Assembly (NCBI GenBank): GCA_026710795.1 | Contig: JAPOQK010000080.1 | Location: forward strand, 465-64,464 | Direction of reading: 5' to 3' | DNA from: Candidatus Poribacteria bacterium | GTDB taxonomy: Bacteria > Poribacteria > WGA-4E > WGA-3G | DNA length: 64,000 nucleotides | In this document: one piece after another, positions 1-64,000 of the stretch | How positions within the stretch are numbered: position 1 is the first letter of the stretch | How the letters are laid out: each line of letters opens with the position of its first letter | Position numbers and translations under genes: made by a program | Notes under the pieces: model-generated | Database searches by the model: none | Told to the model about the DNA's origin: nothing | What the model saw: only the letters and a program-made list of their open reading frames with translations

Positions 1-583
1 CATAATCTTTGTTTAGTAACACCTCTTCAGCAATTGCATCAAGTAGTTCTTTTCCGTCTTTACTAAGGGTCGCGCTACCTGTTTCGAAAAGTATCTTCCC
101 TTTGACATCAAGCGTCAACCGTCCTGCTTCATCAAGGACAGCACCGACGGTGTCTTTAAATCTATCTTGGATAGCTGCAATTGATCGTTGCGATTGCTCT
201 CGTATCCGCTGTAACTCCGATTCAATCTTGGTCAATTTTGATCGGAGATTCTCTTTTTCTTTTTCAAGGCTGCTTTTATCTTGCTGAAGTTTGTTCCGTT
301 CAGCAGCAATTTTCCGTGCGGCTTCACTTGCATTTTCCAATATCTCTTTCGTCTGATTCAGTTCTGTTTCCGTTTCTTTAAGTGTCTTTTCAGTTTCAGC
401 TAACTTTTTTTCTAAACCGGTTTTCGCTGTCTCAGTTGTTTGTAGTGTTGTTTTGGTTGTAGACAGTTCTGCTTGCGTCTGTTTGAGTTCGTCAGATGTT
501 GAATATAGCAGAAATCCCAGAACGGCAGCTGCAACAACAGCAACGACTATAGATGTGATAGCAATTATTCCTTTTGTACCCAT
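1..583 (-). CDS. OmpA/MotB-like C-terminal domain protein with N-terminal TM helix and long coiled coil (partial, continues past window edge)
   Basis: Manual minus-strand translation from ATG at 583-581 gives MGTKGIIAITSIVVAVVAAAVLGFLLYST..., then ~130 aa of coiled coil (ELNQTKEILENASEAARKIAAERNKLQQDKSSLEKEKENLRSKLTKIESELQRIRE), then LTLDVKGKILFETGSATLSKDGKELLDAIAEEV, which resembles an OmpA-like domain start. AGGAGAA RBS (rc of 588-594). Not in ORF track because no stop falls inside the window. Confidence 0.55.
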   Translation of the reverse strand, partial: MGTKGIIAITSIVVAVVAAAVLGFLLYSTSDELKQTQAELSTTKTTLQTTETAKTGLEKKLAETEKTLKETETELNQTKEILENASEAARKIAAERNKLQQDKSSLEKEKENLRSKLTKIESELQRIREQSQRSIAAIQDRFKDTVGAVLDEAGRLTLDVKGKILFETGSATLSKDGKELLDAIAEEVLLNKDY

Positions 584-584
584 G

Positions 585-881
585 TTATTCTCCTTGTAAA
601 CTTAGTAGTGCATCAAAACTATCTTTCTTTGATGATTTATTCTTCTTTGTAGTGCCACAAGTGGTGCATTGGTGTGTTAACACATAAACTCGTTGTTTCA
701 TGGTAAATCCTACTGGTTTCATTAAACCTTGACATGTCTCAGCGCGATCTCCTGGATTCACGTCTACATGCTTGCTCCAAAGGCATTCTGGACAGTGATT
801 GGTGTAGCCATCACCCTTTACAAATACACCGCAATTCCCACAGGTAAAATTTTCAATGTTGCGTTGAAACTTTTTGTTCAT
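585..881 (-). CDS. RNHCP domain protein (Cys-rich, probable Zn-binding)
   Basis: 98 aa with CGNCG...YTNHCPEC...CTTCG motifs; the RNHCP signature is literally present. Sits 1 nt upstream of the OmpA-like gene, so likely an operon. Confidence 0.6.
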   Translation of the reverse strand: MNKKFQRNIENFTCGNCGVFVKGDGYTNHCPECLWSKHVDVNPGDRAETCQGLMKPVGFTMKQRVYVLTHQCTTCGTTKKNKSSKKDSFDALLSLQGE

Positions 882-913
882 TGGTTTAGTAGTTGTATTA
901 TCTAACAGAATTT

Positions 914-2950
914 CTACGTATCAATATAAGGTGTCAAATTCCAGAGTAGTACAGTGCCATCAAAGCTGCCACTTGCCAGAATAATGCCATCTGGTGAAAA
1001 CGTTAACGTTTCAATATCTGTTGTATGTCCCCAAAAAGTGTGTATGTTTTTACCAGTTTCAACATCCCACAATCGTATTGCCATTTTCTCCATTCCTTTA
1101 TCCCACCAAGTTCCTGAGGTTAGATACCGTCCACATGGTGAAAAGGCAAGTGCAAAAGGTTTTATAGTGATTCCTTGATGTGGGAATGACCTTAACAGTA
1201 TTAATTTTTCAGCACACCAAATATTGATCTCCCGTAACATCCCTCCAGCAATCACTTTTCTACATGGAGAATAAGCTAATGCCATTGAGAAGACAGGATT
1301 ATTCAAAGGTAATGTGGCAATTTCTTCACCTACGTCAACGTCCCAGAGACGGACAGATTTATCCGTTGCTCCACTTGCCAATCTTTTTCCATCTGGTGAA
1401 AATGCCAACGACTTGACGTGATCGGTATGTCCTGTAAATTGTCTTGGCACTTCACTGTGCTTGAGATCCCAGAGGTAGATTACCCCACTTTTTCCCGCAA
1501 AAGCAATGCGTTCTTCTGAAATGGCAATAGTGTCATTCCCTAACTGCGTAGGGGGTGCGAATTCAGTGATGGGAATCCCCTTTGCATTCCTAATCTTAAT
1601 CACCTTGTAGAGGTTGTGGTCGTGGTTCCAGTTGACAACAAGTATGTCTCCTCCGCGCAAAATTGAAAATGACTTAATACTATCATTGAATTCACTTTGG
1701 ACTGATATTCTCTGCGTCTGATTGTTCTTTATATTCCATAACACGATATCTCGTGTATCTCCCCGTAAGGCAAGTACTTCACCATCAATAAATTGGATCT
1801 TACGCGGAAAACAGATTGGTTCGCGAAGTGTTGAATAAGTTTGTGTTTTATTAGATATTTTCAGCTTGTTAGATAATGTGTAGACAATCGCTAACTTCGG
1901 ACATTTAGAAAACCATTTATAACCAATACTTTCACCAGGGAATTCATAAGTCTGTAGTTTTTCACGCTGTTCTACGTCCCATACCTCAATTGTTCCGCGT
2001 GTAAAAACGGTAGCAAGTAGCGTGCCATCCTGTAAATAAAAAGGTCTCCCATAGTCAACATAAGATTTTTTGAGCACATTCTTTTTTAGATCCCACATAA
2101 GTAGGGTGCGGCTCGTATCGCTTGATACGAGGAATTGACCACAAGGTGAAAACTTGATCGCTTTCACTAATTCCTTATGTTCGGTAAAGTGGGAGATGCG
2201 TTCACCTGACACGATATCCCACACAGAAACATCACTTGCAAAAGGAACAGATGTGGGATTATGTATTCTATATGAATTCTCACACGCCAACATACGACTA
2301 TCGGGAGAGAAAGCAATAATTCTTCCAGTAAACTTAGCAATTATTGTTCCCGCCATGGAATTCCACACGTAAATTTGATCCATTACAGAGGCTGCAATGT
2401 ATTGCCCTTCTGGAGAAAAATGGAGTTTTGAATTGTGATTTATCTGCTTATCATTTAATTCTCGTTCCATTTGTCCAATGCATTCACCGCTATGGACATC
2501 TAACATTTCAACAATACCATCACCATTTACAATTGCAATCATACAACTGTCCGGAGAAAATCTTAGATGTTTATATATCACACGGTCTTCTGACCTTTTT
2601 ATCTTGGTTATACATTCCCCATTCTGAATGTCTCGGATTATAATAAAACTGTTCCAATTGGCAAGTGCAATCAGTTTACCATCTGGTGAAATATCAACAG
2701 CGTAGATCATTCCTTGTTCCGTTTCCCAAAGAGCAATGGGGGACATTGAAGATACATCATACCACCAGAGTCCTATGCGTGTGCCGACAGCAAAGTATGT
2801 CTCATCAGGAGAGAGTGCTATCTCACTATTACCGATATGATCTTGGTATCCTTTTCCAAATCGTGTAATTGCATCTTCCGGCAATGCCCATGTTGCTCCT
2901 GTGGGGTCATTTGGGAGGAAATTCAATGGGGCAGGTTTTGGGTTTTGCAA
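914..2950 (-). CDS. WD40 / beta-propeller repeat protein
   Basis: 678 aa with many ~40-aa repeats ending in WD/WN, such as FSPDG..LASGS.DGT..LWD and LAFSPDGKRLASGATDKSVRLWDV. Confidence 0.85.
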   Translation of the reverse strand: MQNPKPAPLNFLPNDPTGATWALPEDAITRFGKGYQDHIGNSEIALSPDETYFAVGTRIGLWWYDVSSMSPIALWETEQGMIYAVDISPDGKLIALANWNSFIIIRDIQNGECITKIKRSEDRVIYKHLRFSPDSCMIAIVNGDGIVEMLDVHSGECIGQMERELNDKQINHNSKLHFSPEGQYIAASVMDQIYVWNSMAGTIIAKFTGRIIAFSPDSRMLACENSYRIHNPTSVPFASDVSVWDIVSGERISHFTEHKELVKAIKFSPCGQFLVSSDTSRTLLMWDLKKNVLKKSYVDYGRPFYLQDGTLLATVFTRGTIEVWDVEQREKLQTYEFPGESIGYKWFSKCPKLAIVYTLSNKLKISNKTQTYSTLREPICFPRKIQFIDGEVLALRGDTRDIVLWNIKNNQTQRISVQSEFNDSIKSFSILRGGDILVVNWNHDHNLYKVIKIRNAKGIPITEFAPPTQLGNDTIAISEERIAFAGKSGVIYLWDLKHSEVPRQFTGHTDHVKSLAFSPDGKRLASGATDKSVRLWDVDVGEEIATLPLNNPVFSMALAYSPCRKVIAGGMLREINIWCAEKLILLRSFPHQGITIKPFALAFSPCGRYLTSGTWWDKGMEKMAIRLWDVETGKNIHTFWGHTTDIETLTFSPDGIILASGSFDGTVLLWNLTPYIDT

Positions 2951-3012
2951 AGCATAGAATTCCTTTTATACATCGCTAAGTCACAGAGACTTTACGTTAC
3001 ATTGGTTTGTGA

Positions 3013-4251
3013 TTATAACTCGGCTCGTGTCATAAAAGTCGCATAGATAGCAGATGTCTTAATGAGATCCGGAATGAAGACACGTTCATTTATTGCATGA
3101 CCACCCTCACCCTTCGGACCATAACCAATTCCCGGCAATCCTTTATTCACAAAATAGTGTAAGTCTGTAAACCCTGCAGTACTCTTAAATTTCGGTTGGT
3201 TATATCGGACAGTCCGCACCGCATCAGCAAAGCCTTGTGCCAAAGTAGAATCAGTATCTGTCGAACAAGGTTCAATTCGTAGGATGGCGCGCACATCTAC
3301 TTTTAAATCCGGATAGTATTCACACGCCCCTGTAATTGCTTCTCGCAATTCAAGTTCTGCAAACTCCAGTTTTTCGTTCGGTATAACACGTCTATCTATA
3401 GAGAAAGTTAGTTTTGCTGGAACAGTGTTGACTTTATCTCCTTCAGTACCACGGAAGGTCCCACCAATGTTCATGGTTGGAAAACGTTCTCCACCATCAG
3501 GTAGTTTAAATGCGCGGTCAGGCAACTTCAAATCCCGTTTAACCCGTTGTAATGCTGAAACAAGTTCGGTAGTTTTTTCAAATGCATTAATCCCTTTGTC
3601 CGGTTGAGAACCGTGTGCTGCTTTTCCTTGCACCTCAATTTCCAACCATAACACCCCGTTATGTCCATTGCCGATGTTCATTTCTGAACCACCTTCACAG
3701 TTGACAACGTAGTCCGCGTTGACCAATTCCTTTTCGACAATATATCCTGCTCCCAACTGTCCACCTGTCTCCTCATCACAAGTAAACGAACATTCGATGT
3801 TAAACAATGGTTCAACATCACTCTCCTGAACAGCCTGAATTGCAAATAGCAGTGCAGCGATTGCATCCTTCATATCATCAGAACCACGTCCGTAAAGCCA
3901 TTCACCTTCAATCTTACCGCTAAATGGATCATCAAACTTCCATTCACCCGAAACTGGGACGACATCGTAGTGCGCGTTGAAATGCACTGTCTTTTCTGCC
4001 CCGACATCCCATCGTGCAATAAGGTTCAATCGTGGATGACTTGATGCGTTAGAAATCACTTGGTCTGCACGTTGTTTTGGTACCTTCACAATTCTTGTTT
4101 TCATTCCTAACGTCTTGCACTGCGCCTCAAGTAATGCAACAATCTCAGCGTAATTCTCTCCAGGTGGATTGACGGTAGGGATTTTAACAAGTTCTTGTAG
4201 CAAACTACACAACGCATCTTGATTGTCCTTAATATAGGATTGTACGGACAT
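3013..4251 (-). CDS. M20 family metallopeptidase (ArgE/DapE/CPG2-like)
   Basis: 412 aa; GRGSDDMK metal-binding motif and HFNAHYDVVP, typical of M20 peptidases. Confidence 0.8.
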   Translation of the reverse strand: MSVQSYIKDNQDALCSLLQELVKIPTVNPPGENYAEIVALLEAQCKTLGMKTRIVKVPKQRADQVISNASSHPRLNLIARWDVGAEKTVHFNAHYDVVPVSGEWKFDDPFSGKIEGEWLYGRGSDDMKDAIAALLFAIQAVQESDVEPLFNIECSFTCDEETGGQLGAGYIVEKELVNADYVVNCEGGSEMNIGNGHNGVLWLEIEVQGKAAHGSQPDKGINAFEKTTELVSALQRVKRDLKLPDRAFKLPDGGERFPTMNIGGTFRGTEGDKVNTVPAKLTFSIDRRVIPNEKLEFAELELREAITGACEYYPDLKVDVRAILRIEPCSTDTDSTLAQGFADAVRTVRYNQPKFKSTAGFTDLHYFVNKGLPGIGYGPKGEGGHAINERVFIPDLIKTSAIYATFMTRAEL

Positions 4252-4281
4252 GTCTAATGTCTCCTTTAGCGATTTTCCTGT

Positions 4282-4695
4282 TTAGGAAACAACCGCTTGA
4301 TCACCTGCTGACAAATGCGTAACCGTTTCACCTGTTTCTGTAAAGGTGCGGGTCACCTCAACAGAAGCATACGTCCACATAATTTTCATCGGGGCATCAC
4401 TTTCATTCCAAAACCGATGTGGGATCCCAGCAGGAACGAATGTAGTATCATAGGTATGCATTGTAAAGACATCACCATCAACTTCACAGGTCGCTTCACC
4501 TTCAAGAATCGTCACAGATTCATCGCAGTTATGGTAATGGCGTGCAATGGCTGCCCCTGGTTCAAATATTGTTATGCCGTTGGTGAGTGATGTTGAATTG
4601 AGCCATTTACCTGCTAAGGGTACCGTTTGGACACCAGTACCGCGGTCAATAGGTTTCTGTTTATCAAAATCAATTACATGTGCTTTTGTGCTCAT
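4282..4695 (-). CDS. cupin domain protein
   Basis: 137 aa; HYHNCDESVTILEGEATCEVDG, a cupin-2 His/Glu motif pair. Confidence 0.6.
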   Translation of the reverse strand: MSTKAHVIDFDKQKPIDRGTGVQTVPLAGKWLNSTSLTNGITIFEPGAAIARHYHNCDESVTILEGEATCEVDGDVFTMHTYDTTFVPAGIPHRFWNESDAPMKIMWTYASVEVTRTFTETGETVTHLSAGDQAVVS

Positions 4696-4795
4696 TTTTG
4701 GTAAGTCTCTTTCAGTCAGGATTTGTCATAGTTTCACATAAATAGACTATAATTTCAACAGGTTATTTGTTAATTATGATACGATGAATAAACAA

Positions 4796-5962
4796 TTAGA
4801 ATGAACTGAACACATTTTTAAACCCGCGCAAGGCATGTTCTATATCTCTATCTGTGTGCGTTGCCATCACGGTAACACGTAGACGACTTGTCCCTGTTGG
4901 CACAGCAGGAGGACGAATTGCAGGTGCAAACACATCTTCTGCCAGTAGTGCTTGGGTAATGTCCGTTGCGAGTTGCGGTTCACCTAATACCACAGGTATA
5001 ATTTGGGTCTGACTCGGAAGTAGCGTATATCCTATTTTTGTCAACGTTGTTTTGACTGTATCTGCATGTTCAAGTAAGCGTTTACGTAATTTTGATGAAG
5101 AACGCATAACATTCAGTGCTGTATTGGCTGCTGCTAAGGTTGCGGGTGGAAGTCCTGTCGTAAAAATAAAGCCGCGTCCTCGGTTGATGAGCAATTCAAT
5201 CAATACCTGACTCCCCGCAACATATCCACCCATACCCCCTACTGCCTTGCTGAGCGTACCCATCTGTATAATATCTTGTCCATCTAATCCGCAGTGGGAT
5301 ACAGTACCACTCCCACTTTTTCCCAATACACCAAATCCGTGTGCGTCATCTACCAGCATCATCGCATCGTAAGTCGTTGCGACTTCGTATATATCGCGTA
5401 ACGGTGCAATATCACCATCCATACTGAATACACCATCTGTCACAATGAGTCGTCGCCTAAAACCAGTAGCCTCCGATAACAGTGTCATTAAGTGTTCAAC
5501 ATCACAGTGTCGGTATACTTTTTTCGTAGCACGACTGAGACGACATCCATCAATAATGCTTGCGTGATTCAGCGCATCACTTAAAATAAGATCATTTTCC
5601 CCCGCAAGCACAGGAATTATACTTATATTCGCGGCATAACCTGAGCTAAACACGAGTGCTGCTTCAGTTCCTTTTGTTTTCGCTAAGTTGCTTTCCAAAG
5701 TTTCGTAGATTGTGTTATTTCCAGAAATAAGACGAGAACCGCTTGCACCTGTGCCATATACCATTGCTGCATTGGCTGCTGCCGACATAACCTTGGGATG
5801 TGTGCTCAAACCCAAATAATTGTTTGACCCAAGCATCACAACATAGCGTCCATCAAGAGTGACTGTGTTTTGGGGAGGACTCATTACGGTGCGTAGGTTA
5901 CGTGCTAATCCTGCTTTTTCAAGCTCAGCGTACTCTGTTTGCAGCCAGTCATATTGTTTCAT
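4796..5962 (-). CDS. alpha-oxoamine synthase family PLP enzyme (8-amino-7-oxononanoate synthase / 2-amino-3-ketobutyrate CoA ligase-like)
   Basis: 388 aa; GTLSKAVGGMGGYVAG carries the PLP-lysine motif of BioF/Kbl/SPT. Length fits BioF best, but no other bio genes are nearby. Confidence 0.75.
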   Translation of the reverse strand: MKQYDWLQTEYAELEKAGLARNLRTVMSPPQNTVTLDGRYVVMLGSNNYLGLSTHPKVMSAAANAAMVYGTGASGSRLISGNNTIYETLESNLAKTKGTEAALVFSSGYAANISIIPVLAGENDLILSDALNHASIIDGCRLSRATKKVYRHCDVEHLMTLLSEATGFRRRLIVTDGVFSMDGDIAPLRDIYEVATTYDAMMLVDDAHGFGVLGKSGSGTVSHCGLDGQDIIQMGTLSKAVGGMGGYVAGSQVLIELLINRGRGFIFTTGLPPATLAAANTALNVMRSSSKLRKRLLEHADTVKTTLTKIGYTLLPSQTQIIPVVLGEPQLATDITQALLAEDVFAPAIRPPAVPTGTSRLRVTVMATHTDRDIEHALRGFKNVFSSF

Positions 5963-5966
5963 GCAG

Positions 5967-6920
5967 CTACCCGATGAATTGTCTTAAGAAGATATGACTC
6001 TGTCTTAACGCACGTTGTCGCGATGCCAATGTTCCTTCATAGGCGCGATCTTCTACCTCAACACAGACTGCACCGTCATAACCGGTATCGTTAAGAGTAG
6101 AGAAAAAACTACCCCAGTTGACATCTCCAAGACCTGGAAGTTTCGGTGTGTGATACGCAAGCGGAGTTGCGAGGATACCAACTTCATCAAGTCTTTCTCT
6201 GTCTAATCGCACATCTTTTGCGTGCACATGAAAGATGCGATCAGCGAAAGTAGCAAGCGGTTTCAGGTAATCCATTTGGAGCCAGATAAAATGGGATGGG
6301 TCATAGTTGAGTCCAAAGTTTGGGGAAGGAATCTCCTCAAACATCCGTTCCCAGATTGCGGGAGAATAAGCAAGGTTTTGCCCAGCAGGCCACTCATCTT
6401 CTGTGAAAAACATTGGACAATTCTCAATACCGATACGAATACCATTATCCTCTGCAAATTGGATAAGTGGTTTCCACACCTGCTTGAACCGTTGCCAATT
6501 GTCGTCTATTGTGCGTGTCTGATCTCTACCGATGAAGGTATTTACAATGTCTACTGAGAGTCGTTTTGCTGCCAGTATCAGTTTTTTAAGGTGTTCACTA
6601 TAGACATTTGCTTCCGTTTCGTTAGGTGTTAGTGGATTCGGGTAATAGCCTAAACCACTAATCGTTATCCCAGCATCCGATACACATTGTAAGATTTCTT
6701 CTACTTCTGCATCTGAAAGAGATGCTACATCTATATGTGTTACCCCGGCATAACGTCGTTCCGCTTTCCCTTTGGGCCAACACATCAATTCTACACAATC
6801 GAACCCTGTGTCTGCAGCGAATTTGACTACCTGCGGTAATGTTTTGTCAGGCAAAATTGCACTTACAAATCCGAGTTTCATACACTCCTCCAAGTCGTTT
6901 TTTAACATTATACTACGCAA
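5967..6920 (-). CDS. sugar phosphate isomerase/epimerase (xylose-isomerase-like TIM barrel)
   Basis: 317 aa; FDCVEL...HVHAKD...IENCP pattern of the AP-endonuclease-2 / xylose-isomerase-like TIM family. Confidence 0.7.
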
Positions 6921-7264
6921 TTGACAATTTTTGGAGTTTTTTCAATGACTGCAATATGAATTCGTCCTACTCGTCTCGTTTCCTTGACAAACCTTACGAA
7001 GAGACATTAAAATTATGCAAAAACTTAGTGAACATAATACTCTCGTTGATTTCGGTGCCAAGTGTCTATTTGTTCTTATGTTGTAGTATAAACTTTTAGA
7101 TAGTGTAGAGAGTGTGCGTACTAAGAATTTACGCTAATATTTGTGGTAAAATAGTAATTTATTTCGCTATAATCCGTTATCTCTTCAATTTGAGACATTA
7201 ATTTCGTTTCAAAATATAAAGGTATATGATACAATTCATACCAAATGTGGTATAGGAGGATATA

Positions 7265-8080
7265 GTGACTCCGAAACAACGATACCTCTTCGATTTAACA
7301 GGATATCTTCATTTACAAAACGTACTAAGCGAAGAGGAATTGCAAAATGCACAGGATGCTGTTGAACGATGCGTCCAAACACCTCCAGATGAACTCCCAC
7401 CCGGTATTAGTTATGGTGGAGGTGGATTTTCCAACGGGTTTTCGTTTGATAAGTCGCTTGAGGCACTCACACTTCATCCAAAGACTTGGTCTATTGTCAA
7501 AGAGTTGACCAGCAACAGACCACGTTTCAATCGTGGGTCTCTGGTTGCCAAAGGTCCTGAGCATGATCAGGCTATAGGTAAACTACACTGTGCCCGTGAG
7601 GATTGTGGTTGGCAAACACGACGCTACGTTGCTAAAAATGGGAAAATTCACAACAACGACTTTGCCATCTTTTTCTATTTTACCGATGTCTATCCCGGCG
7701 ATGGTGGTTTAGTCGTCTTACCGGGTTCTCATAAAGCGAACTTTGAACGTCCAGAAGGGATTTTCTTCCCCGATCCAGACAATCCCTCAAATGAACTTCA
7801 TCCTGCTCTTGTAAATGTTACCGCACGTGCCGGTGACGCAATCGTCATGTCAGAATTGCTAACACATGGCGTTTTAATATGGAAACCGAAGGAACGGTAT
7901 AGGCGATTTATCATCTTACGTTACAAGACGCAATTTTTTGAAGATAATAGAGGGAAAAGAGATGCTTTTCCACCTGAAGTAATGGAACGGCTTTCTCCTG
8001 AAACACGTGAACTCACGCAACCTGCACATTATACACATACCAAGGAAATAGTTAAACAGGAACATGTCCAATTAACCTAA
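7265..8080 (+). CDS. phytanoyl-CoA dioxygenase (PhyH) family Fe(II)/2OG oxygenase, paralog 1
   Basis: 271 aa; GTG start with AGGAGGA RBS. LHCAREDCGW...VLPGSHKANFERP...MSELLTHG matches the PhyH fold. About 45% identical to the next gene. Confidence 0.75.
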   Translation: MTPKQRYLFDLTGYLHLQNVLSEEELQNAQDAVERCVQTPPDELPPGISYGGGGFSNGFSFDKSLEALTLHPKTWSIVKELTSNRPRFNRGSLVAKGPEHDQAIGKLHCAREDCGWQTRRYVAKNGKIHNNDFAIFFYFTDVYPGDGGLVVLPGSHKANFERPEGIFFPDPDNPSNELHPALVNVTARAGDAIVMSELLTHGVLIWKPKERYRRFIILRYKTQFFEDNRGKRDAFPPEVMERLSPETRELTQPAHYTHTKEIVKQEHVQLT

Positions 8081-8091
8081 AAGGAACGAAA

Positions 8092-8931
8092 ATGACACCA
8101 GAACAACGTTACCTATTTGACGTTACAGGTTATCTACACATACAGAATGCTGTTACGGGTGATGCCCTAAAAGCAGCACAAGAGGCTGTTGACAGATATA
8201 TTCACATGCCACTTGACGAACGTCCTGAAGGATTTACGACACGCCCACGTGATTTAGAACCCGGCAAAGGCGGCAGATACGAACACGGATATGCCTTTGA
8301 TCGATCGCTTGAAGCGATGACGGTGCATCCCGCTATATGGTCACTCATCAAAGAATTTACCTTTGATATGCCGAGGTTTGTATCGGGGACTCTCACACTG
8401 GAGCAGCACAATCCAGACAGACAACCGATGGGAACAAATCCAGCAGGTTTGCATTGTGCACGTGAAGGTCGCCACTGGCTTACACGATATGAGGTTAAGA
8501 ATCAACAAATCTACTGCAACGATTTTGTTGCGTTCTTCTACTTGACAGATGTTAATCCTGGTGATGGTGGACTTATTGTTATACCCGGCTCACATAAGAG
8601 TCAATTCGAGCGACCTGAAGACCTACTGACACCCGGACCTGATGGCATTGATCCAGAATCCGATGATGTTTTCACCAATATCACACCGAAGGCAGGCGAT
8701 TTTGTTGTGATTTCCGAACTTTTGACACACGGTGTTTTGCAGTGGAGACCGAAGGATAGGGATAGACGGTTCCTCATTCTTCGGTATCGTCCGCAATATG
8801 AAGGCAAGTCGGGAATACCCGAACCAATCTTTGAGCGTCTGTCCCCAGAGGTACAGGAATTGACCAAAACTGCATCTTATGGACATACTAAGGAAATTGT
8901 CAATCAAGATGTTGTCCAGTTAACCGCTTAA
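8092..8931 (+). CDS. phytanoyl-CoA dioxygenase (PhyH) family protein, paralog 2
   Basis: 279 aa; MTPEQRYLFDVTGYLHIQN parallels MTPKQRYLFDLTGYLHLQN of the upstream gene; IVIPGSHKSQFERPED. Tandem paralog. Confidence 0.75.
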   Translation: MTPEQRYLFDVTGYLHIQNAVTGDALKAAQEAVDRYIHMPLDERPEGFTTRPRDLEPGKGGRYEHGYAFDRSLEAMTVHPAIWSLIKEFTFDMPRFVSGTLTLEQHNPDRQPMGTNPAGLHCAREGRHWLTRYEVKNQQIYCNDFVAFFYLTDVNPGDGGLIVIPGSHKSQFERPEDLLTPGPDGIDPESDDVFTNITPKAGDFVVISELLTHGVLQWRPKDRDRRFLILRYRPQYEGKSGIPEPIFERLSPEVQELTKTASYGHTKEIVNQDVVQLTA

Positions 8932-8958
8932 TTGAATATTTATGAGGGAGGAATTCCG

Positions 8959-10002
8959 ATGGAAACCACTCAATACCGCGTATGCATTGTTGGCTGTGGA
9001 CGGATGGGCGGCACCATTGATGAAGAAGTTAGCGGAACGCCGCACGGTGCACTACCGTATTCGCATGCTGCAGGATATACCGCTTATGAACGAACAGAAC
9101 TTGTCGCTGCCGCAGATGTAGTTGAAGAGAAAGCGAAGCACGTTTGCGACAAATGGGACATTCCAAAATACTACCTTGACTATCAAGAGATGATAACACA
9201 GGAAAAACCTGATATCATCAGTATTGCAACGCGTCCGGGTAACCATGCAGAAATCACTCAATTTGCCGCTGAAAACGGTGTGAAAGGTATATATTGCGAT
9301 AAACCCCTTTGTGCATCTATGGAAGAGGCGGATGCGATGCTTGAGGTCTGTGAGAAATACAATATAAAATTTAATCTTGGCACACAGCGTCGTTTTACAC
9401 CTGGCTATATCAAGATGCGTGAAATACTTGAGAGTGGACAAATTGGAGACAGACGTTCAATCATTTCTTATACGGGTGGTTCTGCCTTATGGGGTTATAC
9501 ACATGCTGCCGACTTGATACTCTTTTTAGCCAGTGATTCAGAGATAGATTATGTTCAGGGCAACGTCGCTGTTGATGATGCTGACTTTGAGGATAATCAA
9601 ACTGAATCGGATCCGGGTATTGTTATGGGGTACATCCGTTTTAAGAATGGCATCCACGGTATTAGCATTCTCGGTACTGCTTACGAATTTGAGGTGAATT
9701 GTAGTGAAGGCACAGTTCGTTCTCTCAACAACGGTCTCGGTTTTCAACTCCGTAAACGTCAGGGGCAATATAGTGAAATTTTAGATACACAATTCCCGCC
9801 TTTTGAACGCAAAAGTGGCACCGTCGGATGCATTGAGGACATTGTAGAGGCAATTGACACCGATACTGAAACACAAGGTAATATCCAACTGGCACATCGC
9901 AGCACCGAAATGGTCTTTGCCATAGTAGATTCTCAACGTCAGAAGGGCATGCGTGTGCCGATTCCTATGGAAAACCGAGGACTCTACCTCGGTAGGTGGT
10001 AA
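8959..10002 (+). CDS. Gfo/Idh/MocA family NAD(P)-dependent oxidoreductase
   Basis: N-terminal Rossmann motif VCIVGCGRMGG and GYTAYERTELVAAAD. Start placed at METTQY (GGAGG RBS) rather than the track start at 8932. Confidence 0.75.
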   Translation: METTQYRVCIVGCGRMGGTIDEEVSGTPHGALPYSHAAGYTAYERTELVAAADVVEEKAKHVCDKWDIPKYYLDYQEMITQEKPDIISIATRPGNHAEITQFAAENGVKGIYCDKPLCASMEEADAMLEVCEKYNIKFNLGTQRRFTPGYIKMREILESGQIGDRRSIISYTGGSALWGYTHAADLILFLASDSEIDYVQGNVAVDDADFEDNQTESDPGIVMGYIRFKNGIHGISILGTAYEFEVNCSEGTVRSLNNGLGFQLRKRQGQYSEILDTQFPPFERKSGTVGCIEDIVEAIDTDTETQGNIQLAHRSTEMVFAIVDSQRQKGMRVPIPMENRGLYLGRW

Positions 10003-10005
10003 CCA

Positions 10006-10812
10006 ATGATTACAAAATTCAAAAAAGTAGTAGGCACAGTCCGTGTGCCGAAATCCATAAAAATTTGCTCAGTCGTTGTAGGTATACTGTTTCTGTCAAT
10101 CTATGTAACAACTTCACCGCATGGTGATTCGCATTCAAAAAAGGACATGACACGACCCGTAAGTACACTTTATGAACAACGTGCTCCCAGTAGAGATGGG
10201 ATCGGTAAGATTTACATGGGTCGTGAAATATCGCAGGTGATGGGACATCTCGCTGCCGGATGGTTAGAACGTCCTGAACGCGAACGTGAAGAGATGCCAA
10301 ATCTTCTCATCGAATCGTTGAAACTAAAGGAGGGAGATGTCGTTGCTGATATAGGTGTTGGCACAGGTTATATTGCACGACGCATTTCACCCGTTATCGG
10401 TAATACTGGCACTATCTACGGGGTTGAAATTCAGCAGGAGATGCTTGATATCCTCGCTGAGAAGATGACAGAAGAAGGTATTACAAACATCAAAGGGATA
10501 TTAGGCACAATTACCGATCCGAAGTTGCCACCGAATTCAGTTGATCTCGTCATTATGGTAGATGTCTACCACGAATTTTCGCATCCGTATGAGATGATGA
10601 AGAATATCTGTCGTGGTCTCAAAATTGGTGGTAGAGTTGCGTTTGTAGAATACCGTTTGGAAGATGACAATGTGCCGATCAAACGTCTTCACAAGATGAG
10701 TGAGTTACAGGTGATAAAGGAGGCGACACCGCATCCGTTGTCTTGGGTAGAGACGATTGATAGTCTGCCGTGGCAGCATATTATCATTTTTGAGAAGGTT
10801 GCTGTAGAATAA
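10006..10812 (+). CDS. class I SAM-dependent methyltransferase with N-terminal membrane anchor
   Basis: VADIGVGTGYIARRISP is a motif I GxGxG; hydrophobic N-terminus ICSVVVGILFLSIYVTT. Confidence 0.7.
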   Translation: MITKFKKVVGTVRVPKSIKICSVVVGILFLSIYVTTSPHGDSHSKKDMTRPVSTLYEQRAPSRDGIGKIYMGREISQVMGHLAAGWLERPEREREEMPNLLIESLKLKEGDVVADIGVGTGYIARRISPVIGNTGTIYGVEIQQEMLDILAEKMTEEGITNIKGILGTITDPKLPPNSVDLVIMVDVYHEFSHPYEMMKNICRGLKIGGRVAFVEYRLEDDNVPIKRLHKMSELQVIKEATPHPLSWVETIDSLPWQHIIIFEKVAVE

Positions 10813-10851
10813 AGATGAGAAATTAATTGACATTAAAACCGATTACGCCTT

Positions 10852-10878
10852 AAAATGGCACAACCATTTTAAACTTTT
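10852..10878 (+). terminator. terminator-like hairpin after SAM-MTase gene
   Basis: AAAATGG-cacaa-CCATTTT followed by AAACTTTTT. Confidence 0.45.
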
Positions 10879-10902
10879 TGATTACCGTAACGTTACATAT
10901 CA

Positions 10903-10929
10903 TAATATTCTGTATAACATATTCTGTAT
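10903..10929 (+). promoter_or_regulatory. 13-bp direct repeat (ATTCTGTATAACA x2) upstream of PSD1 gene, candidate operator
   Basis: Two adjacent copies separated by 1 nt, ~50 bp upstream of the GTG start. Confidence 0.3.
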
Positions 10930-10975
10930 AACAAACTTCAGCTTGTAAGTCATATTATAAAGGGAGTGAATATCA

Positions 10976-13900
10976 GTGAAAAGTGCTAAAAGTTCCATTC
11001 CACTAACCTATCTGTTAGTATGTTTATGCATCTTATTGTTAGGGGTACCCCTTGCATCCGCAGATAACCACGAAACCGCACAAACACCAGTTGATTATAC
11101 ACAAGATATCCGTCCTATCTTATCAAATAACTGTTTCGCATGCCACGGACCAGATGAGAAAGCCCGTAAAGCAAACCTAAGACTTGATACAAAGGAAGGC
11201 GCGTTTTCTGAACCGAGTGGGTATCCGATTCTCGTCCCCGAAAAACCGGATGAGAGTGAACTCTACCTCCGAATCGTATCTGAGGACGAAAGTTATCAGA
11301 TGCCGCCAGCAGATTTCAATAAAACACTCACACCAGAGCAGATTGAGACAATCAAGCATTGGATAAATCAAGGTGCAAAATGGGAAGACCATTGGGCATT
11401 TACAACTCCTGTTCGTCCTACGCTACCTGCTGTCAAAAAAGCGGATTGGGTAAAAAATCCGATTGATGCTTTCATCTTGTCGCGTCTTGAAAAGGAAGGG
11501 CTGAGACCTGCCGAAGAAGCCGATAAACGCTCGCTCATACGTCGCTTAAGCTTTGATCTCACAGGATTACCACCCACGCTTGAAGAGATACATTTATTCC
11601 TAAATGACGATTCTCCCAATGCCTATGAAAAACTAATTAATACCTTCATGGCGAAACCAGAATATGGTGAACACATGGCACGTTTATGGTTAGATGTTGC
11701 ACGTTATGGTGATACCCACGGACTACACTTAGACAACTACCGTGAGATGTGGCCCTATAGGGATTGGGTTATAAACGCATTTAACAATAATATTCCTTTT
11801 GACCAATTTACGATTGAACAGTTGGCAGGGGATCTCTTGCCAGAACCGACCCTTGATCAACGTGTTGCTACTGGTTTCAACCGATGCCATGTTACAACCA
11901 GTGAAGGTGGTTCAATTGCTGAGGAATACTACGTCCGATACGCAGTTGATAGAGCAAATACCACTGCTACCGTCTGGATGGGTTTAACCGCGGGTTGTGC
12001 CCAGTGCCACGACCATAAATACGACCCAATTTCGCAGAAGGAATACTATCAACTCTATGCCTATTTCAACAATATCACTGAGAATGCTATGGACGGCAAC
12101 CGTAAGGATTCTCCACCTGTTGTGAAGTTGCCGACACCAGAACAGACAGCACAACTTGCAAAATATGATGAACAGATTAAAGACTTAGATGCACAGAGTA
12201 AGGGATCAATTCCACATATTGACGCTGCTCAAACTGCGTGGGAAAACAGGATGCCACGGTGGACGACTATTAAGCCAGAAGTTGTCCTTTCACAAGGACT
12301 GGCAACGCTCAAAATCAATGACGATAATTCAGTTTTAGCAAGCGGTACGAATCCGGACAAAGAGGTCTACGAAGTCATTGCCAAACTACCTCCTGGCAAA
12401 TGGAGTGCATTGCGATTAGAAGGTATCCCTGATAAATCCCTACCGGGAAGCGGTATTGGACGAAGTGACAATAGCAATGTTGTTCTAACAGGATTCTCTG
12501 TTGACATAGTTCCTGCTGAAATGGCAGAAGAGATGCTTGCTGAGGCTCAGGAAACCGCAAAGAAAGCCGAAGAGGCAATACAGAAGGCTGCAGAAGAAGC
12601 GAAGAAAGCTGCAGAGGAAGCAAAGAAAGCTGCTGAAGAAGCGGCAAAAGCAACTGATGATTCTGCTGTGGAAGCAGCACCAGAAACTGATGATGGCAAA
12701 GATGCTGAGAAACCTGTTGAGGAAGACACACCGGAAACCGATGAAGAAAAGGATGCTGAAAAACCTGCAGAAGAAGCAGCACCAGAAACCAATGAAGGGA
12801 AGGATGCTGAAAAACCCGCGGAAGAAGCAGCACCAGAAACTGATGATGGTAGGGATGCGGAAGAAGCAGCTCTGGAAACTGATGAAGGGAAAGCTGCTGA
12901 AGAAGCTACAGTTGACGGAGAAACACCAGAAACTGATGAAGCAAAAGACGCTGATGAAACATCCGAAGAAGCAGCCGAACCAGCTGAGGAAAAAGATCCA
13001 TGGACATCCGTTCCCGTTGTAATGGCTTGGGCGGATAAGGAACAGTCAGGTGGTGAATTTTCCATTGCTAACGCCATTGATGATAAACTGGAAACTGGAT
13101 GGGGATTGGAAAGTAATAATAATCGTGGGAACAGCCGCCAAGCAATTTTCCTCGTTGCAAACCCATTCGGGATAGAAGGTGGGTTGTTGCGGATTCGTCT
13201 GAATCACGAATCCGAGAGTGCTAAGCACCATCTTGGTCGGTTCAGACTTGCTGTTACAGATGCCCCAACGATCTACCCGATTGGTTCTAAAGTAGGTCTT
13301 GCAAACTGGCATTCCGTCGGTCCATTTACCGCTGAACACGGAAACGTTGCCTTCTATAATGTGTATGAACCAGAAACCAAACCTGTGAATACAGGTGACA
13401 AATTCACTGTCGGTTCGCAGGAATTAACTTGGAAACAGCAGGCACACTGGAAAGATGGAGAGGTGCATAACGACATCGTTGGTGAAAATAGTGCTACATA
13501 TCTCTATCGGAATATATCATCAGAAACTAAGCAGAAAGCCACACTTTATCTTAGCAGTAATGATGGGTTAAAAGTGTGGGTAAACCAAACGGAAGTGCTT
13601 GCCAGTAATATTCAACGCGATGCTGTACCGGATACAGACAGAATCCAAATTCAGCTAAATCCCGGTAATAACGCCTTGTTGTTGAAAGTTGTTAACTATT
13701 CTGGTCCGTCTGGTTTCTATTTCCGTATGGAATCCGATACACCGATGGTAACAGCAAACATCGTTGACACAATAGCAATTGAAAGAGGAAAACGTAACGG
13801 TGATCAACAGACGCAAATTCGGGAATACTACCGTCGAAATGTTACTACCGATGAAGGTTTGAAGAAACTTTACGCGGATATCTCGGATACACAAAATAAG

Positions 13901-15019
13901 CGGAATTCCTTAAACAATTCTTTCACTACAACGTTGGTTATGCAGGAGCGTTCTGAACCGCGCGGTGCATATATTCTGGAACGTGGGGCATACGAACATC
14001 GTGGAGAACAAGTCTATCCACAAACTCCGGCTGCACTCCCACCGATGGTGAAAGGTTCACCTCCAAACAGACTTTCACTCGCAAAATGGTTGGTTTCACC
14101 GAAGCATCCGCTCACATCGCGTGTCACAATTAACCGTTTCTGGCAACATATTTTCGGTGCGGGTATTGTCCGAACATCTGAAGACTTCGGCACACAAGGT
14201 ACACCACCTACCCATCCAGAATTGCTGGATTGGCTTGCAACCGAATTTGTCGCATCCGAGTGGGACGTGCAAACAATGCTGAAACTGATGCTAACCTCGG
14301 CAACATATAAACAAAGTTCACGGGTTACCCCAGAGAAATTGGAACTTGATGCCGATAACGTGTTGCTTTCCAGAGCACCAAGATACCGGTTAGATGCAGA
14401 AATTGTGCGTGATAATGTCCTTACACTCAGTGGCCTGATGTTTAAACGTATTGGTGGACCGAGTGTCAAACCCCCGCAACCGGGTGGACTTTGGAAAGCA
14501 GTCGGGTTTACCGGTTCTAATACAGATACCTTTAGGAAAGATTCTGGTTCTGATAAGGTGCATCGCAGAAGTCTCTATACCTTCTGGAAGCGAACAGCAC
14601 CACCGCCGCAAATGAACATATTGGATGCACCATCACGTGAGGCTTGCACAATTCGTCGTGAACGCACGAATACACCAATGCAGGCGTTGATGTTGATGAA
14701 TGACCCACAGTTCTTTGAAGCGGCACGCGTTTTTGCTGAACGAACAATCAAATTAGGAGGTAATACACCGGAAGAGCGAATCTCCTATATGTTTGAGTTG
14801 GCAACTGCCCGCGAACCCAAACCTACAGAAGCCGCACTGCTCCTTGAAACGATGAAGGCTCACGCGGAAGAACTGAAAGCAGATCCAGAGGCAGCCAAAG
14901 AACTCATTGCTGTCGGGGAATCCAAACCTGATGAAAAATTAGATGCAGTCGAAGTCGCTACATGGACAATGATTGCAAACCTTATCCTCAATCTGGACGA
15001 AGTCCTGAATAAGGGATAA
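10976..15019 (+). CDS. PSD1 family protein: planctomycete cytochrome c (PSCyt1) - DUF1549 - acidic repeat linker - discoidin-like - DUF1553
   Basis: 1347 aa; GTG start with AGGGAG RBS; signal peptide; CFACHGPDEKARKANLRLD haem-binding PSCyt motif; RRLSFDLTGLPPTLEEI DUF1549 hallmark; C-terminal WTMIANLILNLDEVLNKG PSD1-type end. Contains a KKAAEEA x3 run plus five or more PETDxGKDAEKPAEEAA repeats. Confidence 0.85.
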   Translation: MKSAKSSIPLTYLLVCLCILLLGVPLASADNHETAQTPVDYTQDIRPILSNNCFACHGPDEKARKANLRLDTKEGAFSEPSGYPILVPEKPDESELYLRIVSEDESYQMPPADFNKTLTPEQIETIKHWINQGAKWEDHWAFTTPVRPTLPAVKKADWVKNPIDAFILSRLEKEGLRPAEEADKRSLIRRLSFDLTGLPPTLEEIHLFLNDDSPNAYEKLINTFMAKPEYGEHMARLWLDVARYGDTHGLHLDNYREMWPYRDWVINAFNNNIPFDQFTIEQLAGDLLPEPTLDQRVATGFNRCHVTTSEGGSIAEEYYVRYAVDRANTTATVWMGLTAGCAQCHDHKYDPISQKEYYQLYAYFNNITENAMDGNRKDSPPVVKLPTPEQTAQLAKYDEQIKDLDAQSKGSIPHIDAAQTAWENRMPRWTTIKPEVVLSQGLATLKINDDNSVLASGTNPDKEVYEVIAKLPPGKWSALRLEGIPDKSLPGSGIGRSDNSNVVLTGFSVDIVPAEMAEEMLAEAQETAKKAEEAIQKAAEEAKKAAEEAKKAAEEAAKATDDSAVEAAPETDDGKDAEKPVEEDTPETDEEKDAEKPAEEAAPETNEGKDAEKPAEEAAPETDDGRDAEEAALETDEGKAAEEATVDGETPETDEAKDADETSEEAAEPAEEKDPWTSVPVVMAWADKEQSGGEFSIANAIDDKLETGWGLESNNNRGNSRQAIFLVANPFGIEGGLLRIRLNHESESAKHHLGRFRLAVTDAPTIYPIGSKVGLANWHSVGPFTAEHGNVAFYNVYEPETKPVNTGDKFTVGSQELTWKQQAHWKDGEVHNDIVGENSATYLYRNISSETKQKATLYLSSNDGLKVWVNQTEVLASNIQRDAVPDTDRIQIQLNPGNNALLLKVVNYSGPSGFYFRMESDTPMVTANIVDTIAIERGKRNGDQQTQIREYYRRNVTTDEGLKKLYADISDTQNKRNSLNNSFTTTLVMQERSEPRGAYILERGAYEHRGEQVYPQTPAALPPMVKGSPPNRLSLAKWLVSPKHPLTSRVTINRFWQHIFGAGIVRTSEDFGTQGTPPTHPELLDWLATEFVASEWDVQTMLKLMLTSATYKQSSRVTPEKLELDADNVLLSRAPRYRLDAEIVRDNVLTLSGLMFKRIGGPSVKPPQPGGLWKAVGFTGSNTDTFRKDSGSDKVHRRSLYTFWKRTAPPPQMNILDAPSREACTIRRERTNTPMQALMLMNDPQFFEAARVFAERTIKLGGNTPEERISYMFELATAREPKPTEAALLLETMKAHAEELKADPEAAKELIAVGESKPDEKLDAVEVATWTMIANLILNLDEVLNKG
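12537..13010 (+). repeat. in-frame tandem repeats encoding an acidic low-complexity linker inside the PSD1 gene (KKAAEEA x3, then ~51-bp/17-aa PETDxGKDAEKPAEEAA x5 or more)
   Basis: Direct DNA repeats (gcagcaccagaaac(c/t)gatga(a/t)gg.aaggatgctgaaaaacc...) visible in the sequence. They generate spurious overlapping ORFs on both strands in the track. Confidence 0.8.
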
Positions 15020-15029
15020 TCAAATTTGA

Positions 15030-15060
15030 TGGACACTACATCTCAGTAGTGTCCATTTAT
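15030..15060 (+). terminator. rho-independent terminator after PSD1 gene
   Basis: TGGACACTAC (15030-15039), 6-nt loop, GTAGTGTCCA (15046-15055), then TTTAT. Confidence 0.6.
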
Positions 15061-15081
15061 CCAATCAAGGAACACAGACTT

Positions 15082-15819
15082 ATGAATGATACTTATGTAA
15101 TAATATCCGATGCCAACTTAGCCGCTGCCATACGAGAAGTACTCGGTTTGAGCTCAGGTGATACTATCCCGTTAAAAAGGTTAGAGGAATTAGAGAAACT
15201 ACATGCTGATGAAAAAGGTATAAAAGACTTAACAGGATTAGAGAATGCAACAGGATTAAAGGTATTAGAACTTCAAAAGAATCAAATTAGCGACATCACA
15301 CCTATTAGCGGATTGAAGCAACTGACTTATGTAGAGTTCTGGGATAATCAAATCACGGATATTTCACCGCTTGCAAAGTTAAAGCAAGTCACAAAATTGG
15401 GACTCGGTGACAATTGTATCAGTGACATCAAACCTCTTACGGAGTTAACCCAACTCACAGAATTGGGACTTTGGGATAATCAACTTAGCGACATTTCTCC
15501 ACTTACGAACTTGACACAGATACAGTTGTTAAACATCAGACGAAATCAACTTAGTGATATAAGTCCACTTGCCAACTTAAAACATATTACGCATTTATGG
15601 CTTAGTGGCAATCAAATTAAAGACATAAATACTATTGGTGGACTGACGCAGTTGACACATTTAGCATTGGATAAGAATCAAATCAACACCATTCAACCTA
15701 TAGTTAACCTAACGAGTTTAACGCATTTACGTATCAATGAGAATCCGATTCAGGACATTGAATCGCTTCCTAGACTGACAGATATAGAACTGGATATTCC
15801 AACTCTTGTTGACAATTAA
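15082..15819 (+). CDS. leucine-rich repeat (internalin-like 22-aa LRR) protein, single module
   Basis: Repeats of LxxLxxLxLxxNQIsDIsPL. N-cap AIREVLGLSSGDTIPLKRLEELEKL and C-cap NENPIQDIESL. Start moved to MNDTYV because the ORF-track start at 15049 lies inside the PSD1 terminator hairpin. Confidence 0.75.
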   Translation: MNDTYVIISDANLAAAIREVLGLSSGDTIPLKRLEELEKLHADEKGIKDLTGLENATGLKVLELQKNQISDITPISGLKQLTYVEFWDNQITDISPLAKLKQVTKLGLGDNCISDIKPLTELTQLTELGLWDNQLSDISPLTNLTQIQLLNIRRNQLSDISPLANLKHITHLWLSGNQIKDINTIGGLTQLTHLALDKNQINTIQPIVNLTSLTHLRINENPIQDIESLPRLTDIELDIPTLVDN

Positions 15820-15834
15820 ATTGAGGGCTACAAT

Positions 15835-18795
15835 ATGAAGTCTTTTTTCGTTATGGTTCTCATACTCATATCTTCCCTCACATTTGCATATAGCGATACT
15901 GTGGTAATTCCAGACGTGAACTTAGATGCTGCTGTGCGCGAAGCACTCAGTTTAGATCCAACTGATCCTATCCCACAAAATAAGTTGGAAGAATTGGAAA
16001 GTTTAGATGTCATAGAAAAAGGCATAAAAGACCTAACAGGTATAGAAAAAGCAACAGGATTAACGACATTAGAACTTAATGACAATCAAATTAGTGACAT
16101 CACACCCCTTACTAACTTAACTAAACTGACAGAACTATACCTTACAAATAATCAAATCAGTGACATCAAGGCATTGGCAAGCTTAACTGAACTCATAAAA
16201 TTATCAATCTCTGGCAACCAAATCAATGATATTACTCTGCTTGCTGGATTGTCAAAACTCACAGAATTATGGTGTAACAATAATCAAGTCAGTGATATAA
16301 AACCAATTGCTGGATTGACGCAACTGACGCAATTATATCTTTGGAATAATCCACTCAAGGACATTACGCCGCTGGAAAGAATGGAACAGTTAAGGGAGTT
16401 AAGTCTTGGGGGAAATCCGATCAACGACTTAACACTATTCTCAGGTATGACGGAATTGAGGAAGCTATGGCTTTGGGATAGTCAAATCAGTGATATCACC
16501 CCGCTTGCTGGATTGACAATGCTAACAGACTTATACCTCACGAAAAATCCTATCAATGACATCACCCCACTTGCTGGATTGACAAAACTGGAAAAGTTAT
16601 ACCTCATAGAAAATCAGATTAACGACATCACCTCGCTTGCTGGACTAACCAAACTTACAACATTATGGCTTGACGACAATCAAATCAGCGACATTACGCC
16701 ACTCGCGGGATTGACACAGCTGACAGACCTAACTCTCATGGATAATCAAGTTCGTGATATAACATCACTTTCTGGATTGGCGAAGTTGAAATGGTTACGT
16801 ATCTGGAACAATCAGATTAGTGACATCACACCACTTGCGAACTTGAAACAGTTGGCAACCTTATTGCTCTTAAATAATCAGATTTCTGACATTACGTCTC
16901 TTGCTGATCTAACACAATTAACGCATCTAAATCTTTCCGGAAATCAGATCCAAGACATCACACCACTGACGGGATTAACACAATTAACATATTTATCCCT
17001 CAGTAGAAATCAAATCAGCGACATCAAAACCCTATCAAGATTGGCACAGTTGACATCATTATCCCTTGACGATAATGGAATCAGTGACATAAAACCAATT
17101 GAAGGTTTAATAAAGATTCGTAGTTTATTGCTCAGCAGAAATAAAATTGACAACATCACGCCAATTGCTGGGTTGACGGAACTCACACAGTTATGGCTTT
17201 CAAACAATCAGATCAACGACATCAAATCGCTCTCAGAATTAACGAATTTGACAGAATTATTGATGTATGACAATCAAATCAAGGATATCAGTCCTGTTGA
17301 GAATCTGACAAGTTTAACGCTTTTAAAGGTCTATGGAAATCCAATTCAAAATATGGAATCACTTGTGAGGTTATTGAAACAAGTTCCAGATTTGAAATTG
17401 GATATCCAAGCACAGCTTCCAATAACGTCTATCCCCGATCCAACAATACCGGATGTTAATTTAGCCAACGCGGTGCGAGAGGAACTCGGTTTGAAACGTA
17501 GCGATACCATACCGTTGATGAATTTGACAGAATTAGAGGAGTTAAATGTCGGAGGAAAGAGTATAGAAGACTTAACAGGACTGGAAAAGGCGACAAAATT
17601 AAAGGTCTTGGTACTTGATCGTAATCAAATCAGTGATATTATGCCGCTCGCTAATCTGAAACAACTCACAGACTTAGATCTTAGTCGAAATCAGATCAAT
17701 GACATCACACCTCTTGCAGACTTGACCCAACTCACTGAGCTGAAGATTCAGAATAACCAAATCAGCGACTTAAAACCGCTTTCTAAATTAACACAAATTA
17801 CATTGTTACGTCTTAATGACAACAAAATCAAAAATGTCATGCCGCTCATACGAATGTCGAAGTTGACACATTTATATCTTACCAGAAATCAAATAAGCGA
17901 TATAACACTCCTCGGGGCATTAACACAGTTGGAAGAGTTAGCCATTGGTGGTAATCAGTTTCGTGACATCACGTTTCTTGCTGACTTGACTAACCTAAAG
18001 ATGTTATGGCTTTGGGGAAGTCAGATTCAGGACATCACACCACTCAAAAAACTAACCCAATTAACAGGCTTAAACCTTCATGACACACAAATTCGTGATA
18101 TCACAGTCCTTGGTGGAATGACAAAATTGACATGGCTCCGAATTCATAAAAATGCAATCAACGATATTACGCCTCTCGCGAACTTAACACAACTAACAGG
18201 AATACTGCTTCAGGAAAATCAAATCACGAACCTTACACCTCTCGCTGGGTTGAAAAAATTGGATAGTTTGAGTCTCCAAAAAAACCAAATTGATGATATC
18301 ACACCACTCAAAGATTTAACAAAGTTAAAAGAATTAAATCTGGGTGGAAACAAAATTACCGACATCACACCTATCCAAAATTTACGAAGTTTGACATCAT
18401 TTTGGGTATGGGATAATCAAATTACCGACATAACACCATTAACTGAGTTGACACAAATGGAGAAGTTGTGGCTTTGGGGAAATCAAATCAGCGATCTCAC
18501 ACCGATAACTAATTTCACAGAATTGGAAGAGTTAAGCCTTGGAGTTAACAAAATCAGTGATCTCACTCCCATAGTAGGAGCAACAAAGTTAGAACTATTG
18601 GATATAGACAGAAACCAAATCACTGACATCAGCCTCCTTGTAAAGTTTCCAAATTTAAGGAGTCTAAATCTCAGGGGAAATCCAATTCAAGATATGGAGC
18701 CTCTTCAAATACTGTTGAAACAAAATGAGAATTTAAAAGTGGATGTACCGACATCAATTGAACTGAATATTCAGCCACCACCTGCAAATAAGTAA
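15835..18795 (+). CDS. large secreted LRR protein made of two internalin-like LRR modules
   Basis: 986 aa; signal peptide MKSFFVMVLILISSLTFA; about 40 22-aa LRRs. N-cap motif (IPDVNLxxAVREeLxL...IPxxxLxELEeL...KxIxDLTGxEKAT) occurs at residue ~20 and again at ~540; both modules end with GNPIQxME.L. Confidence 0.8.
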   Translation: MKSFFVMVLILISSLTFAYSDTVVIPDVNLDAAVREALSLDPTDPIPQNKLEELESLDVIEKGIKDLTGIEKATGLTTLELNDNQISDITPLTNLTKLTELYLTNNQISDIKALASLTELIKLSISGNQINDITLLAGLSKLTELWCNNNQVSDIKPIAGLTQLTQLYLWNNPLKDITPLERMEQLRELSLGGNPINDLTLFSGMTELRKLWLWDSQISDITPLAGLTMLTDLYLTKNPINDITPLAGLTKLEKLYLIENQINDITSLAGLTKLTTLWLDDNQISDITPLAGLTQLTDLTLMDNQVRDITSLSGLAKLKWLRIWNNQISDITPLANLKQLATLLLLNNQISDITSLADLTQLTHLNLSGNQIQDITPLTGLTQLTYLSLSRNQISDIKTLSRLAQLTSLSLDDNGISDIKPIEGLIKIRSLLLSRNKIDNITPIAGLTELTQLWLSNNQINDIKSLSELTNLTELLMYDNQIKDISPVENLTSLTLLKVYGNPIQNMESLVRLLKQVPDLKLDIQAQLPITSIPDPTIPDVNLANAVREELGLKRSDTIPLMNLTELEELNVGGKSIEDLTGLEKATKLKVLVLDRNQISDIMPLANLKQLTDLDLSRNQINDITPLADLTQLTELKIQNNQISDLKPLSKLTQITLLRLNDNKIKNVMPLIRMSKLTHLYLTRNQISDITLLGALTQLEELAIGGNQFRDITFLADLTNLKMLWLWGSQIQDITPLKKLTQLTGLNLHDTQIRDITVLGGMTKLTWLRIHKNAINDITPLANLTQLTGILLQENQITNLTPLAGLKKLDSLSLQKNQIDDITPLKDLTKLKELNLGGNKITDITPIQNLRSLTSFWVWDNQITDITPLTELTQMEKLWLWGNQISDLTPITNFTELEELSLGVNKISDLTPIVGATKLELLDIDRNQITDISLLVKFPNLRSLNLRGNPIQDMEPLQILLKQNENLKVDVPTSIELNIQPPPANK

Positions 18796-18846
18796 AGCAT
18801 AGCAATGTCCAAAAAGAAGCAACAGGCATTGTAATAGGAGATAACA

Positions 18847-20325
18847 ATGGACCCAATTAAGGAATATTTGAAACTTGAAACCCGCCGCCAATTCTTCGGC
18901 AAATGTGCAACAGGACTCGGCGGTGCAGCCCTTGCCACATTGCTGCCGAATAGCATCGTAAACGCTCTTGAACAGCAGGCAGGAACGCGGGTTGGCGGAT
19001 TACCAGAACTGCCGCACTTTGCACCAAAAGCGAAACGCGCAATCTACCTATTTATGTCTGGTGCGCCTTCGCAAATGGACCTGTTTGACTACAAACCGAA
19101 GATGGGGGAATTCTTTGATAAAGACCTACCGGAAACAGTCCGGATGGGACAACGTCTTACTACAATGACCTCAGGACAAGCACGGTTCCCAATTGCACCG
19201 TCTATCTTTGAGTTCAAAAAACACGATAATGGAGGCGATGGTGCGTGGCTTAGCGAGTTGCTGCCTCATACAGCAACTATGGTTAAGGATATCGCTATCG
19301 TCAAATCAGTACATACCGATGCGATTAATCACGATCCAGCAATCACTTTCGTCTGTACCGGTGATGAGACTCCGGGTAAACCGAGTCTCGGTGCATGGCT
19401 TAGTTACGGTCTCGGTAGTGAAAACCAAAACCTTCCCGCTTTCATTGTGATGAACGCGACTTGGAGTGGTCCGAAGGGGGCACAGGCACTCTACAATCGT
19501 CTCTGGGGTTCTGGTTTCCTCCCATCTGAGCATCAAGGTGTGCTACTCCGCAGTCAAGGCGATCCTGTGCTGTTCCTCTCAAATCCGAAAGGTATGAATG
19601 AAAAAACACGCAAACGGATGCTTGATTCTTTAGTCAAACTCAACGAGGAAATATATGAGGAAGTCGGTGATCCTGAAACGCATGCGCGTATCACACAATA
19701 TGAGATGGCATTCCGTATGCAGACCTCTGTTCCTGAGCTCACGGATCTGAAACAGGAGACTGACAAAGTTAAGGAGATGTACGGTCCTGAGGTTGACACA
19801 CCCGGAACATTTGCTAATTGCTGCATCCTTGCTCGTAGGATGATGGAACGCGATGTCCGTCTCGTTCAAATCTTCCACCGCGGATGGGACCAGCACGGTG
19901 ATTTACCCAAGAACATCCGAAATCAGGCGCGCGACATTGACCAACCCGCAACCGCACTCGTTCAAGACCTGAAACAACGCGGAATGCTTGATGATACGCT
20001 CGTTGTGTGGGGTGGTGAATTCGGTCGAACTGTCTATTGCCAAGGGGCACTTAAGAAGGATAACTATGGACGAGATCATCATCCTAAGTGTTTCACGCTA
20101 TGGATGGCTGGTGGTGGTATCAAAGGTGGGGTCGTTTACGGCGAAACTGATGATTTCAGTTACAATATCGTCAAAGACCCTGTATCTGTTCGTGACCTAA
20201 ACGCAACAATCCTTAACCAACTCGGCATTGACCACGAACGCTTGACCTATAAGTTCCAAGGACTTGATCATCGGTTAACTGGCGTTGAAGAGAAAGCACG
20301 TGTTGTCAATGAGATATTGGCATAA
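18847..20325 (+). CDS. DUF1501 domain protein (sulfatase-like, Tat-secreted), copy 1
   Basis: 492 aa; Tat motif [19 protein letters not shown]. This family is the canonical genomic partner of PSCyt/DUF1549/DUF1553 proteins. Confidence 0.8.
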
Positions 20326-20339
20326 CAAAGGAGTTAACA

Positions 20340-21818
20340 ATGGACCCAATTAAGGAATATCTGCAACTTGAAACACGCCGTCAATTCTTCGGAAAATGTG
20401 CGATGGGTCTCGGAGGAGTAGCCCTCGCTTCATTGCTTCCGAATAGTATTGTAAATGCCCTTGAACAGCAAGCAGGTACACGGGTTGGCGGTTTGTCCGA
20501 ACTACCACACTTTGCACCAAAAGCGAAACGTGCTATTTACCTATTCATGTCCGGTGCGCCATCGCAAATGGACATGTATGATTATAAACCGAAAATGGGT
20601 GAATTCTTTGATAAAGATCTACCGGAAACAGTTCGGATGGGACAACGTCTTACCACCATGACCTCCGGACAGAAACGTTTCCCGATTGCACCATCTATAT
20701 TTGAGTTTAAGAAGCATGACAACGGTAGTGATGGTGCTTGGGTTAGCGAATTGCTCCCGCATACTGCTTCTATGGTAAAGGATATAGCAATCGTAAAATC
20801 GTTGCATACCGATGCGATTAACCACGACCCGGCTATTACCTTTGTCTGTACTGGCGATGAAACTCCCGGTAAACCGAGTCTCGGTGCGTGGCTTAGTTAC
20901 GGATTAGGCACAGACAACAAAAATCTTCCATCTTTTATTGTAATGAATGCCACGTGGACAGGTAGGAAGTCCGCACAAGCACTATATAACCGACTATGGG
21001 GTTCTGGTTTTCTCCCATCAGAACATCAAGGTGTCCTACTCCGAAGTCAAGGCGATCCGGTACTATTCCTCTCAAATCCGAAAGGCATGAGCGAAAAAGC
21101 ACGAAAACGGATGCTTGATTCTTTAGTCAAACTCAACGAGGAAATCTACGAAGAGGTAGGTGATCCTGAAACGCATGCACGTATTTCCCAATATGAGATG
21201 GCATTTCGTATGCAGTCCTCTGTCCCTGAACTCACTGACCTAAAACAGGAGTCAGATAAAGTCAAGGAAATGTATGGTCCAGAGGTAGACACCCCAGGCA
21301 CATTCGCGAATTGCTGTATTCTTGCGCGTCGGATGATGGAACGTGATGTTCGCCTCGTACAAATCTTCCATCGCGGATGGGATCAGCACGGAAACTTACC
21401 TAACGATATTCGAAACCAATGTCGTGACATTGACCAACCCGCAACGGCACTTGTCCAAGACTTGAAACAACGTGGTATGCTTGATGATACACTCGTTGTG
21501 TGGGGTGGTGAATTCGGACGGACTGTTTATTGCCAAGGGGCACTCAAGAAGGATAACTACGGGAGAGATCATCATCCGAAATGCTTTACGATGTGGATGG
21601 CAGGCGGCGGTGTCAAACCCGGAATCGTTCACGGTGAAACTGATGACTTCAGCTACAACGTCATCAAAGACCCCGTATCTGTCCGAGACCTTAACGCTAC
21701 GATACTTAACCAACTCGGTATTGACCACGAAAGGTTGACCTATAAGTTCCAAGGACTTGATCATCGGTTAACTGGGGTTGAGGAAAAAGCGCGGGTCGTT
21801 AACGAAATCTTGGCATAA
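20340..21818 (+). CDS. DUF1501 domain protein, copy 2 (tandem duplicate)
   Basis: 492 aa, about 90% aa and 87% nt identity to copy 1 over full length. Confidence 0.8.
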
Positions 21819-21929
21819 TCAAAACATACAGTAAGTGTGCCATCTTCAACAGTTGAACTGCTGCATATCTATCTCTGTCTACACGCAAAACTATCGCAAC
21901 TACAGTTTTTTAAGATGTATGGAGTTGAA

Positions 21930-23090
21930 ATGCAAGTTTACCATGGTACCGAACAGACACTTGATGCAAATACATTCCTCTCAATTCTGCAAGAAGATTA
22001 TGACAGCATATTTTTGACAAATTGCATAATTGAAGGTGTAATTGTCTTCTCATCTGAAACTGATGTAGAGATTGATGGACAATTGGTAGTTGATAAGGAA
22101 ATTGTTTGCGTTCGGTGCACGTTTAAAAACGTTTTCAAATTCGAAAATACCTTATTCAAAAAAGAAGTGTTTTTCGGTAATTCAGTGTTTCAAGATACTG
22201 TTAATTTCCGTAATAGTGTGTTCCAGAAAGCCTGTGACTTCGGGGAATCCACCTTTGAAGGTTCAGTCCTTTTCCGTGGTGCAGCCTTCAACGGAATGGC
22301 ACGCTTTTCCAAAACACGTTTTCAACAGGTTGCAGATTTTAACGATTCGCAATTCTCGGAAAACGCGGTTTTCAGAAATGCAATCTTCCAAGATGCTTCA
22401 CATTTCAACCGAGCGTTTTTCAGCAAGAAATTAGATTCCGTACAAGCACGATTCTCAGATACTGTTGTCTACAATGAGGCAACGTTTAGCGAAGAAACTG
22501 ATTTCACTGCTGCACGATTTGCCGTTTCCGCGTCCTATCAAAATGTGAGTTATATATCAGACACAATATGGCAGTGGATACGGAATAAGTTTTCTCATCA
22601 GTCAATACAACCTACAGAATTCTATTTAGATAGTGAAGACATTAATGGGGTTTTGAATCCATTTTTCAAACGTTACGTAGCGGATCAACAGTACGTTCGG
22701 GCATTCAAAGAAAAACACCCATTTTGGGCATTGGTCTGGAGATGGAGTTCAGATTATGGTCGCAGTTTAGCACTTTGGGCACTCTGGTCATTGCTGATTG
22801 CTCTTTCGTTCTCATTTGTTTATATGAAAGCACCGATGTGGTTTCCAGGATGGCTTCAAAAAACAATGCCTAAGTTCCACCAAGTAACAGTCACCGAAGC
22901 AAACGGAGACCTGACATTTTGGAAATCCTTTTACTTTAGTATTGTCACCTTTACGACATTAGGATTCGGGGATGTGGTTGCAGCCAATACATCCGCTCGC
23001 ATTCTCGTCACCCTTGAAGTCATTTTCGGATATATTATGCTCGGAGGATTAATCAGTATTTTTGCCAATAAACTTGCCAGTAGAAGTTAA
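21930..23090 (+). CDS. pentapeptide-repeat protein fused to a 2-TM K+-channel-like pore domain, paralog 1
   Basis: N-terminal tandem A(D/N)FxxxxF pentapeptide repeats (NSVFQDTVNFRNSVFQKACDFGESTFEG...). C-terminal TM1 LALWALWSLLIALSFSFVY, pore helix plus filter FYFSIVTFTTLGFGDV, TM2 ARILVTLEVIFGYIMLGGLISIFA. Start chosen at MQVYHG (GGAG RBS); the track start at 21837 is probably too far upstream. Confidence 0.7.
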   Translation: MQVYHGTEQTLDANTFLSILQEDYDSIFLTNCIIEGVIVFSSETDVEIDGQLVVDKEIVCVRCTFKNVFKFENTLFKKEVFFGNSVFQDTVNFRNSVFQKACDFGESTFEGSVLFRGAAFNGMARFSKTRFQQVADFNDSQFSENAVFRNAIFQDASHFNRAFFSKKLDSVQARFSDTVVYNEATFSEETDFTAARFAVSASYQNVSYISDTIWQWIRNKFSHQSIQPTEFYLDSEDINGVLNPFFKRYVADQQYVRAFKEKHPFWALVWRWSSDYGRSLALWALWSLLIALSFSFVYMKAPMWFPGWLQKTMPKFHQVTVTEANGDLTFWKSFYFSIVTFTTLGFGDVVAANTSARILVTLEVIFGYIMLGGLISIFANKLASRS

Positions 23091-23180
23091 TATCACATCT
23101 CCGATTCGCGTTACCGCTACTCCATGATTAACAACATTTGGTAGTACCTGAACTATAGTAGGGAGAGAAAATCAAGGATT

Positions 23181-24332
23181 ATGAAAAAATTAAATGCAGC
23201 TATTGTCGGAGCAGGATGGTCAGCAGAAGGACACACAAAAGCATTCCAACATTACGGTGTAGAAGTGATCGTTATCTGTGCGCGCAAACCTGAAATCGTT
23301 GGGAGAGTCGCCACCGAATTAGGTATTCCAAATGCCTCAATTGACTGGCGAAAAAGTTTGTTGGAACATAAACCTGATATTGTTGCGGTTACAACACCTG
23401 CTATTTTACGCACAGAAGTCATTGAAGTAGCAGTTGAACTCGGATGTCATGTCATCTGTGAAAAACCGCTTGCTCTTACCGCTGAAGAAGCAGGTCATAT
23501 CTATAACCTCATCAAAGATACGGAATTGAAACACGCTTTCGCCGCAACACATTTATACGACCCGAGCGTGGCTTATGTACGTGAACTGCTGACACAGCAG
23601 AAAATCATCGGTGATATAACCGCAGTTGATGTCGGATATACCCGAAGAATACCAGGTCCTCCTTCAGATAAAATTAAGCCTTGGAATTGGATGAGTTCTC
23701 TTGCACACGGTGGTGGTGCTTTAAACAATGGACTCACACACCGACTCGGTATGCTTGAGCGGATGACCGGCATGAAAGTATCAGCAGCAGTCGGTGAGGC
23801 AAAAATCCATCCAAGGAAAGCACCGGTAGTTCCGGAAATACGCGATTGGCGTGTGTGGCGAAGCACTATGATTACTCAAGAGGAAGCATCAAAACTTGAG
23901 TGGCGTGAGTGTGATGCGGAATGGGATTATTCCGCGTTTTTCAAGTTGGGACATCCAAATCCAGATTCCAGCAATGCTATTCTTGCGACAATGCGCACAA
24001 ATCCGGGAGTGCCATCAAATAAACCCCATGGTGGCTGGTTTTTCTACGGAACACAAGGCACACTCGTCGGGAGAGGTGGACATATTCTATATCAAATTAC
24101 AAAACATGTTGGTGAGGAAACTGAAGAACTGTCAGTACCACAGGAGTTTCAAGACGACCTGCCTCAAATCGGAGATGAAATCCAAAATAAGTGGACTGCT
24201 CTCGTTCGTGATTTTCTCGCAGATATTCAAGATCGTCCACACGAACCATATTTGACTTTCCATGATGGATGGCGTTACCAAATTGCTATTGATGCTATTC
24301 GGGGAAGCGAAGGATGGGCTGCGATGCTTTAA
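23181..24332 (+). CDS. Gfo/Idh/MocA family oxidoreductase
   Basis: 383 aa; AIVGAGWSAEGH Rossmann motif and EKPLALTAEEA, typical of this family. Confidence 0.75.
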   Translation: MKKLNAAIVGAGWSAEGHTKAFQHYGVEVIVICARKPEIVGRVATELGIPNASIDWRKSLLEHKPDIVAVTTPAILRTEVIEVAVELGCHVICEKPLALTAEEAGHIYNLIKDTELKHAFAATHLYDPSVAYVRELLTQQKIIGDITAVDVGYTRRIPGPPSDKIKPWNWMSSLAHGGGALNNGLTHRLGMLERMTGMKVSAAVGEAKIHPRKAPVVPEIRDWRVWRSTMITQEEASKLEWRECDAEWDYSAFFKLGHPNPDSSNAILATMRTNPGVPSNKPHGGWFFYGTQGTLVGRGGHILYQITKHVGEETEELSVPQEFQDDLPQIGDEIQNKWTALVRDFLADIQDRPHEPYLTFHDGWRYQIAIDAIRGSEGWAAML

Positions 24333-24377
24333 TGGAGCAAGCGGTATATGCGTTTCAAATCGTAAGGAAAAATATAA

Positions 24378-25562
24378 ATGTATGAAAAGCATGATGAGAC
24401 GATTGAAGCGCGGGAACTGCTTGAGGCATTGGAAAGCGATACCTCACACATCTCACTGAATAATTGCACGATTGAAGGCGTTATTGACCTACATGCAACA
24501 GAACTTGAACGCGATGCAAATGACCGAATCTGTATTGATAAAACCCTATCCTGTATCGGGTGTACTTTCAATAACATTGTTAATTTCCGAACAGCAGTTT
24601 TCCAACAAGAAGTCTCCTTCCGCCGTTCCGTTTTTGAGGCAGATGCCGATTTTGATGAAGCCACTTTCCAACATCAAAGCGGGAATCGTGAAACGATGCT
24701 TCACAGCGGTTTTCGTGAAACAACCTTTGCGGGTCGTGCTAACTTCCATAGTGTTGTTTTCCACAGAAGCGTAAGTTTTTGGCGTGCAAAATTCCACAAC
24801 GTCGCAGACTTCCACCAAGCACAATTTCATAATAACGCTGTTTTCCATGAAGCACAATTCCAAAAGGAAGTGAACTTTAGACGTGTGCTTTTCCAACAGA
24901 CACTTGATTGTACCGGTACAAACTTCGCACAAGTCGTTGAATTTAATCGGGCAACATTTATCGGTACCACCCTTTTTACTGCAGCAAAGTTTGCATCTGT
25001 CGCCTCCTTTCGTGATGTTCAGTATATCCCAAATACAATCCGTCAATCGATTGTAAATAGGTTCACCAAAAATCGCAAAAAACCTACAGAATTCTATTTG
25101 GACAGTCAACATGTGGACGAAGTTGCTAACCCATTTTTCAAACGTTATGTAGCGGATCAGCAGTTCATTCGTGCATTCAGTAAAGCGAATCCGATGTTAG
25201 CGCGTCTATGGAGATGGAGTTCTGATTATGGACGAAATCTGGGTTTATGGGCTTTTTGGTCACTGTTTTTTGCATTTCTGTTTGCTATAACATACATGCC
25301 GTTTCCATCGTGGACACCCGAATGGATGCAAACCTTATCCCCCCAATTTCATCAAGCGACTGGTCAGTATAGTGGTGAGCAGTTAACGTTTTGGAATTCC
25401 TTCTATTTCAGCGTTGTCACATTTACTACACTCGGTTTCGGTGATGTTGTAGCAGACAACGCCACCGCACGTCTACTTGTGACGTTGGAAGTCATTTTTG
25501 GCTATCTGATGTTAGGTGGGTTGATCAGTATCTTCGCAAATAAACTTGCAAGTCGTAGTTAA
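24378..25562 (+). CDS. pentapeptide-repeat protein fused to a 2-TM K+-channel-like pore domain, paralog 2
   Basis: 394 aa; same architecture and the same FSVVTFTTLGFGDVVADN filter; C-terminal 18 aa nearly identical to paralog 1 (FANKLASRS). Confidence 0.7.
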   Translation: MYEKHDETIEARELLEALESDTSHISLNNCTIEGVIDLHATELERDANDRICIDKTLSCIGCTFNNIVNFRTAVFQQEVSFRRSVFEADADFDEATFQHQSGNRETMLHSGFRETTFAGRANFHSVVFHRSVSFWRAKFHNVADFHQAQFHNNAVFHEAQFQKEVNFRRVLFQQTLDCTGTNFAQVVEFNRATFIGTTLFTAAKFASVASFRDVQYIPNTIRQSIVNRFTKNRKKPTEFYLDSQHVDEVANPFFKRYVADQQFIRAFSKANPMLARLWRWSSDYGRNLGLWAFWSLFFAFLFAITYMPFPSWTPEWMQTLSPQFHQATGQYSGEQLTFWNSFYFSVVTFTTLGFGDVVADNATARLLVTLEVIFGYLMLGGLISIFANKLASRS

Positions 25563-25636
25563 TGAAGTGAGTGTTTAATGGTAGTAGGTAGACTCTGTGG
25601 CCCGTCCACAAGTTAAAAAATATATGAATTTTACGA

Positions 25637-26005
25637 CTACTAATACCATTTCTAATAAATAAAGTGCCATTTGCTGAGGACTACTTGTAGGAGCGACCTC
25701 CTGGTCGCGACCGGGAGGTCGCTCCTACAGAAGAAAGATTTCCAATCAATAACAATGGTTGAATCCAGTAATGGGACAATAAATATTAGAATTGGTATAA
25801 CTAAAGTGTCGTCAATTGGCTTTACCTGAATAAGTCTATTTTCGTGTTTATCCACCCAAATTATTATACAGACTCACAACTAATACCATTTCCAACATAT
25901 AATGTCCCTTTTTGTAGCACAAACTGTTAGTTTGTGTCCTACAGCATTACTATACTAATAACCGAAAATGAGACAATTATTAATAGAAATGGTATAAGTA
26001 TTGCG
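25637..26005. repeat. two tandem MITE-like units, each bounded by ~35-bp terminal inverted repeats (TAATACCATTTCTAATA...AAGTG core)
   Basis: Four copies in alternating orientation: 25639-25672(+), 25770-25810(-), 25877-25910(+), 25965-26005(-). The core ACTAATACCATTTC(T/C)AATA recurs as its reverse complement TATTAGAAATGGTATAAG. Confidence 0.6.
25687..25728. repeat. 42-bp near-perfect palindrome GTAGGAGCGACCTCCTGGTCGCGACCGGGAGGTCGCTCCTAC
   Basis: The two 21-nt arms are reverse complements with one G.T mismatch. It lies inside the first MITE-like unit and shares the GAGCGACCTCC core with the dispersed REP-like element. Confidence 0.7.
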
Positions 26006-26130
26006 AAGTATTGAGAATTCGCTGTCTATAGTTTTTCATCTAATTATTCTCTCAGTGATTGTTCATTTTTGGAAGGAAAGAAGAAGAGAAATAAAAACTG
26101 AATCAATATTGATACGGAGGTCCTTAAAAA

Positions 26131-26795
26131 TGGCTAGAAAAATTTTTGTGTCCTATAAACACTCTGATGATAGTGTTGAACCCATTAAGGACGAAACAAC
26201 AGCACGTGCTTATGTTGATGAGTTAATTGAAATCTTTGAAGATGATGAAATCTATAAAGGTGAAGGCGATGAAGATTTGAGTGAATTCAAAGATGAAACG
26301 ATTGAAACTCACCTGAAAGATAAGATATACGACAGTAGCGTAACACTTGTTCTAATTTCACCAAATATGAAGGAATTGTTGAAAAATGAATCTGACCAAT
26401 GGATTCCTTGGGAAATATCATATTCTCTAAAAGAAATAACACGAAATGAGCGTACAAGCCAAACAAATGGCATGCTTGCAATTGTTTTGCCAGATTCAAA
26501 TTCATCATATAGTTATTATCTTGAAGAAAATACATGCACTGCTTGCAATTGCCGCACCCTACATACTAATACACTGTTTCAGATACTACGAGATAATATG
26601 TTCAATGTTATGGAACCAACATTTAGTAATTGTCCAGAACATCCTCCTGAAACTGTATATAAAGGTCATTCTTCCTATATTTATTCGGTTAAATGGAGTG
26701 ATTTTATAGGTGATACAGACAAATATCTTGACATAGTGGAAGAAATAAGGGAAAATATAAATGATTACGACATTACAAAAACAGTGAAAGATTAA
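26131..26795 (+). CDS. TIR-like domain protein (DUF1863 / ThsB-like) with C-terminal Cys/His-rich extension
   Basis: Start at MARKIFVSYKHSDD (GGAGG RBS 9 nt upstream); K/R-IFxSYxHxD is the typical ThsB/DUF1863 opening. SSVTLVLISPN....WIPWEISYSL resembles, from memory, the DUF1863 core (vtiVLiG....W.yEI). C-terminal CTACNC....CPEH could bind metal. Local GC about 33-35%. The ORF-track 5' extension (TTG at 26001) overlaps an inverted repeat and is less likely. Confidence 0.5.
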
Positions 26796-26905
26796 ATTGT
26801 GGATAAGTTTACTCTCAAATTGATATTGACAAGATCACCTATTATTTTCCACAGTATAATAAACTGTATATTAATTTGTAACACATGGCTAAGGAGGACA
26901 AAGTC

Positions 26906-27313
26906 ATGAACGGTACAGAAAAAGTCGTAAAACATTTGGAGATGATACAAGCTGTAATTAACCGTTTGGGACGAAACAGTTTTCTCTTAAAAAGCTGGAG
27001 TATGACAATTCTCGTTGCAGCCATGGTCTTAATCGCAAAGGAAGATCTACAAAATCCATATACTGTTTTAGTTCTTTTTCTTCCAATTTTTGGATTTTGG
27101 ATTTTGGATGGTTACTTTCTCCAGCAAGAACGACTGTTCCGAAAAGTCTATGACGAGGTCAGAGGACAAACTGATACCGAATTCGAAATGAATCTTGGCA
27201 AGCACAAAGACAAACCAAAGTGTAGTCGATTGTCTGCTACTTTTTCCCAAACACTCGTTATATTCTACTTGATAGAAATCCTTTTCGTAATTGCAGTAGC
27301 TTATTTCTTTTAG
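26906..27313 (+). CDS. small 3-TM membrane protein (possible SLATT-like effector partner of the TIR gene)
   Basis: Perfect AAGGAGGA RBS 8 nt before ATG 26906. Predicted N-terminal amphipathic helix, TM1 WSMTILVAAMVLIA, TM2 VLVLFLPIFGFWILDGYFL, a ~55-aa loop, TM3 TLVIFYLIEILFVIAVAYFF. Same strand and 110 bp after the TIR-like gene. Confidence 0.45.
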   Translation: MNGTEKVVKHLEMIQAVINRLGRNSFLLKSWSMTILVAAMVLIAKEDLQNPYTVLVLFLPIFGFWILDGYFLQQERLFRKVYDEVRGQTDTEFEMNLGKHKDKPKCSRLSATFSQTLVIFYLIEILFVIAVAYFF

Positions 27314-27653
27314 TTAATAATGCGTACTATGAGACACGTACTTCAGTGTTGAACAGGATGATGTTTGGGTGTTAATTAGGTCCGCAATAGTTGGTTAATA
27401 AGGAAATTACCACTCTGCTGGCTCATAGATAGTACAGTTCGTTGTTTTCATTCCGTCTACATCCTCACATTCCGCATCATCCCAAATTCACCCAAAAAAT
27501 CAAAAAAACACCCACTCAATCTTATACATCCATAAAACATATTGGATATATATTGTTCCAAAATCCACAACCCCTTCCAATCCTCAACAACACGTGCTAT
27601 AATACTATTACTATGAAAAACACAACCACATACAAATCCAACATAACCGCATT

Positions 27654-27689
27654 CGTAGGTCGGATCGAGCAAAGCGACCTCCGACAAAT
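27654..27689. repeat. REP-like imperfect palindrome CGTAGGTCGGAKCGAGCRAAGCGACCTCCGAC (copy 1)
   Basis: Further copies at 27861-27895, 47186-47217, 47325-47356 (inverted) and a degenerate one at 62027-62065. All are intergenic. Confidence 0.6.
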
Positions 27690-27860
27690 AGCCAAAAACA
27701 AAAGATACAGTTTTTCAAGTTTTTTTTACACAGTAAACCGGTGAAAACAACCTATAAACCCAGTCTGGTACAACAACGAGACAACAACACAGTAAAGATA
27801 CAGTTATGTAAAAAAAGGCATAAAACTGTATCTTTTTAAAACGGAGGAAAACAACACGAT

Positions 27861-27895
27861 TCGTAGGTCGGAGCGAGCGAAGCGACCTCCGACAG
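27861..27895. repeat. REP-like palindromic element copy 2
   Basis: cgtaggtcggagcgagcgaagcgacctccgac. Confidence 0.6.
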
Positions 27896-28309
27896 GGTAT
27901 TAAACAATACAAAAACAGCAAAAAATCAAAGAATAATAAGTAATTCAAAGGTTACGGTTTTTCTTTTTTTTTACATTCAAAAAAACCGATGAAAACAACC
28001 CATAAACCCAGACAGGAACTAAAACCAGTGAAAAATACCAAAAGTTACCGTTATGTAGAAATTAGACATAAAACCGTAACCTTTTTATACGGAAAAAAAC
28101 CCAATGAAAATGCAAGACAAACAATTCACAGTCAAATATAATGTCCGAAGTCTTGTGCATGGTGTTCCATTCGTTTCTTTATGCAAAAAACTTTACACAC
28201 CAAAAATCAACCATTGACAGAATATGGAAATAGAAATATAATTAAATAGGAAATGCCATACCTAAGCATTACTCAACCACATTTCACTGTTCGTTTAAGG
28301 AATCTCTTT

Positions 28310-30646
28310 ATGTCATTCAGGATCTTATCTAAACTTGTTGTTATCCTCATACTATGCATCTCCATAACACATGTAACAGCGCAAGAGTCTCCTAACACCG
28401 ATTACTTCGACCACATCACCCTATTCTCAGACGGCAGAATCACACGATTCGCACAGATGCCGATTCGCGTGTTCATTTCATCTGTCATAAAAGAGAGTCC
28501 ATACCTACCAGAACTTCGCTACGCAATGCGTGAATGGGAGACTGCAACCGAACAACTGATCCAATTTCAGGAAATCGATACACCAGATAAAGCAGATATC
28601 AAAGTTAGTTGGGGATATAGTAGTCTGATGGATATACATGATACCCGTCTCGGAAGTGCACAGTTAAGACGGATACCTAACAGACAGGCAACAGATAAGG
28701 ATAACGAAGTAATAATCGAAGTAGAAATAATACTCATGCTGGAAGGCGATGATACCGTCACAGAACTATCCGAACTGGAAATGCGTACAGTCTGCCTACA
28801 CGAGTTCGGACATGCAATTGGATTATGGGGACACAGTCCACACCCAGGCGATATATGCTATCCTACTGCCACAGCACAGCATCCGTCTCTGCGAGATATA
28901 AACACCTTACGTAAACTCTATAATACACCGATTGGCACTCCTCAACACGACGAGGCAATCAAAGCATTAAAAACGGAGATTTTACAAGAACCCAGGGAAC
29001 ATTACCATCACTTTCTACTCGGTAATGTCCATTTTGACAAAGGTGATATGGAATCCGCCATTGATAGTTATCAAGATTGTATCCATATAAATGAACACTT
29101 CCAACCTGCCATTGAAAAACTATTGATGGCTTATGAAGCAATAGGGCAGTTATCTACGGCGATCAATCTGCTTGAACAAAGGATAAAAACCAAACCGAGA
29201 TCTGCCGATTACAACACACTCGGAATTCACTACTACAATAAAGGTGAAGTTGATATGGCGATAGATTCCTTTAAAAGTGCTGTTGCTCTCAACCCTTACC
29301 ACAAAGCATCAAAACATAACTTACACCAACTCTTCAGAGAAAAGGCACTCCGCTCGCTAAAAGCCGAGGACTTTGAAACAGCAACGAAGATGTTTGAGAA
29401 GATTATCCAACTCAACCCGATGGATTCAACGACATATATGTTGATGGGTGAGGGTTATGCTCGGGCTGGACATTACAAGAATGCCATTGATTACTATCAA
29501 AAAGCACTTAAGATAAATCCTGTTAGTAGAATAACCAAACGAGGACTCGCGCAATCATATAACAACTACGGAGTCACGCTCAGAAATAGTAAGAAATGGG
29601 ATGATGCTATCGCCGCTTACCATAAGGCATTGGAAATACATCCCGCTTTCCATATTGCCCGATCAAACTTGAGTGATGCTTTTTGGCAGAAAGCAAACAC
29701 CTTACGCAATAACGGACAAGTTGATGAAGCCATCAACGCTTATTTGGAATTGCAGAAACTTCAACCAAAGGACACACAAATCTCCAGTTTACTTGGTGAG
29801 TTGTATCTCAAAAAACGGAATTATGCCGCTGCTGTCACTGAATTTCATAAAGTCTATTTGTCAAAACCTGATGATCCTCAAGCACGCCATAACCTGATTG
29901 CAGCATATCATCAATCAGCACAACATCTGATTGATCGGAAAGATTTCGGTTCCGCTATTGAACTCCTTCAGAAAGCAGTGATCATTGCCCCTACCGAAAC
30001 CAATATTCGTTTGAGTTTAGCACATGCATATCAAAGCATTGGTGAATATGAAAGTGCCCAAACAGAACTTAATCATGTCATTAAAAGCGATCCACACAAC
30101 CAGCAAGCAAATACCGAGCAAATAAACCTCTATATTCGTCTTGGAAATGCGTTTGTGCAGCAGAAGAATTATCCTGCCGCACTTGCACAGTTCCAAGCAA
30201 TCCCTGAAACTGAAAGAGATGTCGTCATAAACAATATAATAGGTTACCTCTATCTCGTTCAAGGGAGATATACTGAGGCATTGACTGCCTTTGATAAGGT
30301 AATTTCCCAAGATCCATACAATAGACCAACCTATCAAAATCTCATTTCGCTTGAAGCTCAAGTGGCAAACCGAATCTTTGGACGCAATAAAACTGATATA
30401 CTCATACGGACGCGATGCATACTCGCTATCTGCTTGTTAAACCAGAACAAATTTGACGCTGCACTTACAAAATACCAACAAGCAAAAGATAGCAAATCAG
30501 AAAAACATCAAGAACTTTTATATAATACTGGAACAAAATTACTGAGTAGATTTGAAGCACAGAAGGATTTGGAGAAAAGTGCTACGATACGTCAATGGAT
30601 TGGAGAACTAAACTACAACCCCAACAAGGTACTTGATGACCGTTAG
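28310..30646 (+). CDS. secreted zincin (matrixin-like HExxHxxGxxH) metalloprotease domain fused to ~500 aa of TPR repeats
   Basis: Start at MSFRIL with signal peptide (ORF-track start 28253). VCLHEFGHAIGLWGHSPH zinc motif; many TPR units (AIDSYQDCIHINEHF..., AIDYYQKALKINP..., AIAAYHKALEIHP...). Confidence 0.75.
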   Translation: MSFRILSKLVVILILCISITHVTAQESPNTDYFDHITLFSDGRITRFAQMPIRVFISSVIKESPYLPELRYAMREWETATEQLIQFQEIDTPDKADIKVSWGYSSLMDIHDTRLGSAQLRRIPNRQATDKDNEVIIEVEIILMLEGDDTVTELSELEMRTVCLHEFGHAIGLWGHSPHPGDICYPTATAQHPSLRDINTLRKLYNTPIGTPQHDEAIKALKTEILQEPREHYHHFLLGNVHFDKGDMESAIDSYQDCIHINEHFQPAIEKLLMAYEAIGQLSTAINLLEQRIKTKPRSADYNTLGIHYYNKGEVDMAIDSFKSAVALNPYHKASKHNLHQLFREKALRSLKAEDFETATKMFEKIIQLNPMDSTTYMLMGEGYARAGHYKNAIDYYQKALKINPVSRITKRGLAQSYNNYGVTLRNSKKWDDAIAAYHKALEIHPAFHIARSNLSDAFWQKANTLRNNGQVDEAINAYLELQKLQPKDTQISSLLGELYLKKRNYAAAVTEFHKVYLSKPDDPQARHNLIAAYHQSAQHLIDRKDFGSAIELLQKAVIIAPTETNIRLSLAHAYQSIGEYESAQTELNHVIKSDPHNQQANTEQINLYIRLGNAFVQQKNYPAALAQFQAIPETERDVVINNIIGYLYLVQGRYTEALTAFDKVISQDPYNRPTYQNLISLEAQVANRIFGRNKTDILIRTRCILAICLLNQNKFDAALTKYQQAKDSKSEKHQELLYNTGTKLLSRFEAQKDLEKSATIRQWIGELNYNPNKVLDDR

Positions 30647-30708
30647 AATAATGTTCGCTGAGCATATTCGGTACATACAATAGGCGGCATCTTGCGTAAT
30701 AATTGCAA

Positions 30709-30737
30709 TAAAAAAGGTCGGGTAATCAAACCCGACC
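30709..30737 (-). terminator. terminator for the minus-strand gene 30757-31305, between convergent genes
   Basis: A-run then GGTCGGGT-aatcaa-ACCCGACC on the plus strand, so the minus strand reads hairpin followed by a U-tract. Confidence 0.55.
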
Positions 30738-30756
30738 TAATCGTTATGTCACAATC

Positions 30757-31305
30757 TTATTGAGAAGGACGTTGTCCTCTCTGTCCACCTTGACCGCGTT
30801 GTCCACCTTCACCACCACCACGGAATCTATTACTACGCTCTTGCTCCTGTAATTGACGTTCTTTCGTCAATTCGTTCAGTTTCGTCATCTGCTCTTCAGA
30901 TAAAACCTTTTTCAGTTCTGCCTGAAATTCTTTTCCTGCGCTTCCAATAAGTGCTCGCATCTCTTGCATACCTGTACGCATATCACCGGATTCACGAATT
31001 TCTTTTATCTTCGTTTCGAATTTATCACGAGTTGCCTGATAGACAGGACGCGCTTTCACGAGGGTATCATCGTCTACCTTAACCTTAAATGTTAGATCTA
31101 ACCATGAATTATCAACTATAGATGTAGCATTAAAAGATCTCATCATATCCATACCGCGATTCCCACCTTGACGATTCCCACGCTGACCCTGTCCGGGTTG
31201 TGCATCCCTATCGGGACGTTGCGCTGACGTTACATGTTCAAATACAAAAAGACCGGATACTACCATAAGTGCAATTGCCCCGAGGGCTACAATTTTACGT
31301 TTCAT
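30757..31305 (-). CDS. periplasmic low-complexity protein with LTxxQ-like motif (possible Spy/CpxP-like)
   Basis: 182 aa; signal peptide MKRKIVALGAIALMVVSGLFVF; Gly/Gln/Arg-rich N- and C-terminal tracts (GQGQRGNRQGGNRG ... GGGEGGQRGQGGQRGQ); LSEEQMTKLNELTKERQ. Confidence 0.45.
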   Translation of the reverse strand: MKRKIVALGAIALMVVSGLFVFEHVTSAQRPDRDAQPGQGQRGNRQGGNRGMDMMRSFNATSIVDNSWLDLTFKVKVDDDTLVKARPVYQATRDKFETKIKEIRESGDMRTGMQEMRALIGSAGKEFQAELKKVLSEEQMTKLNELTKERQLQEQERSNRFRGGGEGGQRGQGGQRGQRPSQ

Positions 31306-31560
31306 CTGTGTCTCCTTAGTGGAACCTGAACCCTTGATTTATGTCAAGACTATCGTTCCAAATATAGTAATTGTGTTATCACTCTACTGGATAGCAAAAT
31401 GTCGTTGCTGAGAGAGTGTTTCATAATCGTTTCGTTTGTTTAGTCAAGTCTATTCAAAAAATGTTCGTTTTAATTCTGACCTACCACAACCAATTCTTTT
31501 TATCGTCTGTCTATGTAGATTAAACCACAATTTGATACCATCTAACATTTAATGTTATAA

Positions 31561-32493
31561 TTGAGAAAAAGGAAGGACATGATGGACTGGAAAGACGCAC
31601 TCTCTGCAATTGTTACTAACACCAAAACACGACTCAGATATGGAGAACCTCTCTCAAAACACACACACTTCGGCATCGGTGGAGAAGCAACAGCATACAT
31701 AGAAGTCAGCACAATAGACGACTTAGCAGCATTAGCACATTTTCACCGCAAATGGGATGTTCCCGTTGCAGTTATAGGTAGAGGGTCAAATCTGTTAGTG
31801 AGTGATCAAGGTTTTAATGGTGTCGTCGTCAGGTTAATCGGAGAATTAGCAGCATTAGATGTGGATGGGGACATTGTTGCCGTTGGTGCTGGACTTTCAC
31901 TGCCACGGTTATCCAAAGTGATGTCAAAAAGCGGGTTAAGCGGTGTAGAATTTGCGCTCGGAATCCCCGGTGCTGTTGGCGGTGCGCTTATTATGAATGC
32001 AGGCGCATGGGGGAGTAGTTTCGGAGATGTCGTAACAGATGTCACTGTTATGGATGATATGGGTGAACTCGTCCAGTTAACGCACGACGAAGCACACTTT
32101 GAATATAGACATAGCGGACTGGATACCTATTTCTGCGTTGTAGGTGCAACCCTCAAACTACAACATGGGGATGTTGGCACGATTACAACATTGATGAATG
32201 GTTTATTCAAACAAAAAACTCTAACACAACCTTTTGTGGAAGAGAATGCGGGGTGTATGTTCAAAAATCCACCGGACGATTCCGCAGGACGTCTAATAGA
32301 TGTCTGTGGTCTAAAAGGACATCGTATTGGCGGCGCAGAGGTATCTACAGTTCACGGTAATTTTATTCTCAATCTTGATAACGCAACTGCATCAGATGTA
32401 TTAGAGTTAGTCGCATACATTCAAGAGCATGTGCGAGAAAAAACTGGTATTTCTCTACAAACAGAGGTCAAACGTTTGGGGTTTGACGAGTAA
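31561..32493 (+). CDS. murB: UDP-N-acetylenolpyruvoylglucosamine reductase
   Basis: 310 aa; FAD-binding GIGGEA...VIGRGSNLL and C-terminal MurB fold motifs; start could be at M7/M8. Confidence 0.85.
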   Translation: MRKRKDMMDWKDALSAIVTNTKTRLRYGEPLSKHTHFGIGGEATAYIEVSTIDDLAALAHFHRKWDVPVAVIGRGSNLLVSDQGFNGVVVRLIGELAALDVDGDIVAVGAGLSLPRLSKVMSKSGLSGVEFALGIPGAVGGALIMNAGAWGSSFGDVVTDVTVMDDMGELVQLTHDEAHFEYRHSGLDTYFCVVGATLKLQHGDVGTITTLMNGLFKQKTLTQPFVEENAGCMFKNPPDDSAGRLIDVCGLKGHRIGGAEVSTVHGNFILNLDNATASDVLELVAYIQEHVREKTGISLQTEVKRLGFDE

Positions 32494-32532
32494 ATTATCT
32501 TGTATCATTATCCGAATGGGTTGAAACAAAAA

Positions 32533-33324
32533 CTAATAAACTGTTTTCAATTTTCCCCAAGTTGTTGTTAATTTGTTGGTAGGTTCAACTGCTAAGAACC
32601 CAGTTGCTCTTTCAAGTCCATCTTCCATAACGGTTTTTATAGCGTCTTGAGAAAGAGGCACATTAAACAGCGCGACTTCATCAAGCAAACCCTCGCACTG
32701 ATGTCCACCATTTGACCCATCCCCAATCCGCATCCGTGCGGGATTAGCATCAAGACTCGGTTTAACATAACCTGCTTTACCAACTTCTACACCATCAGTA
32801 TAAATAATTAGTCCTTCATCTTTTGCCCAAACTCCAGCCAAGTGATGCCAATCACCGTCGGTGAGAACAGGACCGCCTTTTGTGCCTCCCCATGCACCTG
32901 CTGCGCCTTTGGTGATACTCAATTGAAGCGTTTGTGTGTCCTTATCTACAGCTAATAGATAGTTGCGAGGATTCTGTCCACGCATCATGATAGACTGCCA
33001 ACGCGTTCCCTGTGAGGGTTTTAGGTTTGCCCAAGCAACAATTGTTAGTTCTTCAAGTATAATACTATCGTTTGCTGCTACTTCCACATAGACACTGCTG
33101 CCATCAAACTCCAACGCTTTCCCGAACATGCCATCTTGCCACTTCTTTGGACCTGCGATAGTACCATCATTTCCTGCATCGGAACTATCCTTTGCAACAT
33201 TCCCTGAACCTTCCTCAAAAAGCCACATACCAGCAACGGTTGCTTGATCAATTTTCCCGAACGCATACGGACTTACAAGTAGCATTATGATTGCTAAAAT
33301 GCTGGCAATAATATTCGTCTTCAC
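32533..33324 (-). CDS. secreted LamG-like (concanavalin A-like lectin/glucanase) domain protein
   Basis: Start moved to GTG 33324 (GGAGG RBS), giving signal peptide KTNIIASILAIIMLLVSPYAFG. LamG hallmarks LEFDGSSVYVEV....TIVAWANLKP....GLLDEVALFNVPLSQDAI. Confidence 0.65.
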   Translation of the reverse strand: MKTNIIASILAIIMLLVSPYAFGKIDQATVAGMWLFEEGSGNVAKDSSDAGNDGTIAGPKKWQDGMFGKALEFDGSSVYVEVAANDSIILEELTIVAWANLKPSQGTRWQSIMMRGQNPRNYLLAVDKDTQTLQLSITKGAAGAWGGTKGGPVLTDGDWHHLAGVWAKDEGLIIYTDGVEVGKAGYVKPSLDANPARMRIGDGSNGGHQCEGLLDEVALFNVPLSQDAIKTVMEDGLERATGFLAVEPTNKLTTTWGKLKTVY

Positions 33325-33517
33325 TTGAATACCTCCTGCGTGTAACTTATCATGTATGATTACAATAATACCAGTTCCTGTGCGTATTATCAACTGCATA
33401 ACCTATTACACTAACTCAAGTTGCTACAATGTTTTCGAGAGAAATGCCCTTTTTTATTAAAACAGTATCCGCATGTCTAATATTTTGTAGGTAGTAACTT
33501 GGGTTACACTATAAAAT

Positions 33518-34720
33518 CTAAGGACGAATCACCGTGCCGTCCATACGTCGGACTGGTGCCCAACCACCGTTGAGAGGATGTTCTGGAAATGGGAACCGTG
33601 CTGCAAGTTCCTCATTTATATCAATGCCGAGTCCTGGTTGCTCATTTGCCCAAAAACATCCGTCTCTAATTTCCGGACATCCTGGAAATACCTCTTTTGT
33701 ATTTTCTCCAAATACATGCTGTTCCTGAATTCCGAAGTTATAACAAGCTAAATCTAATGCTACGTTTGCTGCATGCCCAACAGGTGATACATCACCGGGA
33801 CCGTGCCATGCTGTGCGGACACCAAAGAATTCACAAAACGCAGCGAGTTTACGAGCTGGACTGATACCACCAATCTGTGAAATATGCACCCGAATGAAAT
33901 CAATAAGACGGTCTTTGATTAGATGGACGTATTCATTCGGGTTGTTAAACAGTTCACCCATTGCAATTGGAATGCTTGTTTGTTGACGCATCAGTTGAAA
34001 ATAGTCTACATCTTCTGGAGCAAAAGGATCTTCAAGAAAAAATAGGTTGTACGGTTCTAAACCTTTTGCCAGATTAATTGCTTGAATAGGAGGAATCCGT
34101 TCATGCACATCGTGCAGAAGCTCAACTTCGTCCCCTAACTTTGTCCGTAGATGATCGAAAAGTTTGATAACAGTATTGACATAAGGTGTCGGTTCAAAGG
34201 CAGGAGAACTTCGCTTTCCACCACCCGCGCCATAAGTTGTATAGCCGGGAATTGCAACTTGTGCGCGTACATAACGATACCCTTGTTCCATATATCGTCT
34301 AACACTGTTTTCTACATCCTCAAAACTTCCACCGCCTGCATGTGCGTAAAGTGTTGCTGCATCACGACATTTACCACCGAGCAATTGATAGACAGGCATA
34401 TTCGCTCGTTTACCCATAATGTCCCATAATGCAATGTCTACTCCGCTGAGAGCATTGTTCAGCACAGGTCCATTTCGCCAATACGAACTAACAAAACTTG
34501 TCTGGAAAATGTCCTCTATGTTAGTGGGATCTTTCCCAATCAGAAAAGGTTTAAGGTATTCATCAACTGCAGTGGCAACTGCCAATGGACGTTGCGTAAA
34601 CGTAGCACAACCGATCCCGTATAGACCGGGTTCACTCGTTTCAATCTTTACAACGACGAGTCGGATACCATTTGGAGCCGTTAGGATAGTTTTGACATCT
34701 GTTATTTTCAAAGTGGACAT
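33518..34720 (-). CDS. enolase-superfamily dehydratase (mandelate racemase/muconate lactonizing enzyme family, D-galactonate/mannonate dehydratase-like)
   Basis: 400 aa; ITDVKTILTAP...VVVKIETSEPGLYGIGCAT N-terminal capping domain and barrel-domain metal ligands. Confidence 0.8.
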   Translation of the reverse strand: MSTLKITDVKTILTAPNGIRLVVVKIETSEPGLYGIGCATFTQRPLAVATAVDEYLKPFLIGKDPTNIEDIFQTSFVSSYWRNGPVLNNALSGVDIALWDIMGKRANMPVYQLLGGKCRDAATLYAHAGGGSFEDVENSVRRYMEQGYRYVRAQVAIPGYTTYGAGGGKRSSPAFEPTPYVNTVIKLFDHLRTKLGDEVELLHDVHERIPPIQAINLAKGLEPYNLFFLEDPFAPEDVDYFQLMRQQTSIPIAMGELFNNPNEYVHLIKDRLIDFIRVHISQIGGISPARKLAAFCEFFGVRTAWHGPGDVSPVGHAANVALDLACYNFGIQEQHVFGENTKEVFPGCPEIRDGCFWANEQPGLGIDINEELAARFPFPEHPLNGGWAPVRRMDGTVIRP

Positions 34721-35085
34721 TCTCCCATTATCTGAATTGTGAAGGCATAGTCAGTGGCATTCTAACACTAATACTGATTGAATTTACCAAACTGTACTTG
34801 ACTTGTCAAGCAAAACCTGTGAAATCAACCTGATTATACCAAAACCCTTCAGTGTCTACTGTGTCCTCTATGCTTTCTGCGATCCAGACTACGCAAAGTA
34901 GCAGGCACGCTCCGCGTGCCATCCGCATACTTGTCAGAATCACAGCAAACACGTGCCTATAACTTTACACACTCCCACCATAAAATCAGTTGAATTCGCG
35001 GATAATATCTTGTATAATATCACTGAACTAATACATACCAAATCTCACATAAAAGATATAAACACAGAACTCGGAGGTTTCCAAC

Positions 35086-35784
35086 ATGTTTTTTGGTTTG
35101 TTTGACCCAATCTATTTCGTATTTCTTGCACCTGGACTTGCCCTGTCTCTGTATGCAACATGGAAGACAAAATCTACATTCGCAAAATATTCAAAAATCG
35201 GTTCGCAAAAGCGGTTGACAGGTGCACAGGCAGCAGCACTCATGTTGCAAAGAAATGGGATTGACGGAGTCAAAATTGAACATACAGGTGGATGGTTAAG
35301 TGACCACTACGATCCACGCAAAAAAGTATTACGGTTGTCCAATGATGTATATTCAAGTCATTCACTTTCTGCGATAGGAGTTGCATGTCATGAAGCAGGA
35401 CACGCTATGCAGGATGCCCACGGTTACGCAATGTTAAGCCTTCGAAGTGCGCTTGTGCCAGCGACTAACTTTAGTTCAGTTTTCTCGTATATTGTGATGA
35501 TAGCTGGATTCCTTCTCCAGATGGAAGGTTTAATATTGTTAGGTGTAATTCTATTTTCTGTAGGTGTGGTGTTTTCATTGGTAACACTTCCTGTGGAATG
35601 GGATGCGAGTCGTCGTGCTAAAGTTGCGATGGCAGAAGTAGGTATGCTTTCACCCGATGAAAACCGTCATGCGAGCAAAGTGCTTAACGCAGCATTTTTA
35701 ACCTATCTGGCTGCAGCAATAACAAGTTTATTGATGCTTCTCTACTATTTGTTCCGATTGGGACTTTTGGGTGGGGATGAGTAA
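35086..35784 (+). CDS. membrane zinc metallopeptidase (YugP-like, Zn_peptidase_2 family)
   Basis: 232 aa; HEAGHAMQD HExxH motif between TM helices. Confidence 0.65.
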   Translation: MFFGLFDPIYFVFLAPGLALSLYATWKTKSTFAKYSKIGSQKRLTGAQAAALMLQRNGIDGVKIEHTGGWLSDHYDPRKKVLRLSNDVYSSHSLSAIGVACHEAGHAMQDAHGYAMLSLRSALVPATNFSSVFSYIVMIAGFLLQMEGLILLGVILFSVGVVFSLVTLPVEWDASRRAKVAMAEVGMLSPDENRHASKVLNAAFLTYLAAAITSLLMLLYYLFRLGLLGGDE

Positions 35785-35836
35785 AATGATGTAGATGGCG
35801 CGGCGATGAACCGCGCACGTTTAGGATGATAGCGAA

Positions 35837-36265
35837 TTACTCTTTGCTTTCAATTTCTACACCGGGCCACTGATCGTTCCGTTCAGTAATATCAACGGTA
35901 ATCCCATCTGGGTCTTCAACTTTAAAAGCTTCAGATGGTAACTCGTTAGAATTCGGATCGTAAGGTTTAGTGCCATCCAAACCTTCCCATGTAATTTCAA
36001 AACCGAGTTTCTCACAACGTTGCGCTGCTTCGCGTAGATCTGGAACTCGGACTCCTATGTGGAGGTAATCTAACATTCCACTGATATGCTTGGGACGGTC
36101 AGGACCATTATGCTGAAACACACGAAAATTGTGATAACCGTCTGTTAGGTCATAGCATCCGTTCATTGTTGAGGCAACACTCAAACCGAGTGCATCTCTC
36201 CAGAAACGGATACTTTTTTCTAAATTTGTTGTACGGACACCGATGTGTACAAGTGTTGTTGACAT
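35837..36265 (-). CDS. VOC family protein (glyoxalase/bleomycin-resistance/dioxygenase fold)
   Basis: Start moved to MSTTLVHIGVRTTNLEKSIRFWRDALGL (AGGAG RBS), which removes the overlap with the next gene. Confidence 0.7.
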   Translation of the reverse strand: MSTTLVHIGVRTTNLEKSIRFWRDALGLSVASTMNGCYDLTDGYHNFRVFQHNGPDRPKHISGMLDYLHIGVRVPDLREAAQRCEKLGFEITWEGLDGTKPYDPNSNELPSEAFKVEDPDGITVDITERNDQWPGVEIESKE

Positions 36266-36311
36266 AAGAATTCTCCTTTTTGTTAGGGCACATAGAATGT
36301 GCGTACTACAT

Positions 36312-37118
36312 CTAAACCCACACAGATGGTTCTCTGTCTTCTGCGCGGTGTTCAAAAAGCAGTTTCACATCATCAGGGAACTGATCGAATGTTTCTCCGG
36401 GAATCGTAGCAGTATTGACACCGAAAAGTTCCAAATTCAACCACCATGGTGCATATCTGACAACAACCGCGGTTCGACGACCATCACTTGGATTTTCTGC
36501 GTTGGAATGCCAAATTCGGCTGTCCATGATAAGTACACTACCAGCACTACCGGTGGCTTGCATTTCACCTGACAGTGGGTTGCGGTCTCCGATGCCATCC
36601 TCTTTACCTCTGGGATTTCTAAGGTCAACATGGGATTTCGGTACAATCCAAGTGCCACCGTTTTCAGTCGTAAAATCGGTTAGCATCCAGAGGGTTGTGA
36701 TACCAATTATAGCAGTTGGAAACGGTTGGGTGATATGCCATTTCTGGTTCAAGTCATACGGAAAATCGGAGTGGTAGGCACGCACCAATTTATAATGTGG
36801 TGGACGTGTCTTGTACTCTGTTTGTGATATACGTACCTGCGGTCCTAATAATTCACGAAGAACTGCAAGGAGTCGTTCATTTGCGAGATGTTCAGCAAAG
36901 CGTGGCATAAAACTTATGACATTACGCGTCCATCTGCCATTGTCTTTGCTAAATTGACTATAATCAGCTTCTGAGGTTTCAACCTCTTCACGGACAGAAT
37001 CGACGATGTCTGTGGGGATAACATTCTCAAGCACACACCAACCTTCTTCGCGTAACTGCGTCACATAAGGGTTGATGGTATCTACTAAATTCTCTGTAGT
37101 CATTCTGTTCTCCTTCAA
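36312..37118 (-). CDS. phytanoyl-CoA dioxygenase (PhyH) family protein, paralog 3
   Basis: 268 aa; WIVPKSH....IMDSRIWHSNAENPSDGRRTAVVVRY, PhyH C-terminal signature. Confidence 0.75.
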   Translation of the reverse strand: MKENRMTTENLVDTINPYVTQLREEGWCVLENVIPTDIVDSVREEVETSEADYSQFSKDNGRWTRNVISFMPRFAEHLANERLLAVLRELLGPQVRISQTEYKTRPPHYKLVRAYHSDFPYDLNQKWHITQPFPTAIIGITTLWMLTDFTTENGGTWIVPKSHVDLRNPRGKEDGIGDRNPLSGEMQATGSAGSVLIMDSRIWHSNAENPSDGRRTAVVVRYAPWWLNLELFGVNTATIPGETFDQFPDDVKLLFEHRAEDREPSVWV

Positions 37119-37163
37119 AATATGAATTAGAAAGGATTATCAGTTTATTTTACTGTAAAAGGA

Positions 37164-37547
37164 TTAACTACGTTCCTTGTTATGACGAATTGCTACCTTT
37201 ATAAGCGGTGTTAGCCGCATTATTTTACCCAGTGAACCGTTGATTCCAATCTCATGTGTTGCTATAGCACCCATAACATTGAGTTCACCTTTCCAAAATT
37301 TATGTGCGACATCTCCCGTCATCGTAAGTTCTACGTCGGGAGTAACATCAACACACGGTTCTGAGGAAATAGTATATTCGCCATTTGCTACTGTTAGTGT
37401 CATCACACAGTCTGGCATGGTATAATTAAATCTAACACATAACGAAAGTGTCTCAAGTGCCTCTTGTGCTTCAGGTAATGTTGCAATTTCTTCAAATAGT
37501 TCACTAATGTAACTATGAAGTTGTTGTGATGTTTCAAATATAGCCAT
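37164..37547 (-). CDS. SCP2 sterol/lipid-carrier domain protein
   Basis: 127 aa; ELTMTGDVAHKFWKGELNVMGAIATHEIGINGSLGKIMRL matches the SCP2 C-terminal consensus. Confidence 0.6.
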   Translation of the reverse strand: MAIFETSQQLHSYISELFEEIATLPEAQEALETLSLCVRFNYTMPDCVMTLTVANGEYTISSEPCVDVTPDVELTMTGDVAHKFWKGELNVMGAIATHEIGINGSLGKIMRLTPLIKVAIRHNKERS

Positions 37548-37595
37548 AGTTTGCTGTATAGCATAACTTATATTTTATAGAAGGTCAAATTAAAA

Positions 37596-38189
37596 ATGAT
37601 TAAGAACCCATTCCACATTTACGGTAAAGACTCTGAGGAAGATCTGAATTCTGACCAGAAGGATCAAGTTATGAAAGTTGTCCGAGATTTTTATGGGACG
37701 GATAATCTCCGCTATAAATTACCTATTGGATATATAGACATAATTCAAACACATAACCATATATCTCATATATTCTTTAACGATAATTCCACACTTTATC
37801 AACCACCATCAGTTTCTACAACAGAATTGCTAAAGCTTACAAAAGATATGTTGGATCGGTATTTTAATGGGAAGTCGGTGGATTTTCGAGAGATTCCAGT
37901 TAAAATAGAAAGCGGTACAGACTTTCAAAATCAGGTTTGGGACGTAATTCATCAGATTCCGTATGGTAAGGTACGCAGTTACAAATGGATAGCAGAACAA
38001 ATTAATAGACCGAAGGCTGTCCGTGCAGTTGGAAATGCCACTGGCAGCAATCCGATTACAATCATAATTCCCTGCCATCGTGTAATTGGGAGCAATGGTA
38101 ATTTAGGTGGTTATGGCGGGGGTCTTGAACGAAAACGCCATTTCCTAACGCTTGAAGGATATCCAGTTGAGGTGATGAGTGAAAAATAA
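37596..38189 (+). CDS. ogt: methylated-DNA--protein-cysteine methyltransferase
   Basis: IPYGKVRSYKWIAEQINRPKAVRAVGNATGSNPITIIIPCHRVIGSNGNLGGYGGGLERKRHFLTLEG includes the PCHRV active site. Confidence 0.85.
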   Translation: MIKNPFHIYGKDSEEDLNSDQKDQVMKVVRDFYGTDNLRYKLPIGYIDIIQTHNHISHIFFNDNSTLYQPPSVSTTELLKLTKDMLDRYFNGKSVDFREIPVKIESGTDFQNQVWDVIHQIPYGKVRSYKWIAEQINRPKAVRAVGNATGSNPITIIIPCHRVIGSNGNLGGYGGGLERKRHFLTLEGYPVEVMSEK

Positions 38190-39408
38190 GAAATATAAGG
38201 GTAAGTCAACAGAGGCTATTCATGCGGGAGAATCGTTACCTATTCTCCCGTCTGATGGAGAAGAAGGTCTGTCAGAAAAAACTGGCATTCCATTACTCAC
38301 TCCAATTTATCAGAATAGCACATTCCAATTTCAGACAGCAGCAGAATGTGAATTGGCATGCATTGATGAGGAAAGTGGTTACATCTATACACGATGGGGA
38401 AATCCTACACAACAGGTGTTAGAACAGAAACTTGCAGTCCTTGAGACAGGTGAAGCAGCGTTGGCAACGGCTTCAGGAATGGGTGCTATTAGCACGGCAC
38501 TACTCACTGCTTTGCTTGATGGTGGTCACGTTGTGGCTATGGAAACCCTTTATTCCGCCGCATACAATCTGCTGAACGAAGATTTCCCACGGATGGGAAT
38601 TGAGACTACATTCGTTGATGCAACTGATCCGAATAAAATTGAAAGTGCTATTCGTCCTGACACAAAGGTTATCTACTTAGAAAGTCCAACAAACCCGCTA
38701 CTCAAACTTGTTGATATCGCTGCGTGCGCTGAGATTGCAAAGACACATAACATAACATCAATCATCGATAATACTTTCGCTACAGCCTGCGGTCAACAAC
38801 CAATAACACTTGGTATTGATGTGGTGCTCCACAGCATGACGAAATATCTGAGTGGTAACGGTGCAGTCATCGCAGGTGCAATAATCGGTGAGAATGAATT
38901 CATTATGCGTGCCAAAAAAGGTGCGTTGCGAAACTTCGGTGCAGTCATCAGTCCGTTTAACGCGTGGTTAACATTACTCGGCATACCTACTTTACCACTT
39001 CGGTGGACAAAGCACTGTGAGAACGCGGTCAGCATCGCAACGTTCCTTGAGCAGCATCCTGCAGTTGCTTGGGTACGTTATCCTGGGTTAGTTAGCCATC
39101 CTCAGTATGAACTTGCGAAACGTCAGATGAACGGTTTTGGTGGTATGATAACAATGGAACTCAAAGGAGGACGAGATGCTGGTGAGGCATTGGTGAACCG
39201 ACTTCAAATCTGCTCACTGGCAGTTAGTTTAGGCGATGTTCGCACCTTAGTATGTCATCCTGCATCAACAACGCATTCACTTGTCTCTGCCGAAGTCCGT
39301 CAACAGACCGGTATTACGGACGGTATGGTCAGGTTCTCCATTGGATTAGAGGATACTGAGGATATCATTGCTGACCTTGATCAAGCGTTAGATGTTCTTC
39401 CTTCTTGA
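38179..39408 (+). CDS. Cys/Met-metabolism PLP-dependent enzyme (cystathionine gamma-synthase / beta-lyase / methionine gamma-lyase family)
   Basis: 409 aa; SMTKYLSGNGAVIAGAI PLP-lysine motif. GTG start overlaps the ogt stop, suggesting translational coupling. Confidence 0.8.
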   Translation: MKNKKYKGKSTEAIHAGESLPILPSDGEEGLSEKTGIPLLTPIYQNSTFQFQTAAECELACIDEESGYIYTRWGNPTQQVLEQKLAVLETGEAALATASGMGAISTALLTALLDGGHVVAMETLYSAAYNLLNEDFPRMGIETTFVDATDPNKIESAIRPDTKVIYLESPTNPLLKLVDIAACAEIAKTHNITSIIDNTFATACGQQPITLGIDVVLHSMTKYLSGNGAVIAGAIIGENEFIMRAKKGALRNFGAVISPFNAWLTLLGIPTLPLRWTKHCENAVSIATFLEQHPAVAWVRYPGLVSHPQYELAKRQMNGFGGMITMELKGGRDAGEALVNRLQICSLAVSLGDVRTLVCHPASTTHSLVSAEVRQQTGITDGMVRFSIGLEDTEDIIADLDQALDVLPS

Positions 39409-39553
39409 AGAATTTATTTATCTACATTTATGGCAGTTTTGTTAAAGCATCAATTTAATTCTTGATAATAATGAACAATCTTGTTATGCTTGATAATCAG
39501 AAAAGATACAAATACTAAGAATGAATTTTGTGTGCCGATTTAGGAGAAAAGTA

Positions 39554-40366
39554 ATGAATAAATTATTATGTTTAATATCAATTATCGCATTAATCTTTGT
39601 AAATTACAGTTTCGCACAGGATGTTGCTGTCGTCTACGACGCTAAAATAGAAAACGGGGGTGGTTTGGGAATTGCAGGTGGTGTCGCTGGTGCAAAAGGA
39701 TTAGCAGACCTAATTGTAGAGAAACTTATAGATCATAAAGTTGCTGCAGAAATCGTTGATGCTGAAGCTTTAGTAGAATATATGGATAATAATCCAAATG
39801 GTATCTTTGTTCTCACACAAGGAAATACACCTGACACAATATTTCAAAATAAAGGAAAAGATGATCTGATTTATTCCTGGTTGAGAGAGGGCGGAATCGG
39901 TGGATTCATAGGAGACTATCCATTGTACTATTATTGGGATTTTAATGCTGGGGCACGCGTTACTGCAGCGGGTGCAGGTCAACAAAAGATTTTTGGGGTG
40001 ACCGTCACCAATGCAAACGTCGCAGCAGTTTCACCGACAGATCACGGAAAAGAGTTTATTCCTTCACTCGGAAAATGGACGTCAAATCGTCCAGTCGGTC
40101 TCGCTGCTCTTAGAAATAATAATTTTGAGTTTGAAAGTTATGCAGATGATGGAAATAATGCAGATCCAGTTGCTTACCGAACTGAGGATATGGAAGGATG
40201 GTTTATTAACTTTCACACTTCATGTTGTGGTACGGTCATACCGGACAATGAGCAAGTTGCAACAGAATATGCTGAACTCATCTCAAACCGTTTTTCTGAT
40301 GGTTTGTCAGTAGATCCTATAGGAAAAGTTAGTGTGGTTTGGGGACAGCTAAAATCTGTGCGATAG
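39554..40366 (+). CDS. secreted hypothetical protein with conserved C-terminal WGxLKxV tag
   Basis: Start at MNKLLCLISIIALIFVNYSFAQD (GGAG RBS). No recognisable domain. C-terminal VDPIGKVSVVWGQLKSVR matches the C-terminus of the 32533-33324 gene. Confidence 0.5.
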   Translation: MNKLLCLISIIALIFVNYSFAQDVAVVYDAKIENGGGLGIAGGVAGAKGLADLIVEKLIDHKVAAEIVDAEALVEYMDNNPNGIFVLTQGNTPDTIFQNKGKDDLIYSWLREGGIGGFIGDYPLYYYWDFNAGARVTAAGAGQQKIFGVTVTNANVAAVSPTDHGKEFIPSLGKWTSNRPVGLAALRNNNFEFESYADDGNNADPVAYRTEDMEGWFINFHTSCCGTVIPDNEQVATEYAELISNRFSDGLSVDPIGKVSVVWGQLKSVR

Positions 40367-40443
40367 CCAACAGACCGTCCGTAGTCGTAATCATCTGATT
40401 GTGACTACGGAAATTCAATCAATAGGTTTGTTCAGTAATTTTC

Positions 40444-40472
40444 TTGACTTTTCTATTCAGATATATTATAAT
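40444..40472 (+). promoter_or_regulatory. consensus sigma70-type promoter (TTGACT-17-TATAAT) at the head of a ~480-nt ilvB leader
   Basis: ttgact tttctattcagatatat tataat, exact -35/-10 consensus with 17-bp spacer. Confidence 0.5.
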
Positions 40473-40858
40473 TACTACGGTATAGATAAGTATCTAACAT
40501 GCACACGGCACAATAAGGCGTGTACAACACAATTAAATAGATTACATAAAAGCGTTGAAAGGGAGGAGTAGGTCCTCCGGACTTGCAAGAGATGGTGACT
40601 CATAGGCTGTAAGGTTACCTCAAGATCCTACGACTGAAGGTCGCCCTGGAGCTGCTAATCTGAATATTCTATTGATCGATATCCCAAGTAAGATTAGTCG
40701 GTGTGATGTCCGTTATCGCATCCCAAAGAGTGCTTTTCCTCGTTCTGGTAGTTTTTAAAGTCTTATTTCCATGGAAACGAGGGAGAGAATTGGAGTGGTA
40801 CCACGGTAAGGTCGGTTTCGGCAGTAATCGCAAGCCGAAACGTGCTATAATAGCCGCA

Positions 40859-40896
40859 TCCTTCTCGTCTCCAAAGTTGGAACGAGAGGGTTTTTT
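40859..40896 (+). terminator. terminator-like hairpin plus U6 inside the ilvB leader (candidate attenuator)
   Basis: CTTCTCGTCTCC-aaagtt-GGAACGAGAGGG then TTTTTT, about 60 nt upstream of the ilvB start. Confidence 0.45.
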
Positions 40897-40955
40897 ACTT
40901 TCAACAACTTACGGCACAATGGAATGTGCCTTTACCGTCTATGAGGAAAATTGGC

Positions 40956-42632
40956 ATGGAACTTTCAGGTGCACAAACCCTGGTTGATTGTCTCAAACGA
41001 GAAGGTGTCGAATATATCTTCGGTGTGAACGGTGGCGCGGCAATGCCTATTTTCGATGCCCTGTACGATGAAACAGAAGTAAAATTAATTCCAATGCGTC
41101 ATGAGCAAGGTGCTTCTCATGCCGCTGATGGATATGCACGCGCCACAGGAAAAGTCGGTGTAGCACTTGCCACCTCCGGTCCTGGCGCAACTAATCTTGT
41201 GACAGGAATCGCCACAGCATATATGGATTCAATCCCAATGGTCGCGATTACTGGACAGGTGTACACAGATTTTATTGGAAGTGATGCATTTCAAGAATGT
41301 GATGTTATCGGTGTAACTCGCCCAATCTGTAAACATAGTTACCTCATCAAAAATTCTGACGAAGTCGCCGATGTTGTGGCAGAAGCATTCCATATTGCCA
41401 GCACAGGGAAACAAGGACCCGTCATTATTGACATTGCAAAAGATGCTCAGAAAAATGAAACGCTGTTTCAATATCCAGAAACAGTAGATATTCGCAGCTA
41501 TAAACCACAAGTAGATGGTGATCCAGCACAAATTGCAAAAGCCGCAGCGTTGATTAAGGAAGCAAAACGTCCAATGCTTTATGCAGGTGGTGGTGTTGTG
41601 CTTGCCGATGCGAGTGAAGAACTGCGAGAATTAACCCTCAAAACGCAGATTCCCATTACCGTCACATTGATGGGACTTGGTGCGTTTCCCGAAACACATC
41701 CGTTAGCAATGGAGATGCCCGGCATGCACGGGTCTTGCTGTGCTAATTATGCTTTCACGGATTCCGATCTTGTTGTTGCTATTGGGGCAAGATTTGATGA
41801 TAGGGTTACCGGGAACTTGAGTAAATTCGCACCGAACGCTAAAAAAATACATATAGATATTGATGCATCATGTATCGGGAAAAATGTACAAGTAGATGTG
41901 CCAATTGTTGGAGATGCAAAGAATGTCCTTACGGAACTAAACAAGTTAGTTGACACCGCAGATATTGACCCTTGGCGCGATCAAATTCAGGAATGGAAGC
42001 AGAAATATCCATTTGAATATGAGCAAAAAGGTAATAAGGTGATGCCTCAATATGTCATTGAGCAGATATATCAGCATTACAGTGATGCAATAGTCGTAGC
42101 AGATGTCGGTCAACACCAGATGTGGGCAGCACAATACTTCAAATTCACTGAACCTCGCAAGTGGCTCAACTCTGGAGGGCTTGGAACAATGGGTTTCAGT
42201 CTGCCAGCTGCAATCGGAGCACAACTCGGTTGTCCAGAAGATACCGTAGTTAATATCAACGGTGATGGGTCATACATTATGTGCATTCAAGAATTAGTGC
42301 CAGCGATTACGATGAAGTTACCTCTTAAGATATTCATTATCAACAATATGTATTTAGGGATGGTGCGTCAATGGCAAGAACTCTTCAGCAACAAACGGTA
42401 TGCTGCTGTTGATTATCACGACAACCCAGATTTCGCTTTACTTGCACAGGCATTCGGTGCTACCGGTCTCCGTGTAGAACATCCTGAAGATGTTGAACCC
42501 GCATTACTGAAGGCAAAAGGGATCAACGACGGTCCCGTTGTCATTGATTTCATCGTTGCAGAAGAGGAAAACGTGTTCCCGATGGTACCCGCTGGACAAG
42601 GTCTTGGAGATGTCATCAGGGGACTATCCTAA
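40956..42632 (+). CDS. ilvB: acetolactate synthase large subunit
   Basis: MELSGAQTLVDCLKREGVEYIFGVNGGAAMPIFDAL and ThDP motif GDGSYIMCIQEL. Start at MELSG (GAGGA RBS), not the track start at 40926. Confidence 0.9.
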   Translation: MELSGAQTLVDCLKREGVEYIFGVNGGAAMPIFDALYDETEVKLIPMRHEQGASHAADGYARATGKVGVALATSGPGATNLVTGIATAYMDSIPMVAITGQVYTDFIGSDAFQECDVIGVTRPICKHSYLIKNSDEVADVVAEAFHIASTGKQGPVIIDIAKDAQKNETLFQYPETVDIRSYKPQVDGDPAQIAKAAALIKEAKRPMLYAGGGVVLADASEELRELTLKTQIPITVTLMGLGAFPETHPLAMEMPGMHGSCCANYAFTDSDLVVAIGARFDDRVTGNLSKFAPNAKKIHIDIDASCIGKNVQVDVPIVGDAKNVLTELNKLVDTADIDPWRDQIQEWKQKYPFEYEQKGNKVMPQYVIEQIYQHYSDAIVVADVGQHQMWAAQYFKFTEPRKWLNSGGLGTMGFSLPAAIGAQLGCPEDTVVNINGDGSYIMCIQELVPAITMKLPLKIFIINNMYLGMVRQWQELFSNKRYAAVDYHDNPDFALLAQAFGATGLRVEHPEDVEPALLKAKGINDGPVVIDFIVAEEENVFPMVPAGQGLGDVIRGLS

Positions 42633-42725
42633 ATCCAATACCTGTGAGAGGGATCAATTCTCTTGTTTTCTGGAAGAGATGTGACATTCCCTCTCAATCT
42701 CAAAAACAAGCTATTATTAAAAAAT

Positions 42726-43223
42726 ATGAATAAAGAAGAACGACACATTTTTTCGGTCATGGTCGAAAATCGATTTGGCGTGCTTGCACGTGTTGTAAGT
42801 CTTTTCAGTGGACGCGGATTTAATATTGACAGCCTCAACGTCGCAGAAACACACGACAAAAGCGTTTCACAGATTACCCTCGTTACACATGGCGATGCAC
42901 AGATAATTGAGCAAATCTATCAGCACCTGAATAGACTGATTGACGTTATTGAGGTGACAGACCTTTCCGCTGGTACACATGTTGAACGTGAGATTGTGCT
43001 GATTAAAGTTTCCACTGATGATGCACAAAAACGCACAGAAATTCTTCAAACTGCTGAAGTCTTCCGTGGACGTGTGATTGATATGAAACCTGCCTCCCTT
43101 GTGCTTGAAATTACCGGGGATGAGGGTAAATTGGAAGCAGCAATAAATATTTTTAACACCTACGGCATTCTTGAATTAGCACGTACTGGTAAAATAGCGA
43201 TGTCGCGCGGAGTTACAAATTAG
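42726..43223 (+). CDS. ilvN: acetolactate synthase small (regulatory) subunit
   Basis: RHIFSVMVENRFGVLARVVSLFSGRGFNIDSLNV ACT domain; start at MNKEERH rather than the TTG-initiated track ORF at 42663. Confidence 0.85.
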   Translation: MNKEERHIFSVMVENRFGVLARVVSLFSGRGFNIDSLNVAETHDKSVSQITLVTHGDAQIIEQIYQHLNRLIDVIEVTDLSAGTHVEREIVLIKVSTDDAQKRTEILQTAEVFRGRVIDMKPASLVLEITGDEGKLEAAINIFNTYGILELARTGKIAMSRGVTN

Positions 43224-43618
43224 GATTTGTTCGTGTAACCTTCCAATTTTCCAACAGTTACAGTCCTATATCATTATACCATTTCTAAGTGATAATCATC
43301 TCATTGTAGGAGGGAACACATAGATTATTTGACACAGACCCTAAGTCATATATCAGAGTCCTTTGACTATTAATCGTTATGTGACTATTCAAATTAAAAC
43401 TATATTAATTAATCAATATCTTCATATAAACTATTCCTACGGATAGATTATATTAACAACGAAGGTAAGTGTGAGAATCGAAGTTATTAATTCGGTTTAG
43501 TTTGATATTTTGGGTTACATTATTCATACTCCACGCAGAAGAACGGAAAACCCAGTTTTCTAAAATATGGACTTGCCATTGGGAACTCAACGAGCAACCC
43601 ACCATCAAATAAGCATTT

Positions 43619-44530
43619 ATGATAGAAAAAGAATTTAGAAATGAAGATCCCACTGGTAAGGCTATAACCTTAATATTGTTTGTCGTTTCTCTTATAGGTG
43701 CTGGATCATTATCTGTTAAAATTGGTTTGCAGGGTTTCCCACCGCTGAAAATGGCACTTTTTCGTAGCATGTTAGGAATTCTTGTTGTCGGAGGAGTAGG
43801 ATTTTACTTTGGGGTGTCAATGCGATTACGTTTTGAGGAATTGCCCCGACTACTCTTGCTTGCAGCACTCCAGGCATTACATATAATTACAATGAATGTC
43901 GGCACGCAATTCACGACGGCTTCGCGTTCTACTATTTGTCATACACTGTATCCAATATTTGTAGTTCTGTTCGGACATTTCTGGCTTCCGGGTGATCGAC
44001 TTTCTCCCACAAAGTTATTGGGTATCCTCGCTGCGTTCGGTGGTATGTTTGTAGCACTCGCACCAAATCTACAAGGCACAGGTGCTGCGGAGCACCTCAT
44101 CGGTGACTTGATAGTAACACTGTCGGCTTGTCTACTTGCATTCCGAATTACATTCACAAAACTGTTTGTTCAGGAGATTTACCCGTATCGACTCCTCGTT
44201 TGGTTATTAGGTATAAGCATTCCGATTTTTTTCGTTTTAAGTTACATATTTGAGCGTGAGAAATCAATTGTGTGGACATTAGCAAGCAGCGGGGCTTTGC
44301 TCTATCAAGGATGGGTTATAACAGGTTTCTGCTTTTTAGCCTTGACATGGGTGCTAAGGAAATACAAGGCAAGCAAACTGGTGGTTTTTTCTTTTCTTAT
44401 GCCGGTGTCGGGAGTTTTGTTTAGCAACATGTTCTTAGGCGATGCGTTAACCTTCAGTTTATTGGCGGGTACAGGATTAGTTGCAACAGGAATTTATCTT
44501 GTGAACATGCAACCTAAAAAAGCACAATGA
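43619..44530 (+). CDS. DMT-superfamily (EamA-like) transporter
   Basis: 303 aa, ~10 TM helices; two EamA-like halves. Confidence 0.7.
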   Translation: MIEKEFRNEDPTGKAITLILFVVSLIGAGSLSVKIGLQGFPPLKMALFRSMLGILVVGGVGFYFGVSMRLRFEELPRLLLLAALQALHIITMNVGTQFTTASRSTICHTLYPIFVVLFGHFWLPGDRLSPTKLLGILAAFGGMFVALAPNLQGTGAAEHLIGDLIVTLSACLLAFRITFTKLFVQEIYPYRLLVWLLGISIPIFFVLSYIFEREKSIVWTLASSGALLYQGWVITGFCFLALTWVLRKYKASKLVVFSFLMPVSGVLFSNMFLGDALTFSLLAGTGLVATGIYLVNMQPKKAQ

Positions 44531-44721
44531 TAGAGATGATAGAAATGGTTAAGGTGAGTCTGTGGCAAGCGATATAGTTTTATATATGTTACCCACATGA
44601 ATTTCACAGCAACACGTAAAATGTTAATACTAAAGTAATTTCTTTGCTTTATGGAACCTAAGATATAATAGTGACTGGATAGACTTAACTACAAAGATGT
44701 AATAGAAAGGAACATAATTTT

Positions 44722-45714
44722 ATGGCAACAATTTATTATGATAGTGATGCCAATTTTGATTTATTAAAAGAACGTACCGTCGCCATCATCGGCTATGGTG
44801 CACAAGGCAGAGCACAAGCACTAAACTTACAAGACAGCGGCGCGAACGTTGTTGTTGGATTGTATGAAGGCAGCCGTTCAAAAGAGCGCGCGGAAGCAGA
44901 AGGCATTACCGTCAATAATGTAGAAGAAGCGTCTGCAATGGCAGACATCGTTCAGATTCTCATCCCAGATGAAAAACATTCTGCTGTCTACCGGGATGAG
45001 ATTGCACCCAATATGCAAGCAGGCAATATGTTGATGGTCTCACACGGGTTCAGTGTTCACTTCGGACAGATTCTACCTTCCGATGATATTGACGTAACTA
45101 TGATTGCACCGAAGGGACCTGGTTCTCTTGTTCGTGAAGTATTTGAAGGTGGTGGTGGTGTGCCGTGTCTCATTGCTATACATCAAGATACAACCGGTGC
45201 AGCCCGTGACATTGCTCTCGCTTATGCCAGAGGTATCGGTGGCACACGCGCGGGTGTCATTGAGACTACATTCCAGGAAGAAACTGAAACAGACCTTTTT
45301 GGGGAACAAGCCGTGCTTTGTGGTGGAACTGCTGCCCTTATTAAAGCAGCATTTGACACACTCGTTGAAGCAGGTTATCAACCGGAAATGGCATACTTTG
45401 AATGCCTACATGAACTGAAACTGATTGTTGATCTCCTCTATACCGGTGGGTTAAGCAAAATGCGCAACGATATAAGTAACACTGCTGAATATGGTGATTT
45501 GACGCGTGGACCGCAACTCATTGACGATAGCGTTCGTGAAAAAATGCGTCAAATTCTAAAAGACGTGCAAGGCGGTATCTTCGCACGTGAATGGGTGCTT
45601 GAGAATCAAGCTAACCAAGCAGTACTACGCGCCCTACGACGACAGGAAGCAGAACTGCAGATTGAAGAAGTCGGTAAAAACTTACGTAGTATGATGAGTT
45701 GGCTTGACGAATAG
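44722..45714 (+). CDS. ilvC: ketol-acid reductoisomerase
   Basis: [40 protein letters not shown]... is a class I KARI signature. Confidence 0.9.
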
Positions 45715-45724
45715 TCTATTATTC

Positions 45725-45763
45725 ACGGTAGATACGATTTCCTAACCGTATCTACCGTTATGG
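45725..45763 (+). terminator. hairpin after ilvC (weak U-tract)
   Basis: ACGGTAGATACG-atttcctaa-CGTATCTACCGT then TATGGTT. Confidence 0.4.
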
Positions 45764-45819
45764 TTCATTCCAAAATTGACACTTGTAGCGGTCCTCATAA
45801 GACACACTTACTGTAGACA

Positions 45820-47034
45820 ATGTCCGACACTCCTAAGGGAGCCAACCCCAATTTGGCATCCAACAAATTTAGCCGGACTTCACTAATTCTCCCAATCTAC
45901 CTTCCTGCCTTGCTTCTTTCATCAGGTGCGGGAATTATTTATCCAACACTCGCTATATACATTGAATCGTTTGGATTATCTTATACTTTAACAACATTCG
46001 TTATTGCGATTAGCGTTGTTGGGAATATCCCTGCTGGTATTTTGGTGGAACGCGTCGGTAGAAAACCGGCAATGTTGATCGGATTGGTAATGATAGCCAT
46101 TTCTACATTTGGAATGGGAACAGCGAGTAATCTTACACATCTTTTTCTGGCACAATTGATTGGTGGTGTTGGTAATGCGTTATGGATGCTCTCTCGGCAT
46201 GCCTATATGACCGATATGATCCCAATAGCAAAGCGAGGAATATCAATTGCGTTGTTTGGTGGTGTCAACCGCATGGGAACTTTTGCTGGAAAGCTTGGGG
46301 CAATCTTCCTTGGAGCAAATCTGAGACTGCCGTTTTTCGTATATGCGGGAATTGCTGTGCTGACGCTACTAATCTGTTTTTTTTCTATACCTGATACAAA
46401 ACGGGAACCGAAGGATCAATCGCAAGAAACACAGCAACCCTATCTGACACAACTACTCCAAGTATCTAAACAACATTATAGGTTATTGGCAACAGCAGGT
46501 ATTGGGCAGGTCTGCGTTCAAACACTGCGACGTGGGTGCCATATCATCATTCCACTATATGCCAAGGATGTTGCAGGTATAAACACACAAGGTATCCGTT
46601 TGGTGGAGATGATTTCTTCGGCTGTTGATATGTCAATGTTTCCAGTGGCAGGATTTATGATGGACCGTTTCGGTAGGAGGTTTGCAACAGTACCAGGGAT
46701 TTGCCTCTTTGCTACCGGCATGGTGTTGATGCCGTTCACACAATCATTTACGTGGTTGCTTCTTGCTGCTATCCTGATGCGGTTTGGGAACGGGATCGCA
46801 TCAGGGACAATGATGACACTCGGTGCAGATTTAGCACCGAAAGATGGAACTGGAGAGTTTCTTGGATTATGGAGGCTTACTGGAGACTTTGGCGGGGCAG
46901 CTGGACCTGTCGTAGTTGGTAAAATCGCTGATGTATTTGGATTAGGTTTTTCAGGGTTCGCTTTAGGGGGGATTGGATACCTTGCAGTGAGTATCTTTCT
47001 CTGGCTTGTACCAGAGACATTGCAAAAAGAATAA
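45820..47034 (+). CDS. MFS transporter
   Basis: 404 aa, 12 predicted TM helices; GxLxERVGRK motif between TM2 and TM3. Confidence 0.75.
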   Translation: MSDTPKGANPNLASNKFSRTSLILPIYLPALLLSSGAGIIYPTLAIYIESFGLSYTLTTFVIAISVVGNIPAGILVERVGRKPAMLIGLVMIAISTFGMGTASNLTHLFLAQLIGGVGNALWMLSRHAYMTDMIPIAKRGISIALFGGVNRMGTFAGKLGAIFLGANLRLPFFVYAGIAVLTLLICFFSIPDTKREPKDQSQETQQPYLTQLLQVSKQHYRLLATAGIGQVCVQTLRRGCHIIIPLYAKDVAGINTQGIRLVEMISSAVDMSMFPVAGFMMDRFGRRFATVPGICLFATGMVLMPFTQSFTWLLLAAILMRFGNGIASGTMMTLGADLAPKDGTGEFLGLWRLTGDFGGAAGPVVVGKIADVFGLGFSGFALGGIGYLAVSIFLWLVPETLQKE

Positions 47035-47036
47035 AA

Positions 47037-47122
47037 TGCCGGAAGAGGGACTCGAACCCTCACGCGCGATTTGCACACTAGAACCTGAATCTAGCCTGTC
47101 TACCAAATTCCAGCATCCCGGC
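47037..47122 (-). tRNA. tRNA-Leu (anticodon CAG), CCA not encoded
   Basis: Minus-strand read GCCGGGAUG-CUGGAAUUUGGUAGACAG-GCUAGAUUCAGGUUCUAGUG-(long variable arm UGCAAAUCGCGCGUGA)-GGGUUCGAGUCCCUC-UUCCGGCA. Anticodon arm GCUAGAUUCAGGUUCUAGUG closely matches, from memory, the E. coli Leu(CAG) tRNA anticodon arm; the long variable arm is typical of Leu. Confidence 0.8.
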
Positions 47123-47185
47123 ATTGCAATGATATAGTATATACGGATTCCAATCAAATGTCAAATTATAGTGAATTGTAGTATC

Positions 47186-47356
47186 GTAGGTCGGAGCGAG
47201 CAAAGTGACCTACGACATATTTGAGTAGATATTTGTTTATTGTGAGGTGCCATGTTGGTCTTTGACAGTGATTGTATTGCAGAAAAAACCCTTCTGTGAT
47301 TTCTGTGATTCTGACAACAAACATGTCGGAGGTCGCTACACTCGTTCCGACCTACG
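47186..47356. repeat. inverted pair of REP-like elements enclosing ~108 bp, between tRNA-Leu and mnmE
   Basis: 47186-47217 cgtaggtcggagcgagcaaagtgacctacgac; 47325-47356 gtcggaggtcgctacactcgttccgacctacg, the reverse-complement orientation. Confidence 0.55.
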
Positions 47357-47358
47357 TT

Positions 47359-48747
47359 TTACTTACCTACACAAAACTGCGAAAAAATGCGATCCAGAAT
47401 ATCTTCAGTAGTGGTTTTGCCTACGATATCACCAAGAGCATCAAGACCAATACGTAAATCTACAGAAACAAGATCGGGTGGCATCTCGTTTTCTAAGCTC
47501 GCTATAACATCCTCAAGGGATTCTTGTGCACGGCGAAGCGCATCTTGATGGCGAGTATTGGTGATAATCGGTGACTCTGCCATTACAAATTCACCACCAA
47601 GTAGTTCTTCACGGATTGCAATTTTCAGTTCTTCAATACCATTTCCTTCGGTGATTGCAGTCTGAATAATACGCGCCTTTGGACAATGGTCAGATAGCAC
47701 ATGTGGTTGTGTAATAACGGGAAGATCCGTCTTATTCAGTATCAGGATTACCCGATGAGAATTCCCAATCTGTAACAACTCAATATCCGCTTTGTCTAAC
47801 GGTTGCGATGCATCAAACATTAGGAGTAAAAATTCCGCTTTGTTAAGGACATCTCTACTCCTTTGAACACCGTGTTGTTCAACAATATCATCCGTCTGTC
47901 GGATCCCTGCTGTATCAATAAGATTGATTGGGATACCAGCGACGTTAATCGTCTCCTCAATCGTGTCGCGCGTAGTACCCGGAATGTCAGTGACAATAGC
48001 ACGCGCTGTGGTAACCAGTGCATTGAACAGACTTGATTTACCTACATTCGGTTTGCCCAATATAGCAACTTTGACACCCTCCTTGATAATACGTCCTTCT
48101 GAAGCAGTTTCTAATAATTGCATTAAATTCTTTTGTATAGCACGGACGGTTTGCAGCTGTGTGTCAATCTTCATAAAGTCCAAATCTTCATCTGGAAAAT
48201 CAATTGATGCCTCAACTTCCGCGAGTAGTTCAGCAAGACCATCACTCAGCCGATTTACATGCTCCGAGAGTTTCCCCGATAGTGCGTCAATCGCGATTTT
48301 ACGACTGAGTTCAGTTTTAGAACTGATGAGTTCTGCTACAGCTTCTGCTTGAGCGAGATCAAGTCTACCGTTGAGATACGCGCGTTTTGTGAACTCACCC
48401 GGTTCAGCGAGCCTTGCCCCCGCCTTTACAACTAATTCTAACACCGTCGTTAACGGAACAAAGCCTCCATGACAGTTGAATTCAACGATGTCTTCAGTCG
48501 TATAGGTATTGGGAGCGCGCATAATACCGAGAAGCACTTCGTCAACGACTTCATCGGGTGCGGATGTATCTATGACATGCCCGTGGGTAAGTGTATGTGT
48601 TGGGAGTTTATCTGGTGTAATTTCACGTGAGGGACGAAACAGTTGACAGGCGATAGGTATTGCGAGTGAACCACTGACGCGTACTATCCCGATGCCTCCT
48701 TCACCTCTCGGTGTAGCGATGGCAGTGATGGTATCGTCAAATTTCAT
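47359..48747 (-). CDS. mnmE: tRNA modification GTPase MnmE
   Basis: 462 aa; N-terminal DTITAIATPRGEGGIGIVRVSG, G-domain GKPNVGKSSLFNAL, C-terminal CxGK. Confidence 0.9.
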   Translation of the reverse strand: MKFDDTITAIATPRGEGGIGIVRVSGSLAIPIACQLFRPSREITPDKLPTHTLTHGHVIDTSAPDEVVDEVLLGIMRAPNTYTTEDIVEFNCHGGFVPLTTVLELVVKAGARLAEPGEFTKRAYLNGRLDLAQAEAVAELISSKTELSRKIAIDALSGKLSEHVNRLSDGLAELLAEVEASIDFPDEDLDFMKIDTQLQTVRAIQKNLMQLLETASEGRIIKEGVKVAILGKPNVGKSSLFNALVTTARAIVTDIPGTTRDTIEETINVAGIPINLIDTAGIRQTDDIVEQHGVQRSRDVLNKAEFLLLMFDASQPLDKADIELLQIGNSHRVILILNKTDLPVITQPHVLSDHCPKARIIQTAITEGNGIEELKIAIREELLGGEFVMAESPIITNTRHQDALRRAQESLEDVIASLENEMPPDLVSVDLRIGLDALGDIVGKTTTEDILDRIFSQFCVGK

Positions 48748-48773
48748 AGTGCAATTCCTGCTTTACAAGGAGA

Positions 48774-49400
48774 TTAATAGTTATCTTCCCTTGTAATCAC
48801 AATGCGCCGCATATCACCTTCTCCTTGACTAAAAGTTGAAACGGTATCATCCGCTTGTAAGGTGAGATGAACGATACGGCGATCTTTAGCAGACATAGGA
48901 GAAAGAACGACATCCTGTCTTGTCCGTTTAACTTTAGCGGCAACCTGATGTGCAAGGTCAACGAGTGACTGCTCTCTCCGTTCCCGATAACCTTCGGTAT
49001 CAACAAACACTTTTTTCTTCGCAAGCGCATTCTTATTGATGATACAATTCAGGATACGTTCTATGGCATCAAGTGTTTGTCCATGTTTGCCAATAAGGAG
49101 TGCTGGTGAATCAGTTATCATATTTAAGTGTAGGCTACCTTCAGAAAAGTCAGATTCTACCTCTCCATCAACACCTATCCGCGTGAGTATTTCTTTCAAA
49201 ACGGTTTCAGGAGAAGTCGTAATATCTTCCTTAAAGGTAGCACGAACTTTTGCAGGTTTCGCACCAAAACTCAATATGCCTTTTGTCGGTTCGTTTATTA
49301 TGATGATGTTTACGTGTTCGCGTGTAGTATCAAGTTCCGTGAGTGCAATATCAATTGCCTCTTCAACAGTTTCTGCTTCAACTTCAATATAGTTTTGCAA
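48774..49400 (-). CDS. jag: RNA-binding protein Jag/KhpB (Jag_N, KH and R3H domains)
   Basis: 208 aa; conserved position after yidC and before mnmE; R3H-like VHLTLQADD. Confidence 0.8.
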   Translation of the reverse strand: MQNYIEVEAETVEEAIDIALTELDTTREHVNIIIINEPTKGILSFGAKPAKVRATFKEDITTSPETVLKEILTRIGVDGEVESDFSEGSLHLNMITDSPALLIGKHGQTLDAIERILNCIINKNALAKKKVFVDTEGYRERREQSLVDLAHQVAAKVKRTRQDVVLSPMSAKDRRIVHLTLQADDTVSTFSQGEGDMRRIVITREDNY

Positions 49401-49706
49401 GTGGCAACACTCCTTTTGTCCTATGTATATTCACGCATATAAGTGCAAATTAAGACGATTATTATTTATTATGTGGACAAAACTAATATAGCCGGGTTCT
49501 TATATTATATTATATCACAATATTTGAAATTTCAAATATTATTAGGATAAAGAACAGAGCCATTCAATTGTCAACGAATTGAACCCTCTGACAGAGGTCT
49601 ATTTTGTAGAAGCAATCTCCGAATCACGACTAAACACAGTGATTGTCATGAATCGAAGTTCTCCTACAATTAGAATGTCCATTTATTGGTAAAATTTACT
49701 ATATAC

Positions 49707-52700
49707 TCAATTAACTTTTGCACGAGAACTCAAATATTCCGGTGGAATGGAATTAATCAACGCATCTAACATCTGTTTGTGACGTTTTTTGTCCTTTGCA
49801 TTCTTGCTTGCTTCAGCGACTTGTTTCCAAAAATAGTCTAATGAAGAATTCGCAGGTAAAATGCATAAAGTATATTTGTAATATCTTAATGCATCATCAT
49901 AGAGTTCATTTGCAACATACGCATGTCCAAGTGTCATTGGGTAGTAATAACTCATCTCCGTATCATCATGTAAAGCACGTGTTGCATATTTTAGTGCTAC
50001 ATCTGGGAAGATATCCTTTTCAAGAAGTTTTTCAGCTATCTTACGTTGGTTATATGAACTCTGTATATTGCCATCATGAAGTCTAATTTTTAACCACTCA
50101 GTGTAAGCAAGTTCAGCTTTATCTGTATCCCCTATCTTATTACAGAGATCTCCTAAAAGTTCATGCATGACCACACTCTCTGGTATTTCCGGTTTCACTT
50201 CTTCAAGAATAGCAATTAGTTTGTCTTCTTGTCCTTCGTCAGTATAGAGTTCGGAAATAGTGTGAATTAATGAATCATGACTCTTTTCCCTCAATGGTCC
50301 GTCTAATGCTCTCCGATATACCGCTATTGCATCTAATTTCTGGTTCTGGTCTAAAAACAACTTTGCTAACAGATCGTAGTATTGGTATGATTCTGGCTGT
50401 AGTTCAATCGCTTTTTCATAATATGATGCCGCCTTCGTTAAGTACTCAGTCCTCAAACCTGCAATCACTGGACGGGTGTAAGATTCAAGTTTAGCATTAC
50501 CAATAAGTTTTCCATTATTATTATTGGGTGAACTATCAGAAATGCGTTTCTCCGTTTCTGTATCAAATTTCCAATATCCGACCAAACCTTCTTCATCTCC
50601 CTTCAACTGCTTGTTCATATCGGTACGAATTTGATTCTCAGTACGTGCGATGTTCCAAATTCGCACTTCATCTATTAGACCAGCAAAAGATGCATGCTCA
50701 GATCTTTCTTCTTCATGAGAACAACCGATACGAAATGGAAGTGTGGTTTTACGTAAATAGTTCTCTTGTTTAAAGTCGTTTCTATTGATTTCAGAACCGT
50801 TGAGATACAACTTCATAATGTTATTTTTAGCATCAATGGTTCCTGCAACGTGGCACCAATTATTCTTTTGGATAGATTCACTTGGAGATACTGTATAGCT
50901 TAAGGGTTGTCCACCGGGGGATGTATCAAAGAATACGCTGCCTTCATCAAATAACCAGAATGTAAATTGTCGATGCGAAATATCCGGTATTCGTTTGTCA
51001 CCTTTGAAGAGTATTGTCGTACAGGTGTTTGGAAAACTTGTGGGTTTGATCCAAGCAGATACCGTAACTTGTTCGGATATATTGTCTATGATCTCGCTGT
51101 CCGTGATTTCGACATAACTTCCATCTCCATCTAAACTAAGTGCCTTGCTTTCTATTACTTCGTCTACTTTACGATCCAATCTTTGAAATAGATCCCCCAA
51201 CTTCCTGTACCAGTAGGCATTTTCAGGTTCCAGTTTCGTTAGTTTTTCATACTGCTCAATCGCTTCTTTTATTTTATCGGCGGCTTCAAAACTCTCAGCA
51301 AGTTTCAAAATTAACTTGGGATCGTTTGGGTTCTTCTCAACCTCATTGATTTGTTCCGGTATCCATTTTTCATAGAGTTTTCCTTCCTTGGCAATTTCAC
51401 GGATTACTTTTTTTGCCATAGATCGTATGCTGGAACTTCTGGATTTGTCTGTCATTTCCTGATATTTATGAAGAGCTTCTTTGTATTGTCTTGTCCCACG
51501 ATAACTTTTTGCAAGTATAACTTGCAAAGTTTCTTGAATCGTACTATCAAAGTCGTTATCGCTTTTATCAATGGCAGCTTTGGAGAGTTCAATCGCCGGT
51601 TCATACATCCTGTTTTCAATACAGATTGTTGCGAGCGCGCCAAGAAACCAAACATCGTTTTCTTTGCTGCTGGATGCAAGTGCCTTTGCAGCTTGTTTGA
51701 TCATCTCATCGGCTAATTTAGGTTGATTGCTTTTTGTCAATGCAGCCGCAGCATAATATAGATAACGGACATTGTTAGAATCCGCTTTACCAAGTGCTTC
51801 ATACATTTCAGCAGCTTTCTTATAATCCTTTTCGTCCCAATATATCCTTGCTAATATTGTAAGTGCCACAGGATTATCTTTGTTTTTCTCAAGTTTACCT
51901 TCAAAATGTGCTTTCAACACATCAAGTTTATCGCAACTCTTGAATGCACTAATCAGAGTATCACGTGCTGTCTCTACGACGTATAACGCAGTGGATATTG
52001 CTGTAATTCTATCCAAAGTGTAGCTAAGTGTTCTTCCGCTATTATTCGAATTCACCTGTGTTTCGTAATCTTCCACTACTGAGTACATTTTACCGAGTTC
52101 CACATATACTTTAAGCAATTCAACAGAAATCCTTTTAGTTTCATAAGTATTGGTTGTCATGTCGCGTGCTCTCTTATAAGCATTAGCAGCTTTTTCCAAT
52201 TCTCCAATCTTATGAAAGTATTCAGCAAGCAATATCTGCATCCCGAATGAAATTGTGTCACCTTCTTCAACTTTTTGTATTTTCTGTTCTAAATTCCCAT
52301 TTAAACGATACAAATTGAGCAAATACCGTTCAAGATCTTGCCGTTCCGTATCTGAAGCAGTGTGTAGAATGGTTTGTTTCAATGCAATTTCAGCAGCATC
52401 CAAGTCCATATTGAGAAAATTAAGTCTTACGAGTCTGTGATATATCTGTTTATTTTCGTATGCCAATTCGGTTGCTTTAATATAGTTCACAATGGCTGCA
52501 TCTACATTACCTTCAACTTCATAAAGTCTAGCAATTCGTGCGTAATGTGCACCTTTTTCTGGTTCTGTCTGGATGTAGCCAAGGGCAAGGTCAAGTGCCT
52601 TTTTGTGTTTACCAGCAGAATGTAAGCTACTGACAAGTGCATCTTGATACTCTATGTTTTCTGTGTCAGTTTCAAGCAGTTTACTATAGGTTTGTGCAGC

Positions 52701-52964
52701 ATTTTCGTGCTGATTTATGCGTGAGTAAAGCGTCGCGAGCTGCAACCGAGATTCGTTGTCATCAGGCACAGCAAACACAATTCGTTCATAGATTTCTATT
52801 GCTTCTTCTATTTGGTTGAGATTCACATGCTGCTCTGCTTTTCTGACGAATTCATGTGCCGGTGAGTGAATTCCTTCGGTTTCTTGTGCTTCAATTAATG
52901 TCAGGAAAGTGCTCACTGTGATCAACATTAGAATGACAAAGCAGAAGAATTTTAAGCGTAGCAA
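49707..52964 (-). CDS. secreted giant TPR-repeat protein with embedded LamG-like domain
   Basis: 1085 aa; signal peptide. TPRs flank the LamG segment LSLDGDGSYVEITDS...TVSAWIKP...LYLNGSE...GLIDEVRIWNIARTENQI. Confidence 0.75.
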   Translation of the reverse strand: MLRLKFFCFVILMLITVSTFLTLIEAQETEGIHSPAHEFVRKAEQHVNLNQIEEAIEIYERIVFAVPDDNESRLQLATLYSRINQHENAAQTYSKLLETDTENIEYQDALVSSLHSAGKHKKALDLALGYIQTEPEKGAHYARIARLYEVEGNVDAAIVNYIKATELAYENKQIYHRLVRLNFLNMDLDAAEIALKQTILHTASDTERQDLERYLLNLYRLNGNLEQKIQKVEEGDTISFGMQILLAEYFHKIGELEKAANAYKRARDMTTNTYETKRISVELLKVYVELGKMYSVVEDYETQVNSNNSGRTLSYTLDRITAISTALYVVETARDTLISAFKSCDKLDVLKAHFEGKLEKNKDNPVALTILARIYWDEKDYKKAAEMYEALGKADSNNVRYLYYAAAALTKSNQPKLADEMIKQAAKALASSSKENDVWFLGALATICIENRMYEPAIELSKAAIDKSDNDFDSTIQETLQVILAKSYRGTRQYKEALHKYQEMTDKSRSSSIRSMAKKVIREIAKEGKLYEKWIPEQINEVEKNPNDPKLILKLAESFEAADKIKEAIEQYEKLTKLEPENAYWYRKLGDLFQRLDRKVDEVIESKALSLDGDGSYVEITDSEIIDNISEQVTVSAWIKPTSFPNTCTTILFKGDKRIPDISHRQFTFWLFDEGSVFFDTSPGGQPLSYTVSPSESIQKNNWCHVAGTIDAKNNIMKLYLNGSEINRNDFKQENYLRKTTLPFRIGCSHEEERSEHASFAGLIDEVRIWNIARTENQIRTDMNKQLKGDEEGLVGYWKFDTETEKRISDSSPNNNNGKLIGNAKLESYTRPVIAGLRTEYLTKAASYYEKAIELQPESYQYYDLLAKLFLDQNQKLDAIAVYRRALDGPLREKSHDSLIHTISELYTDEGQEDKLIAILEEVKPEIPESVVMHELLGDLCNKIGDTDKAELAYTEWLKIRLHDGNIQSSYNQRKIAEKLLEKDIFPDVALKYATRALHDDTEMSYYYPMTLGHAYVANELYDDALRYYKYTLCILPANSSLDYFWKQVAEASKNAKDKKRHKQMLDALINSIPPEYLSSRAKVN

Positions 52965-53090
52965 GGATATCTCCTAAAGGATTGAGCGGCTACAAGGGTT
53001 AATACCAATTCTCACAAATTTGGAATGAGATAATTGATTGACTCTGAATAAAGAATAAGAAATGATTACGTCATACTCCTGTCAGTTATA

Positions 53091-54935
53091 CTATTTCTGT
53101 TTTCGGTTTGGTTTAGTTACCTGTGTTTCTTCGGTTTCACCATCATGAAAATACTTTGTTTGTATATATTGTTGAGCTACTGTAAAGACATTATTGCATA
53201 ACCAGTATAACACAAAACCAGATGCCCAATTATAAAAAAGGAAGACAAAGATAAGTGGCATAAATTGCATAATCTTCGCTTGCATATTCGTTGTAGCGGG
53301 TGTAGCAGACATTCCACCGACAAATTTTTGTTGAAGCCAAGTCGTCAGTCCATTTAGTAGCGGTAAAAACCTAATAGCATCTATATCTAAAAAGATCAAC
53401 GGAATTGTAAATGGAAGTTTAACAAAGACATCTGGTGCTGATAGGTCATTTATCCAAAGAAAGAAAGGGGCACCGCGGAATTCAACCGCAGTTCCAAGCA
53501 ACGCAAAGAGTGCCCAGAAAATAGGTAGCTGCGGAAGCCAGGGGATACAACCACTCAATGGGTTCACACCATTTTCTTTATAAATACGCATTGTCGCTTT
53601 GTTCAGTTTTTGAGGGTCATCCCGAAATTTCTCTTTCAATTCAACCAATTGCGGTTGAAGTTGCTGCATCTTCTTCATAGAGACATGTGCTTTGCGGGTG
53701 AGAGGGAAAGAAAGTATCTTTACTAACGCAGTTAAAACGATAATCGATATCCCATAGTTCCCAAAAAAATTGTAGATCAACTTAACTAACCACAACATTC
53801 CCCAAGCCACAGGACCGAAAAAACCGAAATCAATGATTTTGGATAAGTTAATCGGTTGTTCTGGATCGTTCGGTGCTGTGATTTCCTTCAGCATTGCATC
53901 GTCCTTAGGACCTACGTAAAGACGAAATGAATGCGTTTCCTTCTGCTGTGATGATAGTTGAAAATTTGGGATTGTCAGGACAGTGGTCTCAGTTGGTGCT
54001 GAGACGAATATATCCGTAGATGCTTTTGTTTCTGGCTTGTCAAGTTTATATGTTGCCTGTAGTTGCGGGTCAGGAATCATGACCGCAGTAAAATATTGGT
54101 TATTGAAACCCGCCCATAAAACATTTGCATAAGCTAATTCATCTTTCAATTCTTTCTTCGGTTTTCCTGTGCCAATATAGGTTTTAGAACCCTCTTTTTT
54201 CGGGTCATATCGCCCTCGTTTGCCGGAATCTTTTTCGTGGATCAGAATGTCAGCAGTGATTCCTGCTCCCCACCGAAGTTCGTATCCGTTTGAAAGTTCA
54301 TTTCCTCCAATTTGTACCAGTTGAGAATTATCTGTAATGTTCTCAAATGTCAGTTCCAAATCAACCGTATAACTCGTGTTATAAAATGTAAGCCTTTTTG
54401 CTACCTTTAGCACATCGCCAATTGTAGTCGTAAAAGTAAGCGTATCTTTTTTTCTTGATTCTGACAGTGTTATAGCTTCCTTATCAGCATCCCAAGTAGC
54501 GCGCCTCAAATCTAAATCAAGTTGTAGATTTTCATTTCCAAGTCGTATGGCAAGACAGTTCAGTGCAGCCTCAGGAATAAGGTTCATTGGAACAATTAGA
54601 TTGGTGTCAGATCTGTCAGGAAAACGTAAATCACCGTTTTCTTTCTTTTCTGTAAATTCCCACTGCTTCGCTATTGCTAATTTTTCATTAAATGCAATTT
54701 CATAAGTATCGGTTGTGACCTGTATTACTGGATCATCAGGATTAACCTGAATAATTTGCGGTTGTGCGGAATCAGGGTCATTCTCTCCGTTACCATCAGA
54801 TGTATTCGTTTGGGGTGTCTGTTCAGGTGTTGTTGGATCGGTCGGTTCTGGTGCGAATCGATTGCCAAAGATCAGAGTCCAACCAATCATCACAACAAGC
54901 ATAAGAACAACAGCAAGTATATAACGTGATCCCAT
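53091..54935 (-). CDS. yidC: membrane protein insertase YidC (with large periplasmic domain)
   Basis: 614 aa; C-terminal five-TM core with GCIPWLPQLPIFWALF and basic tail; N-terminal TM plus periplasmic beta-sandwich. Confidence 0.85.
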   Translation of the reverse strand: MGSRYILAVVLMLVVMIGWTLIFGNRFAPEPTDPTTPEQTPQTNTSDGNGENDPDSAQPQIIQVNPDDPVIQVTTDTYEIAFNEKLAIAKQWEFTEKKENGDLRFPDRSDTNLIVPMNLIPEAALNCLAIRLGNENLQLDLDLRRATWDADKEAITLSESRKKDTLTFTTTIGDVLKVAKRLTFYNTSYTVDLELTFENITDNSQLVQIGGNELSNGYELRWGAGITADILIHEKDSGKRGRYDPKKEGSKTYIGTGKPKKELKDELAYANVLWAGFNNQYFTAVMIPDPQLQATYKLDKPETKASTDIFVSAPTETTVLTIPNFQLSSQQKETHSFRLYVGPKDDAMLKEITAPNDPEQPINLSKIIDFGFFGPVAWGMLWLVKLIYNFFGNYGISIIVLTALVKILSFPLTRKAHVSMKKMQQLQPQLVELKEKFRDDPQKLNKATMRIYKENGVNPLSGCIPWLPQLPIFWALFALLGTAVEFRGAPFFLWINDLSAPDVFVKLPFTIPLIFLDIDAIRFLPLLNGLTTWLQQKFVGGMSATPATTNMQAKIMQFMPLIFVFLFYNWASGFVLYWLCNNVFTVAQQYIQTKYFHDGETEETQVTKPNRKQK

Positions 54936-55024
54936 TTATATTTAAAAACTCCTCTTTACTATTATTTACCAATATATTTGTGATTTACCATACACTTGTT
55001 GTAGCCATTAGATCAGCATTATTG

Positions 55025-55234
55025 TTATTGAAGTGGATCAAAACCGCCAGGATGATAAGGATGGCATTTCACCAATCGTTTTATTGTTAACCAGATGCCT
55101 TTGAATGCACCATACTTCTCAAATGCTTGTTGTGCATAGTGTGAACAGGTCGGATGAAAACGGCACGATGGTGGAAGAAGTGGAGAGATGAAGCGGCGAT
55201 ATCCGCGGATAGCGTAGAGAATGAATCGACTCAT
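55025..55234 (-). CDS. yidD: membrane protein insertion efficiency factor YidD
   Basis: 69 aa; [26 protein letters not shown] is the YidD signature. Confidence 0.85.
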
Positions 55235-55339
55235 TTTACATCACAAAACAGCGTTTTGAGGACGTACGTATTATTTAGCCTATATTCCCAAATCCTCAGT
55301 GAGAACGATTCCCAATAGAGTTTCAACAAGGAAAGCACC

Positions 55340-55717
55340 CTATCTATCTGTCTCTCTATTCGTCAAGATTGATGCTCGGAGGAACAATTTATGTAGACTA
55401 TCTCGGACTTCTTGCATTGTTAGTCCACAGGCAGCCGACCTACCTACAACAACAATATCATGGTGTGGTAGGAGATGATATTTCAGCACACGAAACGATT
55501 CACGAATAAGCCGTTTGACACGATTCCTCTGAACACTTTTACCAACTTTTTTACTTACAGTAATTCCTAATCGAGGTTGTTTTAATTGTGTGTGGTAAAC
55601 ATATATAACAAAGTGTGTATTCCAATACTTTTTACCCTTTTTATAGGCTCTCTGAAATTCCCATGGCTTCTTCAGTCTTTCCGGATGCAGTTGATAAGAC
55701 ATAACGTCAGGACACAC
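55340..55717 (-). CDS. rnpA: ribonuclease P protein component
   Basis: LKKPWEFQRAYKKGKK...RLGITVSKKVGKSVQRNRVKRLIRE; true start may be the internal Met near 55702. Confidence 0.8.
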   Translation of the reverse strand: MCPDVMSYQLHPERLKKPWEFQRAYKKGKKYWNTHFVIYVYHTQLKQPRLGITVSKKVGKSVQRNRVKRLIRESFRVLKYHLLPHHDIVVVGRSAACGLTMQEVRDSLHKLFLRASILTNRETDR

Positions 55718-55815
55718 TCATATCGGTCTCACCCTATTCTTCGGAATTTGCAGTGAACTATACTACGTCATTTCACATCTTCAACTGTGTATAGGAATAT
55801 AGTTATCATTCCGTC

Positions 55816-56328
55816 TTAGTTAATATAGAGGTACTTCTTCCACGAGGGATGATAACCTCGAAAATGACGGTTAAGTTGCAAATACGTCAAAATAGAAGGC
55901 GTTTTCGGTGCGCGTTTTAACTTAAACTGCGTCTCATAAAGCATTTGACTACCTTTTTTGTTATTGCATCGCTTGCAGGCAGTCACAACATTTTCCCATG
56001 TTGTTTTTCCGCCCTTCGAAATTGGCACAACATGGTCAAGTGTGAGTAGAGATGCAGAAAGTTCACGATGGCAATACTGGCATACATGTTGGTCGCGCGC
56101 AAGTACATTTTTACGAGAAAACTTGACGACACTGCGCGGAACATGGACGTAGTTTACCAAACGAATAACGTGCGGTACTTTGACTGCAGTTGATGGTGAC
56201 TGTATTTCAAAATCAGACACTTCTTCTGTCTGAGCAGTTCCCTTGAATACCATTTTCAAGGCACGTCTGAGATTGCAAACATTGATCGCTTCGTAGCTTG
56301 CGTTCAGTACCAAAACGGTGACATCCAC
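55816..56328 (-). CDS. standalone HNH endonuclease
   Basis: 170 aa; CQYCHRELSASLLTLDHVVPISKGGKTTWENVVTACKRCNNKKG, a classic HNH Zn-finger nuclease motif. Confidence 0.75.
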   Translation of the reverse strand: MDVTVLVLNASYEAINVCNLRRALKMVFKGTAQTEEVSDFEIQSPSTAVKVPHVIRLVNYVHVPRSVVKFSRKNVLARDQHVCQYCHRELSASLLTLDHVVPISKGGKTTWENVVTACKRCNNKKGSQMLYETQFKLKRAPKTPSILTYLQLNRHFRGYHPSWKKYLYIN

Positions 56329-56572
56329 TCGCCTGTCCTCCTACAAGCAAGTCATACAGACCTTACTCACACATAATATTAACACATCTAAACGCAAATT
56401 GCAACTAAAATCTAAATTCGCTTTCACATAATCTCTTTCAATACAAGTTTGAATTGTGATATAATAGTCTACAAAACTAACATAGTCATATTTTGATGAT
56501 ATTTAGAAAATCATTTAGTGGAACAGTGATCCTTCACGTTACAAAAGTGTTTAATTTCGAAGGAGAATTCGG

Positions 56573-57040
56573 ATGTCAAATGAAGGTAGACGTTCTTTTT
56601 TACAAATCGCAACTGCTTGCATCGGTGGATTAATGAGTTTAGCAGCCGGCATTCCACTGATCGGTTTTGCTATTTCCCCGGCGTGGAAAAAAGGTGAATC
56701 CCAGTGGGTTGACTTAGGCTTAGTAGACCGCCTCAAAAACAGCCGTTTCAAAAAGGTAAATTATACATTCACAGCGAAAGACGGTTGGGTCAAAGCTACA
56801 AAAAAACGTTCTGTCTACGTTACGGATATAGGAAACGGAGAGTGGGATGTATTCTCACGTACGTGTTCACATCTCGGTTGTCTTGTCAGGTGGAACGAAA
56901 GTCAAGAATCATTCTTATGTCCCTGCCACGGTGCGATCTTTGATAAGAACGGTGCTGTTGTCGCTGGTCCACCACCAGAACCGTTGCAAAAACTTGATGT
57001 CAAAGTAGAAGCTGGTGTTTTATATGTAAGGGAGGCGTAA
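56573..57040 (+). CDS. Rieske [2Fe-2S] protein (cytochrome bc-type complex subunit), Tat signal
   Basis: RRSFLQIATACIGG Tat motif; CSHLGC...CPCHGA Rieske boxes. Confidence 0.8.
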   Translation: MSNEGRRSFLQIATACIGGLMSLAAGIPLIGFAISPAWKKGESQWVDLGLVDRLKNSRFKKVNYTFTAKDGWVKATKKRSVYVTDIGNGEWDVFSRTCSHLGCLVRWNESQESFLCPCHGAIFDKNGAVVAGPPPEPLQKLDVKVEAGVLYVREA

Positions 57041-58240
57041 ATGAAGCAATTTCTCAAAGATCGTCTCCCATTAGATGGCGTGATGGACCATCTGCGTAAA
57101 CCACTGCCAAAACATATCAACCTGCTTTTCTCACTTGGCAGTTTAGCAATGTTCTTGCTAATACTTCAGGCGGTAACGGGTGCTTTTTTAGCATTATACT
57201 ATTCTCCTTCACCAGACCACGCTCACAATGCTGTCAGTTATATATCTAACGAAGTGCCTTTTGGAAGTTTTGTGCGTGGCTTGCACCATTGGGGTGCAAG
57301 TGCCATGGTCATCATCGTCTTTCTGCATATTCTCCGCGTTGTACTATATGGTTCATACAAAGCACCGCGTGAACTTACATGGGTCGTCGGTGTTCTCTTG
57401 TTCATAGTTACACTCGGATTCGGATTTACAGGTTATCTGTTGCCGTGGGATGAAAAAGCGTATTGGGCAACGGTTGTCGGCATAGAAATATCAAGTACTG
57501 CCCCTGTGTTAGGTGATGTAGTTGCAAAAATCCTTCGTGGCGGTGCTGAGGTAGGTGCGGTAACACTGTCACGGTTCTACGCACTGCACACAATCTGGTT
57601 ACCGTGGTTAGCATTCGGTTTGGTCGGCGTACACCTTTTTCTTGTGAGATTCTACGGCTCTTCAGGATTACCGAAAAACACGGACGAAGAAATGAATACC
57701 GGCAAACCGTTCTATCCAGATCAGGTATTTGAAGACGTAGTCGGTATGTTGATTCTGTTTATAGTACTTGCTTGTGCTGCACTGTTCGCACATGTTCCCC
57801 TTGAAGATGTCGCAGATCCAACAAACGCAAATTACGATCCGCGCCCCGAATGGTATTTCCTATTCCTATTTCAACTCCTGAAATACTTCCAAGGTCCTTT
57901 TGAAATACTTGGCACATTTGTCATCCCAACTGTCGGTATGTTGCTACTTCTATTCCTCCCCTTCTTAGACAGAAGTGAACGAAAATTGCTTTGGAAACGA
58001 CCAATTGCATTGACGGTCACGAGTGTATCTGTTATAGCAATTGTAGGATTGACGATCTTGGGTGCGACTGCACCAAAACTTGAGACCACAGAGGAAACTC
58101 CTCCCACAGAACAGGTTCAACAGGTTGCCCCGACAGACACACAAACAGAACAAACCGATGAAGAGGAAGATGTGTTTGATTTCCAATTGAACGAGGAAGA
58201 AATTGAAAATGCCAGAGATGTGGATGGAAATTCTGAATAG
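57041..58240 (+). CDS. cytochrome b (b6-like) with acidic C-terminal extension
   Basis: 399 aa; HHWGASAMVIIVFLHILRVVLYGSY and GYLLPWDEKAYWAT haem-ligand helices; ~60-aa Glu/Asp/Thr-rich tail. Confidence 0.8.
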   Translation: MKQFLKDRLPLDGVMDHLRKPLPKHINLLFSLGSLAMFLLILQAVTGAFLALYYSPSPDHAHNAVSYISNEVPFGSFVRGLHHWGASAMVIIVFLHILRVVLYGSYKAPRELTWVVGVLLFIVTLGFGFTGYLLPWDEKAYWATVVGIEISSTAPVLGDVVAKILRGGAEVGAVTLSRFYALHTIWLPWLAFGLVGVHLFLVRFYGSSGLPKNTDEEMNTGKPFYPDQVFEDVVGMLILFIVLACAALFAHVPLEDVADPTNANYDPRPEWYFLFLFQLLKYFQGPFEILGTFVIPTVGMLLLLFLPFLDRSERKLLWKRPIALTVTSVSVIAIVGLTILGATAPKLETTEETPPTEQVQQVAPTDTQTEQTDEEEDVFDFQLNEEEIENARDVDGNSE

Positions 58241-58290
58241 TCTATATGACACGTCGGACAAATTACACTAATCAAATCCCATAGTGACTG

Positions 58291-59598
58291 ATGAAAAACT
58301 GCATTTTGGAAGAACAATTTACGCTTTTTCCTATAGATACTCAGTCTGAAGTCTCAGAAGAGATAACAACATCTGACGAGACAGAATTAGTCTCCTTCCG
58401 GGAGTTAGTTCCAGAAATAACTGACACAGGATACCTGACCCATGCCATCGTATCCTATCCCGCAAAATTTATCCCACAAGTCGTCAGATATGCAATCAAC
58501 ACATACACAAAAGAGAATGATTGGATAGTTGATCCATTCGCTGGTTCGGGTACTGTAGGCGTTGAAGCTTTTCTATGCAAGCGTAACGCCGTTCTCTTTG
58601 ATCTCAATTTATTATTAAATCACATCATGCCGCTCAAGGTGTATCGCGGCAAAGAACGGTTGAATAAAGGTCAGTTGTGTAAATTGTTAGATGGCATGCA
58701 GGAGAATAAAACACACCGTTTCAATCCTTCCTGGTCCAATATTGAATATTGGTATGCACCTGAAATCTTAACACTGCTTTCGCATTATTGGGGTTTCATC
58801 TACAGTGTAGAGCCTGATGTCTATACAGGTATAATCAAATCTGCCCTTTTGAAGGTTAGCAAACGTTTCTCAAACACCGAACACAGAACACCAAAGTTGG
58901 CGAGATCCAAGCGAAAATTAGCAGCAATTGAAGAACTGCTAAATGACAATTGGAGAGAGCAACTTGTTGATATAATCTACACACATTCCTTCAAAACGTT
59001 AAATCGTATCAACGACTTTATAACACTCACACAACAACATAATAATCAGATTGATTTTCATGGCGGTGTTGATTCCTCTTATATTGAAATACAACGTGAA
59101 TGTGATGCATTAATCACATCGCCTCCCTATCTCCAAGCACAAGAATATATCCGATCCACAAAGATGGATCTCTATTGGTTAGGACACACCGATGAAGAAA
59201 TACAAGCACTATCACGTCTTGAAATCCCCTATCGGAAAGCAGACCGTATAATACAAACTAAAACACTGGATGAGGTCAGGGACAAACTCACACGTTCAGA
59301 CCTGTGCAAACGACTTGACTCCTATTTTTGTCATACAATAAATGCTCTTGAAAATACAATGAACCGATTGAAACCAGATGCCGCCGCATGTATTTTTGTG
59401 GGTAATCCACGCATTGATGGAATCACCGTTGAATTGTGGAGAATCTTAGTGGAATATTTTACAGAACGCGGTTACCAATTTGAAAAAGTATATGAAGACA
59501 GGATAAAAACACGACAACTGTTTGGAGTACGCAAAAATAAAAACCCCGATGGCATGAAGTCAGAATATTTGCTTATATTGAGAAAGATGACTGTTTAA
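58291..59598 (+). CDS. putative DNA (N6-adenine or N4-cytosine) methyltransferase, alpha-type motif order
   Basis: 435 aa; motif I DPFAGSGTVGVEAFLCKRNAVLFDLN near residue 82 and motif IV ITSPPY near residue 270. No adjacent restriction gene. Confidence 0.5.
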   Translation: MKNCILEEQFTLFPIDTQSEVSEEITTSDETELVSFRELVPEITDTGYLTHAIVSYPAKFIPQVVRYAINTYTKENDWIVDPFAGSGTVGVEAFLCKRNAVLFDLNLLLNHIMPLKVYRGKERLNKGQLCKLLDGMQENKTHRFNPSWSNIEYWYAPEILTLLSHYWGFIYSVEPDVYTGIIKSALLKVSKRFSNTEHRTPKLARSKRKLAAIEELLNDNWREQLVDIIYTHSFKTLNRINDFITLTQQHNNQIDFHGGVDSSYIEIQRECDALITSPPYLQAQEYIRSTKMDLYWLGHTDEEIQALSRLEIPYRKADRIIQTKTLDEVRDKLTRSDLCKRLDSYFCHTINALENTMNRLKPDAAACIFVGNPRIDGITVELWRILVEYFTERGYQFEKVYEDRIKTRQLFGVRKNKNPDGMKSEYLLILRKMTV

Positions 59599-59636
59599 TA
59601 GCATTCCGACTTGCTATTTCAAAGGATGCATAAACG

Positions 59637-61991
59637 ATGAGATACATAATTGGCATTCTCATATTTATATTATCGTTGTTTACGATGGACGGATATGCAC
59701 AAGAGTATACAACATGGGGTCTACCCGACGGTGCAAAAGCACGTTTTGGTAAAGGTGAAATCACTACAATAGCATTCTCACCAGACGGGTCTGTACTTGC
59801 AGTAGCAAGTTCTGTGGGAATATGGATTTATGATGCACAGACCAGTAAAGAACTCGCGCTTCTACCTGTACATAAAGATAAGGACACAACGATATTAAAC
59901 TATGGTATTGCTGGAAACGCCACAGTAAATTCGTTGGTATTTTCTCCTGATAGCAAACTGTTGGCAATTGCAGGTTGGGATGGTACAATAAGACTGTTTG
60001 ATCTTACAAATTATAGCGAACGTTACACTCTCTACAAGAACAAGAAAACGCGTCCAAGAGGTTTAGCAGAGAAACCCGCTATATCGTTAGCATTTTCCGA
60101 AGATGGAAAAACGCTTACGAGTTTAGAGAAAACTGATTTACATAGTATGAAAGTGTGGGATGTTAACTCTGGCAAATTGCTGTCGGATATGTCAGGACGT
60201 ATTACAGATGATATTCCGACAGAAAAGGATCTAATCCACTCATCTAAACAGGGTAATCCTACACCTCAGTTGGAAAGTAAACAGGATAATCCCCTTTTGG
60301 CATTTGCAATTTCACCTGATGGAATAACCTACGCTGCCAGAAGGTTAAAAATAACCGATGTTAATAAAATACGTGAAACCGAAATTGCATTTGGTAATGT
60401 TCATACGGGAGAATTAGAACCTCCCTTAATTAAGATTCGGGCAATGCCTTCAAATATGGTTACAAATCAGTCAACGGATTCGCTACTTCCGTTTAGAGAG
60501 ATAATATTCTCTCCCGATGGAACAATACTGGCTGGTGTTGAAATTAATAATAGCAGAGAGCGGAAAAACTTTAAAAGAATAAGATACACAAAGATACGAT
60601 TTTGGTATGTGAGTACTGGCAGGGAAATTTCTACCGTTATACCACAAGAAAGTGAAGTCAACCCTTATTTTCCTATTCTTGTATTTTCACCTGATAGCAG
60701 AACTTTTATCACTTTTGATAGAGGAACACCAATCCAACTATGGGATGTCAGCACAGGTAATTTAATCTCAACAATCACGATTCCTGTGCCTAAACTTGCT
60801 GACCCTTGGTCTATTGGTAAAATAATAAAGTTAACATTACACAGGATTGGTGTTGTAAGGGATAGTGCTCCCGAAAAAATTGCTAATATTTCAACATTAG
60901 CGTTTCACCCGGACGGAAAAACAATCGCTATAGCAACAGATGGCAATGAAAATGGAGGAAACTGTTCACTTCAATTATGGAATGTTGCTAATGGTAAGTT
61001 AAGATCAACTTTTACAGAACATCCAAAGCTATTTTCCATTGCTACAAATGCGACCAATTTTCTCTATCTGAAGGGAAGGGATAACCTTGAATTGCGAGAA
61101 ACTAACACTGGGAAAATGTTGCAAGACATAACACCGATTTGGTTACAAATACGCAAAAAAATGTCTGATATGGAGAGTCGTGCGGTTTCATCGGTAAACT
61201 CACTATTCGCAATTGGGGGCAGGGATGGTCTGATTGAGTTGTGGAACGGCAAAACAACAAAACGTATGCTAACATTCAAAGGGCACACAGGAAAGATCAA
61301 GGCATTGGCATTTTCAACAGATGAATCCGTCCTTGCAAGCGGAAGCGATGATATGAGCATTCGACTGTGGAATACTCGTTCCGGTAATCAACTCCTTAAA
61401 CTTACTGACCATGTTAAGTCTGGCAAAAAACAGAATTTTTCAAATGCACCTACACTCAAAAGTGCAGAATTAGTGAACAACTTGGTATTATCCACTGATG
61501 GCAAATACCTTGCTGCATCAAGTGAAATTGGGACAGTCTGGCTGTGGGAACTCAGTACACCTACTTTATTAACAACAATCACCTCCCATGAGGAAACAGC
61601 TGATGTGCTTATGACAGGAACGGGTTTATCCAAAATAGGTATGGCATTCTCACCTGATAACAAACTCTTTGCAAGCGGAGGAATGAATGGAGAAATATTG
61701 TTATCGGATGTTAGTCCTAATCCTGTTTCTTTACCGCTTAGAAAGCATTCTTTGTCAGTAAATACATTCGCGTTTTCTCCTGATAGCAAACTACTTGCAA
61801 GTGGCAGCAGGGATACTACTATCCGACTCTGGAATACAGAAACAGGATTAGAAATCACAACGCTTAGTGAACATAATGGTGAAATCCTATCTTTAGGTTT
61901 CTCGTCGGATGGAAAAACACTTGTTAGCGGAAGTACTGATGGTACAATTCTCTTATGGGATAGAGATAAAATAGTTGCTTTGGATAAGTAA
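59637..61991 (+). CDS. secreted WD40 / beta-propeller repeat protein
   Basis: 784 aa; signal peptide. C-terminal canonical WD40s (LAFSTDESVLASGSDDMSIRLWN; FAFSPDSKLLASGSRDTTIRLWN; GFSSDGKTLVSGSTDGTILLWD); N-terminal part more divergent. Confidence 0.8.
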   Translation: MRYIIGILIFILSLFTMDGYAQEYTTWGLPDGAKARFGKGEITTIAFSPDGSVLAVASSVGIWIYDAQTSKELALLPVHKDKDTTILNYGIAGNATVNSLVFSPDSKLLAIAGWDGTIRLFDLTNYSERYTLYKNKKTRPRGLAEKPAISLAFSEDGKTLTSLEKTDLHSMKVWDVNSGKLLSDMSGRITDDIPTEKDLIHSSKQGNPTPQLESKQDNPLLAFAISPDGITYAARRLKITDVNKIRETEIAFGNVHTGELEPPLIKIRAMPSNMVTNQSTDSLLPFREIIFSPDGTILAGVEINNSRERKNFKRIRYTKIRFWYVSTGREISTVIPQESEVNPYFPILVFSPDSRTFITFDRGTPIQLWDVSTGNLISTITIPVPKLADPWSIGKIIKLTLHRIGVVRDSAPEKIANISTLAFHPDGKTIAIATDGNENGGNCSLQLWNVANGKLRSTFTEHPKLFSIATNATNFLYLKGRDNLELRETNTGKMLQDITPIWLQIRKKMSDMESRAVSSVNSLFAIGGRDGLIELWNGKTTKRMLTFKGHTGKIKALAFSTDESVLASGSDDMSIRLWNTRSGNQLLKLTDHVKSGKKQNFSNAPTLKSAELVNNLVLSTDGKYLAASSEIGTVWLWELSTPTLLTTITSHEETADVLMTGTGLSKIGMAFSPDNKLFASGGMNGEILLSDVSPNPVSLPLRKHSLSVNTFAFSPDSKLLASGSRDTTIRLWNTETGLEITTLSEHNGEILSLGFSSDGKTLVSGSTDGTILLWDRDKIVALDK

Positions 61992-62026
61992 TATGAGTGT
62001 ATTCCATCCACAACAGTATCGTTGTA

Positions 62027-62065
62027 TCGCAGGTCGGAGTGAGCGTGCGAAGTCCGACATCTGAC
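62027..62065. repeat. degenerate REP-like element downstream of the WD40 gene
   Basis: gcaggtcggagtgagcgtgcgaagtccgac. Confidence 0.4.
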
Positions 62066-62325
62066 ATTCTGTATGATCGTCCTGCAGTTTGGTGATTTCT
62101 TATCCTGTAAATCCTATAATCCCGGGAATGCCAAAAGGCATTCATACCCGGGGAACGCCAACAGGCGTTCATACCGTTGATTTCTTGATTTGGTAAATCT
62201 TGGTTCAGACAATTCACGGTCCACCCTCCTCACCCATTTTTCATTGACACCATTTCCCTTTATGTTATAAAATAAAACAAAAATCGTAGCGGCGGTACCA
62301 TCATACCCGCCAGCAAGGAGATGAA

Positions 62326-64000
62326 ATGAAATCACAACAAACCTTCAGGCAAATAGCAACAGCACTGCTTCTGCTCCTTTTTGTCCTACCCCTATCTGCT
62401 GAGGAACATCCCGAAGAAGCACCACCCCCTCTCAAAAAATACGTTGAGTTCTCACTCAGCGGCACCTATTCCGACACAAAAGAAATGAGTTTATTTGGCA
62501 CGACTTCAACAAAAACATTGCGAGGGCTTTTCAAGAAATTGGACGCACTCAAAAATGACGATGAAGTCGCTGGCATCATCTTCAAAATTGGAAGCATCGG
62601 TATAGGATGGGCAAACTTACAAGAAATTAGAGAGAAATTAGATGAAATACAAGATACCGATAAAGAAATGATTGCATATCTTGAGGGTGGTAGCAACGCG
62701 CAATATCTCCTTGCTGCTGCTATGGACAGAATCGTTCTAATGCCCGCAGGAACACTCAATCTCATCGGTTTACGTTCCGAAATATTCTTCTTTAAAGGAC
62801 TTTTGGAAAAATTGGATATTGAAGCAGATATGCTCTCAGTTGGTAAATTCAAATCTGGCGTTGAACCGCTTACACGCGATAGTATGTCCGATGCTTTCCG
62901 TGAATCTATGACCGAATTGCTTGACGATCTGTATAACCAAATGCTGAATAAGATCGCTGACGGTAGAAACGGAATTACACCAGAACTCGCAGCAAAGTTG
63001 ATTGATAACGGTCCCTTCACAGCGAAAGAAGCACAGGAATTAAATCTCGTTGATGAATTGAAATACTACGATGAACTGCTGGATGCAATCAATGCTGAAA
63101 ATGAGGGAGAGGCAGAAGTTGCTCCAAAAGACAGCGAAAAGAAACGAAAAATGCCTAACATGAATAGTTTCACTGGAATGATGCAGCTGTTCAACATGTT
63201 GAACCCTCAACAACGTGCAGCACGCAAACTTGCAGATAAGCAGATCGCACTCATCTATGCAAGCGGTCCGATCTTACCCGATATCAATTCCCCTTTCCCT
63301 ACAATGTCTATGATTACACCGAAGGGATTAAAGGAAGCATTTAAGAAAGCACGCACCGACGATGCTGTTAAAGCAGTAGTGTTCCGCGTTGATAGTCCGG
63401 GGGGTTCCGCACTCGCATCCGACCTAATATGGCGAGAAGTCATGCTCACACAACGCAAAAAACCTGTTGTCGTTTCTATGGCTAATTTGGCTGCTTCTGG
63501 CGGTTATTACATATCAATGGCAGCAGGAACAATCGTCGCACAACCCGGTACACTTACTGGTTCAATCGGTGTCTACGGTGGCAAACTCAATATGAAAGGT
63601 CTCTATAACAAAATCGGTTTGACAAAAGAGATCATCACACACGGACAAAACGCAACAATCTACTCTGATTACGGTAACTTTTCACCGACAGAGCGAGAAC
63701 GCATTGAAAAAATGATGAAAACTATCTATGACGAATTTGTCAACAAGGCAGCTGCCGGCAGAAAAACAACCTATGACGAAATTCATGCAGTCGCGCAAGG
63801 AAGGGTCTGGACAGGAAAACAGGCAAAGGAACTCGGACTCGTCGATGAAATCGGTGGACTTGAAACTGCACTAACAATCGCAAAAAAACAGGGTGAAATC
63901 GCAGATGATGACAAATACGACATCATCGTACTGCCAGAACAGAAACCCTTTCTTGAACAATTCTTAGAAAGCATGCTTGAAGTAGAGATGGATATTTCAG
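62326..64000 (+). CDS. sppA: signal peptide peptidase SppA (67K two-domain type), partial, continues past window end
   Basis: Manual translation from ATG 62326: MKSQQTFRQIATALLLLLFVLPLSA... ClpP/crotonase-fold motifs (GGSNAQYLLAAAMDRIVLMPAG ... ANLAASGGYYISMAAGTIVAQPGTLTGSIGV). Absent from ORF track because no stop lies in the window. Confidence 0.8.
   Translation, partial: MKSQQTFRQIATALLLLLFVLPLSAEEHPEEAPPPLKKYVEFSLSGTYSDTKEMSLFGTTSTKTLRGLFKKLDALKNDDEVAGIIFKIGSIGIGWANLQEIREKLDEIQDTDKEMIAYLEGGSNAQYLLAAAMDRIVLMPAGTLNLIGLRSEIFFFKGLLEKLDIEADMLSVGKFKSGVEPLTRDSMSDAFRESMTELLDDLYNQMLNKIADGRNGITPELAAKLIDNGPFTAKEAQELNLVDELKYYDELLDAINAENEGEAEVAPKDSEKKRKMPNMNSFTGMMQLFNMLNPQQRAARKLADKQIALIYASGPILPDINSPFPTMSMITPKGLKEAFKKARTDDAVKAVVFRVDSPGGSALASDLIWREVMLTQRKKPVVVSMANLAASGGYYISMAAGTIVAQPGTLTGSIGVYGGKLNMKGLYNKIGLTKEIITHGQNATIYSDYGNFSPTERERIEKMMKTIYDEFVNKAAAGRKTTYDEIHAVAQGRVWTGKQAKELGLVDEIGGLETALTIAKKQGEIADDDKYDIIVLPEQKPFLEQFLESMLEVEMDIS

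Follow-up and report, generated by a model that had tools for sequence, protein, structure and literature searches.

Two paralogous proteins of a Poribacteria genome join a Phe-rich beta-solenoid to a predicted 2-TM K+ channel pore

The locus described here raises the question of what is encoded by two paralogous genes that carry a pentapeptide-type repeat domain ahead of a channel-like pore, and whether the oxidoreductase gene between them belongs to the same system. The two genes, here called chanA and chanB, lie in a window of 64,000 nucleotides (the whole stretch of DNA that was analysed) from a genome of the Poribacteria, an uncultured sponge-associated lineage (Table 1). The open reading frame of chanA opens with a GTG, while the preferred ATG has a GGAG 5 nt upstream and yields a protein of the same length as the called orthologs. 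Rfam and tRNA scans gave no match near the locus, and a promoter/terminator scan of positions 21600-26200 returned fewer sites than shuffled sequences did and was uninformative.

Table 1. Features of the chanA/chanB locus (positions in the window; AF2, predicted structure)
Feature	Position	Strand	Description and basis
chanA	21930..23090	+	386-aa solenoid::K+ pore protein; ATG 21930 preferred over GTG 21837
chanA filter codons TTLGFGD	22953..22973	+	residues 342-348
Gfo/Idh/MocA-family NAD(P)-dependent oxidoreductase	23181..24332	+	383 aa; between chanA and chanB
chanB	24378..25562	+	394-aa solenoid::K+ pore protein
chanB N-terminal cap	24378..24557	+	residues 1-60; AF2 DSSP: short strands and helix 11-19; pLDDT 97-98
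chanB Phe-ladder beta-solenoid	24558..25031	+	residues 61-218; Pentapeptide_3, lag-11 autocorrelation, DSSP
chanB conserved pre-M1 linker	25032..25238	+	residues 219-287; AF2 DSSP and family-wide motifs
chanB outer helix M1	25239..25295	+	residues 288-306; hydropathy and AF2 helix
chanB pore helix and filter TTLGFGD	25389..25445	+	residues 338-349 and 350-356; AF2; filter nt 25425-25445
chanB inner helix M2	25461..25556	+	residues 362-393; AF2; carries G375, G380/G381 and C-terminal NKLA[SR]RS

The initial annotation read both genes as fusions of a repeat domain to a 2-TM K+ pore, and this reading is borne out by Pfam, hydropathy, the AF2 model and both structural and sequence matches. Ion_trans_2, the Pfam family on which it depended, matches chanA with 50.5 bits (E 2e-13) and chanB with 53.4 bits (cutoff 22.5). 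Hydropathy peaks of chanB are found at residues 286-308 and 362-390, and in the AF2 model of the full-length single chain (pLDDT 92.9, pTM 0.86) the filter directly follows the predicted pore helix; TTLGFGD is located between two hydrophobic helices in both proteins and lies, as had been proposed, in a re-entrant loop. The full signature T-x-x-T-x-G-[YF]-G-D is present in chanB (T348-F-T-T-L-G-F-G-D356) and identical in chanA. Foldseek superposed the chanB pore on KirBac3.1 entries with an rmsd of 3.1-3.4 A over 99-104 columns (24-27% identity, probability 1.00), the tightest superposition among the top structural matches at ~3.3 A over ~100 columns. Among solved structures, those closest in sequence are all K+-selective pores, namely the second pore domain (P2) of TASK-3/TASK-1 (TIGFGD), Slack, TOK1, BK, KcsA and KirBac. 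The two pores therefore belong to the K+ channel pore superfamily and have the KcsA-type 2-TM fold. K+ selectivity is predicted, although the filter is of the GFG type and has Leu where KcsA has V76, a variant for which selectivity in this family is putative.

Both paralogs carry glycines 19 and 24 residues after the filter Asp. The first of these (G375 in chanB, G367 in chanA) occupies what we take to be the hinge position of KcsA G99 and MthK G83, while the second, the first Gly of GGLISIF (G380 in chanB), is presumably the equivalent of KcsA G104. The glycine hinge had earlier been assigned to GGLISIF; G380 is indeed a conserved glycine, but the canonical hinge is G375, five residues away. 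The chanB chain ends 38 residues past the filter Asp, just beyond the bundle-crossing region of the inner helix, and so has no C-terminal gating domain.

KcsA and KirBac3.1 thus share with chanA and chanB the module of M1, pore helix, filter and M2, as well as the two glycines. In contrast to them, chanA and chanB lack a C-terminal cytoplasmic domain, their predicted cytoplasmic mass being entirely the N-terminal beta-solenoid, and have the filter TLGFG instead of TVGYG or TIGYG. With IRK Pfam scores of 21.6 and 18.5 bits (cutoff 22.7) and no C-terminal domain, the two proteins fall outside the Kir/KirBac inward rectifiers. The family profile matches the second pore domain of TASK-3/TASK-1 with E 8e-11; the filter there fits the same T-[IL]-G-F-G-D pattern, the pore helix has similar residues, and the chanB filter stretch aligns with 'TLTTIGFGD' of TASK-3 P2. 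However, the likeness to K2P channels is confined to about 30-50 residues, and K2P subunits, with two pore domains each, form dimers, whereas chanA and chanB have one pore domain per chain.

The repeat domain was identified as Pentapeptide_3 (PF13576) in four stretches of each protein, with 64.8 bits (E 8e-18) in chanA and 80.6 bits in chanB (cutoff 27), and no PF00805 match was listed at E <= 0.01 in either. The spacing of Phe alternates 5,6,5,6. In the autocorrelation, lags 11, 22 and 33 stand out (z about 6-10), lags 5 and 6 are equal, and lags 10, 15 and 20 stay below the reporting threshold, indicating that the repeat unit is the undecapeptide xxFxxxxFxxx. Compared with 1000 shuffles, this periodicity reaches a z of about 10 (10.4 for chanB at lag 11), far above chance. 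The domain holds about 13-14 such units and departs from the strict five-residue A(D/N)(L/F)XX tandem. The earlier count of ~25 pentapeptide repeats is therefore close when the units are taken in halves, but the period is 11 (5+6) rather than 5. DSSP of the chanB solenoid follows the pattern EE---EE---- in the AF2 model, interrupted by a single disordered insertion of 9 residues near positions 100-108, and A11 and G34 of the preceding cap hardly vary across the N-domain alignment.

The top four PDB structure matches of the chanB N-domain model were QnrB1, AlbG, MfpA and AT2G44920, all of which superpose poorly (TM-scores 0.18-0.31). They likewise show A-x-F with an inward-pointing Phe at the centre, but differ from chanA and chanB in their period of 5 instead of 11, in charge and in not being joined to a channel. 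By a crude composition test the solenoid is near neutral, with 14 Asp/Glu and 15 Lys/Arg in residues 61-218 of chanB and 16 and 17 in chanA, and this composition is not that of the acidic surface of the DNA mimics in the Qnr/MfpA subgroup. KCTD9 is a soluble protein that combines a T1/BTB domain with pentapeptide repeats. Pentapeptide domains are also found on the membrane proteins HglK, at the C-terminus, and SV2A-C, on the luminal side (PMC8145042). KCTD9, HglK and SV2A-C are precedents for pentapeptide solenoids on membrane proteins or on a domain of the channel-tetramerisation type, and none has an ion-conducting K+ pore.

Between solenoid and pore, the chanB linker runs through a helix (221-229), the motif TEFYLDS, a helix at 252-270 (NPFFKRYVADQQ) and a helix at 272-285 (WRWSSDYGR), according to DSSP of the AF2 model, in which the linker blocks have a pLDDT of ~90 or more. 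The linker motifs NPxxKRYxxDxQ and WxxxSD[YC]GRS, like the C-terminal NKLARRS, are kept throughout the family, and the conservation of the linker matches that of the pore. Many cluster representatives align to the query only from residue ~232 on. The position of the pre-M1 helices suggests, by analogy, that they correspond to the slide helix of Kir/KirBac channels.

Full-length identity between chanA and chanB is 49%, with 88% in the segment from pore helix through filter to M2 and 38% in the repeat region, in agreement with the earlier description of near-identical pores and diverged repeats. Gene conversion was ruled out as the cause: only 19 of the 48 identical residues in the pore segment (40%) use the same codon, the segment is 75% identical in nucleotides, and the two genes share no exact stretch longer than 19 nt. 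Judged from these substitutions, the identity of the pores reflects purifying selection. The A and B orthologs fall into separate groups across Poribacteria, and the sequences indicate that the pair is an old duplication held under purifying selection. Among B orthologs, conservation is 95% or higher at many surface residues of the solenoid, including H124, H146 and H157, a His trio that is B-specific and lacking in A orthologs. Since the paralogs carry different solenoid surfaces on the same pores, they probably respond to different inputs.

The architecture is not local to this window but defines a large family. When its phylogenetic distribution was followed up, as the initial annotation had proposed, it was recovered from at least 247 species genomes of many bacterial phyla and from one contig labelled archaeal. 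Local HMMs detected both modules in 103 of the 149 best-scoring cluster representatives, 112 of the 149 carry TLGFGD, and in the 112 representatives scanned with Pfam, Pentapeptide_3 and Ion_trans_2 were each found in 98. Long representatives that appeared to be 'pore-only' have canonical PF00805 pentapeptide repeats in place of the Phe-type ones in all ten cases checked. The linkage of solenoid and pore is obligate across the family.

Taken together, we propose that the products of chanA and chanB are each a subunit of K+-selective 2-TM channels that are tetrameric and have a pore like that of KcsA/KirBac, in which a cytoplasmic solenoid regulates or assembles the pore via the pre-M1 segment, a reading to which we assign a probability of roughly 0.6. 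The whole cytoplasmic mass of such a channel would be N-terminal and consist of a beta-solenoid of ~160 residues, with a cap, a Phe core and repeats of 5+6 residues, followed by a conserved linker of ~70 residues with two amphipathic helices right before M1. Four solenoids below the pore would act as a regulatory and/or assembly module; a bound partner or lineage-specific surface sites may determine their state, which the pre-M1 helices, at the slide-helix position, would relay to the M2 gate.

A broader and more tentative version of this proposal, which we regard as possible though doubtful, is that a large class of prokaryotic K+ channels, undescribed in the literature searched, is defined by a pentapeptide-type beta-solenoid that serves as its obligate gating module and relays lineage-specific inputs to a KcsA-like gate via the conserved pre-M1 helix pair. 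In this version, the two Poribacteria paralogs would provide two differently tuned channels in one cell, or form heteromeric channels. Candidate inputs would be the stacked His site of Poribacteria chanB, the flavin monooxygenase that is fused at Woeseiaceae-type loci and, for other lineages, HDOD partners. Among these, the fusion of an FMO-like domain to the pentapeptide and pore modules was found by Pfam at one Woeseiaceae-type locus, with homologous sequences from two others, and an HDOD-domain gene abuts the 3' end of the channel gene in five diverse loci. No conserved partner gene was found in the Poribacteria loci.

The solenoid could instead be an assembly or spacing scaffold only, an analogue of the Kv T1 domain that serves tetramerisation or anchoring, with gating intrinsic to the pore, at the filter or by membrane or pH effects on M2. 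Solenoid conservation across the family is limited to the inward-pointing Phe, which leaves no universal ligand site and would fit a structural spacer; solenoid length also varies among members, and canonical and Phe-type solenoids are interchangeable ahead of the same pore. On the other hand, the surface is strongly conserved within B orthologs, including their His trio, the FMO-like fusion and the HDOD neighbour are sensor-like extras attached through the solenoid, and the linker is conserved as much as the pore. We therefore consider a pure scaffold unlikely, though it is the strongest of the competing explanations.

In Kv channels, the membrane module is preceded by an N-terminal cytoplasmic T1 domain, and the Kv-beta subunit is an oxidoreductase. 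The order of domains and the adjacent oxidoreductase gene resemble this arrangement by analogy only, since the solenoid is unrelated to T1/BTB in sequence or fold, chanA and chanB have no voltage sensor, and the link to the oxidoreductase is not conserved. The middle gene matches GFO_IDH_MocA (PF01408) with 66.6 bits (cutoff 24, E 4e-18) and the C3 domain PF22725 with 28.3 bits (cutoff 27), and no NCBIfam equivalog came near its cutoff. In a reading modelled on the Kv-beta aldo-keto reductase, its product would dock on the solenoid as a beta-subunit-like partner and make channel activity depend on NAD(P)H or substrate state. At this locus and at many others in Poribacteria, the gene lies upstream of chanB at a distance of 45-50 bp and in the same orientation, and a different redox enzyme, the FMO-like one, is fused to the same solenoid-pore module elsewhere. 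However, it is absent from six Poribacteria loci, lies ~1.7 kb away from chanB in many others and was not detected next to distant family members at any distant locus; chanA is not consistently adjacent to it, and a further gene of the same family is present in the window at 8932-10002. The position of an oxidoreductase between the paralogs, pointed out in the initial annotation, thus holds at this locus but is one of several Poribacteria arrangements. With synteny this variable, a fixed channel partner is ruled out and a beta-subunit-like role is improbable; the gene is probably a variable syntenic neighbour and not part of the channel.

Least probable is that chanA and chanB are abortive-infection or defence effectors, in which a pentapeptide DNA-mimic decoy would sense a phage protein, open the pore and depolarise the cell: chanB borders a variable slot, holding a ThsB-like TIR and PDC-M50A here and a methyltransferase with a ResIII helicase in a relative, and some pentapeptide proteins (QnrB1, MfpA, AlbG) are DNA mimics (PMC8145042), but PADLOC-DB gave no match at E <= 0.01 for chanA, the oxidoreductase or chanB while the downstream ORFs do match, the GC content of the channel genes equals that of the genome as opposed to 34.5% in the adjoining island, synteny is stable with deep, vertically inherited A and B groups under purifying selection, the solenoid is near neutral and not acidic, and nine viral-contig matches were obtained out of 2.9 million contigs, just three of which matches extend past the pore filter region. 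With so few matches beyond the filter, a viral, Kcv-like origin was rejected as well.

Structural work on all K+ channels takes the prokaryotic ones as its reference. To our knowledge, the domains established as regulators of prokaryotic K+ channels are RCK/KTN, CNBD, the Kir C-terminal domain and voltage sensors, and most pentapeptide repeat proteins have no known function. A beta-solenoid as the sole cytoplasmic domain, N-terminal and linked to the pore across many phyla, would represent a novel mode of channel regulation, and a channel role would give pentapeptide repeat proteins a concrete, testable function. At ~390 aa and with a high-confidence model, the proteins should suit cryo-EM and K+-uptake complementation. 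Gating of a K+ pore by a pentapeptide-repeat domain had been called functionally uncharacterised, which agrees with the literature searched, where no paper or solved structure on a solenoid::K+ pore fusion was found; a 2021 review of pentapeptide repeat proteins does not mention a channel (PMC8145042). For the window itself, the analysis provides a well-supported annotation of two genes of an uncultured lineage. Databases already label the family 'potassium channel family protein', and the closest chanB homolog, 91% identical, is named 'potassium channel family protein [Candidatus Poribacteria bacterium]'.

The genes chanA, GFO (encoding a Gfo/Idh/MocA oxidoreductase) and chanB all run in one direction. 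The initial annotation described two fusions of a repeat domain to a K+ pore around a Gfo/Idh/MocA gene, which is borne out by Pfam matches above the thresholds for all three proteins, including Pentapeptide_3 (64.8 bits in chanA and 80.6 bits in chanB; curated cutoff 27), Ion_trans_2 (50.5 and 53.4 bits, respectively; curated cutoff 22.5) and, for the middle protein, GFO_IDH_MocA (66.6 bits). The products of chanA and chanB are both pore subunits of the K+-channel type, each having a solenoid at the N terminus and a conserved linker. The ortholog gene calls of chanA have the same length as the product from its ATG, and no third channel copy was found in the window.

Features of the channel region and of loci holding relatives of the channel (positions in the window, in the named locus, or as chanB residues)
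Feature	Position	Remarks
chanA	21930-23090 (+)	386 aa from ATG 21930; ORF from GTG 21837; GGAG 5 nt upstream of ATG
Gfo/Idh/MocA oxidoreductase gene (GFO)	23181-24332 (+)	
chanB	24378-25562 (+)	394 aa
chanB M1	residues 288-306	AlphaFold2 model
chanB pore helix	residues 338-349	AlphaFold2 model
chanB filter TTLGFGD	residues 350-356	AlphaFold2 model
chanB M2	residues 362-393	AlphaFold2 model
chanB H124, H146, H157	24747-24749, 24813-24815, 24846-24848	
PSCyt1/PSCyt2/PSD1 protein, then two leucine-rich-repeat proteins	10976-18795	1347 aa; 256 and 986 aa
Two tandem DUF1501 genes	18847-21818	93% identical in protein
Perfect GC-rich hairpin	25687-25728	15-bp arms GTAGGAGCGACCTCC, 12-nt loop; 125 nt past chanB stop codon
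Candidate two-gene defence pair	26001-27313	just downstream of chanB
ThsB-type TIR protein	ORF 26001-26795	start probably near 26130; PADLOC PDLC00428, E 6e-84; Pfam ThsB_TIR
Small membrane protein	26885-27313	PDC-M50A match, E 6e-38
Matrixin-like M10 peptidase domain with many TPR repeats	28253-30646	797 aa; conserved neighbour beyond the variable slot
FMO-like::pentapeptide::pore fusion	L055 3847-6420	Pfam on L055 alone
Homologs of L055 fusion	L067 3934-6444; L063	sequence visibly homologous
HDOD-domain genes	L059 6555-7379; L069 6420-7289; L071 6416-7336; L075 3383-4207; L077 6381-7274	

Hydropathy indicates two TM segments in each channel protein. In the AlphaFold2 model of chanB, built from a 38-sequence family alignment (pLDDT 92.9, pTM 0.86), the filter follows the pore helix and stands between M1 and M2, which would place it within a re-entrant loop; the position of TLGFGD had been set beforehand as a refutation test, and in the model it is inside such a loop between the TM helices. 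About 100 residues of the model were aligned with KirBac3.1 by Foldseek at ~3.3 Å (probability 1.00). PDB sequence and profile searches with the channel matched K+-selective pores only: TASK-3/TASK-1 ranked first through their second pore domain (TLTTIGFGD), ahead of Slack, TOK1, BK, KcsA and KirBac. No solved structure in the PDB search matched the channel outside the pore. A glycine hinge was initially assigned to GGLISIF. Glycines are indeed present there, but they form the lower pair rather than the canonical hinge, because another glycine, 19 residues after the filter Asp (G375 in B, G367 in A), occupies the position of KcsA G99 and MthK G83; the glycine at +24 (G380 in B) corresponds to KcsA G104. 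Both chains end 38 residues past the filter Asp and therefore have no C-terminal cytoplasmic domain.

The two paralogs are 49% identical over their full length, and identity differs by region: 33% in the cap (B 1-60), 38% in the solenoid (B 61-218), 59% in the linker (B 219-287), 46% from M1 to the turret, and 88% from the pore helix to M2. The early impression of near-identical pores and diverged repeat domains thus holds. Gene conversion as the source of the pore similarity is ruled out, since only 19 of the 48 identical residues from pore helix to M2 share the same codon and nucleotide identity there is 75%. Purifying selection on an old duplication accounts for the similarity.

The repeat domain had been described as Phe-rich tandem pentapeptides. 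The Phe-rich Pentapeptide_3 character was retained, but autocorrelation gave a period of 11 rather than 5, with Phe spaced alternately by 5 and 6 residues. In B, Phe autocorrelation against 1000 shuffles reached z 10.4 at lag 11, 8.3 at lag 22 and 5.9 at lag 33; lag 5 equals lag 6, and lags 10, 15 and 20 are below the reporting threshold. The repeat unit is an undecapeptide, xxFxxxxFxxx, present in ~13-14 copies over B 61-218; such a unit suits the Pentapeptide_3 model, which has 48 positions, better than strict pentapeptides would. DSSP assigned a regular EE---EE---- pattern in the models, and the N-domain modelled by itself was as confident as the full length (pLDDT 92.9). Its top four PDB matches were the pentapeptide proteins QnrB1, AlbG, AT2G44920 and MfpA, at TM 0.18-0.31 and rmsd >10 Å. 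Unlike DNA-mimic pentapeptide proteins, the channel solenoid is near neutral in charge according to its residue composition.

The linker carries the motifs TEFYLDS, NPFFKRYVADQQ and WRWSSDYGR, and helices at 252-270 and 272-285 are predicted by the chanB model immediately ahead of M1. The linker consensus NPxxKRYxxDxQ and WxxxSD[CY]GRS and the NKLA[RS]RS at the very C-terminal end are conserved family-wide. Since these linker motifs are family-wide and the query match begins only at about residue 232 in many distant representatives, linker plus pore is regarded as the conserved core. One subgroup of the family alignment (P0160, P0177, P0192, P0198, P0201, P0202, P0214, P0225, P0227 and P0258) has the N-terminal cap swapped for a Cys/His motif (C-x2-C ... 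C-I-F-H-S), which resembles a small zinc-binding module.

The closest homologs (at most 91% identity) are from Candidatus Poribacteria and bear the NCBI product name 'potassium channel family protein'. When 1.84 billion cluster representatives were searched exhaustively with HMMER, 9703 matched at E <= 1e-3, of which 2073 reached E <= 1e-10. Among the 112 best-scoring representatives scanned with Pfam, Pentapeptide_3 was found in 98 and Ion_trans_2 likewise in 98; local HMMs detected both modules in 103 of 149 representatives, TLGFGD is present in 112 of the 149, and all ten long representatives seemingly without the Phe-type repeat carry canonical PF00805 repeats. Relatives are encoded by at least 247 species-representative genomes, from groups including Poribacteria, Multivoradales, Aminicenantes, several Desulfobacterota groups, Planctomycetota, Gammaproteobacteria, Myxococcales and Actinomycetes, plus one contig labelled as archaeal. 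Only three matches among 2.9 million viral contigs extend past the pore filter region. The co-occurrence counts, the PF00805 substitutes and the taxonomic spread argue that the solenoid-pore linkage is obligate and phylogenetically broad, and that the flavour of solenoid is interchangeable.

The fusion was said at the outset to be functionally uncharacterised, in agreement with full-text literature searches, which turned up no publication describing a fusion of pentapeptide repeats to a K+ channel. A 2021 review of pentapeptide repeat proteins gives HglK and SV2 as membrane-linked examples and never mentions a channel (PMC8145042). The domain combination is already visible in precomputed Pfam annotations and NCBI product names; therefore, what is new is a channel class recognised and characterised as such, and not the sequence itself.

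Among 108 chanB orthologs, many positions on the solenoid surface show conservation of at least 95%. In the same set H124, H146 and H157 reach 98-100%, and chanA orthologs lack all three. The spacing of 22 residues between H124 and H146 would correspond to a single coil, and the trio may be a site that senses pH or metal. Woeseiaceae-type loci encode 836-857-aa fusions in which an FMO-like flavin monooxygenase precedes canonical pentapeptide repeats, linker and pore, the last two as in the rest of the family. ORFs of 857 aa in L056 and L072 match by length alone, and a GAF-domain gene, whose copies cluster together, lies downstream in L055, L056, L063 and L067. Five loci, spread over different phyla (a gammaproteobacterium, Desulfobacterales and other Deltaproteobacteria, and an actinomycete), have a gene with an HDOD domain directly adjoining or overlapping the channel gene 3' end; the domain was identified by Pfam in three (E down to 7e-53), and the other two genes fall in the same BLAST cluster. 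The conserved surface and histidine residues, the FMO-like fusion and the HDOD neighbours favour a regulatory solenoid over a purely structural one. Four subunits would form a K+-selective pore with cytoplasmic N and C termini and the solenoids suspended beneath the membrane. The state of the solenoid would then be passed through the pre-M1 helices, by position a putative counterpart of the Kir slide helix, to the M2 bundle, whose end is the conserved basic NKLA[RS]RS. A and B channels would share conduction properties and differ in their inputs.

The gene order DUF1501-DUF1501-chanA-GFO-chanB is one among several arrangements. In ~40 Poribacteria loci, chanB usually has the TPR/M10 peptidase gene on one side and one or two DUF1501 genes upstream, with or without GFO, and chanA is sometimes missing and differs in position. 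The initial annotation correctly placed the oxidoreductase between the paralogs in the window, but it is a variable neighbour, missing from six Poribacteria loci, ~1.7 kb from chanB in many others and not detected beside distant family members; it is therefore treated as a neighbour, not a subunit. No NCBIfam equivalog came near its cutoff for this protein. The window has one more gene of the Gfo/Idh/MocA family, at 8932-10002.

At 93% identity, the two DUF1501 proteins resemble each other much more than the neighbouring channel paralogs do (49%), and relatives carry one DUF1501 gene ahead of each channel gene. From this arrangement, [DUF1501-channel] may once have been duplicated as a unit, with DUF1501 homogenised afterwards or under stronger constraint. 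The defence-pair patch has 34.5% GC (~42% elsewhere). In relatives this slot, bounded by chanB and the TPR/M10 gene, is occupied by an N6_N4 methyltransferase and a ResIII helicase (locus L001) or by WD40 proteins (locus L002). It resembles a variable island hotspot. The hairpin, the sole copy in the window (0.02 expected by chance), could be a terminator-like element or an island boundary. Eukaryote-like repeat proteins, such as leucine-rich-repeat ones, have been described for sponge symbionts; the 986-aa leucine-rich-repeat protein contains 21 LRR_4 stretches.

Follow-up and report, generated by a model that had tools for sequence, protein, structure and literature searches.

The 64,000-nt stretch of Candidatus Poribacteria DNA analysed here (the window) carries a gene for a TIR protein followed on the same strand by a gene for a small membrane protein, and the question raised by this pair is whether it is a defence system and, if so, of which kind. 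A first-pass annotation had proposed a minimal Thoeris-like pair and had considered a TIR gene beside a bare small membrane protein to be a new arrangement. We found that the family of the second protein (ORF2) was modelled in PADLOC-DB v2.0.0 (2023) and that the pair corresponds to type V Thoeris (Yirmiya et al., bioRxiv December 2025, doi 10.64898/2025.12.03.692087). Hence, the pair is a further example of a catalogued kind rather than a new arrangement. Judged by sequence comparison, the locus is, with a probability of roughly 85%, a type V Thoeris system that is intact, with thsB as its first gene and thsF as its second. The same comparisons extend type V Thoeris to Candidatus Poribacteria and leave the present understanding of Thoeris unchanged.

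The first gene, thsB (ORF1; 26130-26795, forward strand), encodes 221 aa plus a stop codon and is predicted to be a ThsB-type TIR protein, the putative sensor and signal synthase. Its length and its end at 26795 are those given previously, and its start is 26130, one nt from the 26131 given then. A GGAGG ribosome-binding site, read from the sequence, lies on the forward strand at 26116-26120, 9 nt 5' of the ATG. All the motifs that had been quoted are present (MARKIFVSYKHSDD, SSVTLVLISPN, WIPWEISY and CTACNC...CPEH). We found that Pfam PF08937 matches ORF1 at 29.1 bits (gathering cut-off 21.2) and that the PADLOC ThsB model PDLC00428 matches its whole length (E 3.4e-84). In a profile search of the PDB, ORF1 retrieved 9vyl, the crystal structure of Bacillus dafuensis ThsB1 (BdThsB1) bound to NAD, at E 1.2e-96 and with 57% identity over the full length. 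Corroborating these results, the AlphaFold2 model of ORF1 (pLDDT 87.8) superimposes on 9vyl_A with a TM score of 0.93 and an rmsd of 1.8 Å. The suspected ThsB-type TIR is thereby recognized, and on sequence and model ORF1 is a full-length ThsB. An NCBIfam search gave no match for either ORF1 or ORF2.

The glutamate singled out earlier as catalytic, in the WEI of WIPWEISY, is Glu95 (codon at 26412-26414, forward strand), the putative catalytic residue of the TIR NAD-processing site. It is invariant in both of our ThsB family alignments (30 and 50 sequences) and falls in the same alignment column as the Glu shared by all the published ThsB TIR domains compared, that of B. cereus MSX-D12 among them. 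The C-terminal half of ThsB carries a Cys/His cluster, C136-x2-C139-x-C141 ... C168-x2-H171 (26535-26642, forward strand). In the 30-sequence alignment (A2), C136, C139, C168 and H171 are invariant and C141 is at least 90% conserved, a level that it reaches in A2 only; in the 50-sequence alignment (A3), invariance holds for C139 and C168 alone, and C136 and H171 come close to it. The cluster, probably a metal (zinc) site, is also retained where ThsB has a SIR2-SLOG ThsA as its partner, and BdThsB1, whose structure is solved, has it too.

BdThsB1 belongs to a type I Thoeris system (B. dafuensis FJAT-25496), in which this TIR protein (TIR1) defends together with ThsA and makes a ThsA-activating cADPR isomer (Ofir et al. 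2021, doi 10.1101/2021.01.06.425286). ORF1 shares with it the identity and fold given above, the Cys/His cluster and the catalytic Glu. However, BdThsB1 signals to the SIR2-SLOG NADase ThsA, whereas the neighbour at the present locus is a predicted membrane effector; a SIR2-SLOG ThsA does not stand beside thsB, and we found no SIR2 or SLOG gene within about 10 kb.

That neighbour, thsF (ORF2; 26906-27313, forward strand), encodes 135 aa and is a predicted membrane effector of the PADLOC PDC-M50A family; independent gene callers also picked its 135-aa start. Read from the sequence, the spacer between the two genes on the forward strand is 110 bp (26796-26905), and the thsF ribosome-binding site, AAGGAGGA, lies at 26891-26898, 7 nt 5' of the ATG, both as described before. 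The predicted layout is an N-terminal amphipathic helix running into the first membrane segment, a second segment, a basic cytoplasmic loop and a third segment, all three encoded on the forward strand. Segment 1 (26978-27040, residues about 25-45) has a 19-residue Kyte-Doolittle average of up to 1.97 and falls inside model helix 3-46. Segment 2 (27059-27121, residues about 52-72, hydropathy up to 2.08) corresponds to model helix 58-86, which extends into a conserved polar stretch (D68, E75, R79 and Y82), and segment 3 (27239-27307, residues about 112-134, hydropathy up to 2.67) corresponds to model helix 115-134. Most Lys and Arg residues of ORF2 lie in the N-terminal stretch and the 73-110 loop.

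The AlphaFold2 model of ORF2 is all-helical with a mean pLDDT of 95.9, and its family comprises 3716 clusters at 50% identity. The conserved residues of the family (H10, Q15, R20, K29, D68, E75, R79 and Y82) are all present in ORF2, including the basic/polar residues R20, K29 and R79. Family size, hydropathy and model thus bear out the earlier description of a conserved membrane protein with three segments. With the ThsF model, the helical matches from a PDB fold search all fell short of significance (best E = 3), and a PDB sequence-profile search with ThsF gave no match. No relative of ORF2 was found in a scan of IMG/VR.

All four PADLOC PDC-M50A models match ORF2 at full length (best E 5.7e-38), and its PADLOC hits are exclusively PDC-M50A. 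In PADLOC-DB this family belongs to the candidate system PDC-M50, which joins a small membrane protein (A) to a TIR-like protein (B), and a PDC-M50A protein does stand beside a TIR-like protein here. ORF1, however, has a weak match to PDC-M50B (E 5.5e-4), since it is described far better by the ThsB models, and PDC-M50 is a computational candidate. A literature search on "PDC-M50" returned nothing useful, nor did one on "8xMP", the name of a Pfam family (PF24838) to which ORF2 and some relatives show weak, near full-length, sub-threshold similarity along with DUF3278 (PF11683) and DUF2270 (PF10028). ORF2 scores 15 bits against 8xMP, for which the cut-off is 30; one relative, 77% identical to ORF2, has a precomputed PF24838 hit. 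None of the three families reaches its curated cut-off, and the ThsF family is outside the coverage of the 2025 Pfam-A.

These searches also bear on the nature of the effector. Three other kinds of Thoeris likewise use a TIR-made signal to trigger a membrane-disrupting effector, namely type II (Macro plus TM), type VII (SLATT, ThsH) and type X (ion channel), but they differ in effector folds, ThsB clusters and signals (His-ADPR, canonical cADPR, unknown), and ORF2 lacks a Macro, SLATT or channel domain. The first-pass annotation had raised a SLATT/DUF4231 effector, and ORF2 as a two-helix pore of the SLATT type would make the system type VII-like, since SLATT effectors define type VII Thoeris. 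The sole argument for this is a general analogy, a small membrane effector beside a TIR gene. Pfam gave no SLATT family for ORF2 at E <= 1, and none appeared among the families matched by 91 members of the ORF2 family at E <= 0.01. In addition, PADLOC returned nothing but PDC-M50A, the hydrophobic segments number three rather than two, and the ThsB clusters found with SLATT effectors are different ones, with canonical cADPR as the signal. We therefore consider a SLATT effector extremely unlikely.

Type V Thoeris, in which a TIR protein, ThsB, is joined to a three-helix membrane effector, ThsF, was described and tested by Yirmiya et al. (doi 10.64898/2025.12.03.692087), who reported that two such systems defended B. 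subtilis and that the ThsB of both made 3'cADPR upon infection. When supplied without phage, 3'cADPR had a toxic effect on cells with the complete operon of one system, that of B. thuringiensis, and Tad1 lowered the type V defence. In the system of Bacillus sp. 1NLA3E, ThsB made 3'cADPR, but supplying this molecule had no toxic effect. Three membrane helices are reported for ThsF, whose AlphaFold3 heptamer model has an ipTM of 0.78. Phage defence, 3'cADPR and toxicity in that study are those of Bacillus members only (same doi).

In their Table S1, homologues of ORF1 at full length (cluster 2742576382) carry the label 'DUF2270 - Type V'; the validated type V systems are ThsB clusters 2734579397 and 2612357774 (doi 10.64898/2025.12.03.692087), so the ThsB clade of the present locus differs from those of both. 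The TIR protein in row 2683723276 of the table matches that of a Klebsiella plasmid (L010 4443-5306) at 282 of 282 residues, and 16 bp upstream of the plasmid TIR gene on the same strand lies a gene for a 141-aa ORF2 homologue (blastp E 1.3e-24; family HMM E 7.7e-31). Searching genome contigs with the validated ThsB of Bacillus sp. 1NLA3E retrieved 71%-identical relatives, not that strain; behind one such thsB lies a gene for a 135-aa protein that shares 40% identity with ORF2 (E 2e-30). ORF2 shares 35.5-46% identity with the proteins encoded beside type V ThsB genes (E 1e-24 to 1e-35 for listed or near-validated ones). Homology to ThsF is judged here on these partners, with PADLOC PDC-M50A as a stand-in for the authors' DefenseFinder ThsF HMM.

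In agreement with type V, the locus has a ThsB-type TIR protein with the putative catalytic glutamate, an adjacent ThsF homologue of about the same length (~135 aa) with three predicted membrane helices, a two-gene layout and an ORF1 cluster listed in the published table. It differs in its host phylum, Poribacteria, in its single thsB, which lies upstream across a 110-bp spacer, and in a ThsB that, in contrast to the two validated systems, is BdThsB1-like and carries a Cys3His cluster. The effector annotation differs as well: the published label is PF10028 (DUF2270), and we found no PF10028 hit to ORF2 in Pfam at E <= 1. The same family matches only 2 of 91 ORF2-family members (E about 0.004) and none of the examined partners of type V ThsB genes. 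Hence, the DUF2270 label of ThsF is not reproduced by the 2025 Pfam-A, and this holds family-wide and not just for this copy.

Co-conservation of the two genes, proposed earlier as a check, is found across phyla. A TIR gene neighbours the ORF2-family gene in every informative case examined, spanning Poribacteria, Bacillota, Enterobacteria, Vibrio, plasmids and a phage. This includes all five informative cases among distant ORF2-family representatives, most of the Poribacteria contigs, a Vibrio phage, and plasmids of Priestia, Klebsiella and Vibrio. The same PDC-M50A models also recognize the ThsF-like partners found in Klebsiella, Priestia, Exiguobacterium and the Vibrio phage.

ThsB proteins close to ORF1 also stand beside the other effector. 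On a Paenibacillus larvae plasmid, a bona fide ThsA gene (PADLOC E 4.6e-193) adjoins a ThsB-type gene, and on a B. cereus plasmid the ThsB-type gene adjoins one annotated, by annotation only, as 'SIR2 family protein'; these two ThsB proteins are 58-59% identical to ORF1. In Vibrio chagasii, a ThsB 52% identical to ORF1 adjoins an ORF2 homologue. By these identities and neighbours, one and the same ThsB clade switches between ThsA (SIR2-SLOG) and ThsF as its effector, which makes 3'cADPR the most likely signal at the present locus.

On the type V reading, ThsB would be a cytoplasmic TIR enzyme, inactive until it senses a cue of phage infection, and would then turn NAD+ into a cyclic ADP-ribose isomer via Glu95, most likely 3'cADPR. 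The signal would bind ThsF, an inner-membrane protein of 135 aa that would cross the membrane three times from a cytoplasmic N-terminus and that may form a ring of about seven subunits with basic inter-subunit pockets on the cytoplasmic side. Ligand would open or disorder this ring, the membrane barrier would be lost, and the infected cell would no longer support phage replication (abortive infection). Signal identity, oligomeric state, pore formation and phage trigger are what we infer for this locus.

The same architecture could instead run on other chemistry, either with a ThsB whose product is not 3'cADPR but a different cADPR isomer or a conjugate of ADPR, or with a ThsF that needs a second, infection-derived input. 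Pointing this way are the 1NLA3E system, whose ThsB made 3'cADPR that was harmless when added, the wide variation of signals among Thoeris types, and the modest identity (35-46%) between ORF2 and partners of validated-type ThsB proteins. However, BdThsB1, with which ORF1 shares 57% identity, makes a product that activates the 3'cADPR-specific reporter B. cereus ThsA, the same ThsB clade is paired with ThsA on plasmids, and effector swapping inside one TIR cluster suggests a common signal. We regard different chemistry as possible if unlikely. Since added 3'cADPR was not toxic with 1NLA3E, the activating signal may differ between ThsF subfamilies. This system also hints that the Poribacteria ThsB-ThsF could be a functionally distinct branch, combining a Cys3His sensor of the BdThsB1 type with a signal or gating unlike the B. 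thuringiensis paradigm, a proposal that we hold to be rather doubtful. If it were true, the many diverged copies and TIR-rich arrays in sponge-symbiont genomes could reflect an unusually heavy reliance on TIR signalling in this habitat.

It is also conceivable that the TIR protein itself kills, by depleting NAD+, and that the membrane protein is an anchor, sensor or immunity partner that receives no signal. Many bacterial TIR proteins are NADase effectors in other systems, and beyond ThsB the fold matches of the ORF1 model include SARM1 TIR domains. Against this, ORF1 has neither a membrane segment nor an additional docking domain, its ThsB clade sends a diffusible signal to ThsA and is swapped between ThsA and ThsF, and 3'cADPR without phage is toxic to cells with a whole type V operon, consistent with signal-driven toxicity of the effector. 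Taken together, these points render a killing TIR protein very improbable, and signalling from ThsB to ThsF remains our preferred reading.

Two genes of a sponge-symbiont MAG, previously annotated "TIR domain-containing protein" and "hypothetical protein", thereby gain names. Since the Pfam label DUF2270 fails to retrieve the ThsF family where PADLOC PDC-M50A succeeds, annotators that rely on Pfam would miss such systems. ThsF, a compact and confidently modelled protein of 135 aa that has no solved relative, is a reasonable structural target for a putative cyclic ADP-ribose-gated membrane ring.

In most relatives, thsF is surrounded by two or three thsB genes, with the genes overlapping or nearly touching, and relatives usually have a TIR gene downstream of thsF; here a single thsB lies upstream, across the 110-bp gap, and the downstream TIR gene is absent. 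A tblastn search of 27314-28250 for a decayed second thsB, for which TIR proteins from relatives (163 aa and 104 aa) served as queries, gave no match. A promoter scan gave matches (26728-26756 and 26820-26848) that were no commoner than in shuffled sequence, and a terminator scan found no terminator-like site; hence, co-transcription of thsB and thsF is plausible. An Rfam search of 25400-28400 gave a chance-level hit only. We found dN/dS of 0.10-0.15 for both genes against Poribacteria relatives, and two further assemblies contain the locus at 100% identity. Both genes are therefore under purifying selection and are real genes rather than chance ORFs.

These results make it improbable that the module, inserted between housekeeping genes, is now a non-working, decaying or orphaned remnant that has lost, for example, a second thsB or its promoter. 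Decay does occur in related contigs (thsB fragments of 66-69 aa in L006 and L007, IS insertions and truncated TIR genes of 104 aa), and both the missing downstream TIR gene and the lack of a promoter above chance would suit such a history. However, both frames are full length with good ribosome-binding sites, all invariant or nearly invariant family residues are kept, the dN/dS values are low, and pairs with a single thsB occur elsewhere (L027, L029 and Klebsiella plasmids). The evidence thus favours an intact type V system.

The low-GC islet noted earlier is real, with 32.9% GC in ORF1, 36.8% in ORF2 and 34.4% over 25563-28252, but the flanking genes are at 41-43% rather than the 45% reported (window, 41.7%). 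As for a defence islet, the low-GC module stands, but it is a lone two-gene module amid housekeeping-like genes and does not belong to a larger defence island in the window. The upstream pentapeptide/ion-channel gene (24378-25562) was considered as a type X-like effector and rejected because relatives of the module have no such neighbour, its GC is host-like and type X uses another ThsB cluster.

In blastn of 25000-28600 against the contigs of relatives (L001, L002 and L005-L008), the alignable module spans 25997-27395 (forward strand), with 77-81% identity to thsB-thsF modules of other Poribacteria-like contigs, and this segment is likely the unit of horizontal transfer. Its left edge coincides with the end of a MITE-like element (25638-26000) that has 35-nt terminal inverted repeats and holds a nested copy (25879-25999) and a 44-nt palindrome (25686-25729), in line with the inverted repeats reported on that side. 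On the right, as also reported, are C/A-rich repeats, two units about 210-250 bp apart with a REP-like hairpin (27640-28038) and GC skew down to -0.41. The hairpin recurs at 47186 and 47325; hence, this block belongs to a repeat that is dispersed in the host DNA and does not mark the border of an island.

We found ORF1 (thsB), a TIR gene at 26130-26795 on the + strand, to encode 221 aa with GGAGG 9 nt 5' of its ATG. ORF2 (thsF), a small membrane-protein gene at 26906-27313 on the + strand, encodes 135 aa, begins 110 bp 3' of ORF1 and has the RBS-like AAGGAGGA at 26891-26898. The first-pass annotation had described both genes in this way, and every protein motif it quoted is present; only its ORF1 start was one base too high, the true start being 26130. 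An in-frame ATG at 26885 is an alternative ORF2 start that would add 7 residues, and the 135-aa form is used by homologues and by independent gene callers. ORF1 has a GC content of 32.9% and ORF2 one of 36.8%, compared with 41-43% in the flanking genes and 41.7% across the window; the low-GC islet reported earlier is real but shallower than the figure given. The window belongs to a MAG of Candidatus Poribacteria; NCBI entries of this organism match both proteins at 100% identity, and two more assemblies carry the locus at 100% identity. The genes are intact, genomically linked and under selective constraint, with dN/dS of 0.10-0.15 for both relative to Poribacteria relatives.

ORF1 scored 29.1 bits against Pfam PF08937 (ThsB_TIR; cut-off 21.2) and matched the PADLOC ThsB model PDLC00428 end to end (E 3.4e-84). 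The sole solved protein matched by a 50-sequence ORF1-family profile was PDB 9vyl, over its whole length (E 1.2e-96), and the AlphaFold2 model of ORF1 (pLDDT 87.8) superposes on 9vyl_A ("BdThsB1 with NAD") with TM 0.93, rmsd 1.8 Å and 57% identity. Hence, ORF1 is a full-length ThsB, and the Thoeris-like reading first proposed for the pair was right. The 9vyl entry is titled BdThsB1 and its molecule was named "Putative cyclic ADP-D-ribose synthase TIR1" by the depositors; we take it to be the B. dafuensis TIR1 that determined the phage specificity of one type I Thoeris system, and whose product is the cADPR isomer activating ThsA (Ofir et al., doi 10.1101/2021.01.06.425286). Glu95 (WIPWEISY) is invariant in the ORF1 family and shares its alignment column with the Glu that is invariant in published ThsB domains. 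The Cys/His cluster is also present, but it is conserved across the ThsB clade of ORF1 rather than unusual, as had been suggested, and is retained also in ThsB copies partnered with ThsA. C136, C139, C168 and H171 are invariant in a 30-sequence ORF1-family alignment, in which alone C141 is nearly invariant. When 50 sequences are aligned, full invariance is kept by C139 and C168 only, and C136 and H171 are nearly invariant. The cluster is probably a structural metal site.

For ORF2, no Pfam or NCBIfam model reached threshold, and four of four PADLOC PDC-M50A models matched it at full length (best E 5.7e-38). An exhaustive phmmer search placed 3716 clusters at 50% identity in the family at E <= 0.001, 1698 of them at E <= 1e-10. 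Across 91 diverse members the invariant columns are Q15, R20 and K29, and H10, S25, F26, W31, F64, W65, D68, E75, R79, Y82 and S114 are nearly invariant; ORF2 has all of these residues. Its monomer model (pLDDT 95.9) has helices at 3-46, 51-56, 58-86 and 115-134, and hydropathy gives three membrane segments (about 25-45, 52-72 and 112-135), in agreement with the three previously noted. Lys and Arg are mostly in the N-terminal stretch and the 73-110 loop, a distribution consistent with an internal N-terminus and an external C-terminus. Neither fold nor sequence searches returned a solved structure like ORF2. The family has weak near full-length matches to 8xMP (PF24838) and DUF3278, and the suggestion of a SLATT-like effector was not supported.

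A scan of TIR operons in defence islands has defined Thoeris types V-XI, of which type V comprises ThsB and ThsF, a three-helix membrane protein labelled DUF2270 (Yirmiya et al., bioRxiv December 2025, doi 10.64898/2025.12.03.692087). Three links tie our locus to type V. First, TIR cluster 2742576382 of their Table S1 ("DUF2270 - Type V") contains full-length ORF1 homologues, Cys cluster included. Second, the TIR of row 2683723276 ("DUF2270 - Type V") matches a Klebsiella pneumoniae plasmid TIR at every residue (282/282), and 16 bp upstream of the plasmid TIR on the same strand lies a 141-aa homologue of ORF2 (35.5% identity end to end, blastp E 1.3e-24; family HMM E 7.7e-31). Third, a 135-aa protein 40% identical to ORF2 (E 2e-30) follows, after a 2-bp gap, a ThsB that shares 71% identity with the validated one of 1NLA3E. 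In addition, homologues of the validated B. thuringiensis ThsB adjoin ORF2-family genes in plasmids of Priestia (NZ_CP023318), Terribacillus and Klebsiella and in a Vibrio phage; no ThsF is listed beside the copies in a B. cereus plasmid and in Priestia NZ_CP085436. The ThsF-like partners of type V-linked ThsB genes all match PDC-M50A. Hence, PDC-M50 (PADLOC, 2023) and type V Thoeris share an effector family. PF10028 (DUF2270) of the 2025 Pfam-A matched neither ORF2, nor the type V ThsB partners, nor 89 of the 91 aligned family members, the other two being matched at E about 0.004; we ascribe this to how the ThsF family has been labelled and do not count it against membership. ThsF has neither a solved structure nor a valid Pfam model. 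The first-pass annotation considered that the gene pair would be a new arrangement; this claim fails, since the pair had entered PADLOC in 2023 as PDC-M50 and was characterised in 2025 as type V Thoeris. Hence, the pair belongs to known families and is a further example of a known system, found here in a new phylum, Candidatus Poribacteria.

An ORF2-family gene adjoins at least one TIR gene in every informative context examined, so the pair is co-conserved elsewhere, as the earlier reading required. These contexts include Poribacteria-like contigs, plasmids of Priestia, Klebsiella and Vibrio, and chromosomes of Exiguobacterium and Thalassobacillus. All five informative distant representatives (34-43% identity) adjoin TIR genes; one lies within a type I restriction-modification locus, and another, in a circular genome of 1.47 Mb, is flanked by obg and a rhodanese gene. 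Among plasmid records, the genus profile of ORF2-family matches mirrors that of one ThsB type (Klebsiella 42 vs 43, Escherichia 36 vs 35). The exceptions to pairing are two contigs in which thsB has decayed to a 66-69-aa fragment.

In an ERZ27280308 contig (1900-3394), a TIR-thsF-TIR module has inserted into a type I restriction-modification locus, between its specificity (S) and restriction (R) genes. The 14-kb Vibrio phage 10N.286.55.A5_PE002 (Vinavirales) has thsB-thsF at 1347-2635, directly after the integrase gene; hence, type V Thoeris travels on phage genomes too. Six Poribacteria-like metagenome contigs are TIR-rich arrays in which two or three distinct thsB genes surround thsF, with two thsF paralogues per locus, IS elements in between and decayed thsB fragments (66-69 aa and 104 aa). 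These arrays suggest that Thoeris modules turn over rapidly in sponge symbionts.

ThsB proteins of the ORF1 clade occur with different effectors. On a Paenibacillus larvae plasmid, one that is 58-59% identical to ORF1 lies beside a bona fide ThsA (PADLOC E 4.6e-193); on a B. cereus plasmid, another lies beside a gene known by its annotation as "SIR2 family protein"; and in Vibrio chagasii a third (52% identity) is paired with ThsF. Hence, one ThsB clade is exchanged between ThsA and ThsF effectors, which is worth noting. Given this pairing and the 57% identity to BdThsB1, the product of ORF1 is most likely 3'cADPR. For other type V members, defence, signal and toxicity have been shown in the literature: two Bacillus systems defend B. 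subtilis, the ThsB of both makes 3'cADPR on infection, 3'cADPR is toxic to cells with the B. thuringiensis system and not to those with the system of Bacillus sp. 1NLA3E, Tad1 reduces defence, and an AlphaFold3 model shows ThsF as a ring of seven subunits that has basic pockets between them (Yirmiya et al., doi 10.64898/2025.12.03.692087). We infer a corresponding signal, ring and pore for the Poribacteria copy: a phage cue would activate ThsB, Glu95 chemistry on NAD+ would yield 3'cADPR, this would bind the cytoplasmic face of the ThsF ring, the membrane would be breached and the infection would abort.

DNA similarity to other Poribacteria thsB-thsF modules (77-81%) is restricted to about 25997-27395 and begins exactly at the right end of a MITE-like element. 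Hence, the transferred unit is likely the bare two-gene module. This element (25638-26000), which bears out the inverted repeats described on the left, is bounded by terminal inverted repeats of 35 nt and contains a shorter copy nested at 25879-25999 and, at 25686-25729, a near-perfect palindrome of 44 nt. The C/A-rich block described on the right is a non-coding stretch (27440-28250) in which GC skew falls to -0.41 and AT skew rises to +0.33. Two repeat units of about 210-250 bp lie in it, together with several short inverted repeats; Rfam gave no match to the stretch, and related contigs do not conserve it. The window has four copies of its 31-nt GC-rich hairpin motif, GTAGGTCGGAGCGAGCGAAGCGACCTCCGAC, with none expected by chance (27655-27685, 27863-27893, 47186-47216 on the + strand and 47325-47355 on the - strand). 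Since the copies at 47186 and 47325 are 20 kb distant from the stretch, the hairpin looks like a REP-like dispersed host repeat and not part of the islet's border.

The neighbouring genes (an LRR protein, DUF1501 paralogues, two pentapeptide-repeat/ion-channel paralogues, a GFO/IDH/MocA oxidoreductase, an M10-TPR protein and MurB) look like housekeeping or typical symbiont genes; no other defence genes were seen, and no second TIR gene lies within the window. The paralogues at 21837-23090 and 24378-25562, which fuse N-terminal pentapeptide repeats to a two-helix K+-channel pore, flank the oxidoreductase gene, and thsB starts 568 bp after the end of the second. An ion channel is the effector of type X Thoeris; because relatives of the thsB-thsF module have no pentapeptide/ion-channel neighbour, the adjacency is probably coincidental. 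Further upstream are a 986-aa leucine-rich-repeat protein (15835-18795), tandem DUF1501 paralogues (18847-21818) and a 1347-aa PSCyt1/PSCyt2/PSD1 protein (10976-15019); large repeat proteins of this type are common in sponge-symbiont genomes.

Follow-up and report, generated by a model that had tools for sequence, protein, structure and literature searches.

The region under study, positions 27314–28252 of the 64-kb stretch of DNA analysed here (the window), is intergenic, which confirms the non-coding status given to it in an earlier reading made from the sequence alone (the sequence-only reading). It lies between a 142-aa TM gene (26885–27313) and a zincin-TPR gene, and the pair of genes on its upstream side codes for a ThsB-like TIR protein (PADLOC PDLC00428, E = 6e-84) and a PDC-M50A small membrane protein. 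The zincin-TPR ORF begins at 28253 as listed, but its true start is most likely the ATG at 28310, because the N-terminus starting there is signal-peptide-like and a perfect promoter precedes it (Table 1). The window has a GC content of 41.7% and contains many genes for eukaryote-like repeat proteins. The G content amounts to 12.8% over positions 27440–28250, compared to 20.7% in the whole window, and this is the lowest-G stretch of 811 nt in the window. The block of about 800 bp is therefore G-poor as previously described, but not almost devoid of G, since values of about 5% are confined to its first ~210 bp (5.2% at 27440–27650), whereas positions 27651–27900 show a normal 20%. The non-repeat stretch behind the TM gene is most G-poor at 27440–27517. 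Folding of positions 27305–27450 gave z = +0.79, showing no terminator-like fold 3′ of the TM stop, and no such fold was found by folding between this stop codon and the first of the units described below.

Two units are present in the block, each consisting of an arm A, a conserved box, a direct copy of the arm (A′) and an inverted complement (a) followed by a T-run, with the box placed between A and A′. The core units are spaced by 247–248 nt, so their tandem arrangement was seen correctly while the period of ~200 bp assigned to them was too short. The repetition of the 5′ arm further upstream was likewise recovered, at a distance of 94–95 nt in both units, and the box stood up as well, since none of 100 window shuffles gave a match to it. 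It is written ATGAAAACAACCCATAAACCC, and as a 29-nt RNA sequence AAACCGRUGAAAACAACCCAUAAACCCAG. The hairpin of unit 1 is the perfect 12-bp stem with T-run that had been proposed, formed by 27794–27805 with 27824–27835 and followed by T5, and folds locally with −15.6 kcal/mol (z = −6.35). The same description does not hold for unit 2, whose local hairpin reaches only −6.4 kcal/mol (z = −1.6) because A′:a contains a C-C mismatch and a bulge; the stem GTTACGG/CCGTAAC ascribed to it takes GTTACGG from the upstream arm A, whereas the local 5′ arm reads GTTACCG. In both units, A and a pair perfectly over 15 bp, and in unit 1 the A:a complementarity extends, with interruptions, to 27730 and 27807. 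For whole units, the predicted fold was a panhandle formed by long-range pairing of A with a, which exposes the CA-rich box in a large loop (−33.2 and −27.4 kcal/mol for the two units, not equalled by any of 200 shuffles), and folding of the 3′ part alone yielded the local hairpin with the T-run.

Table 1. Features of the intergenic region and of the repeat copy within it (window positions)
Feature	Positions	Strand	Remarks
Non-repeat stretch from TM gene stop to repeat	27314–27517	+	No homology to other copies (BLAST)
Window copy of composite non-autonomous element	27518–28201	+	BLAST against metagenome loci; ~685 bp
Promoter P_int	27575–27603	+	TTCCAA 27575–27580, 17-nt spacer, TG 27595–27596, TATAAT 27598–27603
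box0 ATGAAAAACACAACCACATACAAATCCAAC	27613–27642	+	CA-rich, just 3′ of P_int; conserved among copies
REP palindrome 1 (GTAG-tagged, tTCGTAGGTCGG...CGACCTCCGACA)	27652–27686	+	Core conservation 1.0 among element copies
Unit 1 arm A AAAAGATACAGTTTT	27700–27714	+	Pairs with 27822–27836
Unit 1 box AAACCGGTGAAAACAACCTATAAACCCAG	27735–27763	+	Repeat analysis
Unit 1 hairpin	27794–27837	+	A′ 27794–27805, loop, a 27822–27836, T-run 27833–27837
REP palindrome 2	27860–27894	+	Palindrome search; 35 nt
Variable spacer	27895–27945	+	Highly variable between strains; no nested MITE in window copy
Unit 2 arm A AAAGGTTACGGTTTT	27947–27961	+	15 nt, 100% complementary to 28070–28084
Unit 2 box AAACCGATGAAAACAACCCATAAACCCAG	27983–28011	+	Repeat analysis
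Unit 2 hairpin	28041–28086	+	A′ 28041–28052, loop, a 28070–28084, T-run 28082–28086; local stem imperfect here
Tail with right terminal inverted repeat ATGCAAAAAACTTTACACACC	28087–28201 (repeat 28181–28201)	+	Flank and terminal-repeat comparison
zincin-TPR promoter TTGACA-17-TATAAT	28214–28242	+	12/12 consensus positions; 12 nt past right end of element, outside element

An internal promoter, P_int, points toward the units on the same strand. Among 18 distinct copies of the region (see below), TTCCAA is retained in 16, the TG dinucleotide in all 18 and TATAAT in 16, with the −10 box and start region conserved at 0.98–0.99, whereas the sequence of the 17-nt spacer varies. Because the hexamers and the TG are kept and the spacer is variable, this is the pattern expected of a working extended −10 promoter. 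The adjacent box0 resembles the unit box. A further outward-facing candidate promoter in the tail (AAGACA-17-TATAAT, 28114–28142) is not supported, as only its −10 sequence is conserved. The two REP-like palindromes of the sequence-only reading were both verified and are spaced by 208 nt. They represent a short GTAG-tagged palindrome, cGTAGGTCGG...CCTCCGAC, which occurs at four sites of the window, the other two being 47183–47217 (+) and 47324–47356 (−), and in nearly all element copies, in agreement with the definition of REPs as imperfect palindromes of 20–40 nt with GTAG at one end and many copies (PMC3733652).

The units proved to belong to a dispersed repeat family. Scanning metagenomes for the exact pattern of the box gave 48 loci, about 35 of them with true A/box/A′/a copies, in many cases more than one on the same contig. 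These copies are located on large contigs of a few sponge metagenomes and on MKWU01000053; MKWU01 is the Illumina assembly of the microbiome of the sponge Aplysina aerophoba (PMC5649159). The GC content and the repeat proteins of the window agree with a Poribacteria bin of that study (40.3% GC), so that the host genome may belong to Poribacteria. Five of the metagenome box matches are not true copies and derive from the same unrelated phage coding sequence that accounted for all 16 matches in a scan of viral contigs. With a 20-nt stretch of the box, only three chance matches in unrelated taxa were obtained from reference genomes, and neither the plasmid nor the phage collection yielded a blastn match. 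With a covariance model based on 28 units, 58 units were identified in 37 related sponge-metagenome loci, and in the 64-kb window only the two units already known. The copies comprise 16 distinct right flanks and 18 promoter variants, have unrelated genes as neighbours and are about 90% identical to each other and therefore recent. No known RNA family was recognized in Rfam 15, where the best E-values of the window block were 4.5–9.7, far under the gathering scores, and a complete element copy gave zero matches.

The ends of the repeat were defined by comparing the copies. BLAST homology sets in at ~27486–27531 and stops at 28201 in about 25 loci, and column conservation drops from ~0.9 to 0.49 past 28203. 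The flanks of the copies diverge after ...CTTTACACACC, every copy terminates with ...AAACTTTACACACC followed by unique sequence, and the right boundary of the window copy is exact. Five complete copies of 880–951 bp are bounded by terminal inverted repeats GGGTGTGTAAA...TTTACACACCC; the repeat, GGGTGTGTAAA(T/G)nTTTTTGCAT, was found at both ends in loci L016, L026, L041, L042, L049 and L052, with the sixth copy, L016, located at a contig end. In several loci, the block opens with GGGTGTGTAAATATTTTTGCAT, the inverted complement of the right end of the element. All five complete copies are flanked by direct repeats of 8–9 bp in otherwise unrelated flanking sequence, representing target-site duplications: TTGTTTGAT, GCATTTCAT, TCCTGGTC, GTGAAAATG and A/TAGGTGTTC, the last also written AGGTGTTC. 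Because the element has terminal repeats and target-site duplications and no transposase-sized ORF was found in a complete copy (the longest comprising 109 aa), we regard it as non-autonomous. The small ORFs of the window copy gave no significant match in a Pfam search, and no parent or autonomous insertion sequence was detected among the terminal-repeat matches in the window and the retrieved loci; an IS256-like parent is conceivable.

The internal order of the element starts with the left terminal repeat, a CA-rich leader, the promoter, the box-like sequence, a GTAG-type REP, in the copies often trailed by 30-nt tandem repeats, and unit 1; it continues with the second REP, a spacer usually containing a nested MITE of ~120 bp, unit 2, and the tail with the right terminal repeat. 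The nested MITE, present in most other copies, carries a −10 sequence of the type TGnTATAAA and matches positions 25883–25998 of the window. In the window copy, the right terminal repeat is the only one present, the left one being absent or replaced together with ~130 nt of the left side, and there is no nested MITE. We conclude with high confidence that a composite transposable element of ~0.9 kb, lineage-specific and devoid of genes, is represented in the block by one copy that is 5′-truncated or rearranged. Comparison of the loci at the sequence level demonstrates that this element has spread to many intergenic sites in the genome of an uncultured symbiont of marine sponges.

The sequences of the other copies allowed an extended analysis of the folding and co-variation of the arms. 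On the plus strand, a stem-loop directly precedes a U-tract of U4–7 in all 30 distinct units, with local hairpin energies of −11 to −15 kcal/mol in 26 of them and of −4.7 to −6.6 kcal/mol in the four units with a mismatch. The A:a pairing is the minimum-energy fold in every one of the 30 units (−18 to −33 kcal/mol). The hairpins differ from the canonical terminator form with its G+C-rich stem and short loop, as their stems contain three G-C pairs and their loops 8–13 nt, and these properties explain why a generic consensus terminator scan found none of them. In 28 distinct units, the 15 pairs of A:a were formed in 98.3% of the alignment cells and included three covarying pairs (A-U/G-C; A-U/U-A; C-G/A-U/G-C), while the 12 pairs of A′:a were formed in 92.9% and included two to three covarying pairs. 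None of 500 shuffles reached the respective scores, and sliding of the partner lowered the paired fraction to 33–61% for A:a and 29–55% for A′:a. Among 49 distinct model-aligned sequences, two-sided changes were present in 8 of the 15 A:a pairs, in an alignment that leans toward structure because it was fitted to the covariance model.

The co-varying pairing is three-way, with A, A′ and a all changing together, and three stem types occur, namely GATACAG/CTGTATC, GGTTACCG/CGGTAACC and GATACCG/CGGTATC. The compensatory differences between the stems of units 1 and 2, on which the sequence-only reading had been built, were borne out. In addition, the strain variant L004 has a G:C pair of the window flipped to C:G, and a diverged copy (L011:2149–2299) contains entirely different yet complementary arms, TGTACCAATT/AATTGGTACA. 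One-sided, half-way states are represented by unit 2 of the window, L026 and L038b. The co-variation counts refer to sequences of related copies rather than to events, and we estimate the number of independent double changes at about 4–9. Co-variation had been taken as a sign of structure being kept, and with 28–49 distinct copies it points far more strongly, and clearly, to a hairpin being maintained; either selection on RNA or hairpin-templated DNA repair could be the cause, the latter without any role of an RNA. Moreover, because the block is a dispersed repeat bounded by terminal repeats and target duplications and not a single-locus feature, the meaning of its co-variation has changed, and alternative complementary stems are commonly carried by sub-families of interspersed palindromic repeats (Di Nocera 2013, PMC3733652).

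The position of the insertions relative to genes is strongly biased. In all 15 distinct loci with enough flanking sequence, the right end of the element faces the 5′ end of a gene, and the first long ORF past it is encoded on the element's own strand at a distance of 26–347 nt (p ~3e-5, assuming that about half would be expected under random intergenic orientation). A −35/−10 pair is often present 12–23 nt beyond the terminal repeat in the other loci. At the left end, the adjacent gene is transcribed divergently in about 10 loci and in the same direction in about 6, and no copies between convergent genes were found among the scored loci. Both targeting and selection are compatible with this bias, which does not tell them apart. 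The association with the TIR/TM pair is incidental, because the block occurs without this pair in all other loci: these genes are missing from at least 15 other loci containing the block, L046 likewise has the block without them, and no BLAST matches to positions 26000–27480 were obtained. The block is one copy of a dispersed mobile repeat and not a locus-specific riboregulator set between the TIR/TM pair and the zincin-TPR gene. Transcripts of the TIR/TM operon probably end at the hairpins of the element, because no terminator-like fold is predicted from the TM stop to unit 1. The repeats break short-read assemblies at 25667–25808 and 27919–27948, and in a search for empty sites or alternative contexts via the flanking proteins, all short-read contigs ended within repeats. 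Joins that are chimeric or recombinant can likewise result from them, L004 being an example. This locus was considered as a different context for the TIR/TM cassette and set aside, as it equals the window at the left and L046 at the right, with the junction within ~200 nt that are identical in all three; L004 may thus be a chimera produced by assembly at k=141 or a genuine recombinant.

Regarding the function of the units, we lean slightly toward the view that they act as intrinsic-terminator modules, which would cap the transcripts from the element's promoters and block read-through from upstream. Once transcribed, arm a would pair with the adjacent A′ to form an AT-rich hairpin of 9–12 bp followed by U4–7, at which the transcript would end; A′:a is expected to form first because these two arms are adjacent. 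Unit 1 would cap a CA-rich RNA of ~230–290 nt begun at P_int and, in the window, would also halt read-through from the TIR/TM operon, which itself lacks a terminator. Unit 2 would serve as a second stop, or as the end of a transcript from the nested-MITE promoter where this is present, and both units together would insulate the promoter of the downstream gene. After release, the RNA would change to the A:a panhandle, which is more stable and holds the invariant box in its loop, and the stems would co-vary because the hairpin must be kept. In favour of this reading, a promoter is present upstream on the same strand as the hairpin and T-run, and precedents are known from SPRITE, a terminator-like interspersed repeat (PMC3049150), and from MITEs carrying promoters or sRNAs (PMC10969869). 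Tandem terminators were among the roles suggested in the sequence-only reading; they are the reading we prefer for the units, whose sequence anatomy agrees with it, although such terminators would be weak and atypical. On the other hand, the upstream arm A would be dispensable for a terminator, although the A:a helix is better conserved than A′:a; in addition, unit 2 of the window has a poor local hairpin, and the co-variation could also stem from quasi-palindrome correction at the DNA level. Nor does a terminator role account for the 29-nt box varying less than any other part of the unit, or for the right end of the element always facing a gene start.

Because a pure terminator accounts neither for arm A nor for the constancy of the box or the biased insertion, a reading of the units as an element-borne sRNA family stays alive, although we consider it unlikely. 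It overlaps with the terminator reading and differs in giving the RNA itself a function: the panhandle would stabilise the RNA, the box would be a seed or protein-binding site, and the terminator its 3′ end. Stems and the loop behind the box vary, but the box itself is the same in all three stem types, and the A:a panhandle preferred by all units, the conserved P_int with a box-like sequence directly behind it and the G-depletion, which keeps the loop unstructured, would all suit such an RNA; moreover, MITE-derived sRNAs are known in Coxiella (PMC10969869). However, this family has no match in Rfam, the invariance of the box may only reflect the young age of the copies, and the perfect 14-nt complement to the box in the neighbouring gene (25238–25251), which would count in favour of such an RNA, is a single match with a chance expectation of ~1%, obtained in an open-ended search. 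A second possibility, which we regard as quite unlikely, is a structure at the DNA level only, with no RNA role. The arms would be inverted repeats of a selfish palindromic element and would stay complementary because hairpins or cruciforms form in single-stranded DNA during replication or transposition, or through template-switch repair of quasi-palindromes. The genome contains several palindromic MITE and REP families (25638–25803, 25879–25999 and the REPs), several of the co-varying positions differ by transversions, the one-sided states look like half-converted arms, and alternative complementary stems are a well-known property of REP sub-families (PMC3733652). This would leave the constant T-run behind arm a on the promoter strand unexplained, however, and arms separated by 110 nt are poor template-switch substrates; in addition, the units were never found outside the composite element or with target duplications of their own.

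The remaining explanations fare worse. Small basic peptides or a leader-peptide attenuator appear improbable: the box contains a start codon, from which ORFs of the type MKTT(H/Y)KP... run through A′ and a. Equally improbable is the extension in which box0 starts a similar ORF (MKN(K/T)TTYKP...) and translation through the hairpin modulates termination. An ATG or GTG is present in 28 of 28 units, the N-terminus MK..TT.KP is common to all three ORFs, indels between the units and in the box0 variants keep the reading frame, and the ratio of synonymous to non-synonymous changes is about 1:1 by hand count. Nevertheless, a Shine-Dalgarno sequence is absent, the ORF ends are not conserved (the stops differ in L004, L011 and L038a), and the two unit types use different frames in the segment that the two indels enclose. 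The variation behind the box is not concentrated at third codon positions, and the coding potential is weak and inconsistent, with no Pfam match; a sequence poor in G and T has few stops, which yields open frames by chance. A non-coding partner of the TIR/TM (PDC-M50) pair, such as a retron-like msr/msd or a ToxI-like antitoxin repeat, would fit the location of the block directly downstream of the genes for the ThsB-like TIR protein and PDC-M50A and its panhandle with flanking inverted repeats. It is extremely unlikely, as the same block is found at L046 and the other loci devoid of these genes and no reverse transcriptase is adjacent; the constant linkage to protein genes expected of a retron or defence ncRNA is missing, which largely refutes this candidate. 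We attach just as little probability to a substrate of site-specific recombination, i.e., an integron attC site or an inverton bounded by A and a. Inverted repeats of 15–30 bp do flank a 110-bp segment and the element sits upstream of genes, but the orientation of the box relative to the tail is the same in all 58 copies, so an inverton was rejected. As for attC, the arms GATACAG/CTGTATC or GGTTACCG/CGGTAACC are unlike the RYYYAAC/GTTRRRY cores, in the wrong order and variable, and no cassette ORF is present between the units.

Elements of this general kind, MITE- or BIME-like mosaics with promoters and terminator-like hairpins, are known (PMC3733652, PMC3049150, PMC10969869). Among them, SPRITE (PMC3049150) resembles the present units in being interspersed, AT-rich and ~150 nt long, and its transcript is expected to adopt a long stem with a U-rich tract behind it; SPRITE and the other pneumococcal repeats are likewise modular, insert into one another and have functions inferred from their anatomy only. 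In contrast to SPRITE, the units described here are modules inside a 0.9-kb element with its own promoter, terminal repeats and target duplications, and contain three-part arms (A, A′, a) together with an invariant box. The pneumococcal BOX, RUP and SPRITE repeats are enriched between convergent genes (PMC3049150), where the present element was never found in the scored loci. Its insertion bias is nearer to that of Correia elements, which are frequently located immediately upstream of genes, and like these and other MITEs it has terminal inverted repeats, target-site duplications, many copies, no transposase and sigma-70-type promoters (PMC10969869). However, complete copies are well above the usual MITE size (usually < ~300–600 bp) and combine REPs and nested MITEs with tandem hairpin units in a mosaic. 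The GTAG-type REPs, BIMEs and REPINs share with it the 35-nt palindromes opening with GTAG, which recur in the window and throughout the element copies, the mosaic arrangement with other motifs, and the typical sub-families with alternative complementary stems (PMC3733652), but the co-varying arms A and a lack GTAG, lie 110 nt apart and are not the REPs themselves. Finally, in tandem paralogous sRNA genes with intrinsic terminators and in MITE-derived sRNAs such as the Coxiella QMITE (PMC10969869), a promoter is likewise combined with a conserved segment that lacks structure and with a terminator hairpin whose stem can co-vary freely; the copies described here differ in having spread by transposition instead of forming one locus.

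A bolder view, which we consider doubtful, is that the element is a transposable non-coding RNA gene providing one or two promoter-to-terminator cassettes per insertion, whose RNA panhandles would display the box. It is as doubtful that such cassettes would be put upstream of a host promoter in constant orientation. If true, the members of this multi-copy RNA family would act in trans; they would either target a host or transposase factor, as seeds or sponges, or regulate the mobility of the element itself, and the A/A′/a triple would allow the RNA to switch, by its own build, between 'terminate' and 'mature' folds. The family seems not to have been described before in the literature searched, and the same applies to its composite structure of 0.9 kb, its triple-arm units and its bias toward gene starts; no paper linking Poribacteria to such elements was found there. 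For the locus, a false lead is removed, as the block is neither a dedicated riboregulator nor the RNA partner of a TIR/TM defence system. For the field of bacterial repeats, the element is of interest in combining a promoter with two terminator-like modules and in having three co-varying segments instead of two, and its consistent orientation toward gene starts in 15 of 15 loci is the reverse of the convergent-gene bias of typical parasitic repeats.

The region directly upstream of the window copy of the big element, the gene-less non-autonomous repeat of about 0.9 kb, encodes a candidate two-gene defence system at positions 26001-27313. It consists of a gene for a ThsB-like TIR protein (PADLOC PDLC00428, E = 6e-84), which probably starts near 26130, and a gene for a membrane protein of 142 aa which matches PDC-M50A. 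The pair lacks its own terminator.

Upstream of the TIR gene lie two small MITE-like elements of a single family (see table). Element 1 contains a 44-nt palindrome with 95% self-complementarity (25686-25729), and the palindrome of element 2 differs from it in a co-varying manner. A nested copy of a MITE of the element 2 type is also present in most copies of the big element. The end of element 2 (AATGGTATAAGT, about 25988-25998) resembles a TGn-extended -10 motif; the TIR gene follows just downstream, and its operon may be driven from this sequence.

Repeat features of the window, with positions
Feature	Position	Remarks
MITE-like element 1	25638-25803	GTAG-tagged palindrome between terminal inverted repeats (TACTAATACCATTTC...), each about 34 nt long
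MITE-like element 2	25879-25999	GTAG-tagged palindrome between terminal inverted repeats (TACTAATACCATTTC...), each about 34 nt long
tRNA-Leu(CAG) gene, then two REPs	47036-47356	tRNA on minus strand

At the metagenome contig locus L004, the sequence as far as about 27878 is the same as in the window; from the equivalent of position 27672 onward, L004 shares 99.7% identity with another such locus, L046. Therefore, either the repeat drove a real recombination event, by which the TIR/TM gene pair was relocated beside an SBP_bac_5 gene, or L004 is a k=141 assembly chimera caused by the repeat. All short-read contigs, which come from several samples, are broken at 25667-25808 and at 27919-27948.

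The REPs (GTAG-tagged palindromes) behind the tRNA-Leu gene, at 47183-47217 and 47324-47356, are oppositely oriented and form a REPIN-like doublet. The motif between them (TTCTGTGATTCTGACAA) is found ahead of many big-element copies as well. After the first REP, other copies (e.g., loci L016, L028, L038 and L045) carry tandem 30-nt repeats (ATCTTACATTCTGTAGAAGCGACCTCCGAC), whose number varies from one to three per locus, while the window copy has none.

Exact matches to a 19-nt pattern of the box, the invariant CA-rich sequence of both hairpin units, were found in one conserved coding sequence of a group of phage contigs (L025, L030, L035, L051, L053, L055-L070). We rejected them as true copies and regard the identity as chance, because the flanks are unrelated. 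A perfect 11-nt complement to the box start of both units (ATGAAAACAAC) occurs at 27441-27451 (GTTGTTTTCAT), where the G-poor stretch begins, outside the shared repeat. A further perfect complement to the box, of 14 nt (25238-25251, TCTGGGTTTATGGG) and expected by chance roughly 0.01 times per window, lies within the neighbouring pentapeptide/ion-channel gene and is absent from its paralogue (21837-23090).

Tandem paralogues occupy 18847-21818 and 21837-25562. They are two DUF1501 genes of 492 aa each, which share about 86% DNA identity across 300 nt, as well as two pentapeptide-repeat/ion-channel fusion genes with an oxidoreductase gene between them. At 15100-18500, repeats of 66 nt (22 aa) form a long array, which probably represents a eukaryote-like leucine-rich-repeat protein, a kind common in sponge symbionts.
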